Positions 1 through 64,000 of a stretch of DNA of 64,000 nt are shown here, one piece after another. Source of the stretch: Clostridia bacterium (GTDB lineage: Bacteria; Bacillota; Clostridia; Christensenellales; Aristaeellaceae); assembly GCA_017460395.1 (NCBI GenBank), contig JAFUBA010000007.1:7652-71651 (forward strand), read 5' to 3'. The position numbers and the translations under genes were made by a program. The notes under the pieces were generated by a model. It was not told where the DNA came from and made no database searches. It saw nothing but the letters and a program-made list of their open reading frames with translations. The first letter of the stretch is position 1, and each line of letters starts with the position of its first letter.

Positions 1-2
1 AG

Positions 3-824
3 AACAGCTACAACTTTGTGGACGGCTCCATGGATATCTCAAAGGGGATCCCGGAGGATGCGCAGGGCAGGCTTCTGGAGATTCGGCTGCGCGGACAGCT
101 GACCGTGGCTACGGAGCCCTACTTTCCCCCGCAGGAATTCCTGGATCCGTCAAAGGAAGGCCAGGAGCAGTTTCAGGGAGCAGACATGGAGCTTGCACGG
201 TACATCGCAGAGAAGATGGGCGTGGAGCTGGTCATTGTCCCATTGGAGTTTTCCGATGCCCTCGAGCAGGTGGCGGAGGGGACCTATGATCTTGCCATCT
301 CAGGCCTTGCCTTCACGCCCGCCCGCGCAGACATGCTCACCATGTCCAAGGGCTACCACTATCCCGCCGATCCCGACACCAACGGCCTGATGGTCCGCAC
401 TTCCGATCTTGACAGCATTCAGCGCATCTCGGATCTTTCAAGTCTCAATATCGCCGCCCAGTCCGGCTCTCTGCAGGAGACCATCGGGGCGGACAACATC
501 TTCATGTACCATGAGTTCATCCGCTATTCCTCCATCCAGGACGTGTATGACGCCCTGACGCTTGGCCGCGCAGATGTGGCCGTGGTGGATCTTGAGACCG
601 CGCAGGACTATATCGCCCGCAATCCCGCCTGCGGCCTGTCCATCCTTCCCTTCGTCCGCTTCTCCCTGGCCGAGCAGTACCTGGGTGACCGGGTCGCGGC
701 CAAAAAAGGCGAGGTGGAGCTGATGTACTTCGTCAACGGAGTGATTGATGAGCTCCTGGAGAGCGGAGCCTATGAAACCTGGTTTCAGACCTGTGCTGAC
801 TATGCGGCCAGTCTGACACGCTGA
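3..824 (+). CDS. Family-3 solute-binding protein (amino-acid ABC type), 5'-partial
   Basis: The frame is open to the window start. LTVATEPYFPPQEFLD and DLAISGLAFTPARAD resemble SBP_bac_3 proteins. No N-terminal signal peptide is visible, so the gene is probably truncated by the window edge. Confidence 0.7.
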   Translation, partial: NSYNFVDGSMDISKGIPEDAQGRLLEIRLRGQLTVATEPYFPPQEFLDPSKEGQEQFQGADMELARYIAEKMGVELVIVPLEFSDALEQVAEGTYDLAISGLAFTPARADMLTMSKGYHYPADPDTNGLMVRTSDLDSIQRISDLSSLNIAAQSGSLQETIGADNIFMYHEFIRYSSIQDVYDALTLGRADVAVVDLETAQDYIARNPACGLSILPFVRFSLAEQYLGDRVAAKKGEVELMYFVNGVIDELLESGAYETWFQTCADYAASLTR

Positions 825-852
825 GCACACTTCCAGGAAAGGAGGTCAGGAC

Positions 853-3800
853 ATGAGCACAAAGGAAAGCCCAAAGAAAAAACAGGCGACCTATCACCAC
901 AAGAGCTATCTGACATGGAAAACACTGCCCACAGTGCTCTTCACCATCTTCTGCGTGGCCCTCAACTGTCTCGGGCATCTTCTGGTCCATACGGTCGACT
1001 TTCTGCCCTTCAAGGCGGTCTGGTTCGACTCCCTTGGCACCATCTTCTGTGCCTATGTGACCGGTCCCCTCGGCGGTGCCATCGTGGGCGGAACCAGCAA
1101 CTTCATTTCCTCCATGTTTGATTTCAGCTCCGTGAACTATGCGCCCACCAGTATTGTCATCGGCATCGTGGTGGGTCTGATCTGCCGCAAAAGTCCCGTT
1201 GACCGCCTGCCCGGCATGATGCAGGCCGCCTTTGTGACGGCCATCGTCTCAGCCGCCGTCTCCACCCCCATCAATATGCTCACAAACGACGGGATGGTGG
1301 GCACCGTGGTCGGGGACGGTGTGATCGAGTTTTTTAAAGAGCTTGCTTTTCCTCAGCTTCTGTCCTGCTTCCTCGGGCAGCTCTACATGGATTTCGGCGA
1401 CAAGCTGATCACCCTCCTGATCCTCTACCTGTCCATTCATCTCTTTCGAATGATCGCCCCCCGTGTGCTGAAAAAGCGCAGGGGCACGGAGGAAGAAAAA
1501 CAGACTGCGGCAAGTGCGCCTGCAGACGGCCATCCGGCCGCGGCCACGGCCGCCGTGTCGGCACTCCTGGTCTGTCTTCTTGCCGTCCCCGCCCCGGCCC
1601 CGGCCGAGGGTACACAGGCAGACTACAATGACTACGTCCAGACCGTCTATTCCAGCCACAACGGCCTGCCCTGCGGGGAGGCCAACGACATCGCCATGAC
1701 CAATGACGGTGTACTCTGGATCGGCACCTATGCAGGTCTGTACCGCTACAACGGCAGGGAATTCCGCTGGGTGGACTACTATGACTCTGTGCGCAATGTC
1801 AACTGCCTGTATGTGGACCACGAGGGCAGACTGTGGATCGGCACCAACGACATGGGCCTGTCCATTGCAATCCGGGAAAACATTGTCAATGTCCTGGACT
1901 CCTCCACCGGCCTTCCCTCCGACTCTGTCAGGTCCATCATCGAGTCATCGGACGGATACTACTATGTGGGCACCACATCCGGTATGCAGATCCTGCAGAT
2001 GAACGACGGACTCAAGCGTCTGAGCACCCTCTCCGAGGTCCACTATGCGGACAATATCACAGCCGATGGGGATGGCCATGTGGCAGCCATCGCCTCTGAC
2101 GGGCGCATCTTCCTGATGCAGCGCGGCCGTATCCTCTCCTCCCTCCGTCTGCTCTCGGACACAGAGGTCTTCAACTGCTGCGCCTTCGATGAGGACGACC
2201 GCCTCCTTGTTGGCACTTCCTCCAACCATATCTATATCTACGATATCTCCGACGGTTCCTTCCGGGAGACGGAGGTCATCACCTGCGAGGGTGTCAGCAG
2301 CATCAACAACCTGAATTTCCTGGACGAGTCCACCATCTTTGTCTCCACAGACAGCGGGGTAGGATACCTCGATCAGGCGAAAACCTTCCATCCTGTCAAC
2401 ACCAATTCCTTCAACAACTCCATCGACAACATGATCGTGGACTACCAGGGGAATCTCTGGTTTACCTCCTCCCGGCTGGGTCTTCTGCGCCTTGCGCCTT
2501 CCGCCTTCCGGGATGTATACGGCACGATTGGCATGGACCGGCGCGTGGTCAACACCGTCGTCTTCTGGCAGGGCAGCTACCTCATCGGCACCGATAAGGG
2601 CCTGGACATCGTGGACGAGAGTTGCCGCCACCAGATCCGGAACGATCTGACCGAGCTTTTCCAGGGCCAGCGCATCCGCTGCATGATGGTCGATTCCTTT
2701 GATCACCTGTGGGTGTGCAGCTACAGTAACGGTCTGACCGAGATCGCCCCGGACCTCACCTCCTGGCACTATAACGCCGACAGCGGCTCCTTCGGCAACC
2801 GCGCGCGCATGGTGACCCAGCTCCGGGATGGCACGGTCCTGGCCGCCGGTGATACCGGCATCTCCTACATTTCGGATCATGAGATTCTCAAGACCATCCG
2901 ATACGAGGACGGGCTCATCAACTCCATGATCCTGACCCTCACCGAGATGGACGACGGCACGATCCTGGCAGGCACGGACGGGGACGGCATTGCCGTTTTG
3001 CGGGACCGGAAGGTCGAATCCATGCTGACCCGCGATGACGGTCTTCCCTCCGGCGTCATTCTCCGCACAGTCCTGGATCCCAAGGGAAACGGCGTCTTCG
3101 TGGTCACAAGCAACAGCCTGTGCTATCTTGAGCCTGACGGCACCATCCGGACCTTCGATGCGTTCCCCTATTTCAATAACTACGATGTCTTCCCCCGGGA
3201 CGAGAACACCCTCATGGTCATGAGCAGTGCCGGCATCTATGTGGTGGACCGGGATGAGCTGATGGCCGGCGGGGAAATCAGCTGGGAGCTTCTGGACGCA
3301 AAGAGCGGCCTGAACAGCGCGCTGACAGCCAATTCATGGAACTGGTGCAGCGAAAACGGGGATCTGTTCCTCCCCTGCGATACGGGTGTATACATCATCG
3401 ACACCCACAATTTTGACAGCTCCGCCCGCAACTACAGAATCTCCATGTCCGGCATCCGGCTGGACAATGAGGTTCAGCCGCTCCGGCGGACAGACAGCCT
3501 GACGGTGAGCAGGGATGTCAGCCGCATTGAGCTCTTCCCCGAGATCCTCAACTACACGATCCGCGACCCCATGGTCGCCTACATGCTGGATGGCTTTGAC
3601 GAGGACTGGACCACAGTCTCCCAGAGCGAACTGACCAGTGTGAGCTACACAAACCTCTCCGCCGGCACCTACACCTTCCGGCTGCGGGTGCTTGGGAATG
3701 ACGATGGCGGGGAGGACAGATATCTCGGCTCCCTCGACTATACCCTGGTCAAAAAGAGCGAGATCTACGACTCTCCGCTGTTTCTCTGGTACATCGTCAT

Positions 3801-4620
3801 CCTCATGATCCTCTTCTTTGTCTGGGGCTCCGGCATCTTCATGACCAAGCGGATCCAGAAGGCGGAGCAGAAGACACAGATGGAAAAGGCCAGACGGCGG
3901 GAAGCCGAGAAACAGGCACGCCAGGCCACCAACATCATTCTCTCCATCGCCACCCTTGTGGACGCAAAGGACGGCCTGACCAGCAACCACTCAAAGCGCG
4001 TGGCCAACTATTCCAGAATGCTGGGTGAAAAGCTGGGATTCTCTGAAAAGGAATGCAATAACCTGTTCAACGCGGCCCTTCTCCACGACATCGGCAAGGT
4101 CGGCATCCCCGACAGCATCCTGAACAAGGACTCGCGCCTGACGGACGAGGAGTACGCTACCATGAAGAGCCACGTCGTCACCGGCGGCAAGGTGCTGGCC
4201 AGCTTCGACATGATCCCCCACGTCATGGAGGGCGCGAAGTACCACCACGAGCGCTACGACGGCCGTGGGTATCCGGATCACCTCAAGGGCGAGGAGATCC
4301 CGGAGTATGGGCGGATCATCGGCGTGTGCGATGCCTTTGATGCCATGACAGCCAACCGCGTCTACCGCGGACAGATGGACTGGGACTATGTGCTCAGCGA
4401 GCTCAAAAAGGGCCGGGGCACACAGTTCGATCCCAACTTCGTGGACGCCTTCCTGGAGCTGATCGACGAGGGCAAGATCGACCTGAAAGGGATCTATCAG
4501 AACCACGGAGCCGATCTTGAAAAGTACACTCAGAAGACCTTTGAGGAAAACATCCGGCGGCAGAGGGAGACAGCCGTGATGCTTGCTACCGATGAGGAGA
4601 AGGGAGGCAGCAGAAAATGA
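853..4620 (+). CDS. Multidomain membrane receptor: polytopic N-terminal TM domain, beta-propeller (Reg_prop-like) repeats, Y_Y_Y-like domain, TM helix, HD-GYP phosphohydrolase domain
   Basis: HD motif LLHDIGKVGIPDSILNK and GYP motif HHERYDGRGYP lie at the C-terminus. Repeated WIGT/LWIGT/LWV propeller-like blades are present. A TM helix (LFLWYIVILMILFFVWGSGIF) precedes the HD-GYP domain, and the N-terminal 200 aa are hydrophobic. Confidence 0.8.
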   Translation: MSTKESPKKKQATYHHKSYLTWKTLPTVLFTIFCVALNCLGHLLVHTVDFLPFKAVWFDSLGTIFCAYVTGPLGGAIVGGTSNFISSMFDFSSVNYAPTSIVIGIVVGLICRKSPVDRLPGMMQAAFVTAIVSAAVSTPINMLTNDGMVGTVVGDGVIEFFKELAFPQLLSCFLGQLYMDFGDKLITLLILYLSIHLFRMIAPRVLKKRRGTEEEKQTAASAPADGHPAAATAAVSALLVCLLAVPAPAPAEGTQADYNDYVQTVYSSHNGLPCGEANDIAMTNDGVLWIGTYAGLYRYNGREFRWVDYYDSVRNVNCLYVDHEGRLWIGTNDMGLSIAIRENIVNVLDSSTGLPSDSVRSIIESSDGYYYVGTTSGMQILQMNDGLKRLSTLSEVHYADNITADGDGHVAAIASDGRIFLMQRGRILSSLRLLSDTEVFNCCAFDEDDRLLVGTSSNHIYIYDISDGSFRETEVITCEGVSSINNLNFLDESTIFVSTDSGVGYLDQAKTFHPVNTNSFNNSIDNMIVDYQGNLWFTSSRLGLLRLAPSAFRDVYGTIGMDRRVVNTVVFWQGSYLIGTDKGLDIVDESCRHQIRNDLTELFQGQRIRCMMVDSFDHLWVCSYSNGLTEIAPDLTSWHYNADSGSFGNRARMVTQLRDGTVLAAGDTGISYISDHEILKTIRYEDGLINSMILTLTEMDDGTILAGTDGDGIAVLRDRKVESMLTRDDGLPSGVILRTVLDPKGNGVFVVTSNSLCYLEPDGTIRTFDAFPYFNNYDVFPRDENTLMVMSSAGIYVVDRDELMAGGEISWELLDAKSGLNSALTANSWNWCSENGDLFLPCDTGVYIIDTHNFDSSARNYRISMSGIRLDNEVQPLRRTDSLTVSRDVSRIELFPEILNYTIRDPMVAYMLDGFDEDWTTVSQSELTSVSYTNLSAGTYTFRLRVLGNDDGGEDRYLGSLDYTLVKKSEIYDSPLFLWYIVILMILFFVWGSGIFMTKRIQKAEQKTQMEKARRREAEKQARQATNIILSIATLVDAKDGLTSNHSKRVANYSRMLGEKLGFSEKECNNLFNAALLHDIGKVGIPDSILNKDSRLTDEEYATMKSHVVTGGKVLASFDMIPHVMEGAKYHHERYDGRGYPDHLKGEEIPEYGRIIGVCDAFDAMTANRVYRGQMDWDYVLSELKKGRGTQFDPNFVDAFLELIDEGKIDLKGIYQNHGADLEKYTQKTFEENIRRQRETAVMLATDEEKGGSRK

Positions 4621-5813
4621 AGGGAAAACAGCACCTGATCATTCTCCTCACCTGCCTGGTCCTGCTGGGCCTCTCCTTTTCCGCCCGGCGGTTTTATCAG
4701 GTTGTGCCCGACATGGAAGCCATCCACGTGGGACTCATCTATGAAAACGATGAGACGACGCCCTACACCTACAACTTTTCCCTGGTCCAGGACGCCCTGG
4801 CGGAAACATACGGAGACCGCGTGAAGATCACGGTGCACAGCAACATCCGCGATGCCGCGATGGAGGAGCCGCTGGTCAGCCTTGTGCGGGCAGGCTGTGA
4901 CATCATCTTCACCAACAGCTACTCTGAGATTTTCAAGAAAGTCGCAGCGGACTACCCTGAGGTCCAGTTCTGCCAGACCAGCTACACCTCGGTCCCGGAC
5001 CTGGATCCCCCGGACAACTACCACACCTTCAAGGGAGAACTGTACCAGGCGCATTATGTGGCAGGCATCTGTGCAGGATATAAGCTGAGGGGCATGCTGG
5101 AGAGCGGTGAGATCACGGAGAATCAGGCAAAGATCGGCTTTGTGGGTGCCCTGCCCACCTCCGAGGTCATCACCAGTTTCACCGCCCTGCTCCTCGGTGC
5201 CCGGTCTGTCTGCCCCGCAGCCACCCTCACAGTCAAATACACCGGGGTCTGGAGCAACTACAGTCTGGAAAGAAAATGTGCCATGGACCTTCTCGATGAG
5301 GGCTGCACGATCCTCTCCCAGTTCACGGATACCATCGGTCCCGCGGTGGCCTGCGAGGAATACTATGCCCTCCGGCCCGTGTACCATGTGAACATCCACC
5401 AGGACATGTCCTATATTGCCCCATCGGTGAGCATCTGCGGCGCCCGCGTCAACTGGGTTCCCTATGTTCTCCAGGCGGTGGAGGCCGTGATGACCCACAG
5501 GGAGATTGAGCAGGTGGTGCAGGGAACTGCCTTCGGGCACGACATGACCGCAGGCTTTGACCAGGACTGGGTAACCCTGATTCCCCCGAAGGACGGCATA
5601 CTCCCGGAGAAAGCCCTGGATGCCATAGACAGCGCCATCTCGCAGCTGGCAAAGGGCAGAAAGGACAATATCTTCCGCGGAAACTATACAGGTGTAAATC
5701 CGGATGACCCCTCAGACACGATCTCACTCCTGAGCGGCTACACGGAGAACACCGCATCCTCCTTCCCTTCCTTCCACTATATCCTCAGTGACATCATCAC
5801 CATTGAAGACTGA
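4617..5813 (+). CDS. BMP-family (PnrA/Med-like) ABC substrate-binding lipoprotein
   Basis: Has an N-terminal signal/anchor (LIILLTCLVLLGLSF) and KIGFVGALPTSEVITSFTALLLGARSV, typical of BMP family proteins. Its ATG overlaps the upstream stop (ATGA at 4617-4620). Confidence 0.7.
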   Translation: MKGKQHLIILLTCLVLLGLSFSARRFYQVVPDMEAIHVGLIYENDETTPYTYNFSLVQDALAETYGDRVKITVHSNIRDAAMEEPLVSLVRAGCDIIFTNSYSEIFKKVAADYPEVQFCQTSYTSVPDLDPPDNYHTFKGELYQAHYVAGICAGYKLRGMLESGEITENQAKIGFVGALPTSEVITSFTALLLGARSVCPAATLTVKYTGVWSNYSLERKCAMDLLDEGCTILSQFTDTIGPAVACEEYYALRPVYHVNIHQDMSYIAPSVSICGARVNWVPYVLQAVEAVMTHREIEQVVQGTAFGHDMTAGFDQDWVTLIPPKDGILPEKALDAIDSAISQLAKGRKDNIFRGNYTGVNPDDPSDTISLLSGYTENTASSFPSFHYILSDIITIED

Positions 5814-5820
5814 AGAGCAG

Positions 5821-5866
5821 AAAAGCTGCCCGGAAGATCTTGCATGATCTTCCGGGCAGCTTTTTA
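5821..5866. terminator. Bidirectional intrinsic terminator between convergent genes
   Basis: Perfect 19-bp stem (5821-5839 pairs with 5846-5864) with a 6-nt loop, an A-tract on one side and a T-tract on the other. Confidence 0.85.
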
Positions 5867-5868
5867 CG

Positions 5869-6540
5869 TCATTCTTCTCCCTGGGTGATGCATATGGAGC
5901 ACGGGGCATACCGCTCTGCCTCGTCCACCCTCAGGCGACGAAGCTCTCTTCCCTGCACGGCCGTGCAGTCCTTCAGGTGATACTTTGTCCCCGTGCGCGT
6001 CACATAGTACTCGCCAAAGTAGCTGGCCTGCTGCCGCTTATAGGCATATAAGAGGGTGCCTCCCGTGAGCAGCACGACCATGGCAAGACCTGCAAGGAAT
6101 GCGCGGGCGTGGGCGCGCACGGTGCACTCCAGGCGCAGCATCCATGACGGGTTCAGCAGATAGTGTGCGAACTCGTTGGCCTCATACTCCTCCACGGGTG
6201 AGTCGGCTGATGTGCCCTCCATGTGGTGCATCCGCACATGCCCAAGCTCGTGGGCGAGGACGAGGCGCTTTTCCTCATTGTCCAGGCGGTCCGTCAAAAG
6301 CACCAGGCGGATATCTCCCTGGCGAAAGGTCACAGACTGCTCCCGCGAGACGATATCCTCCACACCAAGTTCCGCCGCCAGCGCCTGGACGGCTGTCTTT
6401 GCGGGATTGTAGGGCATGATCCGGTAGCCGTCGCGCCGCAGGGCGGCCTCCAGGCCTTCCAGCGAAATGCTCCCGCTCTTCAATTCCCGCAGGACACGGG
6501 CTGCTTCCCGCTTCGCTTCATTCGAGCGAATCCGGTTCAT
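5869..6540 (-). CDS. ImmA/IrrE-family zinc metallopeptidase with a TM helix and a C-terminal Ada-like His-Cys3 zinc module
   Basis: HEXXH in LVLAHELGHVRMHH plus a downstream EEYEANEFAHYLL. Hydrophobic helix AFLAGLAMVVLLTGGTLLYAY. C-terminus is TGTKYHLKDC...YAPCSIC. Overlaps the upstream XRE gene by 23 nt. Confidence 0.75.
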   Translation of the reverse strand: MNRIRSNEAKREAARVLRELKSGSISLEGLEAALRRDGYRIMPYNPAKTAVQALAAELGVEDIVSREQSVTFRQGDIRLVLLTDRLDNEEKRLVLAHELGHVRMHHMEGTSADSPVEEYEANEFAHYLLNPSWMLRLECTVRAHARAFLAGLAMVVLLTGGTLLYAYKRQQASYFGEYYVTRTGTKYHLKDCTAVQGRELRRLRVDEAERYAPCSICITQGEE

Positions 6541-6970
6541 CCAAGACCTGCCTTATCAGTTCCTTGATGTGTTCATCATCCCGGCGGTTGGCATAGCCGA
6601 TGCCGCCAAAGCCCTTGACCGCACCCTTGTGTTTTTCAGCGGGCTTTGCGCCCTTCTCCCGGCATCTGTCATATTCCATATCCAGGACGGTGCGCACCGT
6701 GTGCTGGCCGGTCTTGTCCAGGGTCTGGAGCTTTTCGCAGATGTCATGATACTCCCGGCTGAAGAGAATCAGGTCATCATCAAAGCTTTCCCTGATATTC
6801 AGCATTCCGAGAATCTTGGTCACAGTCCCATAGGCCGTGCCGCCGATGCCCTTGGCGAGCGCCGCAGAGAGTGTGCTGTAGGGAATCTTGCTGGCAACGG
6901 AGAACCGCTTGAGACTGCCGTACTGCTTCAGGATCTCATCCTTGATGATCTGTGTAATGCTGTCGGTCAT
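6518..6970 (-). CDS. XRE-family helix-turn-helix transcriptional regulator
   Basis: N-terminal HTH-like segment RFSVASKIPYSTLSAALAKG. The genetic pairing with an ImmA-type peptidase is typical of XRE/ImmA modules. Confidence 0.7.
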   Translation of the reverse strand: MTDSITQIIKDEILKQYGSLKRFSVASKIPYSTLSAALAKGIGGTAYGTVTKILGMLNIRESFDDDLILFSREYHDICEKLQTLDKTGQHTVRTVLDMEYDRCREKGAKPAEKHKGAVKGFGGIGYANRRDDEHIKELIRQVLDEPDSLE

Positions 6971-7043
6971 GTCAACTGCCTCTTTCCTTGATCGTTTTGG
7001 GATTGTCTGTGATGCCGGATACTGTCTAAGATATGCTCTCTGC

Positions 7044-7772
7044 TCAAGACCTCAAAAACCGCTTCAGCTTTGACTCGTGGTAGCTGATCGTCACCTGGTC
7101 CTCCCGCTTGAACACGCGCCCCCGCTTCGGTGCCCTGCCCCCGATGGTCACACTGATCACCTGTCCCGATTTGGAGGACAGCGGTGTGAGGATATCCCGC
7201 ACAGGCAGCCGCACGATCCGGGTGAAACCCAGCTCCTCAAGCCACCTGACCACATCCTCCAGATGCTCCGTTTCAGGTTCCAGCGGCCGGTCCGGCCAGA
7301 GTACTTCATCAACGCCGATGGGATCCACCAGGGCTTCCAGCTCCTCGCGCACACGCCGGTTCTTCCGCGTCAGGAACACACTGAGACCGATGGCCAGAAA
7401 GATGGGGGCAGATGACGCACCCAGCTCCCCATAGTAGATGAGACACACGATCCAGATGGCACCGATCAGAAGGCGATGACGGGTGATCTTTGCGTTCAGC
7501 TCTTTCCGGATCTCCCGGTTTTCCGCCCGCACCTGTTCAGGGCTCGGGCCCTCCATATCGCTGAATCGCATTGTTTCCGGGATGTCTTCCTGCATGTATG
7601 CCGTGTCTTCAGAAAACGGAGTCTGCGCAGGCGGAGTTTCCCATGCTTCCGGCCTCTCCTGCCAGTCCGAAGCCTTCAGGCGGCTCCGGCAGTATGGACA
7701 CACGATCTCACTGCCAGAGATTTCTGGCAGCGGTGCCGTACAGCTGGGGCATTTCTGACCTACCCAGTTCAT
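7044..7772 (-). CDS. Zinc-ribbon membrane protein of unknown function
   Basis: N-terminal CPSC...(x15)...CPYC zinc ribbon, central hydrophobic segment (LLIGAIWIVCLIYYGELGASSAPIFLAIGLSVFL), and a C-terminal domain weakly reminiscent of a PASTA-like fold. Confidence 0.55.
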   Translation of the reverse strand: MNWVGQKCPSCTAPLPEISGSEIVCPYCRSRLKASDWQERPEAWETPPAQTPFSEDTAYMQEDIPETMRFSDMEGPSPEQVRAENREIRKELNAKITRHRLLIGAIWIVCLIYYGELGASSAPIFLAIGLSVFLTRKNRRVREELEALVDPIGVDEVLWPDRPLEPETEHLEDVVRWLEELGFTRIVRLPVRDILTPLSSKSGQVISVTIGGRAPKRGRVFKREDQVTISYHESKLKRFLRS

Positions 7773-7858
7773 GGAAAACTCCCCCCTTCCATGTCGTTTT
7801 CCCGAATCATCGTCTCCATGTTTTGACGCGCAGCACCTCTGGCATCCTGTTCTTCGTC

Positions 7859-7886
7859 ATTATAATCCGAAATTTCGTTTTGTCAA
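7859..7886 (-). promoter_or_regulatory. Consensus sigma-A type promoter for the zinc-ribbon/XRE/ImmA operon
   Basis: On the minus strand, TTGACA (7886-7881), a 16-nt spacer, then TATAAT (7864-7859). This lies about 85 nt upstream of the ATG at 7772. Confidence 0.7.
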
Positions 7887-8012
7887 AAATAATGCCTGAT
7901 TCTCCCCGCACAGGTGATTCGTCCCCTGTATCGTTTCTTTCGCGGCGGTATTTTCCGTGCTATACTCGCATGGTTTCCGCCGCCCTGGCGGACAATAGAC
8001 AGGAGTGAGCGC

Positions 8013-8918
8013 ATGGGCTACATCTTTGAACTTCTCGTTGCCCTCATGTTCAGTTTTGGCGGCACCTGTGTGCAGCTGATCCGTCCCTTCTTTTCCTCCT
8101 CCATGATCACCTTCCTGCGCTTTTCCGTGGGCGTCGCCTGGCTGCTTCTTCTTAAGGCTGTACGGCGCCAGCGCATGCGGAAGGATTTTCTTTCGAACGC
8201 ATCCCTTCACTGGCCCTTCCTGCTCCTCGGTGCCGTCTCCAAGTGGTTTGCCTACCTTCTGGAGAATGCAGCACTGTCCATCGGAGTGTCCTACGGCAAC
8301 ATTCTGACCCAGCCCGCCCAGATGGTCATCCTGACCCTCCTTGGCGCCTTCCTGCTGCGCGAGATGCTCACAAAAAAGCAGGTCATCGGCGTCGTGCTGT
8401 GTGTCCTCGGCATCCTTCTCATCTCATGGAACGGCCTGAGCCTTCAGGAGATGATGCAGGGATCGCTGCTGCTGTCCCTCATGTACGTGCTCTCCGGCAT
8501 GTGTGCCGGCGTCTTCATCTTTGCACAGAAAAAGGCTGCGCCCTATTTTGACATCCTGGACAGCAACCTTTGCATGTTCACGCTTTCAGCCCTCTTTTCT
8601 CTCCCCGTTGCCTTTTTCTCGGGCGGCTTTCTGCCCGTCGCCCCGCCGGATGTGAAGTGCATCCTCGCCATCTGCTACTTCGGGTTTGTGACCGGCATCG
8701 GCTTCTACTTAAATGCCCTCGCCATGACCATGGTCCCGATGCACATGGTGGCCATCCTGCAGAGCACCATGGTATTCTTTGCGCTCCTGTGGGGCGTTCT
8801 CTTCTTCCATGAGTCCGTCAGCATCTGGATCATGATGGGCACCGTCATGTTCGTTCTCGGGATCATCCTCGGCCGCAACCAGAAGGCACAGCAGAAAGCT
8901 GCCCCCTCGCGTGCCTGA
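8013..8918 (+). CDS. EamA/DMT-family transporter
   Basis: About ten hydrophobic helices in two halves. RBS AGGAG lies 7 nt upstream of the ATG at 8013. The ORF-track start at 7914 has no RBS. Confidence 0.7.
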   Translation: MGYIFELLVALMFSFGGTCVQLIRPFFSSSMITFLRFSVGVAWLLLLKAVRRQRMRKDFLSNASLHWPFLLLGAVSKWFAYLLENAALSIGVSYGNILTQPAQMVILTLLGAFLLREMLTKKQVIGVVLCVLGILLISWNGLSLQEMMQGSLLLSLMYVLSGMCAGVFIFAQKKAAPYFDILDSNLCMFTLSALFSLPVAFFSGGFLPVAPPDVKCILAICYFGFVTGIGFYLNALAMTMVPMHMVAILQSTMVFFALLWGVLFFHESVSIWIMMGTVMFVLGIILGRNQKAQQKAAPSRA

Positions 8919-8935
8919 AAAAGGGAGGAGCTTCC

Positions 8936-9604
8936 ATGCGATACGAACCTGTCATGAGAGCCACGTTTCTGGACCGTCCCAACCGCTTCCTCGCCCGAGT
9001 CGATCTCGCCGGGGAGATCCAGACCGTCCACGTCAAAAACACCGGGCGCCTCGGTGAGCTGCTGGTGCCCGGCCGCGAGGTCATCCTGCACGCACCTCCC
9101 CCGGCAAAGAGAAAGACAGCCTATGATCTGATCGCCGTGCGCAATGGCGAGGGCAAGCTCTTTAACATCGACAGCCAGGCGCCAAACGCCGTCGTGCGCG
9201 AGTGGCTCCAGAGATCCGGTGCCAGCCAGATCCGCCCGGAGTATCCCTTTGGCACCTCCCGGATGGACTTTTCCTTCTCCATGAAGGGACGTCCCGCCAT
9301 CCTGGAGGTCAAGGGCTGCACGCTGGAGCGGGACGGCATCGGGTATTTCCCGGATGCGCCCACAGAGCGCGGCGTCCGCCATGTGCAGGAGCTGATCCAC
9401 GCCGCAGGCTCCGGCTGCCTTGCCTTTCTCGCCTTCGTCATTCAGATGGACGGAGTGCAGGAGGTGCGGCCCAACCGGGCAACGCATCCGGCCTTTGCGG
9501 ATACCATGGAGGAGGCCATCTGTGCAGGTGTCCGCGTACTCCATCTCACCTGCCACGTGGAGGAGGATACGCTTGAAATCACATCCCCCGCGCTGCAGGT
9601 GTAG
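8936..9604 (+). CDS. sfsA: Sugar fermentation stimulation protein SfsA
   Basis: ATFLDRPNRFLARVDLAGEIQTVHVKNTGRLGELL and the length of about 220 aa match the SfsA family. Confidence 0.85.
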   Translation: MRYEPVMRATFLDRPNRFLARVDLAGEIQTVHVKNTGRLGELLVPGREVILHAPPPAKRKTAYDLIAVRNGEGKLFNIDSQAPNAVVREWLQRSGASQIRPEYPFGTSRMDFSFSMKGRPAILEVKGCTLERDGIGYFPDAPTERGVRHVQELIHAAGSGCLAFLAFVIQMDGVQEVRPNRATHPAFADTMEEAICAGVRVLHLTCHVEEDTLEITSPALQV

Positions 9605-9704
9605 CATCTTTTTTGTCGCAAAACAAAAGGCCTGAGCCATCCCGGCCCGGGCCCGAAGGTGCCACCCACAAGACACATTTTTCGCGTGTCCTGCCACTGA
9701 ACGA

Positions 9705-9807
9705 GCCGGCCTTCCGGCCGGCGCAGGAATCGAACCTGCCTCTCACGTGATCCGAAAAAAACTGCTGTCTGTGTCTTTCCGGTGGCATATGCAGAATACC
9801 ACTGAGC
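9705..9807 (-). other. tRNA-like remnant (T-arm plus 3' acceptor half, and a D-loop-like box); not a functional tRNA
   Basis: Minus strand reads GCAGG-TTCGATT-CCTGC (9739-9723) followed by GCCGGCC. A GCTCAGTGGTAT box lies about 60 nt upstream (9807-9796). There is no complementary 5' acceptor strand or anticodon arm. Instead the acceptor-like strand pairs with a downstream copy to form a 7-bp GC hairpin (9705-9722). Confidence 0.35.
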
Positions 9808-9855
9808 GAAGATAAGATCACGGAAAAAAAGATGCGAACCCCTGCTCTGCAGGAC

Positions 9856-11178
9856 TTACGGAGAAGCCAGGCAGAAGACCGCGTACAGGGGGATGGAACG
9901 GATGATGCCAGTGGTCCCGAAGTTCAGCGCAGAAACTCTCATCGCATATGCAGGATGATGTGCTTCCACGTAATTCTGAAGGCTCCTGGAGCGTTTATGC
10001 CTTCCCGCCTTGATTTCAAGCGGTATGATGTTCTCCCCGTCATCCAGGATCAGATCGATTTCCATGCTTTCAGAAGGCTTGTAATAATACAGGTGCTCCT
10101 TTTGCCGGGCCAGATGCTGCACAACGTAATTTTCCACCAGGGCTCCCTTATATATGTTGTCCTGATCCGGCAGCAAATCTCTTGCATGTACCTCTGCAAT
10201 TGAAGACAGCATGCCAACATCCGAATAGTACAGCCTGAACGAACTTTCATTCGCATATCCCCTGAGTGGAGATCGTGGCGATTTTAGGGAAACAACCTGG
10301 TAGATCAGCCCTGATGCGCTGAGCCAGTCAATCGGGGCTTCATAATCGCGTCTGTTTGCATAGGATTTGATCTGATTGTACCTGAACTTTGGATTTTCTT
10401 TGGCAAGCTGCCCGGAAATCGACAGATACACCTGCTGAATCTTCGCTGTCTCATATGCATTTTTTACATATTTCGTCATGTCTGCCAGGTATGCCAGTTT
10501 GAGCAGTGAATGGATTTCCCTGTTAAATGCCATGATCTGCTTTCCTTTTCCTGCATAGTCCAGCACCGCACGCGGCATGCCGCCCACAATCAGATAGTCA
10601 TAACACAATTCGAGCGCTTTCTCGTGGATTGCCGAGGGAAGTGGGGTAAGACCCTGATATGCATCCAAAATGGCATCCCGCAGAAGCTCCTCCCCGCAGC
10701 TTAAAAGAAATTCCTCAAAATCGAGAGGGAACATCTGCAGCAGATGGATTTTCCCCACCGGAAAAGAACTCTCAAAGCGATGAATCTTGACACCCAGCAA
10801 GCTCCCCGCGGCCAGAACCCGATAATTTTCCTTTGCCTCACAAAAATATTTTAGTGAAGTCACGGCCCGCTCACACACCTGTATCTCATCGAAAAATAAC
10901 GCCGTATGTTCCGTAAGCTGCCGTCCGGAAAGAATGCTCAGGGACCGCAGAATCGTTCTTGGATCCAGATCCCCCTCGAACGCAGCCTGGAGAGAAGGCT
11001 GTTCTTCCAAATTGGCATAAAACCAGTCAGAATACTGCTGTTCACAGAACTCCCTGATCAGCCATGTCTTCCCCACTTGCCGGACTCCAGTCATCATGAG
11101 CGGTTCCTGAATGGATTCCCTCTCCCATTGCTCCATCTTTCGTATGAGCTTCCGATACATTTTCTTCTCTCTTTCCAT
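9856..11178 (-). CDS. AAA-family ATP-binding protein (AAA_14 plus DUF4143 type)
   Basis: Walker A GVRQVGKT and the overall layout are typical of DUF4143 ATPases. AT-richer than its flanks. The alternative start MYRKLI is 18 nt downstream. Confidence 0.75.
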   Translation of the reverse strand: MEREKKMYRKLIRKMEQWERESIQEPLMMTGVRQVGKTWLIREFCEQQYSDWFYANLEEQPSLQAAFEGDLDPRTILRSLSILSGRQLTEHTALFFDEIQVCERAVTSLKYFCEAKENYRVLAAGSLLGVKIHRFESSFPVGKIHLLQMFPLDFEEFLLSCGEELLRDAILDAYQGLTPLPSAIHEKALELCYDYLIVGGMPRAVLDYAGKGKQIMAFNREIHSLLKLAYLADMTKYVKNAYETAKIQQVYLSISGQLAKENPKFRYNQIKSYANRRDYEAPIDWLSASGLIYQVVSLKSPRSPLRGYANESSFRLYYSDVGMLSSIAEVHARDLLPDQDNIYKGALVENYVVQHLARQKEHLYYYKPSESMEIDLILDDGENIIPLEIKAGRHKRSRSLQNYVEAHHPAYAMRVSALNFGTTGIIRSIPLYAVFCLASP

Positions 11179-11308
11179 GTGCTGTGGGTAATGTCCTGAC
11201 TGCCCTTTTCAGGGCAGCATCATTGCAGATGCCTGAATGTCATCGAAGGAACAGATCAGATTGCACGGAGAACTTTAGCACGGTCATCCCGCAAATTCAA
11301 TATTTCCT

Positions 11309-11350
11309 GAACAGATTCAAGCAATTTCTGTGAATTGTTTGAATCTGTTC
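11309..11350. repeat. Perfect 12-bp inverted repeat (candidate operator) in the AT-rich leader
   Basis: GAACAGATTCAA (11309-11320) and TTGAATCTGTTC (11339-11350) are separated by 18 nt. They are surrounded by four TTCAA-N(1-3)-ATTTC-like repeats between 11296 and 11456. Confidence 0.6.
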
Positions 11351-11582
11351 AAATTTTTTGCATTTTTTCTATGCATAGTTTCAATATTTTCATGTTGTTT
11401 TATTGAAAGTCTTCAAGATATTTCATAAAATTTCCTGAAAACTTTCAATTTTCTCGTTTCTCCGAAAACGCGTCTTTCCAGGAGCAGTCTGTCACCTGTC
11501 CTCTGAACGCTTTCCGTGTGGATTTCCTCCGCCGATTTTGGTATGCTCTGTAGCATCTGGCACATACAGGAGGCGCACACAT

Positions 11583-11948
11583 ATGACCCTCAAGGTCCTT
11601 CCCTTCGCTCTTTCCATCTGCAAGCTCCCGCCGCAGGGCAGCCTTCCGCTGCACTCCGACTTTTTCTTTCTCGGGAAGACAGACGAGGAGCTGTCCCTTG
11701 TATGCCCCACAGAGGACGTGCCCGCCGAATTTCTGGACCGGTCGGACGGCTGGCGCAGTTTTCGCATCGAGGGGACACTGGATTTTTCCCTGATCGGGAT
11801 TCTGTCGAAGATCACCTCAATCCTTGCAGATCACGGGATCGGCATCTTCGCCGTCTCCACCTTCAACACGGACTATATCCTGGTAAAGCAGGAGCACCTG
11901 GAGTGCGCCATGAGCGCCCTGAAACGTGCCGGATACGAGGTGATCTGA
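11583..11948 (+). CDS. ACT-domain protein
   Basis: MTLKVLPFALSICKLP...FRIEGTLDFSLIGILSKITSILADHGIGIFAVSTFNTDYILV matches the ACT_7-type fold pattern. RBS GGAGG lies 9 nt upstream. Confidence 0.6.
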   Translation: MTLKVLPFALSICKLPPQGSLPLHSDFFFLGKTDEELSLVCPTEDVPAEFLDRSDGWRSFRIEGTLDFSLIGILSKITSILADHGIGIFAVSTFNTDYILVKQEHLECAMSALKRAGYEVI

Positions 11949-11951
11949 CAC

Positions 11952-13163
11952 ATGCGGACCATCTCAAAATCTGAAGCCGCAAGGTTCATCCTCTCGCGCC
12001 AGGGCCTCCTTGGGAAGCACATCTACCTCGGGAAGGAAGGCGCCTGCAGCTTTGTGAAGCGGGCCGGCTGCATCCAGTTCGATCCCGTGGACGTGTGCGG
12101 GAAAAATGCCGAGCTGACGCTTCTTTCGAGGGTCAGGGGGTTTTCGCGTGAGATGCTCTCCGACCTTCTCTACCACGACCGGCTTCTGGTAGACTACCCT
12201 GACAAGGAGCTGTCCATCTGGCATCGGGACGACTGGCCGTACTTTTCCGGATACCGGGAGAAAAGCCGCCTGCACGGCGCCACTTTTCCGGAGCTCGAAG
12301 AGCTGGAGGAGGAGGCCGTCGAATACATTCGCGCGCACGGGCCAGTGAGCTCGGATACCCTGCCGATTGAAGGTGAAGTTTTCTGGCATTCCTCCATGCA
12401 CTGGAGCGGAAACTGGCACAGGAAGTCCCCCGCGGCACGCTCGGTCCTGGAGCAGCTCTACACGGACGGCACGCTCCTCATCCACCACAAGAGCGGCACA
12501 AGAAAGTTCTACGATCTGGCGGAGCGCTATCTGCCAGAAGAGCTCCTCTCATCCGGAAATCCCTGCCAGGATGCCTTTTCCTTTCGCCTCTGGCGCATCC
12601 GCCGGCGGATCGGTGCCGTCGGCCTTCTTTGGAACAGGCGCTCGGATGCCTTCCTTGGGATCGATATGACCGCTTCCGAGCGATCTGATGGCTTCCATGC
12701 GTTGCTCCAAGGAGGTCAGATCCACGAGGTCCTGGTGGACGGCATCCGGGAGCCCCTGTATCTCCTTGCGGAGGATCTGCCGCTTCTGGAGCAGGTCCTG
12801 GAGGGCGACATCGACCGCACGCCGCGCCTTGAGTTCCTCGCCCCGCTGGACCCGATGCTCTGGGACAGGAAGCTGGTGGAGGCCATCTGGGGCTTTCACT
12901 ACTCATGGGAAATCTACGTGCCGCAGGAGAAGCGTCGCTACGGTTACTACGTCCTCCCCTTGCTTCATGGGGAACGGCTCTGCGGCCGCGTGGAGGCGGT
13001 GGCCGAGCGAAAGCGTGGGGCGCTGGTCGTTCGGCACGTATGGCTGGAAGACGGCGTGCGAAGAACGAAGAAGCTCGAAACCGCCATGGACAGGGCCTTT
13101 CGGCGCCTCGCTGCCATGAACGGCTGCGGCGGGGTGGAATACCTGGAGCAGGCATCACCCTGA
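11952..13163 (+). CDS. YcaQ/AlkZ-family winged-helix DNA glycosylase (DUF1006)
   Basis: N-terminal AARFILSRQGLLG and C-terminal YYVLPLLHGERLCGRVE are characteristic of the YcaQ family. Length is about 400 aa. Confidence 0.7.
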   Translation: MRTISKSEAARFILSRQGLLGKHIYLGKEGACSFVKRAGCIQFDPVDVCGKNAELTLLSRVRGFSREMLSDLLYHDRLLVDYPDKELSIWHRDDWPYFSGYREKSRLHGATFPELEELEEEAVEYIRAHGPVSSDTLPIEGEVFWHSSMHWSGNWHRKSPAARSVLEQLYTDGTLLIHHKSGTRKFYDLAERYLPEELLSSGNPCQDAFSFRLWRIRRRIGAVGLLWNRRSDAFLGIDMTASERSDGFHALLQGGQIHEVLVDGIREPLYLLAEDLPLLEQVLEGDIDRTPRLEFLAPLDPMLWDRKLVEAIWGFHYSWEIYVPQEKRRYGYYVLPLLHGERLCGRVEAVAERKRGALVVRHVWLEDGVRRTKKLETAMDRAFRRLAAMNGCGGVEYLEQASP

Positions 13164-13213
13164 AAGCAGTCAGTGGAAAACAAGTACAGAGAAAAGATCA
13201 TAGAGGAGAGCAA

Positions 13214-13792
13214 ATGGAACAGTTTGATATCTGCGATGAGCACGGAAGACCGACCGGGGAGACCGTCGCGCGGGCGGATGCCCACAGGGACGGGACCCTG
13301 CACCGGACGGCGCATGTCTGGATCGCGAGGCAGCGCGACGGAGGCTTCGAGATCCTCCTTCAGAAGCGAAGTCAGGACAAGGATTCCTTTCCCGGGCTCT
13401 ATGACACCTCCTCCGCGGGACATATCCCTGCCGGGCAGGAGCCGCTGCCTTCCGCCCTCCGGGAGCTGCAGGAGGAGCTGGGGATCTGTGCCGGGCCGAA
13501 GGAACTCACCTTCATCGGTTCCTTCCGTATCCAGTACGTGAAGGACTTCCATGGAAAGCCCTTCCATGACAACGAGATCACGTGGGTATACCTTCTGGCG
13601 CGGGACGTGGACGAGAGCAGCTGCACACTGCAAGAGAGCGAGGTGGACGAGGTGAGGTGGTTCCCTCTGGAGGAGGTATACGGGGAGATCAGGCACCGCC
13701 ACGACCGCTTCTGCGTGCCCCCGCAGGGCCTTCAGCTGCTGCGGGACTATCTCCTCACCCGCACCGTCCGGGATGCGTGCCATGTCCTGTAA
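13214..13792 (+). CDS. NUDIX hydrolase
   Basis: Nudix box GHIPAGQEPLPSALRELQEELGI. The ATG at 13214 removes a non-homologous Arg/Gly-rich extension present in the ORF-track call. Confidence 0.8.
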   Translation: MEQFDICDEHGRPTGETVARADAHRDGTLHRTAHVWIARQRDGGFEILLQKRSQDKDSFPGLYDTSSAGHIPAGQEPLPSALRELQEELGICAGPKELTFIGSFRIQYVKDFHGKPFHDNEITWVYLLARDVDESSCTLQESEVDEVRWFPLEEVYGEIRHRHDRFCVPPQGLQLLRDYLLTRTVRDACHVL

Positions 13793-15584
13793 GACACGCG
13801 CGCTCAGACTCCTCCCGCTCCTTCTCTGTCTGCTGCTTCTCCTGAGTGCCTGCGCTCCGACCGCAGCCTCCGCCCCCTTCCCCATCCTCGTCTGCATTGA
13901 GGACTGCGAGGGCGTCACGGTCCTGGATAACGGGCAGCGCGTGGCGCCTGGCAGCGAGGTTCACTTCACCCTGGAGACGGCCCCGGACCGGATCGTGGAG
14001 GGCGTCCTCGGCGCAGGGGACGACTATGTCCTTCGCCACAGCGGCACCACCTGGCAGCTGACACTGCCCTGCGTGCGCTATCCCACATCCATAACCCTCC
14101 TGTGTGCGTCCTACGACATTCATGCGCGCTCCACCAGGACCATCTTCTATGATGCCAACCTCCCCGGGCAGGGGGAGGACCTCTCCTACTCCGAGACCAT
14201 GAGCATCCAGGAGCATCCGCGGCCCAACACCTCAAGGGGTGAAGCACTTTTTCGAGACGGCTTCACCCTCGTCTCCTGGAACACGGCCCCCGACGGCAGC
14301 GGACTGCGTGTGGGGCTCGGGAGCCGGGTCACGGTGCCGCTCTCCGGCCTCACCCTCTACGCCCAGTACCTCCCGTGGACAGCAGAAGACAGCTTTTCCT
14401 TTGAGGAAGCCTCCGACGGAATCCATATCACGGGCTGCCATGCTGCAGACGATCCCCTGGTGATCCCGTCCCGCATCCGCGGTCTCCCCGTCGTGTCCCT
14501 GGAATCTGGCGCCTTCCAGGGGGTGGTAGCCGATACCGTTGTGCTGCCGCCAACACTCAGGGAGGCTGAGCCCGGCGCCTTTCAGGACTGCATGCTGTCC
14601 ACCCTGGTCCTCTTTGACAGCATAGAGTCCATCCCGGACGCCGCGTTTCAGGGCTGCCAAAATCTTTGTACCCTCCGCATCAATGCCATGGAGGACCCAT
14701 ACGGATTTTCCTTCCGGCGGGAGAGCCTGTTTGCCGACAAGATCGACCTGCTCATCACCCGCTCCGGCCTTCGCAAGCTCGTCTTCTACGGCGGCTGCAA
14801 TGTCTGGTACAACCTGATCGGCGAGGAGGCCGTCCACCGCTTCGGTGACAGCTTTGAGGTGGTGAACCTGGGGCTCAACGGCACGGTCAACGCATATGTA
14901 CAGATGGAAATCCTTCGGCACTTTCTCGACCCCGGCGACGTTTTCTTTCACGCCCCTGAGATCTCCAGCACCCAGCAGCTCCTTTTGAACCTTCAGATGT
15001 ATGACGGGGACGACATGCTGTGGAGCGGCCTTGAATACAACTATGACCTGTTCTCCCTGGTGGACCTGAGGAAGGTGCCGGGTGCCCTGGACAGCCTCTG
15101 CCACTATCTTTCGCAGAAGGAGCCCGGCGGCAGCTACCTCGATGTGTACCGGGACTCCAGCGGCGTCGCCTACATGGATGCGACCGGCAGCATCCCCTTC
15201 CTTCGCACGAAGCGGCGGGGCGAACTGACCGACAGTGTCCGCCTGAGCCCCGGCCTTTTGGAAGAGGGACTCCATGAACTGAACGACATGTATGAAAATC
15301 TGAGCTCTTCAGGCGTCACCGTCTATGTATCCTCTGCCTGTATCGATCTCCCGGCCGTGCCGCAGGAGGAGCAGGGAAACGTGGCGCTCATGGACAGCCT
15401 CCTGCGCGCGGCCCTCGAAGACGGCCCCGCAAGGATGATCTCCTCCCTCTCCGACTACCTGTACGTGCCGGACCAGTTCTATGATACCCATTATCACCTG
15501 CTGACTCAGTTTGCCTATGAAAACACGGAAAAGTGGCTCTCAGACCTGGAGGAGCAGCTGCAGCAGGACGCGCTCATCCGGTAA
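13773..15584 (+). CDS. Surface lipoprotein with a Listeria-Bacteroides repeat and BspA-type leucine-rich repeats
   Basis: Lipoprotein signal LLLCLLLLLSAC, the segment FTLVSWNTAPDGSGLRVG, and LRR-like segments (SLESGAFQGVVADTVVLPPTL.., IPDAAFQGCQNLCTLRI). Confidence 0.55.
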   Translation: MRAMSCKTRALRLLPLLLCLLLLLSACAPTAASAPFPILVCIEDCEGVTVLDNGQRVAPGSEVHFTLETAPDRIVEGVLGAGDDYVLRHSGTTWQLTLPCVRYPTSITLLCASYDIHARSTRTIFYDANLPGQGEDLSYSETMSIQEHPRPNTSRGEALFRDGFTLVSWNTAPDGSGLRVGLGSRVTVPLSGLTLYAQYLPWTAEDSFSFEEASDGIHITGCHAADDPLVIPSRIRGLPVVSLESGAFQGVVADTVVLPPTLREAEPGAFQDCMLSTLVLFDSIESIPDAAFQGCQNLCTLRINAMEDPYGFSFRRESLFADKIDLLITRSGLRKLVFYGGCNVWYNLIGEEAVHRFGDSFEVVNLGLNGTVNAYVQMEILRHFLDPGDVFFHAPEISSTQQLLLNLQMYDGDDMLWSGLEYNYDLFSLVDLRKVPGALDSLCHYLSQKEPGGSYLDVYRDSSGVAYMDATGSIPFLRTKRRGELTDSVRLSPGLLEEGLHELNDMYENLSSSGVTVYVSSACIDLPAVPQEEQGNVALMDSLLRAALEDGPARMISSLSDYLYVPDQFYDTHYHLLTQFAYENTEKWLSDLEEQLQQDALIR

Positions 15585-15744
15585 AGCCGTCTCATCAAAA
15601 CTGTACAATCCGGCCTGATTATCAGGGAAAAGCAGCAGATGTCTGCACATCTCTTTTCACCTGACCGACAATCGGGTATAATTCCTGAGATTCAATATCC
15701 GAAGCGGTACCACATTGTATGTATCTTCTGTATTATCCGTATGA

Positions 15745-18729
<2,985 letters not shown>

Positions 18730-18816
18730 GATTCCCGCCGTTTCCCTTTTCTATCCGGAGGTTACGCCCGAGCCCCGGGCGTTTCTGAAATAAAAAACTT
18801 TAAAGGAGTGACCTGT

Positions 18817-21800
18817 GTGAAAGCAACCGGCATCTTTCGGGCCCTGACTGCCCTTAGCTGCTTCGTCCTGATCGCGTCACTGGTGGCAGGCCCCATCATG
18901 GAGTCCTACCGCCAGCCCATCGACACGTATTTCGGCGAGACGAGCTATCGGATCGAGGGCTCCGGACAGGCAGAATGGATCTACCAGTCTGAGTTCAAGA
19001 CCCAGACGGAGGCCATCGAAGGACTGCGCGCCTTTGCCATCGAGGAAGCCCTCGAGAGCTTCGTGCTTCTGAAAAATGAGGGCGACGCGCTGCCGCTGAG
19101 TGAGGACAGCACCGTGACCCTCCTCGGCCTTCGCAGCTATGCCCCCGTTTACGGCAACAGCATGGGCGCAGCGCCTGACACCACTGTCATCCAGGATGGC
19201 AACCAGAGCTACCTGGCCCTGGAAAAAGCCGGCCTCAAGATCAACCCTGTGGTCCTTCAGAAATACAAGGACTGGGTGGTCAGCAAAGGCGGCAACCTGA
19301 CCGCCGACGGCCAGCTCTTTGGTGAGTACGCAGGTGCCGGCAGCTCCGGCCCCAGCGAGAGCGGCGATCTGGACCTGACTGGCACCGATACTGCCCCCGA
19401 GGCAAAGCTTGGGGACCTGGGTCTCACAGCCGATGATTACGCCGGATACACGGACGTGGCCATCGTGACCGTGGGAAGACCCGGCGGCGAGAGCAAGAAC
19501 TATGTCACCGGCGGCACCGACTCCACCACGACCAACATCTTCGGTCTCTCCCAGGATGAAAAGGCCGTCATTGAGGAGGCCAAGGCCAACTTTGACAAGG
19601 TCATTCTTCTCGTCAATTCCATCAACCCGCTTGAGCTCAGGGAAGTCAAAGAAGACGCGGACGTGGATGCGATCCTGTGGATCGGCTATCCCGGCGCCTA
19701 CGGCTTCTACGCTGTGCCGGACGTCCTGTTTGGCAAGACCGCACCCTCCGGCCATCTGGGCGACATCTACCTGGCCAACTCGGCCGTGAGCCCCGCCATG
19801 GTATCCTTCGGCGGAAACGGCGATGTGGCCTGGGCCAACAAGGATGAGTTCACCTCCGATGACAACGTGAACAGCTACCTCATCAACGAGGAAGGCATCT
19901 ACACCGGCTATCGCTACTTTGAAACCCGCTACGCGGATGTGGTGGCAGGCGTCAACAATGCCGAGGCTGCCAGTGCCGGCACCTACACCAATCCCGACAC
20001 CACCATCGCAACCCAGGACGGCACCTGGCAGTATGACAACGAGGTCGTGTATCCCTTTGGCTACGGCCTGAGCTACACATCCTTCGAACAGACACTGGAC
20101 AGCGTGACGATTTCCGGCGATAAGAAGACCGCGGACGTCACTGTCACCGTCAAGAACACCGGCTCTGTCCCCGGCAAGAGCGTCATCCAGCTCTATGCCC
20201 AGTCCCCCTACACCGACTATGACAGAGAAAACCTGGTGGAAAAGAGCGCCGTGCAGCTGATGGACTATGAAAAGACGCAGGTCCTGGCAGCTGGCGCCAG
20301 CGAGACCATCACCCTGCATGTCGATATGGCCAACCTTGCCTCCTACGACGTAAAGGGTGCCGGCACCTATATCCTGGACGCCGGTGACTACTACTTCGCC
20401 ATCGGCCGCGACAGCCACGATGCACTCAACAACATCCTGGCAGCCCAGGGACAGGCTGTGGACGGCAGCAGCGAAAAGACCTACACCTGGAACGTGGCAG
20501 AGCTCGACAAGACCACCTTTGCCACCTCCAAAAACGGCACCGAAATCCACAATGTCCTCTCCTCCGGCGACTACTCCATGGATATCAACACATTTGAGGG
20601 GTATGAGGGCACCGCAAACTACATGAGCCGTCAGGACTGGAACGGCACCTATCCCAAGCTCCACGCAGGCCTCTCCGCCACCGGGCGCATCGCCACGCTC
20701 CTTCGCAACGATGTGATCCCGCTGACCACCGGTGCCGAGGGCTACACCTGGGGTGCACAGAACGGCATGACCATCTATGAGATGATCGGCGCTTCCTGGG
20801 ATGACGACCGCTGGGATACCCTGGTGGATCAGGTGACGCCCGACGAGTTTGTCGCCTTTGCCTCCAATGCCTTCCACAACATCGAGGGCATCCCCTCCGT
20901 GAACTATTCCGGCCACAAGGCTGACGACGGCCCCGGCGGTTCCGACGGCGGCACCTATCTCAACGACGGCCGCTACCAGGGCACCATGTACAGCACCATG
21001 AGCGATTTTGATGAGCAGAAGGGCGGCTATGGCACCCGTATCGCCCCCACCCCCACCAACCTGGCCTACACCTGGAACAAGGAACTGGCCTATCGCAATG
21101 GCGAGCTGATCCTCGGCGAATCCACCCTCATGTTCGACTATCCGATCATGATCGGCCCCGGCATCAACCTGCACCGCCATGGATATAACGGCCGCGGCGG
21201 CGAGTATTACAGCGAAGACCCGATCCTCTCCGGCTACACCGGCAGCGCTGTCATTCAGGGCGCCCAGTCCAAGGGCACCATCGTGAACGTCAAGCACCTG
21301 GCCTTCAATGACCAGGAGATCAACCGCAGCGGCATCGCCGTGTTCATGACAGAGCAGGCCGCCCGCGAGATGGAGCTGAGGAACTTCCAGCAGACCATCG
21401 AAGCCTCCGGCAAGCCAGCCTCCATGTATGACAACAAGAATGTCTACGTGGAAGGCGCTCTCGGCGTCATGACCAGCTTCAACCGCATCGGTGCCGTGGC
21501 CCCCAGCGCCAACAAGGGCGTGTGCCAGGACATCCTCAGGGATGAATGGGGCTTCCGCGGCTACTCCGTGACCGACTTCACCGGCGTGTCCATGAAGGCC
21601 ATGCCCAAGGAATCTGTCCTCTACGGCACCGTGGCCTTCTGCGGCTTCGGCGGCGCGGTGGACTACTTTACCGGCGACACCCTCTCTGCTGACCCGCAGA
21701 TGGCCGCCGCCCTCAAGCAGGACATCAAGTACATCCTCTATCCGCTGGTGAACTCCGCAGCCATGAACGGTGCAGATCCCTCCATGCACAGGGTAGAGAT

Positions 21801-21924
21801 TGAGACTTCCTGGCGTGCACTGTATCACGGCCTGCAGCTGTGGAGCGGCATCGCAACCGGCGTGTTCGCCCTCGGCTATGTGATCTGCGCGATTGCAAAG
21901 GGCAAGAAGAAGGGAGGAAACTGA
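18817..21924 (+). CDS. GH3 glycosidase with reversed domain order and a C-terminal membrane anchor
   Basis: GH3 C-domain motifs come first (FVLLKNEGDALPL, ILWIGYPGAYG, YPFGYGLSYTSFE). An Fn3-like segment follows (TVTVKNTGSVPGKSVIQLYAQ). The catalytic domain is last (KHLAFNDQEINR, GFRGYSVTDFTG). A terminal TM helix is followed by KGKKKGG. GTG at 18817 sits 8 nt after AAAGGAG. Confidence 0.8.
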   Translation: MKATGIFRALTALSCFVLIASLVAGPIMESYRQPIDTYFGETSYRIEGSGQAEWIYQSEFKTQTEAIEGLRAFAIEEALESFVLLKNEGDALPLSEDSTVTLLGLRSYAPVYGNSMGAAPDTTVIQDGNQSYLALEKAGLKINPVVLQKYKDWVVSKGGNLTADGQLFGEYAGAGSSGPSESGDLDLTGTDTAPEAKLGDLGLTADDYAGYTDVAIVTVGRPGGESKNYVTGGTDSTTTNIFGLSQDEKAVIEEAKANFDKVILLVNSINPLELREVKEDADVDAILWIGYPGAYGFYAVPDVLFGKTAPSGHLGDIYLANSAVSPAMVSFGGNGDVAWANKDEFTSDDNVNSYLINEEGIYTGYRYFETRYADVVAGVNNAEAASAGTYTNPDTTIATQDGTWQYDNEVVYPFGYGLSYTSFEQTLDSVTISGDKKTADVTVTVKNTGSVPGKSVIQLYAQSPYTDYDRENLVEKSAVQLMDYEKTQVLAAGASETITLHVDMANLASYDVKGAGTYILDAGDYYFAIGRDSHDALNNILAAQGQAVDGSSEKTYTWNVAELDKTTFATSKNGTEIHNVLSSGDYSMDINTFEGYEGTANYMSRQDWNGTYPKLHAGLSATGRIATLLRNDVIPLTTGAEGYTWGAQNGMTIYEMIGASWDDDRWDTLVDQVTPDEFVAFASNAFHNIEGIPSVNYSGHKADDGPGGSDGGTYLNDGRYQGTMYSTMSDFDEQKGGYGTRIAPTPTNLAYTWNKELAYRNGELILGESTLMFDYPIMIGPGINLHRHGYNGRGGEYYSEDPILSGYTGSAVIQGAQSKGTIVNVKHLAFNDQEINRSGIAVFMTEQAAREMELRNFQQTIEASGKPASMYDNKNVYVEGALGVMTSFNRIGAVAPSANKGVCQDILRDEWGFRGYSVTDFTGVSMKAMPKESVLYGTVAFCGFGGAVDYFTGDTLSADPQMAAALKQDIKYILYPLVNSAAMNGADPSMHRVEIETSWRALYHGLQLWSGIATGVFALGYVICAIAKGKKKGGN

Positions 21925-21925
21925 G

Positions 21926-22369
21926 ATGGCAAGCACCAAAGCAGTCAAGAAGAACGCCTTCGCGGTGATCCTGCTCATCAGCGGGATCCTCGCCCTGGCA
22001 GGGGTCATTGTGTACCTTGTGAACAATCAGACCGGCTACATGGCCAGCATTCACACGTCCCTCGCGCCCCTGGTGGTGATCCTGCCCCTGGTGGCAGTCA
22101 TCTGCGCCATCGTGCTGAATGCAAAGCCTGACCTTCTGAAGGGTCTGACCGGTTTTGGCACCCTCGTGCTCGCCATCGTGATGGCCGCCGCCACCGTCCT
22201 GTTTGTTCAGGCGAGGGTGGATGTCATCGGCGACATGCTCAACCCCGTCAACCATCCCGATGCCCAGGTGACAGCAGTGACCTGGTCCCTCGTGGGTATT
22301 GCACTCTACTGCCTCTCCTTCCTGGGTCTGGTCATCACCACCCTCAGCGACAAGCTGATCAAGGAATAA
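21926..22369 (+). CDS. Small polytopic membrane protein
   Basis: Four hydrophobic helices. The gene starts 2 nt after the GH3 stop. Confidence 0.5.
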   Translation: MASTKAVKKNAFAVILLISGILALAGVIVYLVNNQTGYMASIHTSLAPLVVILPLVAVICAIVLNAKPDLLKGLTGFGTLVLAIVMAAATVLFVQARVDVIGDMLNPVNHPDAQVTAVTWSLVGIALYCLSFLGLVITTLSDKLIKE

Positions 22370-22376
22370 GCAGTCA

Positions 22377-22409
22377 GGGGAGCCGGCATTTCGCCGGCTC
22401 CCCTTTTTT
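22377..22409 (+). terminator. Intrinsic terminator
   Basis: GGGGAGCCGGC / GCCGGCTCCCC 11-bp stem, 5-nt loop, T6 tract. Confidence 0.85.
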
Positions 22410-22532
22410 GCGCCGAATGGTTAAAGTTTGATAAAATCTCGCCTTTCCATGCACCTTTTTCCGAAAGGTGCGGTATCATGTACATGCGGCATAGCCGCAC
22501 GTACATCGCAGTTGCGAAAGAAGGGATCTTCC

Positions 22533-23204
22533 ATGAAAAAAACGGGCATCGTGGCCCTCGCCCTGGCCCTGTGCCTTTCCACTACCCAGATGGCGCTGGC
22601 CGAGGACGAAAGCGATGATTTTCTCACCTGGTTCCTCGGGGGCCTGAGCGAGGCTACGGAACATGTAGCATCTGGCCTTGACGCCCTCGGTGAGCAGATC
22701 TCCACCGGCTTTTCCGCCTTTGGGGATATGATCGGCACCTGGTCCTGTGAGGTGGACCGATACATTCAGGAGCACCGACAGGACGAATCCATCCAGGATG
22801 CGCTCCAGGCGCTGGAAAAGAGTGCAGGAGATGGCAGCGAGGAGGCACGGAAGGCAGCAGAGGAGGCCTATCAATCGCTGACTGCCTGGATGGCGGAGGC
22901 GGGCGAAACCCTGGACGGCACCTTCAAAACCGCCGTCGATTCCCTTGCTGCCTCGTGCGGGGTTGCCCGTGCGAAGTTCCAGGTGTTTCTTTCCGAGGTG
23001 GACGCATACCTCCAGGAGCACCGGGAGGAGATGACCGAGGCCGTGGAGAAGGCCTGGGATACCATCACGCGCACGTCCCAGGAGGCCGGTGAGGCCGCAA
23101 AACAGCATCTTGATGCCGCCTACGACACCGTCCGTGCCTGGCTTCAGGAGCAGGGTGCCGAGGAAGCTACCGAGGCGCTGGACGGGATGGAGCAGGCCAG
23201 GTAG
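22533..23204 (+). CDS. Secreted helical-repeat protein, function unknown
   Basis: Signal peptide MKKTGIVALALALCLSTTQMALA and two internally similar roughly 75-aa acidic helical units. RBS-less upstream extension rejected. Confidence 0.5.
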   Translation: MKKTGIVALALALCLSTTQMALAEDESDDFLTWFLGGLSEATEHVASGLDALGEQISTGFSAFGDMIGTWSCEVDRYIQEHRQDESIQDALQALEKSAGDGSEEARKAAEEAYQSLTAWMAEAGETLDGTFKTAVDSLAASCGVARAKFQVFLSEVDAYLQEHREEMTEAVEKAWDTITRTSQEAGEAAKQHLDAAYDTVRAWLQEQGAEEATEALDGMEQAR

Positions 23205-23238
23205 AGCGCAACCGGTTTGCGCATTCATGGGCATATGA

Positions 23239-23269
23239 GGCAGCCGTCTTTCGGGACGGCTGCCTTTTT
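23239..23269 (+). terminator. Intrinsic terminator
   Basis: GGCAGCCGTC / GACGGCTGCC stem, 6-nt loop, T5 tract. Confidence 0.8.
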
Positions 23270-23452
23270 CCTGTGCCGTCCGCGTCCCATGAGCAGCATT
23301 CCCTGTCTGTCTGCGACGTTTTCCCTTGTATTTGCGCCAAGGGCATTGAATCGCCTCATGCGCCTGTTTACAATCGATGCAGACAGCGGTCCGTATCCCA
23401 CGCGGCGGACTGCCACCCTGTAAACCCAGAGACGATTGAAAGGAGACACCTC

Positions 23453-24868
23453 ATGAAAAAGCTTTGGTCCCTGCTGCTCGTGGCAGCGCTTCTCCTGTCC
23501 CTGATGCCCCTTGCCCTTGCAGAGGATGGCGAAGTACAGCTGGATCCCGAGGATGCAGCCATCATCGAGCGCATCGAGGACGAAGGGCTCGTCAACCAGG
23601 CTGCCATGTTCAAGACGATCATCCCCGGCCCCCTGACCCTCAAGCAGTCCTACAACTTTGCCGCCTATGCCGGCTTCATCCTCCCCGATTTTGTGCGCGA
23701 ATGGTCCCTGGGCGGACCTGACCGGGCATACGTGTCGCTCCCAGACCTGATGACCTTCCAGGACGGCACCCCCGTGACCAGCGATCCCGAGTCCCTCGCT
23801 GCGCGCCGCCTCGAGATGCTGGACCTGCTCAAAGAGTATGTGTACGGCCCCGTTCCCACGGAAGGTTTCACCGAGGAGTGCACCGTGCTGGAAAACGGCA
23901 CCGCGCTGGACGGAAAAGCAAACCGCACCCAGGTGCAGATTTCCATCACCACAGACAAGGGCACCCTGCCTGTGAACCTTCTCCTCTACACCCCCGCAGC
24001 TTCTGAGAAGGCGCCCATCTTCCTGTGCCTGAGCGGTGGGAACTATACCGTGCTGGACGACCCGGCCATCCTGCCGGATGCGTCACAGGCAGCTGATGAC
24101 GCCTCCTGGGAAGAAGGCCGCGGCTCATCCGCCGCTGCCTATCAGGTGGCTGATGGCATCGACCGTGGCTACGGCTATGCCTTCATCTCCGTAAGCGATG
24201 TTGCCCCGGACAACCTGGAAGGCTATGCCACACGGCTCATCTCCCTCTTTGACGAGCCCGAGATGATGGCCCTCAGCGGCTGGGCCTTCGGTCTTTCCCG
24301 GGCCATCGACTACCTGGTGACTGACCCTGCTGTGGATGCTGACCACATCGCCGTCTATGGCCACTCCCGCTACGGAAAAGCTGCCCTGTGGACCGGTGCC
24401 AACGACGAGCGCGTTGCCGTCACCTTCTCTCACCAGTCCGGCGGCGGCGGAGCTGCCATGAACCGCGAGAACAACGCAGACAACATTCATTCCCTGACCA
24501 AGATGGAACCCTGGTGGTTCAACTCCGTCTATGCCAGCTATGCCGACCGGCCGGATGAACTGCCCATCGATGCGCACTTCACCATCGCCTGCGTGGCGCC
24601 CCGGGCCGTCTACATGAGCAACGGACTCTATGACATGTGGTCTGACCCTCAGGGCTCCCTCAACGCCCTGCTGCTGGCCCGTCCCATGTATGAGGCATAC
24701 GGTGCCGAGGTGATCCCCGCTGACTATGTGCTCGGCACAGCCGAGCCCGTGGCGGATCAGACCGTGTGGACCTCCGGCATGTCCATGCATGTGCTGCCCG
24801 AGTTCCATACCGCCAGCGCGGAGGACTGGACCCTTTTCTTCGGTTACAGAGACCAGGTCCAGAAATAA
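23453..24868 (+). CDS. Secreted alpha/beta hydrolase, CE15 glucuronoyl-esterase-like
   Basis: Signal peptide MKKLWSLLLVAALLLSLMPLALA. VYGHSRYGKAALW resembles the G-x-S-R-x-G nucleophile motif of CE15. RBS AAAGGAG upstream. Confidence 0.55.
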   Translation: MKKLWSLLLVAALLLSLMPLALAEDGEVQLDPEDAAIIERIEDEGLVNQAAMFKTIIPGPLTLKQSYNFAAYAGFILPDFVREWSLGGPDRAYVSLPDLMTFQDGTPVTSDPESLAARRLEMLDLLKEYVYGPVPTEGFTEECTVLENGTALDGKANRTQVQISITTDKGTLPVNLLLYTPAASEKAPIFLCLSGGNYTVLDDPAILPDASQAADDASWEEGRGSSAAAYQVADGIDRGYGYAFISVSDVAPDNLEGYATRLISLFDEPEMMALSGWAFGLSRAIDYLVTDPAVDADHIAVYGHSRYGKAALWTGANDERVAVTFSHQSGGGGAAMNRENNADNIHSLTKMEPWWFNSVYASYADRPDELPIDAHFTIACVAPRAVYMSNGLYDMWSDPQGSLNALLLARPMYEAYGAEVIPADYVLGTAEPVADQTVWTSGMSMHVLPEFHTASAEDWTLFFGYRDQVQK

Positions 24869-24897
24869 GACTGAATGAAAACCAAGTCAATGCAACG

Positions 24898-24928
24898 AAA
24901 AAGTCAGGCTGAAACGCCTGACTTTTTC
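24898..24928. terminator. Bidirectional intrinsic terminator
   Basis: AGTCAGGC / GCCTGACT stem flanked by an A-tract and a T-tract, between convergent genes. Confidence 0.75.
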
Positions 24929-24939
24929 TCGTGCCGGTA

Positions 24940-25821
24940 TCAGTGGAAGCCCCTGAAATAGGCACATTCCTCCCGGTTGCACCTTCCTGCCGCCTCCAGA
25001 CGGATGTTGCAGTGGAACACGTGCCCCAGGACCTCCTCCGGCCCGCCGTAGTATTTTTCCTCCACCTCGGTCCCGACAGCCCGGAGCGCCTCCGCCATGG
25101 GGTGCGCCTGGGGTGCAAGGAAGTCCCCCTCGCAGGTCATGACGAGCGCAGGCGGAAAGCCCGTCTTCAGGTGAAGGATCGGGCTCACCAGCTTGAGCTC
25201 TTCCTCCGTACCCCTTTGCGGGAGCAGATCCCGCGAAATTCCGCCCAGGAAATCAAACTTTCCCTTCGGTTTTTCCATCCGGTAGACGCCGCAGTTGAGC
25301 GCCACAGCCCTCGGCAGAAGATCCGGATCGAATGCGACCCCGAGCCTCTTTGCATAATCCCTGTCTGTGCACGCACAGCACAGAAGACTCAGCAGATGGG
25401 CCCCGGCGCTGTCGCCGACGGCAAACACCCGGTGTTCATCAAAGCCGTATTCCCCGGCATGTTCCTTTACCCAGCGAAACGCTTCCACCGTATCCTCCAG
25501 CTGCGCGGGAAACCTGAAGTCAGGCGCCAGGCGGTAGGTGAAGTTCACCACACAGAATCCCTCCCGGGCCAGGCTCATGCAGTAGTACTGGTACACGTCC
25601 TTGTCCCCATAGACCCATGCACCTCCGTGGACGGAGACGATGACCGGAAGCTTTCCCGCATGTTTCTTCGGACGATAGACGTCCAGCAGGTGCCACGCGG
25701 AGTCATCCCCGTAGGCGAGCGAGTCGAACCGCTCGACATCCTCCGGCGTGACAAGTCCTCTGTCCCGCTTCCTGTCGCCCCGCCCGAAGACCGTTCTCAC
25801 AAGCCATGCACTGACGGACAT
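24940..25821 (-). CDS. Family-IV (HSL-type) esterase/lipase
   Basis: HGG motif VSVHGGAWVYG and GDSAG motif FAVGDSAGAHL. Start set at MSVSAW (25821). The upstream part of the ORF-track call overlaps the GNAT gene and is Arg/Gly junk. Confidence 0.8.
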   Translation of the reverse strand: MSVSAWLVRTVFGRGDRKRDRGLVTPEDVERFDSLAYGDDSAWHLLDVYRPKKHAGKLPVIVSVHGGAWVYGDKDVYQYYCMSLAREGFCVVNFTYRLAPDFRFPAQLEDTVEAFRWVKEHAGEYGFDEHRVFAVGDSAGAHLLSLLCCACTDRDYAKRLGVAFDPDLLPRAVALNCGVYRMEKPKGKFDFLGGISRDLLPQRGTEEELKLVSPILHLKTGFPPALVMTCEGDFLAPQAHPMAEALRAVGTEVEEKYYGGPEEVLGHVFHCNIRLEAAGRCNREECAYFRGFH

Positions 25822-26318
25822 CTCTGTATCTCCCCTCTCCCTGTCCTGATCATCCGTATATGCCGTATGCCATCCAGGAGAAACTCTTCCCCCACGGCCC
25901 CAAAGCCCTGCTTTTCGTAGAAGCCCCTCGCATACACCTGGGCCTCGAGATAGATGCTGTCTGCCCCGAGCCGCTCCTCGGCGACACGGACGGCCTCCCG
26001 GAGAACCCGCTCCCCGTCGCCCAGCCCTCTTGCACGGCTCACCACGCGCCCGATGGACACACATTCGCTCTCCACGCCGGGTTTCATCACCCGGGCACAG
26101 GCCACGACCTGCCCATGCCGCGAGAGCCATACGTGGATCGCATCCAGGTCCAGACCGTCCACCTCCTGGTAGGCACACTGCTGCTCCACCACGAACACAG
26201 CCACGCGAAGTTCAAGAAGATCATACACCTCGCGCGCAGTCATCTCCGAAAAGTGCTTCACGTGCACAGTGGCATCGTCTGGCTGCTCCCCGAAAAGCTT
26301 CTCACTCGCTTGTGCCAT
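25797..26318 (-). CDS. GNAT acetyltransferase, ElaA-like
   Basis: VFVVEQQCAYQEVDGLD, IGRVVSRARGLGDG and GFYEKQGF fit the ElaA-type GNAT pattern. The 3' end overlaps the esterase start by 25 nt. Confidence 0.7.
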   Translation of the reverse strand: MAQASEKLFGEQPDDATVHVKHFSEMTAREVYDLLELRVAVFVVEQQCAYQEVDGLDLDAIHVWLSRHGQVVACARVMKPGVESECVSIGRVVSRARGLGDGERVLREAVRVAEERLGADSIYLEAQVYARGFYEKQGFGAVGEEFLLDGIRHIRMIRTGRGEIQRCPSVHGL

Positions 26319-26566
26319 ATGCGCTCTGACTCCCTTATCTGTCCGAGTCCCAGCACTCCTGCTGCAGACTCCCGTCACGGTAGGTTTTCTCGTATTCCCC
26401 GTCTCTGTCCTGCGCGTCCGGCACACTGTCTGTGTACTCCATTTCCTTCCTGGTCTTCTCCGGATCCATCTTCCCGCTGCCTCCCTCAGGTTCTCTTTTC
26501 CCGCCAAGTATAGCACAGCTGAAAACCCTCTGCACGGTGTGTCCCGAAAAAAATCCCTGGACCCCC

Positions 26567-26608
26567 TTGACAGGCACGGTGACTCGGTGTACTATCTAAC
26601 TAGTGCAC
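26567..26608 (+). promoter_or_regulatory. Sigma-A type promoter with an overlapping imperfect palindrome (candidate GntR operator)
   Basis: TTGACA (26567-26572), 17-nt spacer, TACTAT (26590-26595). The imperfect palindrome GTGTACTATCTAACTAGTGCAC (26587-26608; 8 of 11 pairs) overlaps the -10 element. Confidence 0.6.
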
Positions 26609-26634
26609 TACTTCACTCGGAAGGAGAACTTTGC

Positions 26635-27000
26635 ATGCAGTACGATGCGAACGCTCCGATCTGGCTTCAGGTGATGTCCTCCCTGGAGCTGGACATGGTC
26701 ACAGGGAAGCGGCCGCCGGGAGAAAAACTCCCGGGCGGGCGGGACCTGGCCGTGCAGTACGGGATCAACCCGAACACCGCCTCCAGGGTCTACCAGGAAC
26801 TGGAGCGGAAGGGACTTTGTGAAACCAGGCGGGGGCTTGGCACGTTTGTGACAACAGACGGGGCACGCCTGGAGGGATTGAGACGGGAGATGGCACAGCG
26901 CGCCGTCTCGCAGTTTCTCAGCAGCATGGATCATCTTGGCATCTCCCGGACGGAGGCGGCAAGGATGATCCTGGAGGAGGAAAAGATATGTCAGACGTAA
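26635..27000 (+). CDS. GntR-family regulator, YtrA subfamily
   Basis: LPGGRDLAVQYGINPNTASRVYQELERKGL winged HTH, a short 121-aa protein, followed by ABC genes. Confidence 0.8.
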   Translation: MQYDANAPIWLQVMSSLELDMVTGKRPPGEKLPGGRDLAVQYGINPNTASRVYQELERKGLCETRRGLGTFVTTDGARLEGLRREMAQRAVSQFLSSMDHLGISRTEAARMILEEEKICQT

Positions 27001-27731
27001 CAGGCAAAGCAGAAAAGAACACGGTCCCGGGCACTCTCGAGAGCCGGGACATCACCAAGACCTTTGGCGGAAAGGCGGCAGTGGACCGCGTGACGCTCTC
27101 CCTGGAAAAAGGGCATGTGTATGCCATGCTCGGTCCCAACGGGTCCGGCAAGACCACCTGGATGAAGATGGCAGCGGGGCTCATCAAGCCGACCTCCGGT
27201 CTCATCCTGTTTGAGAGCCAGCCGGTCAGCATCGAGAGCCGGAAGAAGGTGGCATATATGTCCACCGAGCCCTACTTCTACAGCTGGATGAGCGTCAGCG
27301 ACGTGGGGCTCTACTACCAGGACTTTTTCGAGGATTTTTCCTATGACCGATACACAGTTCTCCTGAAAAAGATGGAGCTTGAGGAGACCATGAAGACCAC
27401 ATCCCTTTCCTCCGGCATGATGGCCAAGCTCAAGATTGCCGTCACCATGGCAAGAGATGCCGCGGTCTACATGCTGGATGAGCCCTTCAACGGGATCGAT
27501 CTGTTGGCCAGAGACGAGATCCGCACCGCCATCCTGGAGTATGCAACCCCGGACAAACTCCTGCTCCTCTCCAGCCATCTGGTGGAGGAGATGGAGGCCA
27601 TCGCGGACCGCGCCGTCTTCCTGCACCACGGCAGACTTGTGGAGAGTGTCTCGCTCGAGGAGATGCGGGAGGAGCGGGGGCTTTCCATGGCGGACCGTTA
27701 CCGCCAGATCTACGGACACGGGGAGGAATGA
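26988..27731 (+). CDS. ABC transporter ATP-binding protein
   Basis: Walker A GPNGSGKTT, signature LSSGMMAKL, Walker B VYMLDEP. Overlaps the GntR stop. Confidence 0.85.
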   Translation: MSDVTGKAEKNTVPGTLESRDITKTFGGKAAVDRVTLSLEKGHVYAMLGPNGSGKTTWMKMAAGLIKPTSGLILFESQPVSIESRKKVAYMSTEPYFYSWMSVSDVGLYYQDFFEDFSYDRYTVLLKKMELEETMKTTSLSSGMMAKLKIAVTMARDAAVYMLDEPFNGIDLLARDEIRTAILEYATPDKLLLLSSHLVEEMEAIADRAVFLHHGRLVESVSLEEMREERGLSMADRYRQIYGHGEE

Positions 27732-27734
27732 AAC

Positions 27735-28496
27735 ATGAAACACGGCATGAGCAAACTTTTGAAATACGAATTCAGGAAGACCCAGGCTTCCAAGCTCATT
27801 CTGCTCGGCCTCACGGCCGTGGCCCAGCTGGTCTTCCTTGGAGGCCTGTTTTTCAGACGCGAGAACGCCATGGTCACGGGTGCCCTCGTGCTCTCGTTCC
27901 TTGGCGTAGGCGGAATCCTCTTTATCGGCCTTCAGAGCGTCCTGACGCTGCACCGGGACATGAACACCAAGCAGAGCTACATGCTGTTCATGACGCCCAA
28001 CAGCTGCTACAGAATTCTCGGGGCGAAGGTGCTGGAAAACGGGCTTTCTATCCTGCTGGTCGGTGTGTTTTTCTTCGCCCTGGGCTTGCTGGACATCACC
28101 CTCCTCCTGAGCAGCTACGGGGAGCTAAGCCAGCTCTGGACCTTCCTCACGGACCTGCTGCACCAGCTCAACGAGGACATTCAGCTCAATGCCCAGAACT
28201 TCGCTGCCATGATGTTCGGGCTGATCGGCAGCTGGTTTGCCACCGTCATGATGGCCTACCTTGCGGACGTGGTCTCCTCTGCCCTGCTCGGCGGCAGAAA
28301 ATACAACGGTCTTCTGAGCTTTGCCCTCTTCCTCGCTCTGTCCATCCTGCTCGGCTTCCTTCAGAATCTTCTGCCGGGCATGAGCCCCGAGCGGATCATC
28401 CTCTACTTCATGCTGCGCGCCATCACATCCATCGCCTTTTCCGTGCTCATCTACTTTATCTCTGCTAAGATCATGGAGCGCTACCTCAGCGTCTGA
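27735..28496 (+). CDS. ABC-2-like membrane protein
   Basis: Six hydrophobic helices. Its position after the ATPase matches a YtrA-type operon. Confidence 0.6.
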   Translation: MKHGMSKLLKYEFRKTQASKLILLGLTAVAQLVFLGGLFFRRENAMVTGALVLSFLGVGGILFIGLQSVLTLHRDMNTKQSYMLFMTPNSCYRILGAKVLENGLSILLVGVFFFALGLLDITLLLSSYGELSQLWTFLTDLLHQLNEDIQLNAQNFAAMMFGLIGSWFATVMMAYLADVVSSALLGGRKYNGLLSFALFLALSILLGFLQNLLPGMSPERIILYFMLRAITSIAFSVLIYFISAKIMERYLSV

Positions 28497-28535
28497 AAAG
28501 TCGGCGTCCGAAAGAGACGGACGCCGACTTTTCTT
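28496..28535. terminator. Bidirectional intrinsic terminator
   Basis: 15-bp stem (28496-28510 pairs with 28518-28532), 7-nt loop, A-tract and T-tract on either side. Confidence 0.85.
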
Positions 28536-28549
28536 TCAAAAAATGTTCA

Positions 28550-30133
28550 TCAGATATTCAGCAGGTCGCTGTAGGCCTTCAGGGCGCCGTCCGTGTCATG
28601 GGCCAGCACACGCTTTGCCAGGACCTTCCCCAGCTGCACACCTTCCTGGTCGAAGCTGTTCACGTTCCACACAAAGCCCTGGAACATGACCTTATTCTCA
28701 AAGTGCGCCAGCAGCGCGCCGAGAGCTTCGGGCGTCAGACGATCGCCCACGATGATGCTGGAGGGGCGCTCGCCGGCAAAGGACTTGTTGGGATCCTCGT
28801 CATCCTTGCCGCAGGCAAAGGCCATGATCTGAGCCGCTACGTTGGCGCAGAGCTTCTGCTGGCTGGTGGTGCCCTGAATGTCCACGTCCGTGCCGGTCTG
28901 GTTCTGCCGGAAGCCCACAAACTGCAGGGGCACGATGTCCGTTCCCTGGTGCAGCAGCTGATAGAAGGAATGCTGGCCGTTGGTGCCGGGTTCGCCGAAG
29001 ATGACGGGGCCGGTGGGATAGGACACCTTCTCGCCGAAACGGTTCACCGACTTGCCGTTGGACTCCATGTCCAGCTGCTGCAGGTGGGCCGGGAAACGGG
29101 AGAGTGCCTGGGAGTAGGGAAGAATGGCTGTGGCAGGAAAGCCCAGGACATTGCGCTCATACACACCAATGAGGGCATCCAGCATCGCAGGATTCTTTGT
29201 AAGATCTGCATTCTTTGCCAGCGCATCCTCCTCGCATGCACCCTTCAGGAAGCGCTCAAACACCTCCGGCCCGAAAGCCAGGGACAGGACCGCGCCGCCC
29301 ACGCAGGAGGTGGAGGAATAACGGCCGCCGATATAGTCGTCCATGAAGAAGGCGGCGAGATAATCGCTGCTCTTGGCAAGGGGTGAGGTCTCGCTGGTGA
29401 CGGCCACCATGTGCTTTGCCGGATCCAGGCCCTTTTCCTGCAGGGCATTTTTCACAAACGCCTCATTGGTCAGGGTTTCCAGGGTTGTACCAGACTTGGA
29501 GACCAGAACGAACAGTGCCTTTGACACATCCGTGCTCTTCGGGACGCTGGCCGCATCATCCGGGTCCACATTGGAGATGAACTTCGCCTCCATGTGAAAG
29601 GTACCTTCCTGCCTGGCCCAGTTTTCCAGCGCCAGGTACATGGCCCGGGGCCCCAGGTCGCTGCCACCGATGCCGATCTGCACAACCGTCTCAAACTTTT
29701 CCCCCCTGGCGTTGGTGATCTCACCTGCGTGGACCTTCCGCGCAAAGTCGGCCACCTTCTGCTGCTCATGCACGTAGAAGTCTCGTTTGTTCACTCCATC
29801 TGCCATGACCGCCCCTGCCTGCTGGCCGCGGGTCAGCTGATGGAGCACCAGGCGCTTTTCCCCGGTATTGATGACCTCGCCTCCGAGGAGTGCCTCATAC
29901 TTTTCCGTCAGCTGCGCTTCCTCTGCAAGCGCCGAGAGCGCGCTCAGCACCTGCTCGTCGACGGCCTTTGCCGCGTAGTTGTAATTCAGGCCGCCGCCCA
30001 TGGGCACGGAGTATGCCGCGACCCTTTCAGCACCCTTTTCATCTGCCAGCACATCTTTCAGGCTGACGGTATGGTTCAGGTTCTTCAGTGTCCTGAAGCT
30101 GTCCAGTGTATCCAGGTTCTTCCATGAAATCAT
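28550..30133 (-). CDS. pgi: Glucose-6-phosphate isomerase
   Basis: IGIGGSDLGPRAMY and overall PGI-like sequence. Start set at MISWKNLD. Confidence 0.85.
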   Translation of the reverse strand: MISWKNLDTLDSFRTLKNLNHTVSLKDVLADEKGAERVAAYSVPMGGGLNYNYAAKAVDEQVLSALSALAEEAQLTEKYEALLGGEVINTGEKRLVLHQLTRGQQAGAVMADGVNKRDFYVHEQQKVADFARKVHAGEITNARGEKFETVVQIGIGGSDLGPRAMYLALENWARQEGTFHMEAKFISNVDPDDAASVPKSTDVSKALFVLVSKSGTTLETLTNEAFVKNALQEKGLDPAKHMVAVTSETSPLAKSSDYLAAFFMDDYIGGRYSSTSCVGGAVLSLAFGPEVFERFLKGACEEDALAKNADLTKNPAMLDALIGVYERNVLGFPATAILPYSQALSRFPAHLQQLDMESNGKSVNRFGEKVSYPTGPVIFGEPGTNGQHSFYQLLHQGTDIVPLQFVGFRQNQTGTDVDIQGTTSQQKLCANVAAQIMAFACGKDDEDPNKSFAGERPSSIIVGDRLTPEALGALLAHFENKVMFQGFVWNVNSFDQEGVQLGKVLAKRVLAHDTDGALKAYSDLLNI

Positions 30134-30170
30134 CGCAGATCTTCCCTTTCTTATATTGAAATTCTTTTGA

Positions 30171-31319
30171 TCACCGTGATGTATGACTGAGGCTTTCCAG
30201 AAAACCACGCCTGACTTCCTCGTTGGGAAACCCGAGCGTGTATCTTCTTCGCCTGTGGTCATAGTCTGTGATTGTCAGATATCCCGTCTGATAAAGCAGC
30301 GATACAGGATCCAGGAAATCGTCTGTATAGTTCTTCAGCACCGATTCGCCTGCAAACATCGTCTGATCCATAAAGATACGCACATCAAACTGCGCTTTTC
30401 GCACGATTTCAGCCACGAATGCCGGTGTTCCGGTTTTAAGCCAGTAAGATCCGAAGTCCTTATTCAGGAGGGCTCCCATGAAACTATATGGATTGTAGAC
30501 CCCCTCGCTGTCCGGATGAAAATGATATCCACCATACTGCTTTCTGAGCGCGCAGCGGCATTCCTGGACAGTCATATGTAATTCATCTGCAACGGCTGTA
30601 ACCTGATCAGCCAGATATTCGTCTATCTCTTTTTCAGTCATGCCGCAGATCTCTGCATACTGTCTCGTCATGGAAATATCCCGAAGCTGGTTCAGACCGC
30701 TGAAGATACTGGCATGATGAATTTTTGACACTCCCGTGATGAAGACAAACTGAATATACTCGTCAAAGCTCTTCAGCGTGCTGAAAAATCCCTGAAAGAC
30801 TTCTTTATTGTGCTTATAGAGATCCGGCTGATTCACAGCATCCATCAGCGGCTTGTCATAATCGTCCACAAGAATCACCGAACGAAGCCCCGTGAGCTTT
30901 CGTGATGCAATCAGGAGATTCTGAAAGCGCTCACCAAAGTGTACTCCCGCGCTTTCACAATGATACTGTGCCTCCCACCTTCTTAATTGCGTATGGAGAG
31001 AATCTTCCAGTGCGTTTCCATTCCGGTCATTTACTCCATGAAAATCGAAACAGAACACAGGATACGATTTCCATGCTTCCGGATGATCTTTCTCCAGTCT
31101 TTCGATCGCCAGCCCCTCAAAAAGTTCTCTCTTTCCCTCCCAGTAAGCCTTCAGGGTTGACAGGAGGAGACTCTTCCCAAATCTTCCTGGCCTGCTTAAA
31201 TAATACGGAACATTTTCATGCACCAGTTGGTATACGTATTCCGTTTTATCCACATACAGGAATCCATCTGTCCTCAGCTTTTCAAACTCCTGAATCCCTA
31301 TGGGCAGTTTTTTCCCCAT
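30171..31319 (-). CDS. AAA-ATPase_like family protein, C-terminally truncated (lacks the PD-(D/E)XK domain)
   Basis: PIGIQEFEKLRTDGFLYVDKTEYVY and RPGRFGKSLLLSTL. Collinear with the paralog at 47618-49318 up to LGFPNEEVRRGFLESL, then stops about 170 aa early. AGGAGG lies 11 nt upstream of the ATG at 31319. Confidence 0.7.
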   Translation of the reverse strand: MGKKLPIGIQEFEKLRTDGFLYVDKTEYVYQLVHENVPYYLSRPGRFGKSLLLSTLKAYWEGKRELFEGLAIERLEKDHPEAWKSYPVFCFDFHGVNDRNGNALEDSLHTQLRRWEAQYHCESAGVHFGERFQNLLIASRKLTGLRSVILVDDYDKPLMDAVNQPDLYKHNKEVFQGFFSTLKSFDEYIQFVFITGVSKIHHASIFSGLNQLRDISMTRQYAEICGMTEKEIDEYLADQVTAVADELHMTVQECRCALRKQYGGYHFHPDSEGVYNPYSFMGALLNKDFGSYWLKTGTPAFVAEIVRKAQFDVRIFMDQTMFAGESVLKNYTDDFLDPVSLLYQTGYLTITDYDHRRRRYTLGFPNEEVRRGFLESLSHTSR

Positions 31320-31730
31320 GCCCTGGATGCCTCCTTTCTGCTCGCAGTTCATCCTGATGCATTTCACTTGTTCCCTGGGAATTCACTCTTCGTGGGACAC
31401 ATCTTCATGTTCCTGATTGGACGGTTCTGGAGCAGATCTGTCATCGGTCTGACACGCAGGGGGAATGGTTGAATCATGGTTTGTCTGCAGCTGCAGAATT
31501 GGCACCCAGTGTATGATGGTTTCTCTTCATCACAGACACCGCGTAACCAGCGCTTTTGGGGAACCGTGTTTCCCTGCGTCTATTCTACCAGTTTCACATG
31601 TCCAATGCAAACCGCCGTGGCTCGCCAAACGGGTATCTGTACCCGTTCCCGGAACGATTTGGAGGGATCAGAGAGGGTCTATAGCAGGCAGAAGAGATGC
31701 AAAAAATCATGCCTGCTTTTAAATTTTCTG

Positions 31731-31759
31731 TAGACGTCAGGTGCCTTATTAGGTACAAT
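31731..31759 (+). promoter_or_regulatory. Candidate promoter of the SNF2 gene
   Basis: TAGACG, 17-nt spacer, TACAAT, about 55 nt upstream of the ATG at 31816. Confidence 0.4.
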
Positions 31760-31815
31760 GAAGAGCGGCACTTTCGCAAAAGCGCTGTGCCATAGCACAC
31801 AGACTGGAGAAACCC

Positions 31816-34800
31816 ATGGCAGATCAAACCGTAAACACCGCACAGGAGTCTGACTCCTGGCGTTCCCTATTTACCGAAAAGCAGCTGGAGACCGGAAAAA
31901 AGGCCTTTGAGGATGGACAGGTGGCGTATCTGACCCCCGAGGGAGAAAACTGTACCGCGCTGCTGGTCACGCCCTACGGCGGGCGCTATCATCTGGATTT
32001 GAGAAGTCCCCTCAAGGGAAGCACCTGGAAAAACACACCTCTTCGCTGCAACTGCAGAGAGAACCAGACTTCCCGTGCGACCAAATGGAACACGCGGGAC
32101 GGTGCCGTGACGCCAAAGCCATCCACATGGGTCAAGTGCGACCACATGGTGCCGGTCTTCTATGCATGGGAAGCACTGCATGGGCCTTGGGAAAACGGCA
32201 ATTCTGACGGCGACAAGACTGAAACAAAGAAGACTGCACCTGTCGGGAGTCCATCTCCCGCCGTGAAGCCCGTTTCCCGCGTCTCCCCGAAGCTTTCGCC
32301 TCTCTCGGCCCTTGAGGAAGCATGGCAGCAGGGCAGCCTTGAGACCATGCCGGTCCTGGATGTGCTCAATCACGCACCCACGACATGCCCCTCGTGGTGG
32401 GATGTGCGCAGTGCCATGTCCACTTTTTCCAAAAATCAGACCAACCGCTTCTTTGCGGACCGCCTCCCATTCCTCCTCCGGGTCGGTCCCACCAATCCAT
32501 TCACCTCTTCTGAGACACCGGACGGCTTAAGGAAACTGTCCTACCACCAGCTGTTTCGTTCCGATACAGGCGATGTGCGGGACGAGGGCACCGCAACGGT
32601 CACCATCATCGGGCGGCACATCCGCGACAGCAGCTGCACAGCACTCCGGTGCCGGACGCTGGGCATCATGTGTCACCACCAGATGGCCTGCTGGTCCTTC
32701 CTGTGGGACTGGGTCAACCGCCACCCCGTGGAGGATATGACGGACCCGGGTGTCGGGCAGATGATGGATCTTCTTTCCTGGAAACCCGTGGATACGGGCG
32801 AGATGAGCGTGGAATTCAAAAGCCACGCCCACGAAAAGCTCCCGTCCCTCTCCCTTACACCCCGTCTGCTCACAGACCGGACCCCTTTTCGCTTCGGCTT
32901 CCGGCTTGGACGCAGGTCCGGGCGGCAGATCATCCTCAAAAATCCCTATGAAATGCTGGTGGCAGAGCGAAACGGGGACCTGTATCAGCTGTCCAAGAAT
33001 GAGCTGGTAGACTTTGCCAGAGAGACCTTCATGCCCGAGTGCGAGGAGGATGTCAGACTCCTTCGGGACCGGGTGCTTCAGGAGGAAAACCAGCGGGACT
33101 ACCTCACCAACGACTCCACCTGGCGGCTGGAAAAAACCTGGGTGGACCGCTTCTATGACCTGCATGAGCACGAGTCCGTTGCCCAGGAAAACAGCCTGAA
33201 GTCTCTGACCACGCTGTCCCTGGACCACCACCCCTTTTCCGTATTGATCAAGGCCACGAAGGCCAAAGACATCATGGGGCAGATGATCGCCCTGGAGATC
33301 GCCTGTGTTCTGCCGCCCCGCATCCACGGAGCCATGAGCATCTATGCCTGGTCAAGCCAGTACATCTCCCGCATGACCCCCGATGAAATGAAGGTTGTGC
33401 GCGGGATTGAGTCTTTGATGCCCCAGAATGCCCGCCTTGTCCAGAGTGGTGAAACGCAGGTACGCTTCCGCCTCGGGCTTCCCGCGATCCCCCACTTCTT
33501 TGCCCATATTCTCCCGCGCATCCTGGAAGTGCCCGGGGTGACCTTCAAATGCGACTGCGAGGAAGAAATCCGGGCCATGCTGCCGCTGGAGCCTTCTTTC
33601 TCCTTCTATCTCGATCTCGTCGGTAAACAGCTGACCTGCCGCTGCAAGGTGGATTATGACGGTATCATCTTCTATCTGCCCCAGTCGGACGATACGGAGG
33701 TGGAATCAGCGGAGGGCATTGTCAGGGACAGGTATACGGAGAACCATACCCGCGAAGTCCTGAATGCCATTTTCCCGAACTATACGCCCACCAACCGTCT
33801 CTACTCCAGAAAGACCGACGACGCATCCCTCTTTCTCTTCCTCAGGAGCGGCTATCAGCGGCTGGAGAACATTGGACACGTGTATACAACCAAGGCCATC
33901 CAGAAGCTGAAGATGAGGAGTCTTTCGTCCATCAGTGTGGATGTCTCGGTCAACAGCGGTCTTCTGGATCTCTCCCTTCAGTCCTCGAACCTTTCCCAGG
34001 ACGAGCTGCTTGAAATCTGGGAGAGCTATGAAAAGCACCAGACGTTCTTCCGCCTGAAGTCCGGCGAGTTCGTGGACCTGACGGACGACGATGCCCTGCA
34101 CGACCTGTCCCTTTTCATGCAGAATCTGCACCTGCAGCCCAGGGATGTGCAGCATAAGCAGCTTCAGATCCCGATGTACCGGGCACTGTACCTGAGCAGC
34201 ATGCTCATGGACCGCGACGACCTCCTCTTCCAGAAGGACGGAGAATTCACCGCCTTCGTGGACCGCTTTGCGAGCGCCAGGGAGAAGGGATTCCCGGTGC
34301 CACAGGATTTTCAGAAAGTCCTGCGGCCATACCAGGAGGAGGGCTATGTATGGCTGCGCACGCTCTATGAATCCGGTCTCGGCGGTATTCTGGCCGACGA
34401 GATGGGCCTTGGCAAAACCGTCCAGATGATTGCGCTTCTGCGCGCCTGCCTCGACGAAAACCCGGACTTCACAGCCCTCATTATCTGCCCGGCATCTTTG
34501 GTATATAACTGGCTGGAGGAGCTGCACCGCTTCGCCCCCTCGATCCGCTGCTGCGTTGTGTCTGGTCAGGCAGCCCAGCGTCAGAGCATGCTCCAGCTCC
34601 TGGAGTACCGCATGCAGGAAGGCGGACAAAAGGACGAGGACTCCCCGGATGTCTATATCACCTCCTATAATCTGATGTCCCGCGATATATCGCTGTGGGA
34701 GCCGGTGGGCCTGGACCTGTGTGTGCTGGACGAGGCACAGTACATCAAAAACCTCAATGCCGGCGTCAGCAAGTCCGTGCGCCTCATCCGCGCATCCCAC

Positions 34801-35724
34801 CGCTTTGCCCTCACCGGTACGCCCATTGAAAACCGCCTGAGCGAACTGTGGTCCATCTTCGACTTCCTTATGCCCGGCTTCCTCTACAGCCAGGCAGAGT
34901 TCCGCAGCTATTTTGAGGAGCCCATCTCACACCTGGGTGATGCAGAGGCCACGGAGCGCCTGCGAAAGATGACGGGACCCTTCATCCTCAGGCGCCTCAA
35001 GCAGGACGTATTGCGCGATCTTCCGGAGAAGCTGGAGGAGGTGCGCTATGTCACGATGGAGGAAGACCAGCGGCGCATCTACGATGCCCAGGTCGCCCAC
35101 ACCATGTCTGTCCTGCGCATGCCGGACAGCAAAATGCAGACCTTCACGGAGCTCATGCGCCTGAGGCAGACCTGCTGCGATCCGTCTTTGTACCTTCGCG
35201 ACTATACCGGTTCCTCCGCCAAGCGTGCCGGGTGCCTGGACCTGATCCAGAGCGCCATGGACGGCGGTCACAGGATGCTGGTCTTCTCCCAGTTTACCTC
35301 CATGCTGGCGCTTCTGGAGAAAGACCTCGTTGAGCATGGCATTGAGTACTTTAAGATCACCGGCGAAACGCCGAAGGAAAAGCGGCTGGAGCTGGTCAGC
35401 CAGTTCAACCGCAGCGATGTTCCGGTCTTCCTCATCTCCCTCAAGGCGGGCGGCACCGGCCTGAACCTGACCGGTGCTGACATCGTCATCCACTATGACC
35501 CCTGGTGGAACCTGGCGGCTCAGAACCAGGCTACCGACCGTGCCCACCGCATCGGCCAGACCCGGCAGGTCGTGGTCTACCGCCTGATTGCCAAGGATAC
35601 CATCGAGGAGAAGATTCTCCAGCTACAGAACACCAAAAAGGACCTGGCAGATTCCATTCTCTCCGGCGATCATACATCGCTTCTGTCTCTGAGTCCGGAG
35701 GAACTGATGAGCCTTCTGTCCTGA
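31816..35724 (+). CDS. SWIM zinc-finger / SNF2-family helicase
   Basis: SWIM CxC...CxH (CNCRENQ...CDHMVP). SNF2 motifs LADEMGLGKTVQ, VLDEAQYIKN and DRAHRIGQTRQVVVYRL. Confidence 0.9.
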   Translation: MADQTVNTAQESDSWRSLFTEKQLETGKKAFEDGQVAYLTPEGENCTALLVTPYGGRYHLDLRSPLKGSTWKNTPLRCNCRENQTSRATKWNTRDGAVTPKPSTWVKCDHMVPVFYAWEALHGPWENGNSDGDKTETKKTAPVGSPSPAVKPVSRVSPKLSPLSALEEAWQQGSLETMPVLDVLNHAPTTCPSWWDVRSAMSTFSKNQTNRFFADRLPFLLRVGPTNPFTSSETPDGLRKLSYHQLFRSDTGDVRDEGTATVTIIGRHIRDSSCTALRCRTLGIMCHHQMACWSFLWDWVNRHPVEDMTDPGVGQMMDLLSWKPVDTGEMSVEFKSHAHEKLPSLSLTPRLLTDRTPFRFGFRLGRRSGRQIILKNPYEMLVAERNGDLYQLSKNELVDFARETFMPECEEDVRLLRDRVLQEENQRDYLTNDSTWRLEKTWVDRFYDLHEHESVAQENSLKSLTTLSLDHHPFSVLIKATKAKDIMGQMIALEIACVLPPRIHGAMSIYAWSSQYISRMTPDEMKVVRGIESLMPQNARLVQSGETQVRFRLGLPAIPHFFAHILPRILEVPGVTFKCDCEEEIRAMLPLEPSFSFYLDLVGKQLTCRCKVDYDGIIFYLPQSDDTEVESAEGIVRDRYTENHTREVLNAIFPNYTPTNRLYSRKTDDASLFLFLRSGYQRLENIGHVYTTKAIQKLKMRSLSSISVDVSVNSGLLDLSLQSSNLSQDELLEIWESYEKHQTFFRLKSGEFVDLTDDDALHDLSLFMQNLHLQPRDVQHKQLQIPMYRALYLSSMLMDRDDLLFQKDGEFTAFVDRFASAREKGFPVPQDFQKVLRPYQEEGYVWLRTLYESGLGGILADEMGLGKTVQMIALLRACLDENPDFTALIICPASLVYNWLEELHRFAPSIRCCVVSGQAAQRQSMLQLLEYRMQEGGQKDEDSPDVYITSYNLMSRDISLWEPVGLDLCVLDEAQYIKNLNAGVSKSVRLIRASHRFALTGTPIENRLSELWSIFDFLMPGFLYSQAEFRSYFEEPISHLGDAEATERLRKMTGPFILRRLKQDVLRDLPEKLEEVRYVTMEEDQRRIYDAQVAHTMSVLRMPDSKMQTFTELMRLRQTCCDPSLYLRDYTGSSAKRAGCLDLIQSAMDGGHRMLVFSQFTSMLALLEKDLVEHGIEYFKITGETPKEKRLELVSQFNRSDVPVFLISLKAGGTGLNLTGADIVIHYDPWWNLAAQNQATDRAHRIGQTRQVVVYRLIAKDTIEEKILQLQNTKKDLADSILSGDHTSLLSLSPEELMSLLS

Positions 35725-35736
35725 GCACATATCCTA

Positions 35737-35761
35737 CGCCCTGCGCTGCAGGGCGCTTTTT
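35737..35761 (+). terminator. Intrinsic terminator
   Basis: CGCCCTGC / GCAGGGCG stem, 3-nt loop, T5 tract. Confidence 0.65.
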
Positions 35762-36073
35762 CTGTCCTCTCATATGCACCGCAGCGCGAGCACATATCCC
35801 CCCGAAGACTGAAAGCCGCTACCCTGCATATACTCCAAAGGCGCATGCAGACGCTGTTAATGCACATTTCTGATGCTCCCTCAGGTCCATCTCATTGTGT
35901 GTACGCCTGACTGACATCCTGTCAGCCTTTCGTGCCTCTCAGGGAAAAATGGAGCTTCCAGAAGATAGCCAAGATTCATCGCAGGTGAGGTCATCCTACC
36001 TGCAAAGAGCGCATAAGCGTCTATGTGACAATCGAAAAGGCCTGAAGCCAGTCTGGCCTCAGGTCCTTTTCGC

Positions 36074-36829
36074 TTACAGATGACGACGGATCTGTGCAAT
36101 ATAATCCCCGTCAATCACATCATATCTGTCTTCCGGCGGATAGAGCGCGCCGCCATAGAAGATATCCCGGTTGTTCTGCGTGGAGGGATCCACATAGGAG
36201 CGGAACTTCGCGATATGAATCTGGTCACAGCCCGTATACTCTACGATTCGATCAATGTTCTTGAGATTCACACCGGCACCCGGCAGAATCTGGATGGCCC
36301 CCTGCGCAAACTCGATCATTTCCCGGATCACATCAATTCCATAGAACACATCCGGCGCCTGACCACTGGTCAGCACTCGATCCACGCCGATCTCGATAAG
36401 CTGTGAGAGCATCTTTTTCCAGTCATCTGCCACATCGATCGCTCTATGGAACACCTTGGTCTTCTTACCTGCCATCCTGGTCAGTTCCTTCGTACGCTCC
36501 ACGTCCAGCGAGCCGTCCTCCTTCAGGAAGCCGAACACCAGACCGTCCGTCCCATTTTCCAGAAGCTTTTCTGCATCCCGAAGGGCTGTTTTGTACTCTG
36601 CATCCGTGTAGCAGAACCCGCCCTGACGGGGCCGGACCATGGTCATAATCGGAATGGATACGCTTTCCTTGGCCACGATCAGCTCACCCACTGACGGTGT
36701 CAGTCCGCCATGGAACAGACAGGAATTCAGTTCTACTCGATCCGCACCACCGCGAACAGCCTGCAGTACATCCTCCACGCTGCCGCAGCAGACTTCCAAC
36801 AGATACTTTCTGTCCTGCATATGTTGCAT
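36074..36829 (-). CDS. cutC: CutC-family protein
   Basis: LEVCCGSVEDVLQAVRGGADRVELNSCLFHGGLTPS is the typical CutC N-terminus. Length 251 aa. Confidence 0.85.
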   Translation of the reverse strand: MQHMQDRKYLLEVCCGSVEDVLQAVRGGADRVELNSCLFHGGLTPSVGELIVAKESVSIPIMTMVRPRQGGFCYTDAEYKTALRDAEKLLENGTDGLVFGFLKEDGSLDVERTKELTRMAGKKTKVFHRAIDVADDWKKMLSQLIEIGVDRVLTSGQAPDVFYGIDVIREMIEFAQGAIQILPGAGVNLKNIDRIVEYTGCDQIHIAKFRSYVDPSTQNNRDIFYGGALYPPEDRYDVIDGDYIAQIRRHL

Positions 36830-36996
36830 CCACCTTTCACAATATGTCTTCGAAAAATATCATTTTCTACCATTCATCAGTGCCCTTTCTCGTGTTCCGG
36901 AATCTTTTGCATTCTGGATGCGGGCTGTAGCATAACAGTCAGTCTCAGGATCCAGTATGTTTATGAGCAGTGACTTGCATGTCGACTGCTGATTGT

Positions 36997-38712
36997 TCAG
37001 GAAATTCTTGCTATCCGTGCGCGTTTTTCACAGAAAGCCATAGCATATTGAAGACGCATTGTATAGCCTTCATAGATCAGTTGGCTTTCATATTTCATTC
37101 GAATTGCCTGACTGACTCCCTCCTGTAGTGCAGCTTCCATCTTTTCTTCGATCGTCTTTTCGTATGCCATGTCCTTCACTTTGGCACCTTCTTTTTTCAG
37201 GTGTTTGAGTTCCAGAATCAAGCTCCTGTTCCGCGCCATATCCAGGATGATCAGATCACTTCTGCCGTAACCTGTCTCCCTCTCTGACTGGACACGATAG
37301 CCCATACCCGTAAAAAAGCCATCCAGAATCAGGTGATAGCTGTATTCATGGTACTCGTGGTAAAAAGACAAGGTCGCTTCCAAAATCTGATTCATGGCTT
37401 TCTGCGCCATCTCAGTTTGTCCAGCCCAGAGAGCATTAACCAGATCTCCTACAAAAACATTGTCTACTTTGTCTTTGAAATACGACCACACTTCCATTTG
37501 GAATGCTTTTTGAATCGATCTGTTGGGAATGCGTAGTGGCATGCGTAATGGTCTTCCCTCGACTGCCCTGGTAAGGTACCCTGTCTCAACGAGTGCAGAC
37601 CAAAGATTTTCTCCTCTATCATGGATTCGATGATAAGGCACACATTCATCGACAACGCATTCAATGGTACCGCCGGCAAGAAGCTGCTCAAACCGTTCAT
37701 TTACATCCGTTGTTTTCCCAAGAAATCCATGAATAAGATCCTGAGCGGATTCCGATGTGCCAACCCAATAGCTCTCCGGTCCTCTGTATTCATCATAGCT
37801 GCCACTCAGCTTTGCCTGTACAAACGACAACACATCCCATGGACAATACATCCTCTGCCGCCCAAAGATATACCCATCATACCATTCCTTAACCGTATCG
37901 TAGAGATCAGATAAGTCCGCATCCTTCAGAAGTTTCCTGACATCCTCATCCGTAAAACCGATGTATGACGCATACAAAGGAGAAAAAACAGAGTATGAAA
38001 TGATGTTATTGACGCCAGTATATGTACTGTTTTTCACTGTATACAGGCAACCGGACAGAATCACACCCTGTATATTGCTGTTCGTTTTGCAGACATGGCT
38101 GAGCATACGCTCAACCATATCTCTGACTTGTTCATAGTGAGATGTATCAAGAGCTTTTGCCATAGGAACGTCATATTCATCAATTATAACAAATACTGGC
38201 TTGCCAAAATGCTTTTTCAGCATATCGCCTATGATCTCCAATGCACGCTCCATCGTGGCCTGATTTCCTTCTTGCTTCCACAGCGTCTCAAAAAGAGCTT
38301 TGCTGACATCACTCACCTTCGTGCTGCTCATAAGAAACGAATTGTCTTCACACAGTTTGGAAATGGTACCAGCGAAATTCTGTAGAACCTTGTCAAAATC
38401 ATCCCCAGTGACTGCTTTCATCGAAATGAACATCACCGGATACTGATTCATGTACTTACTTACTACATCCGGATAGTCCATGATTTTCAACCCTTCGAAG
38501 ATGTCTTTGCTGTCTTGAAGGATATCCAGAAAATCCCGGAACATCGTCATGGTCATCGTTTTTCCAAACCTGCGGGGCCTCGTGAACAGAACAGCTTTTT
38601 CAAACCACTTGTCAAGATATTCTACGATCAAATCTGTCTTGTCCACATAATAGGCACCATTTTCTCGAAGCTGTCGGAATGAATCATCTGATTTCATTAT
38701 ATGGACTTTCAT
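36997..38712 (-). CDS. AAA-ATPase_like plus PD-(D/E)XK (PDDEXK_9-type) protein, full length
   Basis: YYVDKTDLIVEYL and RPRRFGKTMTMTMF in the N-terminal part. The C-terminal nuclease motif is intact: GYGRSDLIILD...LILELKH. AT-rich relative to flanks. AAGGAG lies 6 nt upstream. Confidence 0.8.
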   Translation of the reverse strand: MKVHIMKSDDSFRQLRENGAYYVDKTDLIVEYLDKWFEKAVLFTRPRRFGKTMTMTMFRDFLDILQDSKDIFEGLKIMDYPDVVSKYMNQYPVMFISMKAVTGDDFDKVLQNFAGTISKLCEDNSFLMSSTKVSDVSKALFETLWKQEGNQATMERALEIIGDMLKKHFGKPVFVIIDEYDVPMAKALDTSHYEQVRDMVERMLSHVCKTNSNIQGVILSGCLYTVKNSTYTGVNNIISYSVFSPLYASYIGFTDEDVRKLLKDADLSDLYDTVKEWYDGYIFGRQRMYCPWDVLSFVQAKLSGSYDEYRGPESYWVGTSESAQDLIHGFLGKTTDVNERFEQLLAGGTIECVVDECVPYHRIHDRGENLWSALVETGYLTRAVEGRPLRMPLRIPNRSIQKAFQMEVWSYFKDKVDNVFVGDLVNALWAGQTEMAQKAMNQILEATLSFYHEYHEYSYHLILDGFFTGMGYRVQSERETGYGRSDLIILDMARNRSLILELKHLKKEGAKVKDMAYEKTIEEKMEAALQEGVSQAIRMKYESQLIYEGYTMRLQYAMAFCEKRARIARIS

Positions 38713-38961
38713 CGTTTTCTCCTTTGTCTCTGCTATGCCTGTATGGCACTATCAGGAAGCACTTTGAGATGCACTCAGCCTCCCTTTTCCTCCCTGGTCA
38801 TCTTTCAGATCTTCCTCAAAGATCATGGCGATCGTTGCTTCTTTTCCTTGTGCAGTGCCTGGCAGGAGACTGAATGTTCACTGGAAACGAAAGATACCGG
38901 GGTAAATCTGTGTCAGATTTACCCCGATCTGTTTCCATGTCCTGCTAAAAGCAGATATCGA

Positions 38962-40743
38962 TCACCCGTAAATCGGTCCGAAGTGCTTGCATGCCTGATA
39001 ATCCGCAGCCTGCATGTCTTCCGTCCCGTAGGCTGCCCAGCAGTGCGGCCGGTATACCTTGTCCTCGGGCACATTGTGCATGCTCACAGGGATTCTCAGC
39101 ATGGATGCCAGTGTGATCAGGTCCGCACCCACATGTCCATACACCGTGACGCCATGGTTGGCAGTCCAGTTGGCCATGACGGAATATACATCCTTGAACG
39201 CGCCTTCCCCGGTGATTCGCGGAGCAAACCAGGTGGTGGGCCAGGTGGGATCGGTCCGCTTGTCCAGAATATCATGGACCTCATCCGGCAGTGTCACCGT
39301 GGTGCCCTCTGCGATCTGCAGCACCGGTCCCAGACCATCCACAATACTGACCCTCAGCATGGTCACAGGAATCTCTGCCTGCGTCCTGAAATGGCTGGAG
39401 AACCCGCCGCCCCTGAAGTACTGATAATCTGCTCTGCACCAGTCCGTGGCCTTCAGGCATGCCTGGATGTCCTCCTCGGTCATTTCCCAGAAGGGCTTAT
39501 GGCAGTGCTCGCCCTGCGCATTGACACAGGCCGCCGTACCGTCGAGGGCTGTGGCACCGGAGTTGATCAGGTGAATGAAGCCTCCGGCCGCATTGCCGGT
39601 CACCTCATACCCTGTAACCCGCTTCACGGATTCAGGGCTCCAGTAGGTCCTGACATCGTGGAAGCAGGGAGCTGTGCCGCTCACCAGCGTGCCAAGCAGC
39701 ATGGAAATACCATTCAGAGTATCGTTCTCCGTGGCGAAAGCCGTGGGCATCTTGGGTCCGTTCCAGTCAAAGGAGGATGCCATGATCGCCTCGGTAAAGT
39801 CTGCATTTGGCAGCCAGTCCGTCCACTGCCGCTGGCCCTGGAAACCGCCGGCCACGGCATTCTTGCCCAGAGCCTCCTCGTGCCAGCCCATCTCATCCAG
39901 CTTCTTGTTGCCATAGAGGATGTCACGGACGATCAGAGAGAACTTGGCGATGAACTCCCAGTCCTTGTCCGCCGGCACCACCTTGCTGCGACGGATGATC
40001 TCGGGCAGGTCCAGACCTGCATTCTTGTCAAAGCCCTCGGGGCAGTTGGCCCGGATCCATGCAAATGCCTTCTCATACTCTTCGTGATCGTAGATTTCCA
40101 GCGTCATCCTTCTCAGGATCTCTGTCATGTCCACCCATTCGGCACGAATACCAAAATACTGCTGGAAGACATTGGTTGCGCAGTATGCGCCCATGATGCC
40201 CATGGCGACGCCACCGATGTTCACATAGGACTTGTTCTTCATCCAGCCAACGGCCACAGCACACCTGGCAAAGCGAAGCAGCTTTTCCTTCACGTCCTCC
40301 GGGATCGTCGTATCCCCAATGTCCTGCACGTCTCGGCCATAGATCGAGAAGGCCGGCAGCCCCTTCTGTGCATAGGCAGCCAGCACGGCTGCCAGGTACA
40401 CGGCACCGGGCCGCTCTGTGCCGTTGAAGCCCCACACTGCCTTGATGGTCAGCGGGTTCATGTCAAAGGTCTCCATGCCATAGCACCAGCAGGGTGTCAC
40501 AGAAAGCGTGGCTACCACGTTCTGGGTGGAGAAGTACTCCTCGCATCTGGCAGCCTCAGCTCCGCCGCCGATGGTGCAGGGCGATATCACAACCTCCACA
40601 GGGTGGCCGTCCGGATACCGGAGCGTCTCGATCAGGGCCTTTGCAGCCTTCGCCAGATCCATGGTCTGCTTCTCCAGACCTTCACGGATGCCACCCCAGC
40701 GTCCGTCAATGACGGGGCGAATACCGATCTTTGGATACATCAT
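38962..40743 (-). CDS. fucI: L-fucose isomerase
   Basis: [25 protein letters not shown] closely parallels the FucI N-terminus. Length is about 593 aa. GGAGG lies 8 nt upstream of the ATG at 40743. Confidence 0.9.
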
Positions 40744-41021
40744 GTGTGTTGCCTCCTTCAAGTTTGCTTTTATTTCCTTCGCTTCGCGATTCACGTGCGT
40801 AATACGGCAGCACCTCCATGGAACCATGGTACAGGCCTTTGCGTCTGATGGCGTGAACTTCCAAACGTCTCAGCCATACCCTCCATGGCCATTCGGTGAT
40901 ACCGGTACTGCTGATCTGTCTCAGCAAATACCGTCAGAACACTCTGCAGATTCTCTGACTTCTCGGGGTCCAGATCCAGTACAGGATCCCGATGAACCGG
41001 CAGCCCCGCGGCGCCGCGCTG

Positions 41022-43234
41022 CTTTAGACGCTAATTTCCAGGAAAATTACAGTAATTAACTAATTAATTCTTTGAAAAAACCGGGATAAGTGCTAAACGC
41101 CTCATAGATCAGTAGCTGTTTATATCACGGAATCGTAGTCGCGGATGTGTGATGTGAGCCCATTTTGGGACCGGGTTTCTGACGGAGGGTTCCGTCCTTG
41201 TTGAATATTCCCTTTTTGCTGCCGGGCTTGGGTCCAGGTCTTTGACGCTTGCTTCCGTCCATGTTTGTGTCAGCGCGCTTGAATCCGGGCTTTGGCCCGG
41301 GTTTTCCGCGCAGCTTTGGCACTGGTTCCGGCACTGTGTCTGTCGAGCGTGTCATGGTTTTCTGCTTAGGCTTAGGACCCGGCTTCTTTTTGACAAGCTT
41401 TGGCACATAACCGTTCATTCTCTTGTTAACGTCGGCTACGATGTCATCCAGATACTCTTTCTTTTTTCCTAATTGCGTAAACATTTGTAGCTGTTTAGCC
41501 TTCTCAGTGTGAGTATAATAGAACACCTTGTTTACCCGAAGCATGGTCATCAGATTCAGTTCCCTGAAATATGATGTAGCAGCCATCTGTATTTTATCCG
41601 CGCCCTGTTCCATATGGTAACGTATAATAGAGCTGATAAAACCCAGACAATATTTCGACCTTGTGCCTGCGTCAAAATGCACATGTGCTCCAGTGCCATA
41701 GCCCAGCTGTGTTTTGACAAAGGAATACTGTTTCTCTGAGACGTTCCTTGAGGAGTAACGCTGGTGCACTTCATATGGGGTCAGATCTTGCGAATGCGCT
41801 ATACCATAGATGCCCGTATCATCAATATGCTTCTGGATTTCTGTAGTATTAACGCATACTGCATTCGTTTCAGGATCAATATTCAACACATGCTTGAAGA
41901 CATCACTGACTACCGCCTTCGTGTCCTTCTCAAGAAGTGCTTCAAGTCGATCAATCTCTGCGTATACTTTGTCCAGGTAATGGCCCAGTCTTTCAGCACC
42001 ATTCAAAAAATCATAGAAGATCGTGACATGGTCTTGCTTTGCATACTTTCCGAACAGTTGAACATCTTTCTGTGCGGCGTAAAGATGGGTCTTCTTTACA
42101 AGATGTTTGGCATCATTCTTAATCGCGTTTTTCTGCTCATCTGCAACCTCCTTATAGCCTGCAGGCTCTCCTTTGATCATGATGACATACTCAATCTTGT
42201 GTTCATTAAGGTACTCAATAGCGTTTGTATCACAATATCCTCTATCAAGAATGACACCTTCGACTTCGATTTTACATTGTTCAAGAAAGTCAATGATATC
42301 TTTCATTGCTTTTGCATCGACTAATCCTCCACGATACAAGTTGAATGTGACTGGATAACCATCAACACTGACAGCATAGGTAAAACTAATAATATTTGTG
42401 TTCTTCTTCGATTTTGCTTTCCCTTTTTCGGCTATCTCAACACCTTTGCACTTGCAGTCTTCATTGGAACCATCAATGCACAACCATACTTTGCTCATCC
42501 CGTTTGCCTTGCAGTGCAATGCCCATTGCTTCTTGAACAGTATTATTTCGTCATTGCTGATCCCTTTTTCAAAGAGGTTCGAATATGTTGAATCACTGTA
42601 CAATTTTCCAGAAAAAAGGACCTGATCGCTCATACGGCTTTCATACTGCGAGGTAATATCAGACTGAAAAAGGATCGAATACATGGCATAATCCAGCAGC
42701 TTATCTGTCTTCTTACTGCCAAATGCATCTTCCATCACCTTCCGAAGCTGGCATTCTTCCACAATGACCTTCGTAGCTGCGTACATGCCAAATCGAAGCT
42801 CTATAGGCTTGATAGCACTATGCCCATATTTCTTTACCCATTCGTCTTTGAACAGTTCCAGATAGTTATCATTGGGAGTCATTTTCGTCTGATCAGTGGG
42901 ATCAAGATAACCGATCAGAACAGGATTATTTCCGTTACACGAATAGAACACGGTACCGGTTTGCTGGGCTTCAGTGGCAGCTCTTCTGAAGATGCCAGGT
43001 AGCTCTGGAACATCAACTCGCTTGTCAGGATAAGCAGCCATAATTAATTAGTTCACATCCTTTTTGTCGGAAAAATGCCGACTGTAGTTTACAGTGGCGA
43101 TTATACACCATCTAATTAATTATGGCAAGGGGTGAAAATGCTTATATTACAAGGCTTTTCGAGGTTTCTACATGCAACGAAAAGTCAATTAATCAATTAG
43201 TTACTGTAATTTTTCCAGAAAATAGCGTTTAGAG
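41022..43234 (-). mobile_element. IS4-family insertion sequence (about 2.2 kb), apparently intact
   Basis: Imperfect terminal inverted repeats of about 48 bp (roughly 39 matches by manual alignment; shared core AAAATTACAGTAA), a single transposase ORF, and strikingly AT-rich sequence relative to flanks. No target-site duplication could be identified, and the ends are uncertain by a few bp. Confidence 0.85.
41125..43041 (-). CDS. DDE transposase, IS4 family (IS1634-like)
   Basis: Candidate DDE residues lie in LCIDGSNED, VILDRGYCD and the exact Y-x2-R-x3-E-x6-K signature YSSRNVSEKQYSFVK. The C-terminal tail carries four (K/R)PGPKP(G/K) repeats. Confidence 0.85.
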   Translation of the reverse strand: MAAYPDKRVDVPELPGIFRRAATEAQQTGTVFYSCNGNNPVLIGYLDPTDQTKMTPNDNYLELFKDEWVKKYGHSAIKPIELRFGMYAATKVIVEECQLRKVMEDAFGSKKTDKLLDYAMYSILFQSDITSQYESRMSDQVLFSGKLYSDSTYSNLFEKGISNDEIILFKKQWALHCKANGMSKVWLCIDGSNEDCKCKGVEIAEKGKAKSKKNTNIISFTYAVSVDGYPVTFNLYRGGLVDAKAMKDIIDFLEQCKIEVEGVILDRGYCDTNAIEYLNEHKIEYVIMIKGEPAGYKEVADEQKNAIKNDAKHLVKKTHLYAAQKDVQLFGKYAKQDHVTIFYDFLNGAERLGHYLDKVYAEIDRLEALLEKDTKAVVSDVFKHVLNIDPETNAVCVNTTEIQKHIDDTGIYGIAHSQDLTPYEVHQRYSSRNVSEKQYSFVKTQLGYGTGAHVHFDAGTRSKYCLGFISSIIRYHMEQGADKIQMAATSYFRELNLMTMLRVNKVFYYTHTEKAKQLQMFTQLGKKKEYLDDIVADVNKRMNGYVPKLVKKKPGPKPKQKTMTRSTDTVPEPVPKLRGKPGPKPGFKRADTNMDGSKRQRPGPKPGSKKGIFNKDGTLRQKPGPKMGSHHTSATTIP

Positions 43235-43471
43235 ATGCCCGGTTCATCTCTCCCCTGCTCATCCATTGAGGGTGCATATAAGCGAACAGGCCACAGATGG
43301 CGTTCTGTCGACAGGTTCCCGCCCTGAAGTGCCTGTGAGTAACGTTTTTCCTGATGTACCCGTATCTTAGCCGGACGCTTTCCTGACGTCAAGCTCGCTG
43401 CTGTTCTGCATATGTCCTGTGATGTATAATGATTCCATCATCCATGTCGATTGCACATAAGGAGGCATAGC

Positions 43472-44527
43472 ATGCTGCAGGTCCGAACCCATCAGCTGGT
43501 GATATCCGTCCCAAAGACGCTTGCACACCACGCGTCCACCCTTCTGCCCCTCCCGGACGGCCGTGTCCTGGTGGCCTGGTTTGGCGGCAGTCGCGAGAGC
43601 AGCAACGATGTCTCCATCTGGCTCTCAGAAAAGACGCAGGACAGATTTTCCGAGCCCCGGTGCATCGCGTCCTCCATGGAACCCCACTGGAATCCGGTGC
43701 TGTTCGAACGGCAGGACGGAAGTATTCTTCTGTTCTATAAGGTAGGCTTCCCGATCCCCGAGTGGCGGACAGAAGTCATAGAATCCTGTGATGGCGGCCA
43801 TACATGGTCAGAGCCCCGGGAACTGGTCCCGGGGGACCGCTGCGGAGGCCGCGGCCCTGTCCGAAACAAGCCCCTTAGCCTGCCGGGCGGAAGAATTGTA
43901 GCGCCATCTTCGCTGGAAAAAGGGCTCTGGCGCTGTTTCATGGATCTGTCGGACGATGACGGAAGAACATGGCACCAGAGCCAGTTCATTGAGGCCCGGG
44001 GGACACACGATCTGCATGAAGGGCTCCTCCACTGGCAGAAGGTCGCCATGGACTCGTATCTCTCCGGCAAGCCCTTTGATCCGTCCTCTGTACCCCCGGA
44101 ATACGCCCACGGGCGGGGCGTCATCCAGCCCACCCTGTGGATGGACCAATACGGACTTCATGCCCTGCTTCGAAGCGGGGAGGGCTATATTTATCGGACC
44201 GATTCTGCGGACAGCGGAGAGACCTGGTGCGAGGCTTATCCCACCTCCATCCCGAACAACAACAGCGGCATCGATCTGACCATGCTGCCGGGCGGAGAAC
44301 TGATCCTGTGCTACAACCCTGTGGGCGGAAACTTCTCTGCCCGCTCACCGATTTCCCTGGCCATCAGCCGGGACCTGGGAGAAAACTGGGAAAAGATCTG
44401 CGACCTTGAGACCGAACCAGACGAATTCTCTTATCCAGCCATCGTCAGCCGCGGTAACCATGTGTATCTGACCTACACCTACAGACGACAGAATATTGCC
44501 TACTGGGAGTTTGACTGGCTGCCCTGA
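43472..44527 (+). CDS. BNR/Asp-box sialidase-fold protein, no signal peptide
   Basis: Four Asp-boxes: SCDGGHTWS, SDDDGRTWH, SADSGETWC, SRDLGENWE. AAGGAGG lies upstream of the ATG at 43472. Confidence 0.75.
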   Translation: MLQVRTHQLVISVPKTLAHHASTLLPLPDGRVLVAWFGGSRESSNDVSIWLSEKTQDRFSEPRCIASSMEPHWNPVLFERQDGSILLFYKVGFPIPEWRTEVIESCDGGHTWSEPRELVPGDRCGGRGPVRNKPLSLPGGRIVAPSSLEKGLWRCFMDLSDDDGRTWHQSQFIEARGTHDLHEGLLHWQKVAMDSYLSGKPFDPSSVPPEYAHGRGVIQPTLWMDQYGLHALLRSGEGYIYRTDSADSGETWCEAYPTSIPNNNSGIDLTMLPGGELILCYNPVGGNFSARSPISLAISRDLGENWEKICDLETEPDEFSYPAIVSRGNHVYLTYTYRRQNIAYWEFDWLP

Positions 44528-44689
44528 GCCTGTCACTTTCCCGTCCTTTTTCTGCCTTCCCTGAATGAAAAAGCACCCTCTTTCGTCCTGCAGGTTCCGC
44601 AGAATCCGAAGCCTGCCCTTCACGGAAGAGGGTTTTTCATGTGCTCTGCAGGCTGCACTTTCATGCTTCAGTCATGAGGATGGAAATCA

Positions 44690-45409
44690 TTACGATTCCT
44701 GAAAGTCCCTGCAGATCGCATCGTAGTACTTGCCTGTGTACATGGAGTAGTCCGCCTCATTGCACTTCGCCGGCTTTTTTCCGCAGGGTTTTCCGAAGGA
44801 ATAGCGGGTGCCCCAGGCATTCCCTTTGCTGATGTTCCTGATGGCCATGCAGTACTCGCTGGACCAGGAAAACTCGCCCTTTCGCACGACCACCACGGGA
44901 CCCGGCATGAGCTTTGCATATTTGCTGTACAGGTTCTCGATGGTCGTCACTTCCTCATAGTCCACCCCAGCCACCGGTGTGAATTCGCCGGTCTTTGCCG
45001 CCTGATTCCTCGGCGGCTTATTCTGTTCTTCCTTCAGATCATGCACCTGCTTCTGCACATGGTCCACCTTGCCCTCGAAGTATTCGAGGGCACCGGAGAT
45101 GTTCTGGTAGGCCGTGACGGCGCCCTGGAAGCTCTCTTCCAGTCGCTGCATCTCCTCCAGAATCGCCTCGTGCCGCCGGATGTCCTCCTGCAGGTTTGCC
45201 CGCTCCGCGCGAAGCTCATTGAGCTGCCCTTCCGCACGGCTCACCAGGTCTTCCAGTTCCTCCGCCCGCTGACAGATTCTCTCATACAGTGCCATCTGCC
45301 CCTGCCCGGCCTCCTGAAGAACGCTGACACTTTTGTGCATCTCCATGACCTGGCGGGCGAACTCGGCATCCTGATTGAGCAGATCGTAGACATTGGCAAT
45401 ATTATCCAT
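44690..45409 (-). CDS. Coiled-coil protein with an unrecognised Cys-containing C-terminal domain
   Basis: The N-terminal 130 aa are heptad-like and charged (AEELEDLVSRAEGQLNELRAERANLQEDIRRHEAILEEMQRLEE). The C-terminal 100 aa (VVVRKGEFSWSSEYCMAIRNISKGNAWGTRYSFGKPCGKKPAKCNEADY...AICRD) match no family I recognise. The start overlaps the upstream stop (ATGGATAA). Confidence 0.6.
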   Translation of the reverse strand: MDNIANVYDLLNQDAEFARQVMEMHKSVSVLQEAGQGQMALYERICQRAEELEDLVSRAEGQLNELRAERANLQEDIRRHEAILEEMQRLEESFQGAVTAYQNISGALEYFEGKVDHVQKQVHDLKEEQNKPPRNQAAKTGEFTPVAGVDYEEVTTIENLYSKYAKLMPGPVVVVRKGEFSWSSEYCMAIRNISKGNAWGTRYSFGKPCGKKPAKCNEADYSMYTGKYYDAICRDFQES

Positions 45410-46271
45410 TCTGTGCTTCCCCCATCTCTGTCACGAATTCCCGTACGCCCGCAGCATGGCGCATGGCACACGCCCGGCACCTGAGTGCAAGGTGATACAT
45501 CACCAGATAAATCTCGCTCCAGTGAAACTGGCCATAGATGCGGCTCACCAGCATGCTCAGCTGTACAGAGCTCATATTCAGCATATCATCCAGCGCCTCG
45601 TCATCCGTCAGAAGGGCATACAGTACCCGTACATCCGAATCTACGGGCAGAACCTCAAGACAGGAGGTGACATCAAAGTCCGGGTGATCCAGGAAATGGA
45701 GCACGGCATATTTTGCCCGCATCTCGCTGTCTTCCTCCGCATCCATAAGTGCAGGATAGTCCTTCTGCACAGTCTCCTCGCCCTCGTCCCAGGTTTCGTA
45801 TGTCTCCTCCCAGGGCTCGAAGAACGGCACTGTCAGGGGAACGTAGAAGACCTGCTGTTCAAAGCAGACAAACAGGTCATGGAGGAGCCGAAGGTGGCTC
45901 AGCGCCATCTCTCCGCTGGCCGTCCTGTTCATGTCGTGGGAGGACTGATTGCCGCCGGACCGCCTGGCATCATCCAGATGCTTCACCAGCATTCCGTCCC
46001 CTACCGCCTTGCGAAATCCGACATAGCTCAGAAGCTCCGCATAACTGCACATACCGGTCGGCTTTCCGCCCAGGTGCTCCGGCAGCTCAAAGAGAGGTGC
46101 TTTATAGAAAAGCCGCACCAGGGTTTCCGTGCATGCCCTGCACTTGGCCACGGCGGAGGTGTAGTGCCCTTCCATGTAAAGACGCTCCGCTTCCGTGCAG
46201 TTATCCGCAAAGCCCGGCGTGTATACTTCCCCGCGCGTTTCATCGTACATGAAGACGAAATTACCAGACAA
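45402..46271 (-). CDS. DUF4145-domain protein with an acidic C-terminal extension
   Basis: HYTSAVAKCRACTETLVRL ... LVKHLDDARRSGGNQSSHD fits the DUF4145 pattern, including R-x2-G-N-x3-H. TTG start with GAGGTG about 10 nt upstream. The C-terminal 160 aa are unassigned. Confidence 0.6.
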   Translation of the reverse strand: MSGNFVFMYDETRGEVYTPGFADNCTEAERLYMEGHYTSAVAKCRACTETLVRLFYKAPLFELPEHLGGKPTGMCSYAELLSYVGFRKAVGDGMLVKHLDDARRSGGNQSSHDMNRTASGEMALSHLRLLHDLFVCFEQQVFYVPLTVPFFEPWEETYETWDEGEETVQKDYPALMDAEEDSEMRAKYAVLHFLDHPDFDVTSCLEVLPVDSDVRVLYALLTDDEALDDMLNMSSVQLSMLVSRIYGQFHWSEIYLVMYHLALRCRACAMRHAAGVREFVTEMGEAQNG

Positions 46272-46317
46272 GTGCTTTTCTCACCTCGTTTTCCAGGCAG
46301 ATTGACCGCCTCTTTCG

Positions 46318-47544
46318 TCACCTGCTGCTCCAGCGCAGGTTGTCTATGAGGGATTCCCTGCTGACCATGTCAAGATACCTGGCAAATACATTCTCGCCTT
46401 TTTCCTGCCAGAGTGCCCAGCCGGGATCCTGTTTCCAGGAAGGGTCATCCGAGCGGAAGGTGCCGGAAAAATAGGCGAGATTGAATCGGGCCGAAAGATC
46501 CAGCATCTGTTCCCGCTCCTCCTCCGGGATTGACGGGTCCATAGACTTCCTGTTTTTGTCCTTTGTAATCTCGCAGAACCACCTGGCGCTCTCCTCCTGA
46601 AAGCCCTCCGGCAGATGCTCCGCGCAAAGGGCCCTTGCCTCGTAGTCGATACTTCCGTCATCCCGGATCTCGATCATGGCAAAGCGGTGCGGTGACACGG
46701 AAAAGGCACCGGTTGCGGCATCGGTCACGCCGTCCTGCTCCATCAGATGCTGAATATGAAGATGGCCGCTCACATGCAGCTGCACACCGGCGCGGCGAAG
46801 CGTTTCAAGGCAGGTTTCCCAGCCGAACATCTGAAAGCTCTCCCGGGCAAAGGAGCTTTGCGCCACCAGACTGTGATGACTCCCCGTGATCACGGTCCGC
46901 CCCTCCGACGCGGCCTCCTTCAGCATCTCCCGCACCTGCACATCATGGCTGCTCATGTAGACCCCAAAGGTCTGCCCCATGGGCTCATAGAAGGACACAT
47001 CCATGAGCACGAGCGCCACACGGTCCCCCACCGGCACCATGTACGTGAAACCTGCCTCGTCCTGAAGGTCACAGTCCCCGAGAAACTCCAGGTAAATCTC
47101 CTGGAACCCATCTGCATTCAGATTGGGCGCCGGATACCATGCGTCCCCCTCAAATCTTCTGGTTGAGGGGCTGTTGATGTCGTGGTTCCCCGGGATCACC
47201 CACACGTTTGTCCCCGTCTCCGCCTCGATCCTCCTCAGCCAGCCCTTTAGCCACAGATGACTGGCCTTTTCCCCGTTGAAGGTCAGGTCCCCGGTCAGTA
47301 CCAGTGCATCGGGCTTCTGGTGCTTTACCTCCTCCAGCAGGCCCTGCATCAGCTCCTCACTGTGCTGGGTATACTTACCGTCCCCCGCGCGCAGCGCCTG
47401 GATGAACAGATCACTGCCTTCAAACAGCTCCGGCGCCAGGACATGGGTGTCTGAAATGACCATGATGCGCGTGTCGGCCATGGCACATTTCAGAGGCACA
47501 AGTGCAAGGAGGAAAAAGGCTATCATGTATAAGATTCGTTTCAT
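46318..47544 (-). CDS. Calcineurin-like metallophosphoesterase with an N-terminal signal/anchor
   Basis: Motifs VISDTHV, LTGDLTFNG, IPGNHD and VSGHLHIQH. N-terminus is MKRILYMIAFFLLALVPLKCAMA. Confidence 0.8.
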   Translation of the reverse strand: MKRILYMIAFFLLALVPLKCAMADTRIMVISDTHVLAPELFEGSDLFIQALRAGDGKYTQHSEELMQGLLEEVKHQKPDALVLTGDLTFNGEKASHLWLKGWLRRIEAETGTNVWVIPGNHDINSPSTRRFEGDAWYPAPNLNADGFQEIYLEFLGDCDLQDEAGFTYMVPVGDRVALVLMDVSFYEPMGQTFGVYMSSHDVQVREMLKEAASEGRTVITGSHHSLVAQSSFARESFQMFGWETCLETLRRAGVQLHVSGHLHIQHLMEQDGVTDAATGAFSVSPHRFAMIEIRDDGSIDYEARALCAEHLPEGFQEESARWFCEITKDKNRKSMDPSIPEEEREQMLDLSARFNLAYFSGTFRSDDPSWKQDPGWALWQEKGENVFARYLDMVSRESLIDNLRWSSR

Positions 47545-47617
47545 GTTTCACATCCTCATGTCGAGCACCGAATACACTTGGCTTTAAGGATTGTCAGCAA
47601 TTTTCAAAAGAACTGGA

Positions 47618-49318
47618 TCATTCTTCTACTTCCCACTCTGTCAGCATTCTCGACTTCGAATCAAAGGCTACGCCGATCCTGTATAGCTTTCTGGTATCCA
47701 CCCGAAAGGGAAGAACAGATTGTTTTTCCTCTATTTTCTCAGGTGCTTCCTCTGCCGTGCCATCCATCCTGAACCCGAACACATATGCGTATTCCCGAGT
47801 TTTGACCTTGCAGCCGATATACCCGGAAAACGTGTGCAGCTCACACTCAAGAAACCTGCCAAGCAGCGTGAATACAAGAAATATCACCATCCGCATGCAG
47901 TGGTCAAGGGGTATTCCTCCCGGCACGATACAGGCTACCATGCCCGTCAGTACATCCCGGATGCCCTCCAGATTTCCGCGTCCCATGTGCTCATCCAGCG
48001 TGAAAATATCCAGCCCGTTTGCAGCATTTGCATTTGGGGTATACGCGGACAGCAGGCTTTCGAGAAAGGCGTATTTCACCTCTTCGCATGGAAAACCGAG
48101 CGCGTATCTGTCCCGATCGTGGTCGTAACCTGCAATCGTCAGGTACCCTGTCTGATACAACAGAGGTACTGGATCCGCCGCATCGCACGTCGTACTCTTC
48201 AACGTGCGCTCATCTGCATACAGCGTCCCCTCGGTCAGCCTCTGTACATCAAAATCAGTTTCTCGGAGCTTCCTGATCAGAAGATCCGGCGTGCCCGTCC
48301 CGAACCAGTAGGAACCAAAACTCTTTGAGAAGAAGCATTTCAGGACGCTGAACGGATTGTAAACGCTTTGAGAGCACGGTGCAAAGTGATAGCCGTCGTA
48401 CCACTTTTTCATCTTCTCCAGGCCTTCTTCCCGCCCAAGATGCTGCCTGTTGCAGAGCGCATCAATTTCCTCTCCAAAGACGGTTCTGATTTCTGCATCC
48501 GTCAGGCCGCAGACACAGGCATACTCCTCATCCAGGGATATATCGCCCGGCAGGTCCAGATCATTGCATCTGCTCACACCGGTCACAAAGCTGAACCGGA
48601 TACTGTCAGAGCAGCTTTTGAGCACACCAAAAAAATCGCTCAGAACATCCCTGTTGTGTTCCTGCATCTCCCTGTGATCCATGTCCTCCAGGAGTGGTTT
48701 GTCATACTCATCCACAAGGATGACACATGGAAGACCGGTGGTGTCCCCTGCTCTGATCAAAAGATTCCGGAATCTCGCACCGAGAGAGCTTTGCGCGCCA
48801 TCCAGCGCATACGCCTTCTCCCACTTTTCAAGGAGGAAGGTCAGCCTGCGTTCAAGCGCACCTTTTTCCTGATAGTTCTCGCCATTGAAGTCAAAACTGA
48901 ACACGGGATATGCTTTCCATGCATTACACTTGTCCTCTTCCAGCTTTTCAATGGCAAGACCTGAGAAAAGCTCTTTCCTGCCCTCCCAGTAGGCCTTCAG
49001 GGTGGAGAGCAGCAGGCTCTTTCCAAATCTCCTTGGCCTTGAGAGAAAACACGATGCATTGTGATGAACCAGATGATAGACATATTCTGTCTTATCTACA
49101 TAAAGAAAGCCGTCTGTCCTGATCTTCTCAAAGCTCTGTATCCCAACCGGGATTTTCCTGGCCGCCACGCCGTCTCCTTTCCGGTCTTGCACCAGAAGGT
49201 CACCTGAAGCAGGCTTCAGTATCCCGAACATGCCGTGCCGCAGGAAATCTGTTGATCCGGGCCAGTGCCTTCTGGCAGGTTGATCCAAAGTCATCTGCTG
49301 ATCCGTGATACGCACCAC
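47618..49318 (-). CDS. AAA-ATPase_like plus PD-(D/E)XK-like protein (nuclease motif apparently degenerate)
   Basis: PVGIQSFEKIRTDGFLYVDKTEYVY and RPRRFGKSLLLSTL. The C-terminal region aligns by eye to the paralog's nuclease domain, but with SGYIG in place of GRSD and FGFRM in place of LELKH. The start is uncertain (GTG 49318, ATG 49294 or ATG 49231). Confidence 0.7.
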   Translation of the reverse strand: MVRITDQQMTLDQPARRHWPGSTDFLRHGMFGILKPASGDLLVQDRKGDGVAARKIPVGIQSFEKIRTDGFLYVDKTEYVYHLVHHNASCFLSRPRRFGKSLLLSTLKAYWEGRKELFSGLAIEKLEEDKCNAWKAYPVFSFDFNGENYQEKGALERRLTFLLEKWEKAYALDGAQSSLGARFRNLLIRAGDTTGLPCVILVDEYDKPLLEDMDHREMQEHNRDVLSDFFGVLKSCSDSIRFSFVTGVSRCNDLDLPGDISLDEEYACVCGLTDAEIRTVFGEEIDALCNRQHLGREEGLEKMKKWYDGYHFAPCSQSVYNPFSVLKCFFSKSFGSYWFGTGTPDLLIRKLRETDFDVQRLTEGTLYADERTLKSTTCDAADPVPLLYQTGYLTIAGYDHDRDRYALGFPCEEVKYAFLESLLSAYTPNANAANGLDIFTLDEHMGRGNLEGIRDVLTGMVACIVPGGIPLDHCMRMVIFLVFTLLGRFLECELHTFSGYIGCKVKTREYAYVFGFRMDGTAEEAPEKIEEKQSVLPFRVDTRKLYRIGVAFDSKSRMLTEWEVEE

Positions 49319-49608
49319 GGAGCAATCTCACATCTACTCAGATCCGGCGCTGCGCTTCCTCCCGGAAAGCCCTCCGAAGGGCGCTGTTCAGAATACGCAT
49401 CGGCAGATGCATGGAACTGTGCGCAGTAGCCTTGACAAGTTCTCCTGTCGCCAGCCGCCTTCTGCTCAAAGCTTTCATCACGCTTCACTTCCAGCACAGC
49501 ATCTCACCGTATTGGATGCGTTTCGCCCTCTGCGAAGCCCAAAACAGATGCATACCATCTGTTACGTGTGTATATTCTGTATTGTATGTATCATGTTCCC
49601 AATACAGT

Positions 49609-50361
49609 CTATCTTCTTTCGTCTCCGAAGCCGGCCTTTTTCATTTCCTGTTCCAGGAACGGGGTCAGAAGGGCATCGTTGGCGGCATAGGCCGCACGGT
49701 AGTACAGTATGCAGCTCAGAACTGCCACCAGAAACATCCAGAAGGACATCTCATAGAAGCCGCGCATCAGGTACTGTACCACGAAGCTCATGGACACAAA
49801 CAGGATGAGACCTGTGCGCCTGGAGATCCTGTAGAGCATCATCACCGCGGCACGGCAGTTTCTCTCCTGCATCATCTCCTTTTCCAGGCTGCTGTCCTGA
49901 TCAGGCCGGATGTGCAGAAGGGAGAGAGCCACCTTGCAGTAGCGGTCCCAGAGCCGATAGCGGAAGGATGTTCTGACAGCGGTCAGCCACTCATGAAAGA
50001 GCACGAGCAGTACCGCACCGATCCCCACTGCCGCCATGGCGTCCGCGGACGGGTTCTCAAAGAGCCCGAAGACCAATACCTCAAAGAGGATGATCAGCAG
50101 CGGCATAAAAAGATATCTCGGAATGGTCATGGCAGAGAGCCTGCCAAGCTCCCGGTTCAGATGCTGCGGCAGGGCCTCCTCGGCCTTTGTCTCTGCCGCC
50201 TCTGCCAGAGTAAACTCCTGCCCGCCCAGCAGCTCTCTGTGAATCTGCCTGCTCTTTTCCCGGCAGACGTTCCGCAGGCGTTCGGAGGCAAAAAGGTCCT
50301 CCAGATGCTCGATCTCCCGGATCGCATAGTCCTTGCCAATTTCTCGCGTTTCGATCTTCAC
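49609..50361 (-). CDS. Membrane protein of unknown function
   Basis: Soluble N-terminal 75 aa followed by about five hydrophobic helices. Starts 46 nt downstream of the MBL gene on the same strand. Confidence 0.5.
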   Translation of the reverse strand: MKIETREIGKDYAIREIEHLEDLFASERLRNVCREKSRQIHRELLGGQEFTLAEAAETKAEEALPQHLNRELGRLSAMTIPRYLFMPLLIILFEVLVFGLFENPSADAMAAVGIGAVLLVLFHEWLTAVRTSFRYRLWDRYCKVALSLLHIRPDQDSSLEKEMMQERNCRAAVMMLYRISRRTGLILFVSMSFVVQYLMRGFYEMSFWMFLVAVLSCILYYRAAYAANDALLTPFLEQEMKKAGFGDERR

Positions 50362-50407
50362 GTGTTTCTCCTGTTATGTCTGTCTAATCCTTGTATTCAG
50401 AATGTCT

Positions 50408-51475
50408 CTAGGGGTGGCAGATCCCGCAGGGGACATAGCCGAGGGCCACCGCGTCCTCCCGGGATTCAAAGAACACCTTGTTCTTATCCAACATCGTGCT
50501 GACACCCGTGCAGCCCGGCAGATGAAATTTCCGGCTGCTTGCATTGCCAATGTAGGCATACTCCACATCACTCTGCTCCGGCATGCCGCGAACCACAGTC
50601 TTCTCCTCCGTCTGCCGCTTCTCATCCGGCGGCGCCTGTCGCTTCGATGTGAAGCTCCACGCATTTCCATCATAGATGCCGTGGATCGTCCCCTGCAGAT
50701 CTGTCCGAAGCACCGAGACATTGTGCTCCCAAAGGCGCTGCAAAACCGCCGCATCCGGATGTCCGTAGGGGTTCAGGGCGCCGCAGGAGATCACCGCATA
50801 TTCCGGTCCTGCCGCCTCCAGAAAGCGCTCACCCGTGCTCGTCCCGCTCCCATGGTGCCCGGCCTTCAGCACGTCCGCGCGAAGTTCCTGTCCGGAGGAC
50901 AGAAGGCTCTCTTCCTCCTCCATCTCCGCATCTGCGCACAGAAGCACAGCCGTATCACCCGCACTCACCCGCAGGATGACGGAGAGGTTGTTGACCTTGC
51001 TCATGGGATAGATGGGTGCCAGGAATGTGACCGTCGCATCCCCGAGCGGGAGGGTATTCCCGGATGCGGGGAAGGTGAAAAACAAATTTTTCTTTCTCAT
51101 CTGCCGGACAAGGTTCTGGAACCCCTCGTCCTCCGCATACCAGATGGGGCTGAAGATCATCCCGGCATCACAGGCATTCACCGCAGCTGCAAGACCGCCC
51201 ACGTGGTCCGAGTGGGGATGGGTCGCCACGATGTAGTCAAGGTATTCCAGACCCATGGTGTCCCGGAGAAAGCTGTAGATAAACTGACTGCTTTCCGGGC
51301 CTCCCCCGTCCACCAGCATCGCATGTCCCCCGGACAGAACCAGCGTCGCATCCCCCTGGCCCACATCCAGAAAGTACACCTCCAGAAGCTCCTGGGAAAG
51401 AGAGCTCACCGGCAAAAGCAGGAGGCACAGAAGACAGACACATACACACATGGTCCTTTTCAGCATTCGTCCCAT
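50408..51475 (-). CDS. Secreted MBL-fold (ComEC C-terminal-like) hydrolase with a C-terminal Ada-like His-Cys3 zinc module
   Basis: Signal sequence MLKRTMCVCVCLLCLLLLPVSSLS. MBL motifs YFLDVGQGDATLV and IVATHPHSDHVGG. C-terminus is SSRKFHLPGC...NKVFFESREDAVALGYVPCGICHP. GGAGG lies 5 nt upstream of the ATG at 51475. Confidence 0.8.
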   Translation of the reverse strand: MGRMLKRTMCVCVCLLCLLLLPVSSLSQELLEVYFLDVGQGDATLVLSGGHAMLVDGGGPESSQFIYSFLRDTMGLEYLDYIVATHPHSDHVGGLAAAVNACDAGMIFSPIWYAEDEGFQNLVRQMRKKNLFFTFPASGNTLPLGDATVTFLAPIYPMSKVNNLSVILRVSAGDTAVLLCADAEMEEEESLLSSGQELRADVLKAGHHGSGTSTGERFLEAAGPEYAVISCGALNPYGHPDAAVLQRLWEHNVSVLRTDLQGTIHGIYDGNAWSFTSKRQAPPDEKRQTEEKTVVRGMPEQSDVEYAYIGNASSRKFHLPGCTGVSTMLDKNKVFFESREDAVALGYVPCGICHP

Positions 51476-51508
51476 ACGCGCCTCCCCCTCTCCTTCACAG
51501 TTGCCTCG

Positions 51509-51547
51509 TTTGCGCTTCCATTTGCGCTTCCATTTGCACATCTTCCA
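51509..51547. repeat. Short tandem repeat in the MBL gene leader
   Basis: TTTGCGCTTCCA occurs twice (51509-51520 and 51521-51532), followed by a degenerate third unit TTTGCACATCTTCCA. Confidence 0.7.
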
Positions 51548-51575
51548 TTATACGCTGAAACCTTCCCCGCGCCAA
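51547..51575 (-). promoter_or_regulatory. Candidate promoter of the MBL-membrane protein operon
   Basis: Minus strand reads TTGGCG (51575-51570), 17-nt spacer, TATAAT (51552-51547). Confidence 0.5.
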
Positions 51576-51582
51576 ATGCATT

Positions 51583-51611
51583 CAGGACAGCCCGAAGCCG
51601 GACTGTCCTGT
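51583..51611. terminator. Hairpin downstream of the GH2 gene (possible terminator)
   Basis: CAGGACAG / CTGTCCTG 8-bp stem. The U-tract is weak. Confidence 0.4.
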
Positions 51612-51628
51612 CGATGACCATATGTGTT

Positions 51629-53413
51629 TTATCTTCCCTCCGGGTTCCGGTTGATCTCCGCCACCCGCTCCGGGGAAACCTTGGGTTTTCTGTCCGGTGT
51701 CAGCAGGCCGTTGATCTCCTGCATGACGTCAGTCAGCTGGGTATAACAGTAGCCCTGGCAGTAGGGGAGCGACCGGATTGCATCCGTGACCGACCGGTAC
51801 CGTTCAAAGAATTCCTCCTCGTTCTGTACCTTGTCATGGTAGCCCCACGACTCCATACCGCCGGCATCCCCCTGCAGGCCAATGCTGGAGAAGGCGATGC
51901 CACCATACTCGGTCACCATGAAGGCCGTGTCCTTTCCGGAGTGGAAGCCGGGCACATAAGCCTGCCGCACATCGCAGCCCTCCCGTTCGGTCGCTTCGCG
52001 GTCCGAAAAGTGCCGCTCCATGTCTTCTCCCCTGTCCGCATAGTCGTGGAGAGCACAGATGTCTGTCTCACACTGCTCCCAGCCGTCGTTCCCGGACACG
52101 AGGCGCGTCGGATCCAGGGCCTTGCACAGGTGAAAAAGCATCCTCGATGCGTGCTGCTCATCCGATCGCTCCGTGATTTCCCCCACGCCCCAGCTCTCAT
52201 TGAGCGGCACCCATGCAATGATCGACGGATGGTTGTAATCGCGGAGGATAAAGTCCCGGAGGGTGTCCGAGAGAGCCGTGACGGTCTCCCGCTCAAACTG
52301 GTAGGCGCTTGGGACTTCTCCCCAGACCATGACGCCCAGCACGTCTGCCCAGAAGTAGAACCTCGGATCCTCCATCTTCTGGTGCTTTCGCACCGCGTTG
52401 TATCCGAACTTCTTCGTCCAGAGCAGATCCTCCTTCAGGGCGTCCCCGGAGGGCGGCGTCAGAAGCGTGTCCGGCCAGTAGCCCTGGTCGAGGATCATGC
52501 GAAGATAAGTCCTGGAGCCGTTGAGACGGATCAGCCCGTTCCGCACCTCCACCTCCCGCATGCCGAAGTAGGTTTGCACACGGTCATATTCCGCAGGCGA
52601 ACGGCCATACATCATGAGCTCCATTTCCACATCATAGAGCTCCGGATGCTCAGGGCTCCAGAGGTGCACATACCCTTCCTGGCGGAGGTCCAGCGTGACG
52701 TGGGTGATTCGTTCCCGAATGTCCACCTTCACTGAAGTGGCCCCCTCGCCACCGCAGGTTACATGCACGGTCAGGGAGGTCCATTCCTCCGGTGCCTTCG
52801 CGAGGGTCACATCCATGCCGCACCGCCCGTTTGGCACGTCCGGAGTGAAGTGCACCGACAGAATACGGTTGTACGCTGTTGACTCCAGCCACACACTCTG
52901 CCAGATGCCGGAGGAGGGTGTGTACCAGCAGCCCATGAGTCCGCGTTTCCAGTACTGCTTGCCGCGGGGGCGGGTTCTGCATGGCCGGTCCTCCACGCGA
53001 AGACAGATCTCTGTTTTGCTCCCCCTGAGCCAGGGCGTTATGTCCACCTCGAAGGGGGCATACCCGCCCGTATGCTCTGTGACCATCTGCCCGTTCACAA
53101 AGACGCGGGCCACATCGTCCACGGCCCCGAAGTGTAAGATCAGGTGCTCGCCCGGGAGCATCCTCGGCATGTCAATCAGATACTTATACCAGATGATCGG
53201 GTGAATCTCGTCCGTAGGCCCGATACCGCTCTCGCGGCACTGGTAGACATACGGCACCTGGATGGTCCGGTCAAGCTCATACCCTTTTCGGTACCACTTT
53301 TCCCGCATACCACGGTCCTTATCGTCGAAGGCAAACTGCCATGTCCCGTCAAGCCTCCTGAACGGCCGCCTCATGTCCGGCCTCGGGTACCCTGCAGCCT
53401 TCTGTATATCCAT
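51629..53413 (-). CDS. GH2-family glycosidase (beta-galactosidase/beta-glucuronidase-like)
   Basis: NHPSIIAWVPLNESWG (acid/base) and FMVTEYGG (nucleophile). No signal peptide. Confidence 0.8.
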   Translation of the reverse strand: MDIQKAAGYPRPDMRRPFRRLDGTWQFAFDDKDRGMREKWYRKGYELDRTIQVPYVYQCRESGIGPTDEIHPIIWYKYLIDMPRMLPGEHLILHFGAVDDVARVFVNGQMVTEHTGGYAPFEVDITPWLRGSKTEICLRVEDRPCRTRPRGKQYWKRGLMGCWYTPSSGIWQSVWLESTAYNRILSVHFTPDVPNGRCGMDVTLAKAPEEWTSLTVHVTCGGEGATSVKVDIRERITHVTLDLRQEGYVHLWSPEHPELYDVEMELMMYGRSPAEYDRVQTYFGMREVEVRNGLIRLNGSRTYLRMILDQGYWPDTLLTPPSGDALKEDLLWTKKFGYNAVRKHQKMEDPRFYFWADVLGVMVWGEVPSAYQFERETVTALSDTLRDFILRDYNHPSIIAWVPLNESWGVGEITERSDEQHASRMLFHLCKALDPTRLVSGNDGWEQCETDICALHDYADRGEDMERHFSDREATEREGCDVRQAYVPGFHSGKDTAFMVTEYGGIAFSSIGLQGDAGGMESWGYHDKVQNEEEFFERYRSVTDAIRSLPYCQGYCYTQLTDVMQEINGLLTPDRKPKVSPERVAEINRNPEGR

Positions 53414-53429
53414 CCTGCTCCCGCCTTTC

Positions 53430-54155
53430 TTACGCTTTTGCCGCCACCTTCAGTGCGATCTCCATCATCTCATGGAAGCTGTCCTGCCGCTGCACGGCAT
53501 CCAGGGATTCCCCGGTGAAGATATGATCCGAGATGGTCAGGATCGACAGCGCCTTTTTATGGTGCGCCATGGCCTGCAGATACAGCCCTGCCGTCTCCAT
53601 CTCGACCGCGAGAAGGCCCATCTCCCGCGCCTTCAGGTTCACATCTTTGTCCGGATGGTAGAAAAAATCCGAGGTGTACACGCTCCCGACGTCCGCGTGC
53701 ACGCCCATCTTCTCCGCCTCCTCCACGGCCCGCCGCAGCATCCCGAAATCCGCCGTGGGAGCAGGATAACCGGGAAGATCGTAGGCTGTCATGAAGGAGG
53801 AGTTGGTGGAGGCAGACATGGCGAGCACCACGTCCCGCACGTGCACATCGTCCTGCAGGCCGCCGGCGGACCCCACCCGGATCACCGACTCCACACCAAA
53901 GAAGCTGAAGAGCTCATGGACATAGAGGCCCAGGGACGGAACGCCCATGCCGCTGCCCATGACGGACACTTCCTGTCCCTGGTACAGCCCCGTGTAGCCC
54001 AGCATGTTCCTGACATCATTGAAGAGCACGGGCTTTTCCAGATAGTGCTCCGCAATATACTTTGCCCGCAGGGGATCACCGGGCATCAGGACGCAGCGGG
54101 CCACATGCGTGCCTTCCTTGAGTTCAATGCATGCAGAAGGGGACAGTTTCATCAT
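53430..54155 (-). CDS. deoD: DeoD-type purine nucleoside phosphorylase
   Basis: [18 protein letters not shown] and [12 protein letters not shown] closely parallel E. coli DeoD. GGGAGG lies 7 nt upstream. The start overlaps the mtnA stop. Confidence 0.85.
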
Positions 54156-55264
54156 CTTGATTCCTCCCTGCCGGATGTTTCCCGGCACAGTCTTTTCAGG
54201 TTCACGTCAAAGGGCGGGTATACGATACCCCGGTCCGTCACAATCGCGGTCACAAGGCTGTGGTCCGTGACATCAAAGGCGGGGTTGTAGCAAGGCACGC
54301 CTTCGGGCGCCATGGGAATTTCGTACCACATACGCCTGATTTCCTCGCCGTCCCGCTCCTCGATCCGAATCGCATGCCCGTCCGGGCACGCCATGTCAAT
54401 GGTGGACATAGGCCCGAGGGTGTAGAAAGGGATGCCGTAATGCTTTGCCAGGATCGCCACGCCGCTGGTACCGATCTTATTGGCAAAATCGCCGTTGGCC
54501 GCAATCCGGTCGCACCCCACAAAGCAGGCCTGGATCTTCCCCTGGCGCATCACGAGGGACGCCATGTTGTCGCAGATGAGGGTCACGTCCACGCCGGCCC
54601 TGTGAAGCTCCCAGGCTGTGAGCCGCGCCCCCTGTAGGAGCGGCCTTGTCTCGTCCGCATATACATGAAAGCGCATGCCCCGCTCATGTCCCAGCAGCAT
54701 GGGACCGATTGCGGTCCCGTAGCGGCTGGTGGCCAGGGGCCCTGCATTGCAGTGGGTCAGGATCCCGTCCCCGTCCCTGAGGAGGGTCAGGCCGAACTCG
54801 GAGATCCTGCGGCACATCTCCATGTCCTCGTCATGGATGGCGATGCTCTCGCGCAGGAGTGCCTCCGTGATCTCCTCATCCGTCATCTCCGGATGCGAAG
54901 AGATGACCCTCAGCATCCTTTCGACTGCCCAGGGGAGATTCACGGCCGTCGGGCGGCAGGAGATGAGGTAGGCCCCGTGTTTTTCCATTCTCTCCCGAAA
55001 CCCGGGTTTCCCGGCCTCCTGTTTGGCCAGCACATACATGCAGTATCCCGCGAAGATCCCGATGGCCGGTGCCCCGCGCACGGCGAGCGTACGGATGGCT
55101 CCATACATCTCCTCCGCCGTCCCCGGCCGGAGGTACACTTCCCTCCCCGGAAGCTGTGTCTGGTCCAGGATTTCCAGCTGTCCGTCCTCTGTCAGATGGA
55201 CGGAGCACATACGCCGCATTTCATCCTGCGAAATCCCCATGCTGAACATATTTGTACGTTCCAT
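54152..55264 (-). CDS. mtnA: S-methyl-5-thioribose-1-phosphate isomerase
   Basis: [14 protein letters not shown] and [16 protein letters not shown] are typical of the MtnA/eIF2B family. GGAGG lies 5 nt upstream of the ATG at 55264. Confidence 0.8.
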
Positions 55265-55289
55265 ATCTGCCTCCGCTGTCTTTGCCGGG

Positions 55290-55318
55290 ATTATACCACA
55301 GGGAGATGCGGGGCACAA
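55290..55318 (-). promoter_or_regulatory. Candidate promoter of mtnA-deoD
   Basis: Minus strand reads TTGTGC (55318-55313), 17-nt spacer, TATAAT (55295-55290), with TG two nt upstream of the -10 element. Confidence 0.5.
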
Positions 55319-55409
55319 AATGCATATCACCGCTTGCCCGAATCAGCCGGGCATGGTAGGCTATCACCGTGCACTCATCAATAAGCCACATTCAGGGAGG
55401 ATGATCCTT

Positions 55410-56693
55410 ATGCCCAAAATCAAAGACCCGGGTGTCCGCTACATGCAGTCCCTTGGTATCCGTCCCGTGTACGGCACCGAGAACCTTCAGCGGGAGATGG
55501 AGCGCCGCTTCGGGCGTGACCGCTATGCAGCCTATGCCAGAAAAATCAATGCCCTGGCCCAGCAGCCGGTGCCGGATGTGAGGGGCATGTGGGAAAAACG
55601 GTTTGAGGAGCCGGACATGTGCCATGCACTGCTGTGCATGCAGCACGCCGTGGACTACCGGCAGATCTGCAATTACATCTCGCAGCACCGGGATGAACTC
55701 GGAAAGCGGATCCTCGTGGCCGGCTGCTGCCATGGCGTCATCGCTGCCTTCCTCGCCCAGACGCTGCCGGAGAGCGAGATCGTCGCCATTGACCGTCTGC
55801 CCGCCGCCGTCCGGTTTGCGAAGGAGTTTGCGGAAAACCGCGGAGTCCTCAACATCTCATTCCTTGAAGGGGAGCTTTCGGATCTTCCATCTCTCCTGCC
55901 GGGAGACGCGACCTTTGACAGCGTGCTCGCCTATGATCTCATCAGCGAAAACCGTGAGGGCGACCCGCCGGACTATGCCCCCATGTCCAGATTTCTTGAA
56001 ATCCTGCCCCTGTGGAGGCCAAAGTTTGCGGGACTGGCAAGAGCCCTCACGCAGGTGCTTCGGCCGGACGGCATCCTCATGTGCTTTGAGGAAATCTTCC
56101 GGGACCCCGCCCTTCTGGGCTATATGCATGCCCTGGACGACTGCGGATGGCGCATAGATCCGGACAGCTATGAGGCGCTCGAAAACCCGGAGGCTGAAAA
56201 GAGAGCTTCCGAGCAGGAGCTCGCAACCCACTGCTTCGTCGTGAACGCCTGGCTTGCACGGCCCGCCGCTTCGCTCCCCATCCCGGACCAGTGCCAGCAG
56301 ATGGATGACCCGTTCCTGACCTGTTTCGTCACGAACCTCTATGACCGGGGCATCTTCCCCGGTGCGAGAAACGGTGCGCCGTCCGTCTTTGAGGGCTGGG
56401 ACGCCAAGCTGATCGGCGATGGTTTGGTGAAGGATGCCCAGAAGTGGGTCGTGGAAGATCCCTCCGGACAGGAAATCACTGTCTTCTATACACAGCTGGG
56501 AGAGCCTGAGCCTGCTCCGGACAGCCCTGAGCTTTCGCTCTTTCTTCTCTGCCAGCTCGCCATGTACAGTCATACCGCCATGTTCATCGTCACGCCCATG
56601 CCCGCAAAGGACCGCACGCAGGCACTGAGCATCGTGGAGGAAAGCATCCGGTCCCAGGCCGCGCCAAAGGGCGGCACGCTGAGAAAATGTTAA
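55410..56693 (+). CDS. Class I SAM-dependent methyltransferase-like protein with a C-terminal extension
   Basis: RILVAGCCHGVIAAFLAQ...IVAIDR resembles the motif I/II region. ATG at 55410 lies 9 nt after GGAGG. Confidence 0.5.
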   Translation: MPKIKDPGVRYMQSLGIRPVYGTENLQREMERRFGRDRYAAYARKINALAQQPVPDVRGMWEKRFEEPDMCHALLCMQHAVDYRQICNYISQHRDELGKRILVAGCCHGVIAAFLAQTLPESEIVAIDRLPAAVRFAKEFAENRGVLNISFLEGELSDLPSLLPGDATFDSVLAYDLISENREGDPPDYAPMSRFLEILPLWRPKFAGLARALTQVLRPDGILMCFEEIFRDPALLGYMHALDDCGWRIDPDSYEALENPEAEKRASEQELATHCFVVNAWLARPAASLPIPDQCQQMDDPFLTCFVTNLYDRGIFPGARNGAPSVFEGWDAKLIGDGLVKDAQKWVVEDPSGQEITVFYTQLGEPEPAPDSPELSLFLLCQLAMYSHTAMFIVTPMPAKDRTQALSIVEESIRSQAAPKGGTLRKC

Positions 56694-56703
56694 GCGGCTT
56701 TTT

Positions 56704-56738
56704 GAAAAGTCCAGACACATCATGTGTCTGGACTTTTC
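56704..56738. terminator. Bidirectional intrinsic terminator
   Basis: Near-perfect 17-bp palindrome GAAAAGTCCAGACACAT / ATGTGTCTGGACTTTTC. Confidence 0.8.
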
Positions 56739-56745
56739 ATTGACC

Positions 56746-57153
56746 TTAACCCCGGTGCTCGTTCACGGGCATGAGCGTCACGCCGCTGGATACATTGAGG
56801 TACACATTCCCCTCGTCTGTCTCACAGACATACACCTCACACAGTGAAATTTCCCCGTCCGCTCCCGTGACCCTGCACAGGTAACATGAGTGGAGCCCAT
56901 AGCCCTCCTGGTGAAGGGTGGCCAGGCGCATCAGGGGCTCGACCTCGCTGCCCTCAAAGACCGTGGAGTCGGCAATCAGGGTCTTCAGCGTCTGAAGGAC
57001 ATCGTCTGTGATCACGGCGCCGTCCGCATCCGTGTATACCCAGTTCTGATAGGCCACCACCTCTGTCTCCGCAAGGGCTGCCCCTGTGAGGCACATGAGA
57101 ACCAGCGCAAGTGCCAGCATGGTATTCAGGATCTGATGCATTGTCTTTTTCAT
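56746..57153 (-). CDS. Small secreted protein, unknown function
   Basis: Signal peptide MKKTMHQILNTMLALALVLMCLTGAALA. The mature part of about 105 aa contains four Cys. Confidence 0.5.
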   Translation of the reverse strand: MKKTMHQILNTMLALALVLMCLTGAALAETEVVAYQNWVYTDADGAVITDDVLQTLKTLIADSTVFEGSEVEPLMRLATLHQEGYGLHSCYLCRVTGADGEISLCEVYVCETDEGNVYLNVSSGVTLMPVNEHRG

Positions 57154-57192
57154 TTGATGATACCTCCCTGTCTGTGTTCCCTCCTGATGCCC

Positions 57193-58089
57193 TCAGGCGA
57201 TGCGCACGATCTGTTCGTAGAGCAGAAAGTGGTGGTCCATGAGGGAACGGTTATCGTGGTAGTGGCCGAAGAACCAGTCATGGTGGGGCAATTTCACCCG
57301 AACCTCCTCAAGAAATCCGTTCAGCTCGTCCTGTTCGGAAAAACCGAGAAAGACCTTGTCGGATGTTGGGCAGTCGTGGGTGAAGATGAAGTCCACCTGG
57401 TCGTGACTTTTGAGGAACTGCTGGATATTGTCTCTTGCCCTGTTCATCTCCTCCCCGGACGGCATCTCCTGGCGCCACCAGGAGGTCCCGAGCACGCGAA
57501 ACGAGCGGCGCATGTCCTGCCAGTCCCGGTAGCTTTCCTTGAAGACCTCCTCCGTCTCAAAGTCCACCGGGTTCAGAATCCCGTCCCCGATGTCGTGGCT
57601 GCGGGCACCGCCGAAGGCGAAGCAGGTCTTGTCCCCGAGCGTGAAGAATTCCCCTCGTTCAAGCATCAGCACCGAGGGGCGAAGCTGGCGGACATATCCC
57701 CCGTGCCAGAGAACCCTCGGGTAGCCCTGCCGGTATTTTTCCTTCTCCGCTTCGTCCATCCGCCGGAACATCCAGCCGCCGAGGAGGTCTTCGTCCTCGC
57801 AGCCCGTCAGCCGGTCATAATTCTCGTGGTTGCCGGGCACAAAAAGCGTCGTGAATGGCCGGCCCTCCAGCCAGTCCAGGTCGTGTTTCTCCGAGGGGAG
57901 TTCCTCGCACCTGTCCCGGTTCACCATCCATGCGCCGCCAAAGTCCCCCATGATCACCACAAAGTCGTCCTTGGTCAGGGTCTTCTGCTCGGGAAAGGCT
58001 GAAACCGACAGCCGCTGCATGTATCCGTCCACAGAATACATCCCGTGCCGCTGTGCGCCGTGTGTGTCCCCCGTCACATAGATCGCCAT
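57193..58089 (-). CDS. Metallophosphoesterase (cytoplasmic)
   Basis: MAIYVTGDTHG, VIMGDFGG and VPGNHENY. GGAGG lies 8 nt upstream of the ATG at 58089. Confidence 0.8.
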   Translation of the reverse strand: MAIYVTGDTHGAQRHGMYSVDGYMQRLSVSAFPEQKTLTKDDFVVIMGDFGGAWMVNRDRCEELPSEKHDLDWLEGRPFTTLFVPGNHENYDRLTGCEDEDLLGGWMFRRMDEAEKEKYRQGYPRVLWHGGYVRQLRPSVLMLERGEFFTLGDKTCFAFGGARSHDIGDGILNPVDFETEEVFKESYRDWQDMRRSFRVLGTSWWRQEMPSGEEMNRARDNIQQFLKSHDQVDFIFTHDCPTSDKVFLGFSEQDELNGFLEEVRVKLPHHDWFFGHYHDNRSLMDHHFLLYEQIVRIA

Positions 58090-58336
58090 TGCACTCACCT
58101 CCGCCTTTTCTTTGAAATGTGTGATCTGTAGTGCGTGAGTATACCAGAAAACATGCCGCGCCAAAAGGCTTTTTCCGGTTTTCAACCACGGGTTGAAAGC
58201 AGCCTGAAGCCCAAATCAGACAGCTGGGCAGATTTTCAAAAGACCTTGACATGCGGCCGCGCCCTTCATACCATGTGGAGGCGGTGGATGCTGCCACCGG
58301 AAATGAACACTAAACATTTAAGGAGCTGAAAAAGGC

Positions 58337-58921
58337 TTGAATCAACTGCTGGATCTGTACTGGACATTTGCCAAAATCGGCTGTGTCACCTTCGGCGGCG
58401 GCTACGCCATGCTGCCGATCCTGGAGCGGGAACTGGTGGACAAGCGGCAGTGGACCACGATGGATGAACTGAGGGATTACTTTTCCATCGGCCAGTGCAC
58501 GCCGGGCATCATCGCCCTGAACGTCTCCACCTTCATCGGAGAAAAGCGCAATGGCGTGAAGGGCGCCCTGGCCGCGACAACCGGGTTCCTCCTTGGACCC
58601 ATTATCATCATTCTCATCATTGCAGCCTTCCTCACAAACTTTGCCCAGCTGGAGGTGATCCAGCACGCCTTTGCAGGCATCCGTGTCTGCGTCTGCGTCC
58701 TGATCGTCCAGGCCGTGCTCCGGCTATGGAAAAAGTCCGTGGTCGACCCCTTCACCCTGGCACTCTATCTCTGCGTGTTCGCACTGAATGCCTTCTCCGA
58801 CCTTCTTCCCGTGAAGATTCCGGCTGCCGTGCTGGTGCTCCTGTCCGGCGCTGCCGGCATCCTCATGTCGCAGTTCAAAAACCGCAGGAATCTGAAAACT
58901 GAGGGAGGGAAAAAGGCATGA
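58337..58921 (+). CDS. chrA: Chromate transporter family protein (first half-size subunit)
   Basis: KIGCVTFGGGYAMLPILEREL. TTG start. Overlaps the next gene. Confidence 0.8.
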   Translation: MNQLLDLYWTFAKIGCVTFGGGYAMLPILERELVDKRQWTTMDELRDYFSIGQCTPGIIALNVSTFIGEKRNGVKGALAATTGFLLGPIIIILIIAAFLTNFAQLEVIQHAFAGIRVCVCVLIVQAVLRLWKKSVVDPFTLALYLCVFALNAFSDLLPVKIPAAVLVLLSGAAGILMSQFKNRRNLKTEGGKKA

Positions 58922-59484
58922 CGACCATCCTGCAGCTGATGCTGGAGTTTTTCAAGACAGGGCTTTTCTCCGTGGGCGGCGGCCTTGCCACACTGCCCTT
59001 CCTCTATGAGATGTCCGACCGCTGGGGCTGGTTCTCCCACGCGGACATCGCCGACATGATCGCCGTCTCCGAGTCCACACCGGGGGCGATCGGTATCAAC
59101 ATGTCCACCTATGCAGGCTTCAAGACCGGGGGCGTCCTGGGCGGCCTTCTCGCCACCCTGGCCCTTGCAACGCCCTGCATCATCGTCATCCTGATCATTG
59201 CCCGTTTTCTCCATAAGTTCCGGGATAACCCTCTGGTGGAAGGCGCCTTCTACGGGCTTCGCCCCGCCTCCATCGCCATGATCACTGCGGCAGGCATCAA
59301 TGTGGCGAAGGTAGCCCTGGTGAACCTGGAGGCCTATGCGGCCACAGGCGCTCTGGGGGACCTGTTTACCTGGAAAGCCATTATCCTTGGGGTACTGATC
59401 TTTATCGGGCAGAAGAAGCTCAAATGGAGCCCTGTGATCTTCATCGCCATTTCGGCGGTCGTGGGCATCATATTCACATTCTGA
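58918..59484 (+). CDS. chrA: Chromate transporter family protein (second half-size subunit)
   Basis: KTGLFSVGGGLATLPFLYEM. ATGA overlap with the previous gene. Confidence 0.8.
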   Translation: MTTILQLMLEFFKTGLFSVGGGLATLPFLYEMSDRWGWFSHADIADMIAVSESTPGAIGINMSTYAGFKTGGVLGGLLATLALATPCIIVILIIARFLHKFRDNPLVEGAFYGLRPASIAMITAAGINVAKVALVNLEAYAATGALGDLFTWKAIILGVLIFIGQKKLKWSPVIFIAISAVVGIIFTF

Positions 59485-59491
59485 TTTTCAT

Positions 59492-59529
59492 GCGCAAAAA
59501 AAGGGGACTGCAGTCCCCTTTTTTTGCGC
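59492..59529. terminator. Bidirectional intrinsic terminator
   Basis: Palindrome GCGCAAAAAAAGGGGACTG / CAGTCCCCTTTTTTTGCGC. Confidence 0.85.
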
Positions 59530-59533
59530 TTTT

Positions 59534-60604
59534 TCAGATCCAGGGTCTTGGCGGTGTCGAAACGATCTGCCCGCTCTGGAGTGCCCTTTTCACCATGATG
59601 GGGAAGTAGGCATCCTCCATGGCCTCCCGGAGGGGGTAGGGCGAGGGCCCGCCCTCAAGGCAGTTTTTCATGTCCATGAGCATCGTCGCAATGGCGAACT
59701 CGTCCCAGGCGGTCTCCAGAAACATTTCCCCGGAGAAGGCCTTGCGAAGATCCCGCAGCGTCTGGGTGTCCAGGGCCCTGTATGCTTCCGGGATTTCGGG
59801 CATCAGACACAGCTTTCTGGGTTCCCCGCGTTCATCCAGAACATCGAAGAAGCGGTCATGCCACTCGCCCCTCTCGCCCCTCACGGTCACGTGGCGGCCG
59901 CGGATGAAGCTGCGGTACTGGATGGGGGCAAAGTCGTAGATGGCCGTCTTCCCGGAGGCAAAGCGCAGCAGAACGCACTGACGCGTCTCCTCCCCCTTTT
60001 CTCCGGTCCGGATGGCGCCGTACCTGGAGTCGGTCGCGACGGCCTGTCCGTGTCCCTCCATGGCCATGAGGCTGTAGTCCTCCCCCTGAACGCGCAGCAT
60101 CCTCCGGATCAGGCTCATCCCATGATACTCGTGGCACAGAGACAGCGTCATGGAGACCGGCTCCCCGATGGCACCCGCCTCAATCCGGCGGATCCCCTCT
60201 GCGATCACGGGATACCGGTGGTACTGCTCGAGGGAGGAGATGACCACCTTGTTCCGGGTGGCCATTTCCCAGAGGGTGGTGAGCTCCTCCTCGCTGCACC
60301 CCACCGGGGTTTCGGCCAGGACCGGGTATCCCCGGGAGGCCCAGAGGCATACGACCTCATTCATGTGCCCCCGGTCCACCGCGACCACCACAAAGTCTGG
60401 CTGAAAGTCCATGGCCTCCTCTGCCAGGATTGTACCGCCAATCCCCGTCTGGCGGCGCATGAGATCCACCTTCTCCTCCGACCTGCACAGGTACATGGCC
60501 CGGAAGAGCTCCGGGTAGCGCGCGGCGATCCGCCCGAAATACTCAGCCCGGTATCCGGACCCGACGATCAGAAACGAGACGGTTGTGTTTCCTGTGTTTT
60601 TCAT
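59534..60604 (-). CDS. Gfo/Idh/MocA-family oxidoreductase
   Basis: N-terminal Rossmann FLIVGSGYRAEYFGRIA and VLAETPV (EKP-like motif). An alternative start lies 36 nt upstream. Confidence 0.65.
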   Translation of the reverse strand: MKNTGNTTVSFLIVGSGYRAEYFGRIAARYPELFRAMYLCRSEEKVDLMRRQTGIGGTILAEEAMDFQPDFVVVAVDRGHMNEVVCLWASRGYPVLAETPVGCSEEELTTLWEMATRNKVVISSLEQYHRYPVIAEGIRRIEAGAIGEPVSMTLSLCHEYHGMSLIRRMLRVQGEDYSLMAMEGHGQAVATDSRYGAIRTGEKGEETRQCVLLRFASGKTAIYDFAPIQYRSFIRGRHVTVRGERGEWHDRFFDVLDERGEPRKLCLMPEIPEAYRALDTQTLRDLRKAFSGEMFLETAWDEFAIATMLMDMKNCLEGGPSPYPLREAMEDAYFPIMVKRALQSGQIVSTPPRPWI

Positions 60605-60806
60605 TCTGTTCCGCTCCTTTGTGCTCTTCACCTGCGCCATTTCAGCGCTTTACAGTTGTTTTTCCGCCTGATATACTTTACAAAAGCTTACACGGAAAGC
60701 ATTTTGGCAGCTTTCCCGAAGGATCAGCATTATACAGACAGGCTGCATGGTACAGACTGTCTTTACACCACAGAAACGCTTTACTATGTGAAAGGAGACG
60801 TTTTAC

Positions 60807-61445
60807 ATGCCTGTTCAGATCATGGTGCTCCCCAACCCCAACACCTCCCTGCCCTTCCGTGTGGCGCGCGGCCACTTTGCCACAAGCCACAGCCATATCA
60901 ATTATTACATCGACCTGACCATGACCAAGCACCGCCTGTCAGAGGCACGCGAGGCAGCCATCGAGCTGTGCTCGAAAATGAAGACCACCACCGTGATAGA
61001 CACCATTCTGTGCCTGGACGGCACTGAGGTGGTAGGCGCCTGTATGGCCTCCGAGCTTTCCCGGTATGGCTTCATGAACATGAACTCCCACCGCACCATC
61101 TATGTGGTGACCCCGGAGCACACCAGCGGCAGCCAGCTCATCTTCCGGGACAACACCGCCCCCATGATCGTGGGCAAGCATGTCCTGATCCTGGCCGCCT
61201 CCGTCACCACCGGCTACACCGCCCAGGCCGCCGTGGAGGCCGTAAGATACTACAGCGGAATCCCCGCAGGCATCTGCTCCATCTTTGCCAGCGCCGATGA
61301 GTGCGAGGGCTTCCCCATCGTGTCCATCTTTAAAAAGGACATCCTGGACGACTATGAGTCCACCTCCTCCCACGACTGCCCGCTGTGCAGGGCAGGGAAG
61401 AAACTGGACGCCATGGTCAACAGTCACGGCATCTCAAGCTTCTGA
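60807..61445 (+). CDS. Phosphoribosyltransferase-fold protein with a degenerate PRPP loop
   Basis: HVLILAASVTTGYT occupies the position of the canonical hhhhDDhhTTGxT PRPP motif, but the two acidic residues are Ala-Ala. Confidence 0.55.
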   Translation: MPVQIMVLPNPNTSLPFRVARGHFATSHSHINYYIDLTMTKHRLSEAREAAIELCSKMKTTTVIDTILCLDGTEVVGACMASELSRYGFMNMNSHRTIYVVTPEHTSGSQLIFRDNTAPMIVGKHVLILAASVTTGYTAQAAVEAVRYYSGIPAGICSIFASADECEGFPIVSIFKKDILDDYESTSSHDCPLCRAGKKLDAMVNSHGISSF

Positions 61446-61455
61446 TGTTTTCTCG

Positions 61456-61490
61456 CCCGGAGGCAGATCCACACCTCCGGGCTCTTCTTA
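61456..61490 (+). terminator. Possible intrinsic terminator
   Basis: CCCGGAGG / CCTCCGGG stem, 10-nt loop, followed by pyrimidine/T-rich sequence. Confidence 0.45.
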
Positions 61491-61565
61491 TCTGGTCATC
61501 TTGTCTGGACTCTTCTTTATGCACCTGAAAAGCAACGATAAACGCAAAAGAGAGGAGATGCGCAT

Positions 61566-63440
61566 ATGCAGGAAATGGAAGGGATGGACCGCAAGCCTCG
61601 CGTCTATGTCATGAAAGCAGGCTCGCTCCCCGAGGGCACCTGGCAGCGGGATATCCTCATGGACGACACCCCGGGCGGGGATGACCTGCCCGAAAACAAG
61701 CACCTATATTATTTCCTCAGCGTCCCCGGCCAGGGGAGAATGTATCTTCAGACGGAGCCGGGCGCCAGAGCAGTGATCCTTTCCATCAATGGGTGCGGCA
61801 TACAGCCGGAGGAGATCACAGCCCCCGGGGTCTATGAGATCGACTATTCCGAGGTGGCCCGCATCGGCATCAACCATGTGCACTTCATGGTGTACGAGCA
61901 GCAGGGCTGCCACCCCAGTGCCCGCCTCCTCATCCCCTATCCCGAGGTCATCCCCGGTTATCCGGAGGAGGCCGGCATCGCCCCCCTGGGCTTTGACCTG
62001 ATCGAGGATATCCTGGAGACCGACATCCGCATGGGCTTCCCTGGCGGGCAGCTGGCTGTCGTGAGCGAGGGCCGCCTCATCTACTCCAAGGCCTTCGGCG
62101 CGACCTGCGCCTACGGCGAAGACGGGAAGCTGCTCCCCAATCCCGTGCCCGCAACCACCGAGACCCTCTACGACCTGGCCTCGGTGACCAAGATGTTCTC
62201 CGTAAACTACCCTATCCAGAAGCTGATCACAGATAAAAAGCTGTCGCTCCAGGACACCATCTCCTCGATCCTCGGGGAATCGTTCTCCGAGGACACGATC
62301 TATATACCCTATCCGGAGCTCTCAGAGATGGACCCACAGCCAACGCTGGAGGATATCAGGGCCTGGAAGCGGAGTCTGACGGTGCGGGATCTTCTGTGCC
62401 ACCAGGGCGGCTTTGTCCCGGACCCCCAGTACCATAACCCCTGCTTTGACGCGGCAAAAAGGTGCTTTGACAGCTCGGCACACAACGAACTCTTCTCCGG
62501 TAACGACGGATCCATGGAAACGCGGGAGGAGACCTTCCGCCAGATCTGCCGGACGCCGCTCTTCTACCGGCCAGGGACCCGGACAGTGTACTCAGACGTT
62601 GACTACATGATACTGGGCTTCGTGGTGGAGAAGGTGACGGGCGAGAGACTGGACCGCTACCTTCAGCGCGAGTTCCTGGATCCCCTGGAGCTACGTCACG
62701 TGACCTTCCGCCCCCTGGACCATGGGTTCACAAAGGAGCAGTGCGCAGCCACGGAGCTTCACGGGAACACCCGTGACGGTGCCATCGACTGGCCCGGCAT
62801 CCGCAGGCACACCCTGCAGGGGGAAGTGCACGATGAGAAGGCATACTACGCCATGGCCGGCATCTCAGGCCATGCAGGCCTGTTCGGGAACGCCGAGGAC
62901 CTGGCAAAACTCCTCTACATCATGCTCACGGGCGGCTATGGGGTACACCGCTTCTTCTCCCGCGCTGTCATCGACCTCTTCAGCGCCCCGAAGGACCTGG
63001 ACCACGCCGACTGGGGCCTTGGCTGGTGGCGGCAGGGCGACATGCAGCGCGGCTACTGGTTCGGGCACCTGGCGGACGAGAACGCCATCGGGCACTCCGG
63101 CTGGACCGGTACCCTGATCATGGCGGACTCGACCATGGACCTGGTGGTGGTGTACCTGACCAACAAGATCAATTCCCCGGTCACAAACAGGGATACAAAC
63201 CCCAACCGCTTTGACGGCAGCTACTTTACCGCCGGCCAGCCGGGATTTGTGGGCGAAATCCTGAATCTGTGCTACCTGCCGGAAGATGAAGTCGAAGACC
63301 TGATGGACTACTTAAACGAGATCCACCACGAGGCCACGCTCCATGGTCTCTCCCATGCAGGCACACCTCACCCCTCCTGGAAAAATGCCCTCAGCAAGCA
63401 CCTGATCCTGGAAAAATGGTCCAATTCAGACTTCACATAA
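61566..63440 (+). CDS. Beta-lactamase-family serine hydrolase (class C / esterase-PBP type) with an N-terminal extra domain
   Basis: S-x-x-K in LASVTKMF, YSD in TVYSDVDY, and HSG in IGHSGWTG. Confidence 0.75.
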   Translation: MQEMEGMDRKPRVYVMKAGSLPEGTWQRDILMDDTPGGDDLPENKHLYYFLSVPGQGRMYLQTEPGARAVILSINGCGIQPEEITAPGVYEIDYSEVARIGINHVHFMVYEQQGCHPSARLLIPYPEVIPGYPEEAGIAPLGFDLIEDILETDIRMGFPGGQLAVVSEGRLIYSKAFGATCAYGEDGKLLPNPVPATTETLYDLASVTKMFSVNYPIQKLITDKKLSLQDTISSILGESFSEDTIYIPYPELSEMDPQPTLEDIRAWKRSLTVRDLLCHQGGFVPDPQYHNPCFDAAKRCFDSSAHNELFSGNDGSMETREETFRQICRTPLFYRPGTRTVYSDVDYMILGFVVEKVTGERLDRYLQREFLDPLELRHVTFRPLDHGFTKEQCAATELHGNTRDGAIDWPGIRRHTLQGEVHDEKAYYAMAGISGHAGLFGNAEDLAKLLYIMLTGGYGVHRFFSRAVIDLFSAPKDLDHADWGLGWWRQGDMQRGYWFGHLADENAIGHSGWTGTLIMADSTMDLVVVYLTNKINSPVTNRDTNPNRFDGSYFTAGQPGFVGEILNLCYLPEDEVEDLMDYLNEIHHEATLHGLSHAGTPHPSWKNALSKHLILEKWSNSDFT

Positions 63441-63477
63441 GCCATCCCATCTGCCCCGCGGGTTTCCGCGGGGCCTT

Positions 63478-64000
63478 TTACGGCATCTCCAGGACCGAGA
63501 TGCGCCCGGATGTGATCGTGATCCTCTCCCGGTCCTCCGGGTGCCCCAATCTGCAGATCCCCAGCGCATTTTTCTCCATCTTCTCCATGCCTTGTCCATG
63601 GCTGTCCAGTATAAGGCAGCGGACGCCCACGTGGAGGGCGATCTGTCCGTCCGAGTGGAAGTCATCGCCGACCATGAGAGTGTCATCGCAATGCATTCCG
63701 TGCTTTTCCATGAGCTCCTGAAGGAAACGTGGGTCTGGCTTCATCATGCCGTGCTCGGAGGAGATGAAGATGTCATCAAGGTATTCCGGCAGCCCCAGCT
63801 GCTCCAGCTCCGGCCGCGTGTAGGCCGACTGGGCATTGGAGAGAAGGAAGGTCCGGGCGCCGGACGCGCGGATCTTCCGAAGCACGTCGAGGGTTTCCGG
63901 AAAGAGCCGCAGTCGGGTCCTGGACGCGATCCGGAAGACCTCCGCCACCATCCGTGCAAAGCCGCAGTCGATGAGCTCCCGGACAGAACAGCCCGGCGAA
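63478..64000 (-). CDS. HAD-superfamily hydrolase, 5'-partial (runs off the window)
   Basis: TFLLSNAQ, MMKPDPRF and LMVGDDFHSDG. The reading frame stays open upstream of the annotated Met to position 64000. Confidence 0.7.
   Translation of the reverse strand, partial: SPGCSVRELIDCGFARMVAEVFRIASRTRLRLFPETLDVLRKIRASGARTFLLSNAQSAYTRPELEQLGLPEYLDDIFISSEHGMMKPDPRFLQELMEKHGMHCDDTLMVGDDFHSDGQIALHVGVRCLILDSHGQGMEKMEKNALGICRLGHPEDRERITITSGRISVLEMP

Follow-up and report, generated by a model that had tools for sequence, protein, structure and literature searches.

DUF4145-type HEPN domains have recently been recognised as real defence RNases in RAZR, BxaP and Ishtar, which raises the question of how each of them is silenced and then switched on. 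RAZR cuts single-stranded RNA with an RNase activity that depends on R and H residues, and its R146A and H154A variants lose defence (PMC13017515). RAZR combines an N-terminal Cys4 zinc ribbon with a C-terminal HEPN domain in one polypeptide, and its abortive-infection logic keeps the RNase silent before higher-order assembly. BxaP (ORF376) is reported to have an N-terminal DUF4145 domain and a helical C-terminal domain, to be rare, to occur in BREX/type I restriction-modification loci and to show an abortive-infection phenotype. The anti-plasmid proteins Ishtar1/2 are defence-associated single polypeptides with an N-terminal HEPN domain (DUF4145 or DUF3644) and a beta/alpha domain (bioRxiv 10.64898/2026.07.06.735840). 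Many type I restriction enzymes likewise begin with a DUF4145 module. PrrC and RloC presumably serve as a back-up once restriction has been inhibited, and RloC uses a long coiled coil. Both are HEPN-class RNases in or beside type I restriction operons (PMC3710099), and Anantharaman et al. 2013 (PMC3710099) noted that DUF4145 genes occur in restriction-modification operons.

The stretch of DNA analysed here (the window, 64,000 nucleotides) comes from a gut or rumen Clostridia genome and carries two overlapping genes that are a rare variant on this known DUF4145/HEPN theme. In our reading of its function, to which we give a probability of about 0.5, the cassette is a previously undescribed RNase module made of two proteins, with a DUF4145-HEPN domain and an abortive-infection or toxin type of action. 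A defence or toxin function of the pair is plausible through guilt by association. The preliminary description had proposed a candidate undescribed conflict system, and this proposal was supported, since neither of the two computable checks set for it went against it. Neither gene matched housekeeping complexes or defence systems described so far. Three parts of the cassette have no known family, namely the C-terminal half of gene 1, which is acidic and helical, the coiled coil of gene 2 and the C-terminal domain of gene 2. The features are as follows, with their basis in brackets.

46282..46287, minus strand: Shine-Dalgarno-like GAGGTG, 10 nt 5' of the gene 1 TTG start (sequence reading)
45402..46271, minus strand, stop codon included: gene 1, 289 aa, predicted effector, pI 4.7, TTG start (ORF and homologues)
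45843..46271, minus strand: divergent DUF4145-type HEPN fold, gene 1 residues 1-143, with an N-terminal NFxF motif (hhalign, profile search, Foldseek)
45936..45962, minus strand: RxxGNxxxH, R104-S-G-G107-N108-Q-S-S-H112, predicted catalytic motif (invariant residues; RAZR spacing)
45762..45842, minus strand: acidic linker, gene 1 residues 144-170, with invariant P145 and E152-P153 (FFEP motif) (pI 4.05; alignment)
45405..45761, minus strand: gene 1 C-terminal domain, residues 171-289, all-helical, acidic (pI 4.4), family-specific (model, alignment)
45402..45409, minus strand: overlap of gene 2 start and gene 1 stop, 8 nt, ATGGATAA, pointing to translational coupling (sequence)
44690..45409, minus strand, stop codon included: gene 2, 239 aa, partner protein (ORF and homologues)
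45020..45409, minus strand: helical coiled-coil region, gene 2 residues 1-130, acidic (pI 4.6) (model)
45137..45160, minus strand: L84-E-E-M-Q-R-L-E91, conserved block in the coiled coil, putative interface (alignment)
44693..44968, minus strand: gene 2 C-terminal domain, residues 148-239, about 92 aa, alpha/beta, aromatic-rich (alignment, model)

The two minus-strand ORFs and their 8-nt overlap were present as first described, and ATGGATAA contains both the gene 2 ATG (45409-45407) and the gene 1 TAA (45404-45402). ORF length alone is no proof of genes here, because a spurious antisense ORF of 318 aa (45393-46349) is also present in the same 56% GC DNA. Both genes are considered real because homologues with conserved motifs were found in 7 other loci. 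Gene 1 shares 25-30% identity with these homologues and gene 2 25-49%, where a truncated copy gave the lowest value. Four homologues of gene 2 were found via protein search, with 42-46% local (BLASTP) identity and 42-49% identity in the MAFFT alignment, and three further ones were found beside gene 1 homologues.

The N-terminal domain of gene 1 had been assigned to DUF4145 by eye. Direct Pfam, NCBIfam and PADLOC scans of the window protein were empty, with no Pfam DUF4145 match at E<=1, so the assignment needs the family profile. Three gene 1 homologues scored 19.0-20.5 bits against PF13643 over profile positions 7-86 of 88 (gathering score 23.1 bits). Searching with the gene 1 family profile gave 146 matches, nearly all through profile positions 4-135, and PF13643 DUF4145 was present in 96 of the 112 matches scanned (best E 5.6e-17). 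When the family profile was aligned with 27 standalone DUF4145 proteins in hhalign, the probability was 99.7% and the E value 1.4e-26 over residues 3-152. Profile searches, which had been set beforehand as a check, placed gene 1 inside DUF4145/HEPN and not outside. Judged from sequence profiles, the N-terminal domain is DUF4145/HEPN through profile-level (transitive) homology.

The RSGGNQSSH stretch previously taken as the RxxGNxxxH signature lies at residues 104-112, and R104, G107, N108 and H112 are invariant in 8/8 family members; R..GN...H was present in 105/145 profile matches. A HEPN-like fold had also been suggested, and the top PDB matches of the gene 1 AlphaFold model in Foldseek were HEPN domains (2hsb, 1o3u, 1ufb, sacsin HEPN and AbiV). 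The 2hsb match was of moderate strength, with a TM of 0.76 on the target and a probability of 1.00 but an E value of 0.46. The model (pLDDT 71.9) was built from 3 sequences only, and the loop with the predicted catalytic motif was modelled at pLDDT below 50.

Gene 1 resembles RAZR / PD-T7-4 in its DUF4145-type HEPN domain and in the spacing of R and H, which are 8 residues apart in both proteins (R146/H154 and R104/H112, respectively; Nature 2026, PMC13017515). The module proposed below would also share the RAZR logic of an RNase that becomes active through assembly. In contrast to RAZR, gene 1 has an N-terminal HEPN domain, no zinc-ribbon match, a different helical C-terminal domain and an obligatory second protein. 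One member of the gene 1 family gave a weak PADLOC match to PD-T7-4 in the motif region (E 0.0072), and the window protein gave none. BxaP is like gene 1 in its architecture and in the kind of loci it occupies but has an Rx4H-type motif (RCLYGH), a single gene and no coiled-coil partner. Homology to BxaP was rejected, as hhalign of the family profile against the BxaP sequence lacking its tail gave a probability of 0.3%. The Ishtar proteins, compared by description only, are single polypeptides, whereas the cassette encodes the beta/alpha domain in a second, coiled-coil protein. The ABC-ATPase-like N-terminal domain that PrrC and RloC carry on the same polypeptide is absent from the cassette, and there is no sequence relationship.

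The closest relatives of the gene 1 N-terminal domain are the HsdR N-terminal DUF4145 / PDC-M16A proteins, which have NFxFL, RxxGNxxxH and sometimes FFEP. They differ from the 289-aa standalone gene 1 product in being 900-1170 aa long with nuclease and helicase domains. Among the 112 profile matches, PADLOC reported PDC-M16A, REase_I and PD-T7-4 in 96, 74 and 2, respectively, and 15-19 were N-terminal fusions to type I HsdR (HSDR_N, ResIII or EcoEI_R_C). The gene 1 homologue of locus L001 matched PDC-M16A (7.4e-8, positions 1-169 of 930), and the window protein did not. The FFEP linker motif was also found after DUF4145 in P0019, a frameshifted HsdR N-terminus. Such relatives, largely HsdR fusions, speak for a detached restriction-enzyme accessory, in which the DUF4145 domain usually fused to the HsdR N-terminus would be separate, and gene 1 with its coiled-coil partner would dock on or regulate a restriction complex, serving in assembly, restriction alleviation or localisation with no nuclease action of its own. 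We regard this as unlikely, and the invariant catalytic-type R, N and H argue for an enzymatic role of gene 1. The idea that gene 1 is a truncated type I HsdR was rejected because no member has an HSDR_N or ResIII match and because gene 1 has its own conserved C-terminal domain (120 aa), full length in 6 representative clusters.

The acidic sequence of about 160 aa reported after the N-terminal domain was found past residue 143, as the linker and the C-terminal domain listed above. The linker was modelled at pLDDT below 50. The C-terminal domain was modelled as helices over residues 172-287, with pLDDT above 90 for residues 170-230, and its conserved residues are D171, K187, A189, L191, L208, L217, L221, Y246, E253 and R266. 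It had no match in Pfam, PDB sequences or Foldseek, and apart from a few fragments it occurred only in the 6 full-length clusters. In the PDB sequence search the profile of the whole gene 1 family had no match, and the model gave nothing meaningful against viral structures in Foldseek. A defensin match at E 2.7 in the PDB sequence searches with the family profiles was due to chance. The pI of the gene 1 family is 4.5-4.8 throughout. As a separate observation, this acidity is unusual for an RNA-binding nuclease and runs counter to the module reading; AbiV has a large basic patch.

Family-wide acidity and an acidic linker would suit an anti-restriction or counter-defence pair on a mobile element, with gene 1 as a nucleic-acid mimic or decoy, and an IS adjoins the cassette in the window. 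We consider such a pair very improbable. The inverted repeats of the IS (41014-41069 and 43187-43242) do not enclose the cassette, and carriage by the IS was therefore rejected. Its GC content (0.555-0.573) is near that of the backbone (0.59-0.61), with the IS at 0.41-0.46, which agrees with the earlier remark that its base composition is host-like and unlike that of the AT-rich islets. Phage and plasmid collections searched with tblastn, and viral contigs scanned for gene 2, yielded no relatives, the viral structure library held no meaningful match, and homologous cassettes are co-oriented inside host restriction operons.

The other neighbours named in the preliminary description were confirmed along with the IS (DDE_Tnp_1), namely an AAA-ATPase_like+PDDEXK_9 gene and a secreted-type metallophosphoesterase gene. 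The argument from these neighbours for the defence islet that had been suggested is weak, since the IS, the ATPase and the phosphoesterase are absent from all homologous loci. A link to the phosphoesterase or the AAA-PDDEXK gene was rejected on the same ground. In the window the cassette has no restriction-modification gene beside it. Between gene 1 and the upstream phosphoesterase gene (46 nt away) no convincing promoter or terminator was found, and neither the Rfam scan nor the tRNA scan of the window gave any match.

Gene 2 had been described as a coiled coil followed by a Cys-containing domain. The coiled coil was borne out by the model, with helices at residues 2-33 and 38-129 and a small alpha/beta domain after them (pLDDT 72-92 for residues 41-120). 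The emphasis on cysteines was not, as C187 is the only conserved cysteine, and a zinc-binding role was rejected for the same reason. The sole database matches of the coiled coil were weak ones to the coiled-coil segments of SMC, Rad50, JetC, LmuB and ZorA; homology to these proteins was rejected, the matches being coiled-coil noise. L84-L90 is invariant in 8/8 sequences, the most distant included, and lies within the conserved stretch 80-111, and the LEEMQRLE block may be an interface. The C-terminal domain contains the motifs VDYEEVT, GPVVVVR, W..(E/D)YCMAI, AWG.RYS.G and YS.Y.G, with 38 invariant columns among 6 sequences. It was previously thought to lie outside recognised families, and the Pfam scan and the PDB sequence search with the family profile gave no match for it. 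Foldseek of the gene 2 model matched only coiled-coil and designed helical proteins, and the fold search for the C-terminal domain was uninformative because the model pLDDT there is about 50.

The family is small, with only 6 clusters of full-length gene 1 among 1.84 billion representatives, and genome and metagenome pattern scans yielded just one new locus. The only named source among the results was a roe-deer rumen genome. Conservation of the pair as neighbours in relatives had been set beforehand as a check, and gene 1 and gene 2 were adjacent in 8/8 distinct loci (window included), with an overlap of 8-11 nt in 6/8. Overlaps of 8 nt, ATGAGTGA or ATGAATGA, were found in L001, L003, L007 and L009, and L006 has an 11-nt overlap; L010 and L011 have short gaps of 14 and 3 nt, respectively. 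The pairwise-identity matrices of gene 1 and gene 2 correlate with r = 0.79. The nearest outgroup DUF4145 proteins, P0016, P0019 and P0020, have neighbourhoods without a gene 2-like partner.

This compact overlapping two-gene layout is also what would be expected of a toxin-antitoxin (addiction) pair, in which gene 2, as a labile protein antitoxin, would keep a gene 1 HEPN toxin neutralised at all times, and the module stabilises its restriction/defence island, or any locus, with no phage sensing. HEPN toxins are classic components of such pairs, as in HEPN-MNT pairs (PMC3710099) and AbiV with its RNA antitoxin, and in the window and L011 the cassette stands apart from defence genes. However, gene 2 has no nucleotidyltransferase, DNA-binding or known antitoxin domain, it is larger and better conserved (42-49% identity to the window copy, against 25-30% for gene 1), which is the reverse of the usual pattern, and no homologue was found on plasmids or phages. 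We find this explanation rather doubtful. Identity as an HEPN-MNT toxin-antitoxin system was rejected, since gene 2 lacks both a nucleotidyltransferase and any other enzymatic domain.

Restriction or defence neighbourhoods were found in 5/8 homologous loci, and the window, L011 and possibly L009 have no such neighbours; these statistics are thin, with 8 loci and several on contigs under 5 kb. The cassette is directly 3' of hsdR in L001 and L007, and directly 3' of a type IIL/ISP enzyme gene related to 7lo5 and LlaBIII in L010, with 35-116 nt between the enzyme gene and the cassette in these 3 loci. It follows DUF4357/PDC-S14 proteins in L003-L006 (2 loci), and L001 also holds GmrSD/HEC-05 and a DEAD/MZB helicase. 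The three enzyme-linked loci are what an accessory would predict, but the partner restriction enzymes are of different types (type I and type IIL/ISP), and the window, L011 and L003-L006 have no adjoining restriction enzyme gene. A PrrC-like restriction linkage is present in 3/8 loci (L001, L007 and L010), absent from the window and L011, and doubtful for L009.

In the two-protein RNase module that we favour, gene 1 would be the effector, whose N-terminal DUF4145-type HEPN domain with its intact RxxGNxxxH site would pair with a second copy to form the RNase active site, as in other HEPN domains. The acidic helical C-terminal domain of gene 1, which is specific to this family, may serve in regulation or docking. 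With its start codon overlapping the gene 1 stop codon, gene 2 would be made in fixed proportion, and its coiled coil, which contains the LEEMQRLE block, would bind the gene 1 protomers and place them, or keep them apart, with the small aromatic-rich C-terminal domain as a putative sensor. Upon a trigger, possibly a phage or plasmid component or the loss or inhibition of a neighbouring restriction enzyme, the complex would become an active RNase and cut cellular tRNA, rRNA or mRNA, leading to a growth stop. An improbable form of this idea is a guard module, in which gene 2 monitors a neighbouring restriction enzyme or a phage-made structure and then assembles the DUF4145 RNase. Sensing would be done by the aromatic-rich C-terminal domain, and DUF4145 protomers would be gathered into active dimers or higher assemblies. 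Such scaffold-driven assembly would be like that of RAZR, but split over two proteins, with two families without known relatives.

The cassette adds two domain families without known relatives to the DUF4145-type RNases, the gene 1 acidic helical domain and the gene 2 C-terminal domain. With two obligately paired proteins and two new domain families, the cassette could therefore reveal a different control of a HEPN nuclease. It may also help to explain the DUF4145 module of the type I restriction enzymes. Its general importance is limited because of its extreme rarity (8 loci).

The 289-aa length of gene 1 and its TTG start with a GAGGTG ribosome-binding site were upheld. The TTG start is supported because N4/F5 is invariant across the family and because NF lies within the first 12 residues in 125/145 profile matches; the gene 1 homologue of L011 also has a TTG start, after GGAGGAGG. 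In the public annotation gene 1 is 282 aa from M8, and N4/F5 is lost. On the alignment evidence, the public start is 7 codons too late, and in practical terms the annotation needs a start 7 codons earlier.

Two overlapping genes were found on the minus strand of the window where the preliminary description had placed them, and the TTG start with its GAGGTG and the overlap that it reported were read in the sequence:

46282-46287, minus strand: GAGGTG, 10 nt 5' of the gene 1 TTG
45402-46271, minus strand: gene 1, ORF of 289 aa with a TTG start
45402-45409, minus strand: overlap ATGGATAA, common to the start (ATG) of gene 2 and the stop (TAA) of gene 1
44690-45409, minus strand: gene 2, ORF of 239 aa with an ATG start

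The public record of this Clostridia metagenome-assembled genome lists both genes as "hypothetical" (locus tags IJ083_00435 and IJ083_00430) and takes the ATG of M8 as the gene 1 start, giving 282 aa (window 46251-46271 affected). The TTG at 46271 was taken as the real start because N4 and F5 are invariant in the family, GAGGTG lies upstream, and 125 of the 145 profile matches of the gene 1 family have NF among their first 12 residues. Since the DNA is 56% GC and a 318-aa antisense ORF spans the same stretch, ORF length is no evidence for genes; gene 1 and gene 2 are real because they have homologues.

Four homologues of gene 2 were identified (42-46% local identity), and directly upstream at every locus was an overlapping gene of 284-289 aa whose product was 25-30% identical to gene 1 of the window over its full length. 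A roe-deer rumen Clostridia genome added a further locus, and a search of representatives three more. The expectation that the two genes remain neighbours in other genomes was borne out, as they were adjacent in all eight distinct loci (the window, L001, L003, L006, L007, L009, L010 and L011). In five loci the genes overlap by 8 nt (ATGNNTRA) and in one by 11 nt; in the other two they are 14 and 3 nt apart. The pairwise identity matrices of gene 1 and gene 2 were correlated (r = 0.79), and no member diverges more than the window copy. The family is extremely rare, with only six clusters at E<=1e-30 among 1.84 billion representatives, and no homologues of the cassette were found in the phages, plasmids or viral contigs searched. 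That the genes are strictly paired and that the stop of one overlaps the start of the other speaks for a stoichiometric complex of the two proteins.

Direct scans of gene 1 of the window against Pfam, NCBIfam and PADLOC gave no match, so its proposed DUF4145 identity could not be confirmed from this protein alone; the family profile upheld it. PF13643 (DUF4145) scored 19-20.5 bits with three gene 1 homologues over profile positions 7-86 of 88, just below the cut-off of 23.1 bits. A search with the gene 1 family profile returned 146 proteins, and nearly all matches outside the family covered profile positions ~4-135 only, mostly at their own N-terminus. Among the 112 matches scanned, PF13643 was present in 96 (best E 5.6e-17), PADLOC reported PDC-M16A-like and REase_I hits in 96 and 74, respectively, and 15-19 were N-terminal fusions to type I HsdR. 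Alignment of the gene 1 family with 27 standalone DUF4145 proteins by hhalign gave 99.7% probability (E 1.4e-26). The RxxGNxxxH signature noted earlier also stood, with R104, G107, N108 and H112 invariant in the eight family members, R..GN...H present in 105/145 profile matches, and an R-to-H spacing equal to that of the DUF4145/HEPN defence protein RAZR. The AlphaFold model of gene 1 (pLDDT 71.9), built from three sequences only and with a poorly modelled motif loop, matched HEPN domains best in the PDB, at weak E-values: 2hsb (TM 0.76 on target), 1o3u, 1ufb, sacsin HEPN and AbiV. Together, these results identify the N-terminal domain of gene 1 as a DUF4145-type HEPN domain that is genuine though divergent, belonging to the sub-type usual at the HsdR N-terminus.

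The acidic linker that follows contains invariant P145 and E152-P153 (FFEP motif). The outgroup protein P0019 (L012 1012-1969) is a frameshifted HsdR N-terminus with an FFEP linker C-terminal to its DUF4145 domain, which suggests that the N-terminal module and linker of gene 1 share ancestry with the HsdR fusions. Fusion to HsdR, the state of most relatives of the domain, would suit a non-catalytic accessory of restriction complexes, a role that we consider quite improbable; the invariant catalytic-type residues argue for gene 1 as an enzyme. The C-terminal domain (residues 171-289) is all-helical, acidic (pI 4.4) and conserved in the family, with pLDDT >90 over residues 170-230, and nothing similar was found in Pfam, PDB sequences or Foldseek. 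Whole gene 1 proteins of the family have a pI of 4.5-4.8, and this acidity is the sole hint of a counter-defence protein, which is very improbable.

Gene 2 matched only low-scoring coiled-coil segments of SMC, Rad50, JetC and LmuB in Pfam, NCBIfam and PADLOC. Its model shows helices at 2-33 and 38-129, and residues 80-111, including the LEEMQRLE block with invariant L84-L90, are unusually conserved; this block looks more like a site for binding than like a simple spacer. The C-terminal alpha/beta domain (~92 aa) is rich in invariant aromatics (W182, Y186, W199, Y203, Y221 and Y224) and has no Pfam or PDB match, and its model was too poor for comparing folds. Being Cys-containing, as this domain was described earlier, is not a property of the family: C187 is the sole conserved cysteine of gene 2, so a zinc site is unlikely.

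At locus L007, the pair comes straight after a type I restriction-modification operon (556-9131), in the order hsdM, hsdS, integrase, hsdS, hsdR, gene 1, gene 2; all are co-oriented except the first hsdS copy, and hsdR and gene 1 are 35 nt apart. The tyrosine integrase between two hsdS copies makes this a phase-variable specificity shufflon. The pair is preceded by a DEAD/MZB helicase and hsdR in L001 (with a GmrSD/HEC-05 gene after it), by a restriction-methylase of type IIL/ISP, a relative of 7lo5 and LlaBIII, in L010, by a DUF4357/RAMA protein matching the PADLOC candidate model PDC-S14 in L003-L006, and by a two-component regulator in L011; the context of L009 was uninformative. A second gene pair, likewise overlapping, directly follows the cassette in L003 (2872-4555) and L004 (2998-4051). 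In L003 it encodes 217 and 345 aa with an 8-nt overlap, the 345-aa protein weakly matching PADLOC JukB (1.4e-7); possibly this is one more defence pair yet to be characterised.

The cassette belongs to no described system, Ishtar proteins being known by description only. RAZR/PD-T7-4 differs in being a single gene with a zinc ribbon and a C-terminal HEPN, PDC-M16A and HsdR have no more than the N-terminal module in common with gene 1, and HEPN-MNT pairs require a nucleotidyltransferase, which the cassette lacks. BxaP, another DUF4145/HEPN defence protein, is similar in architecture and genomic habit; homology to it was not detectable (hhalign 0.3%). HEPN domains function in pairs that share a composite RNase site. 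For DUF4145, RNase activity is proven in RAZR, which cleaves single-stranded RNA and loses defence upon R146A or H154A mutation (PMC13017515).

Beyond domain identity, pairing and neighbourhood, we infer all that is said of the cassette. With a probability of about 0.5, it is an RNase module made of two proteins and belonging to the abortive-infection or toxin type. The catalytic-type residues, strict pairing, overlap, conserved coiled-coil block and RAZR precedent favour this module; a plain toxin-antitoxin pair appears unlikely. In such a module, gene 2 would act as scaffold and sensor and gene 1 would cleave RNA upon a trigger, candidates being a phage component or, PrrC-style, failure of the neighbouring restriction enzyme. 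The earlier interpretation as a conflict system is supported as far as computation reaches, by the DUF4145 profile evidence, the pairing in 8/8 loci and the neighbourhoods. Restriction-linked DUF4145 genes were already noted as a class in 2013 (PMC3710099); new here are a rare DUF4145-HEPN conflict protein, predicted in role only, its novel obligate partner, and two domains without an assigned family.

In the window, the cassette is surrounded by a convergent BNR_2 protein gene, sugar-metabolism genes (fucose isomerase, GH2 and CutC) and the following:

36997-38712, minus strand: AAA-ATPase_like + PDDEXK_9 gene, AT-rich (GC 0.43-0.48)
41014-43242: IS element, with a 638-aa DDE_Tnp_1 transposase at 41125-43041, minus strand
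46318-47544: metallophosphoesterase, CNP_C_terminal domain, N-terminus signal- or lipoprotein-peptide-like by eye (MKRILYMIAFFLLALVPLKCAMA)
47618-49318, minus strand: AAA-ATPase_like + PDDEXK_9 paralogue

The neighbours cited for a "defence islet" are present. None of the genes around the cassette in the window is found again at the other loci, which places them outside the system. The window itself lends the islet little support. The PDDEXK_9 genes do not adjoin the cassette elsewhere, and the copy at 36997-38712 looks recently acquired. The metallophosphoesterase is absent from every homologous locus; co-transcription with gene 1 is possible, as 46 nt and no predicted terminator separate them. 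The GC content of the cassette (0.555-0.573) is close to that of the backbone (0.59-0.61) and unlike that of the IS (0.41-0.46), in line with the host-like composition reported earlier. Imperfect inverted repeats of 56 nt (41014-41069 and 43187-43242, 79% complementary) bound the IS, and the cassette lies outside them.

A 1255-aa sensor at 853-4620 combines a hybrid two-component-type periplasmic sensor region with a C-terminal HD-GYP-type cyclic-dinucleotide phosphodiesterase domain. The 1302-aa SNF2-family helicase at 31816-35724 matches 1z63 and INO80-type ATPases over residues ~800-1300, and for its N-terminal ~800 aa the search made here returned no solved structure. A minus-strand ORF of 250 aa (49609-50361) without a Pfam family, with the PDDEXK ATPase gene on one side and an MBL-fold/Ada zinc-binding gene on the other, is membrane-protein-like by eye.
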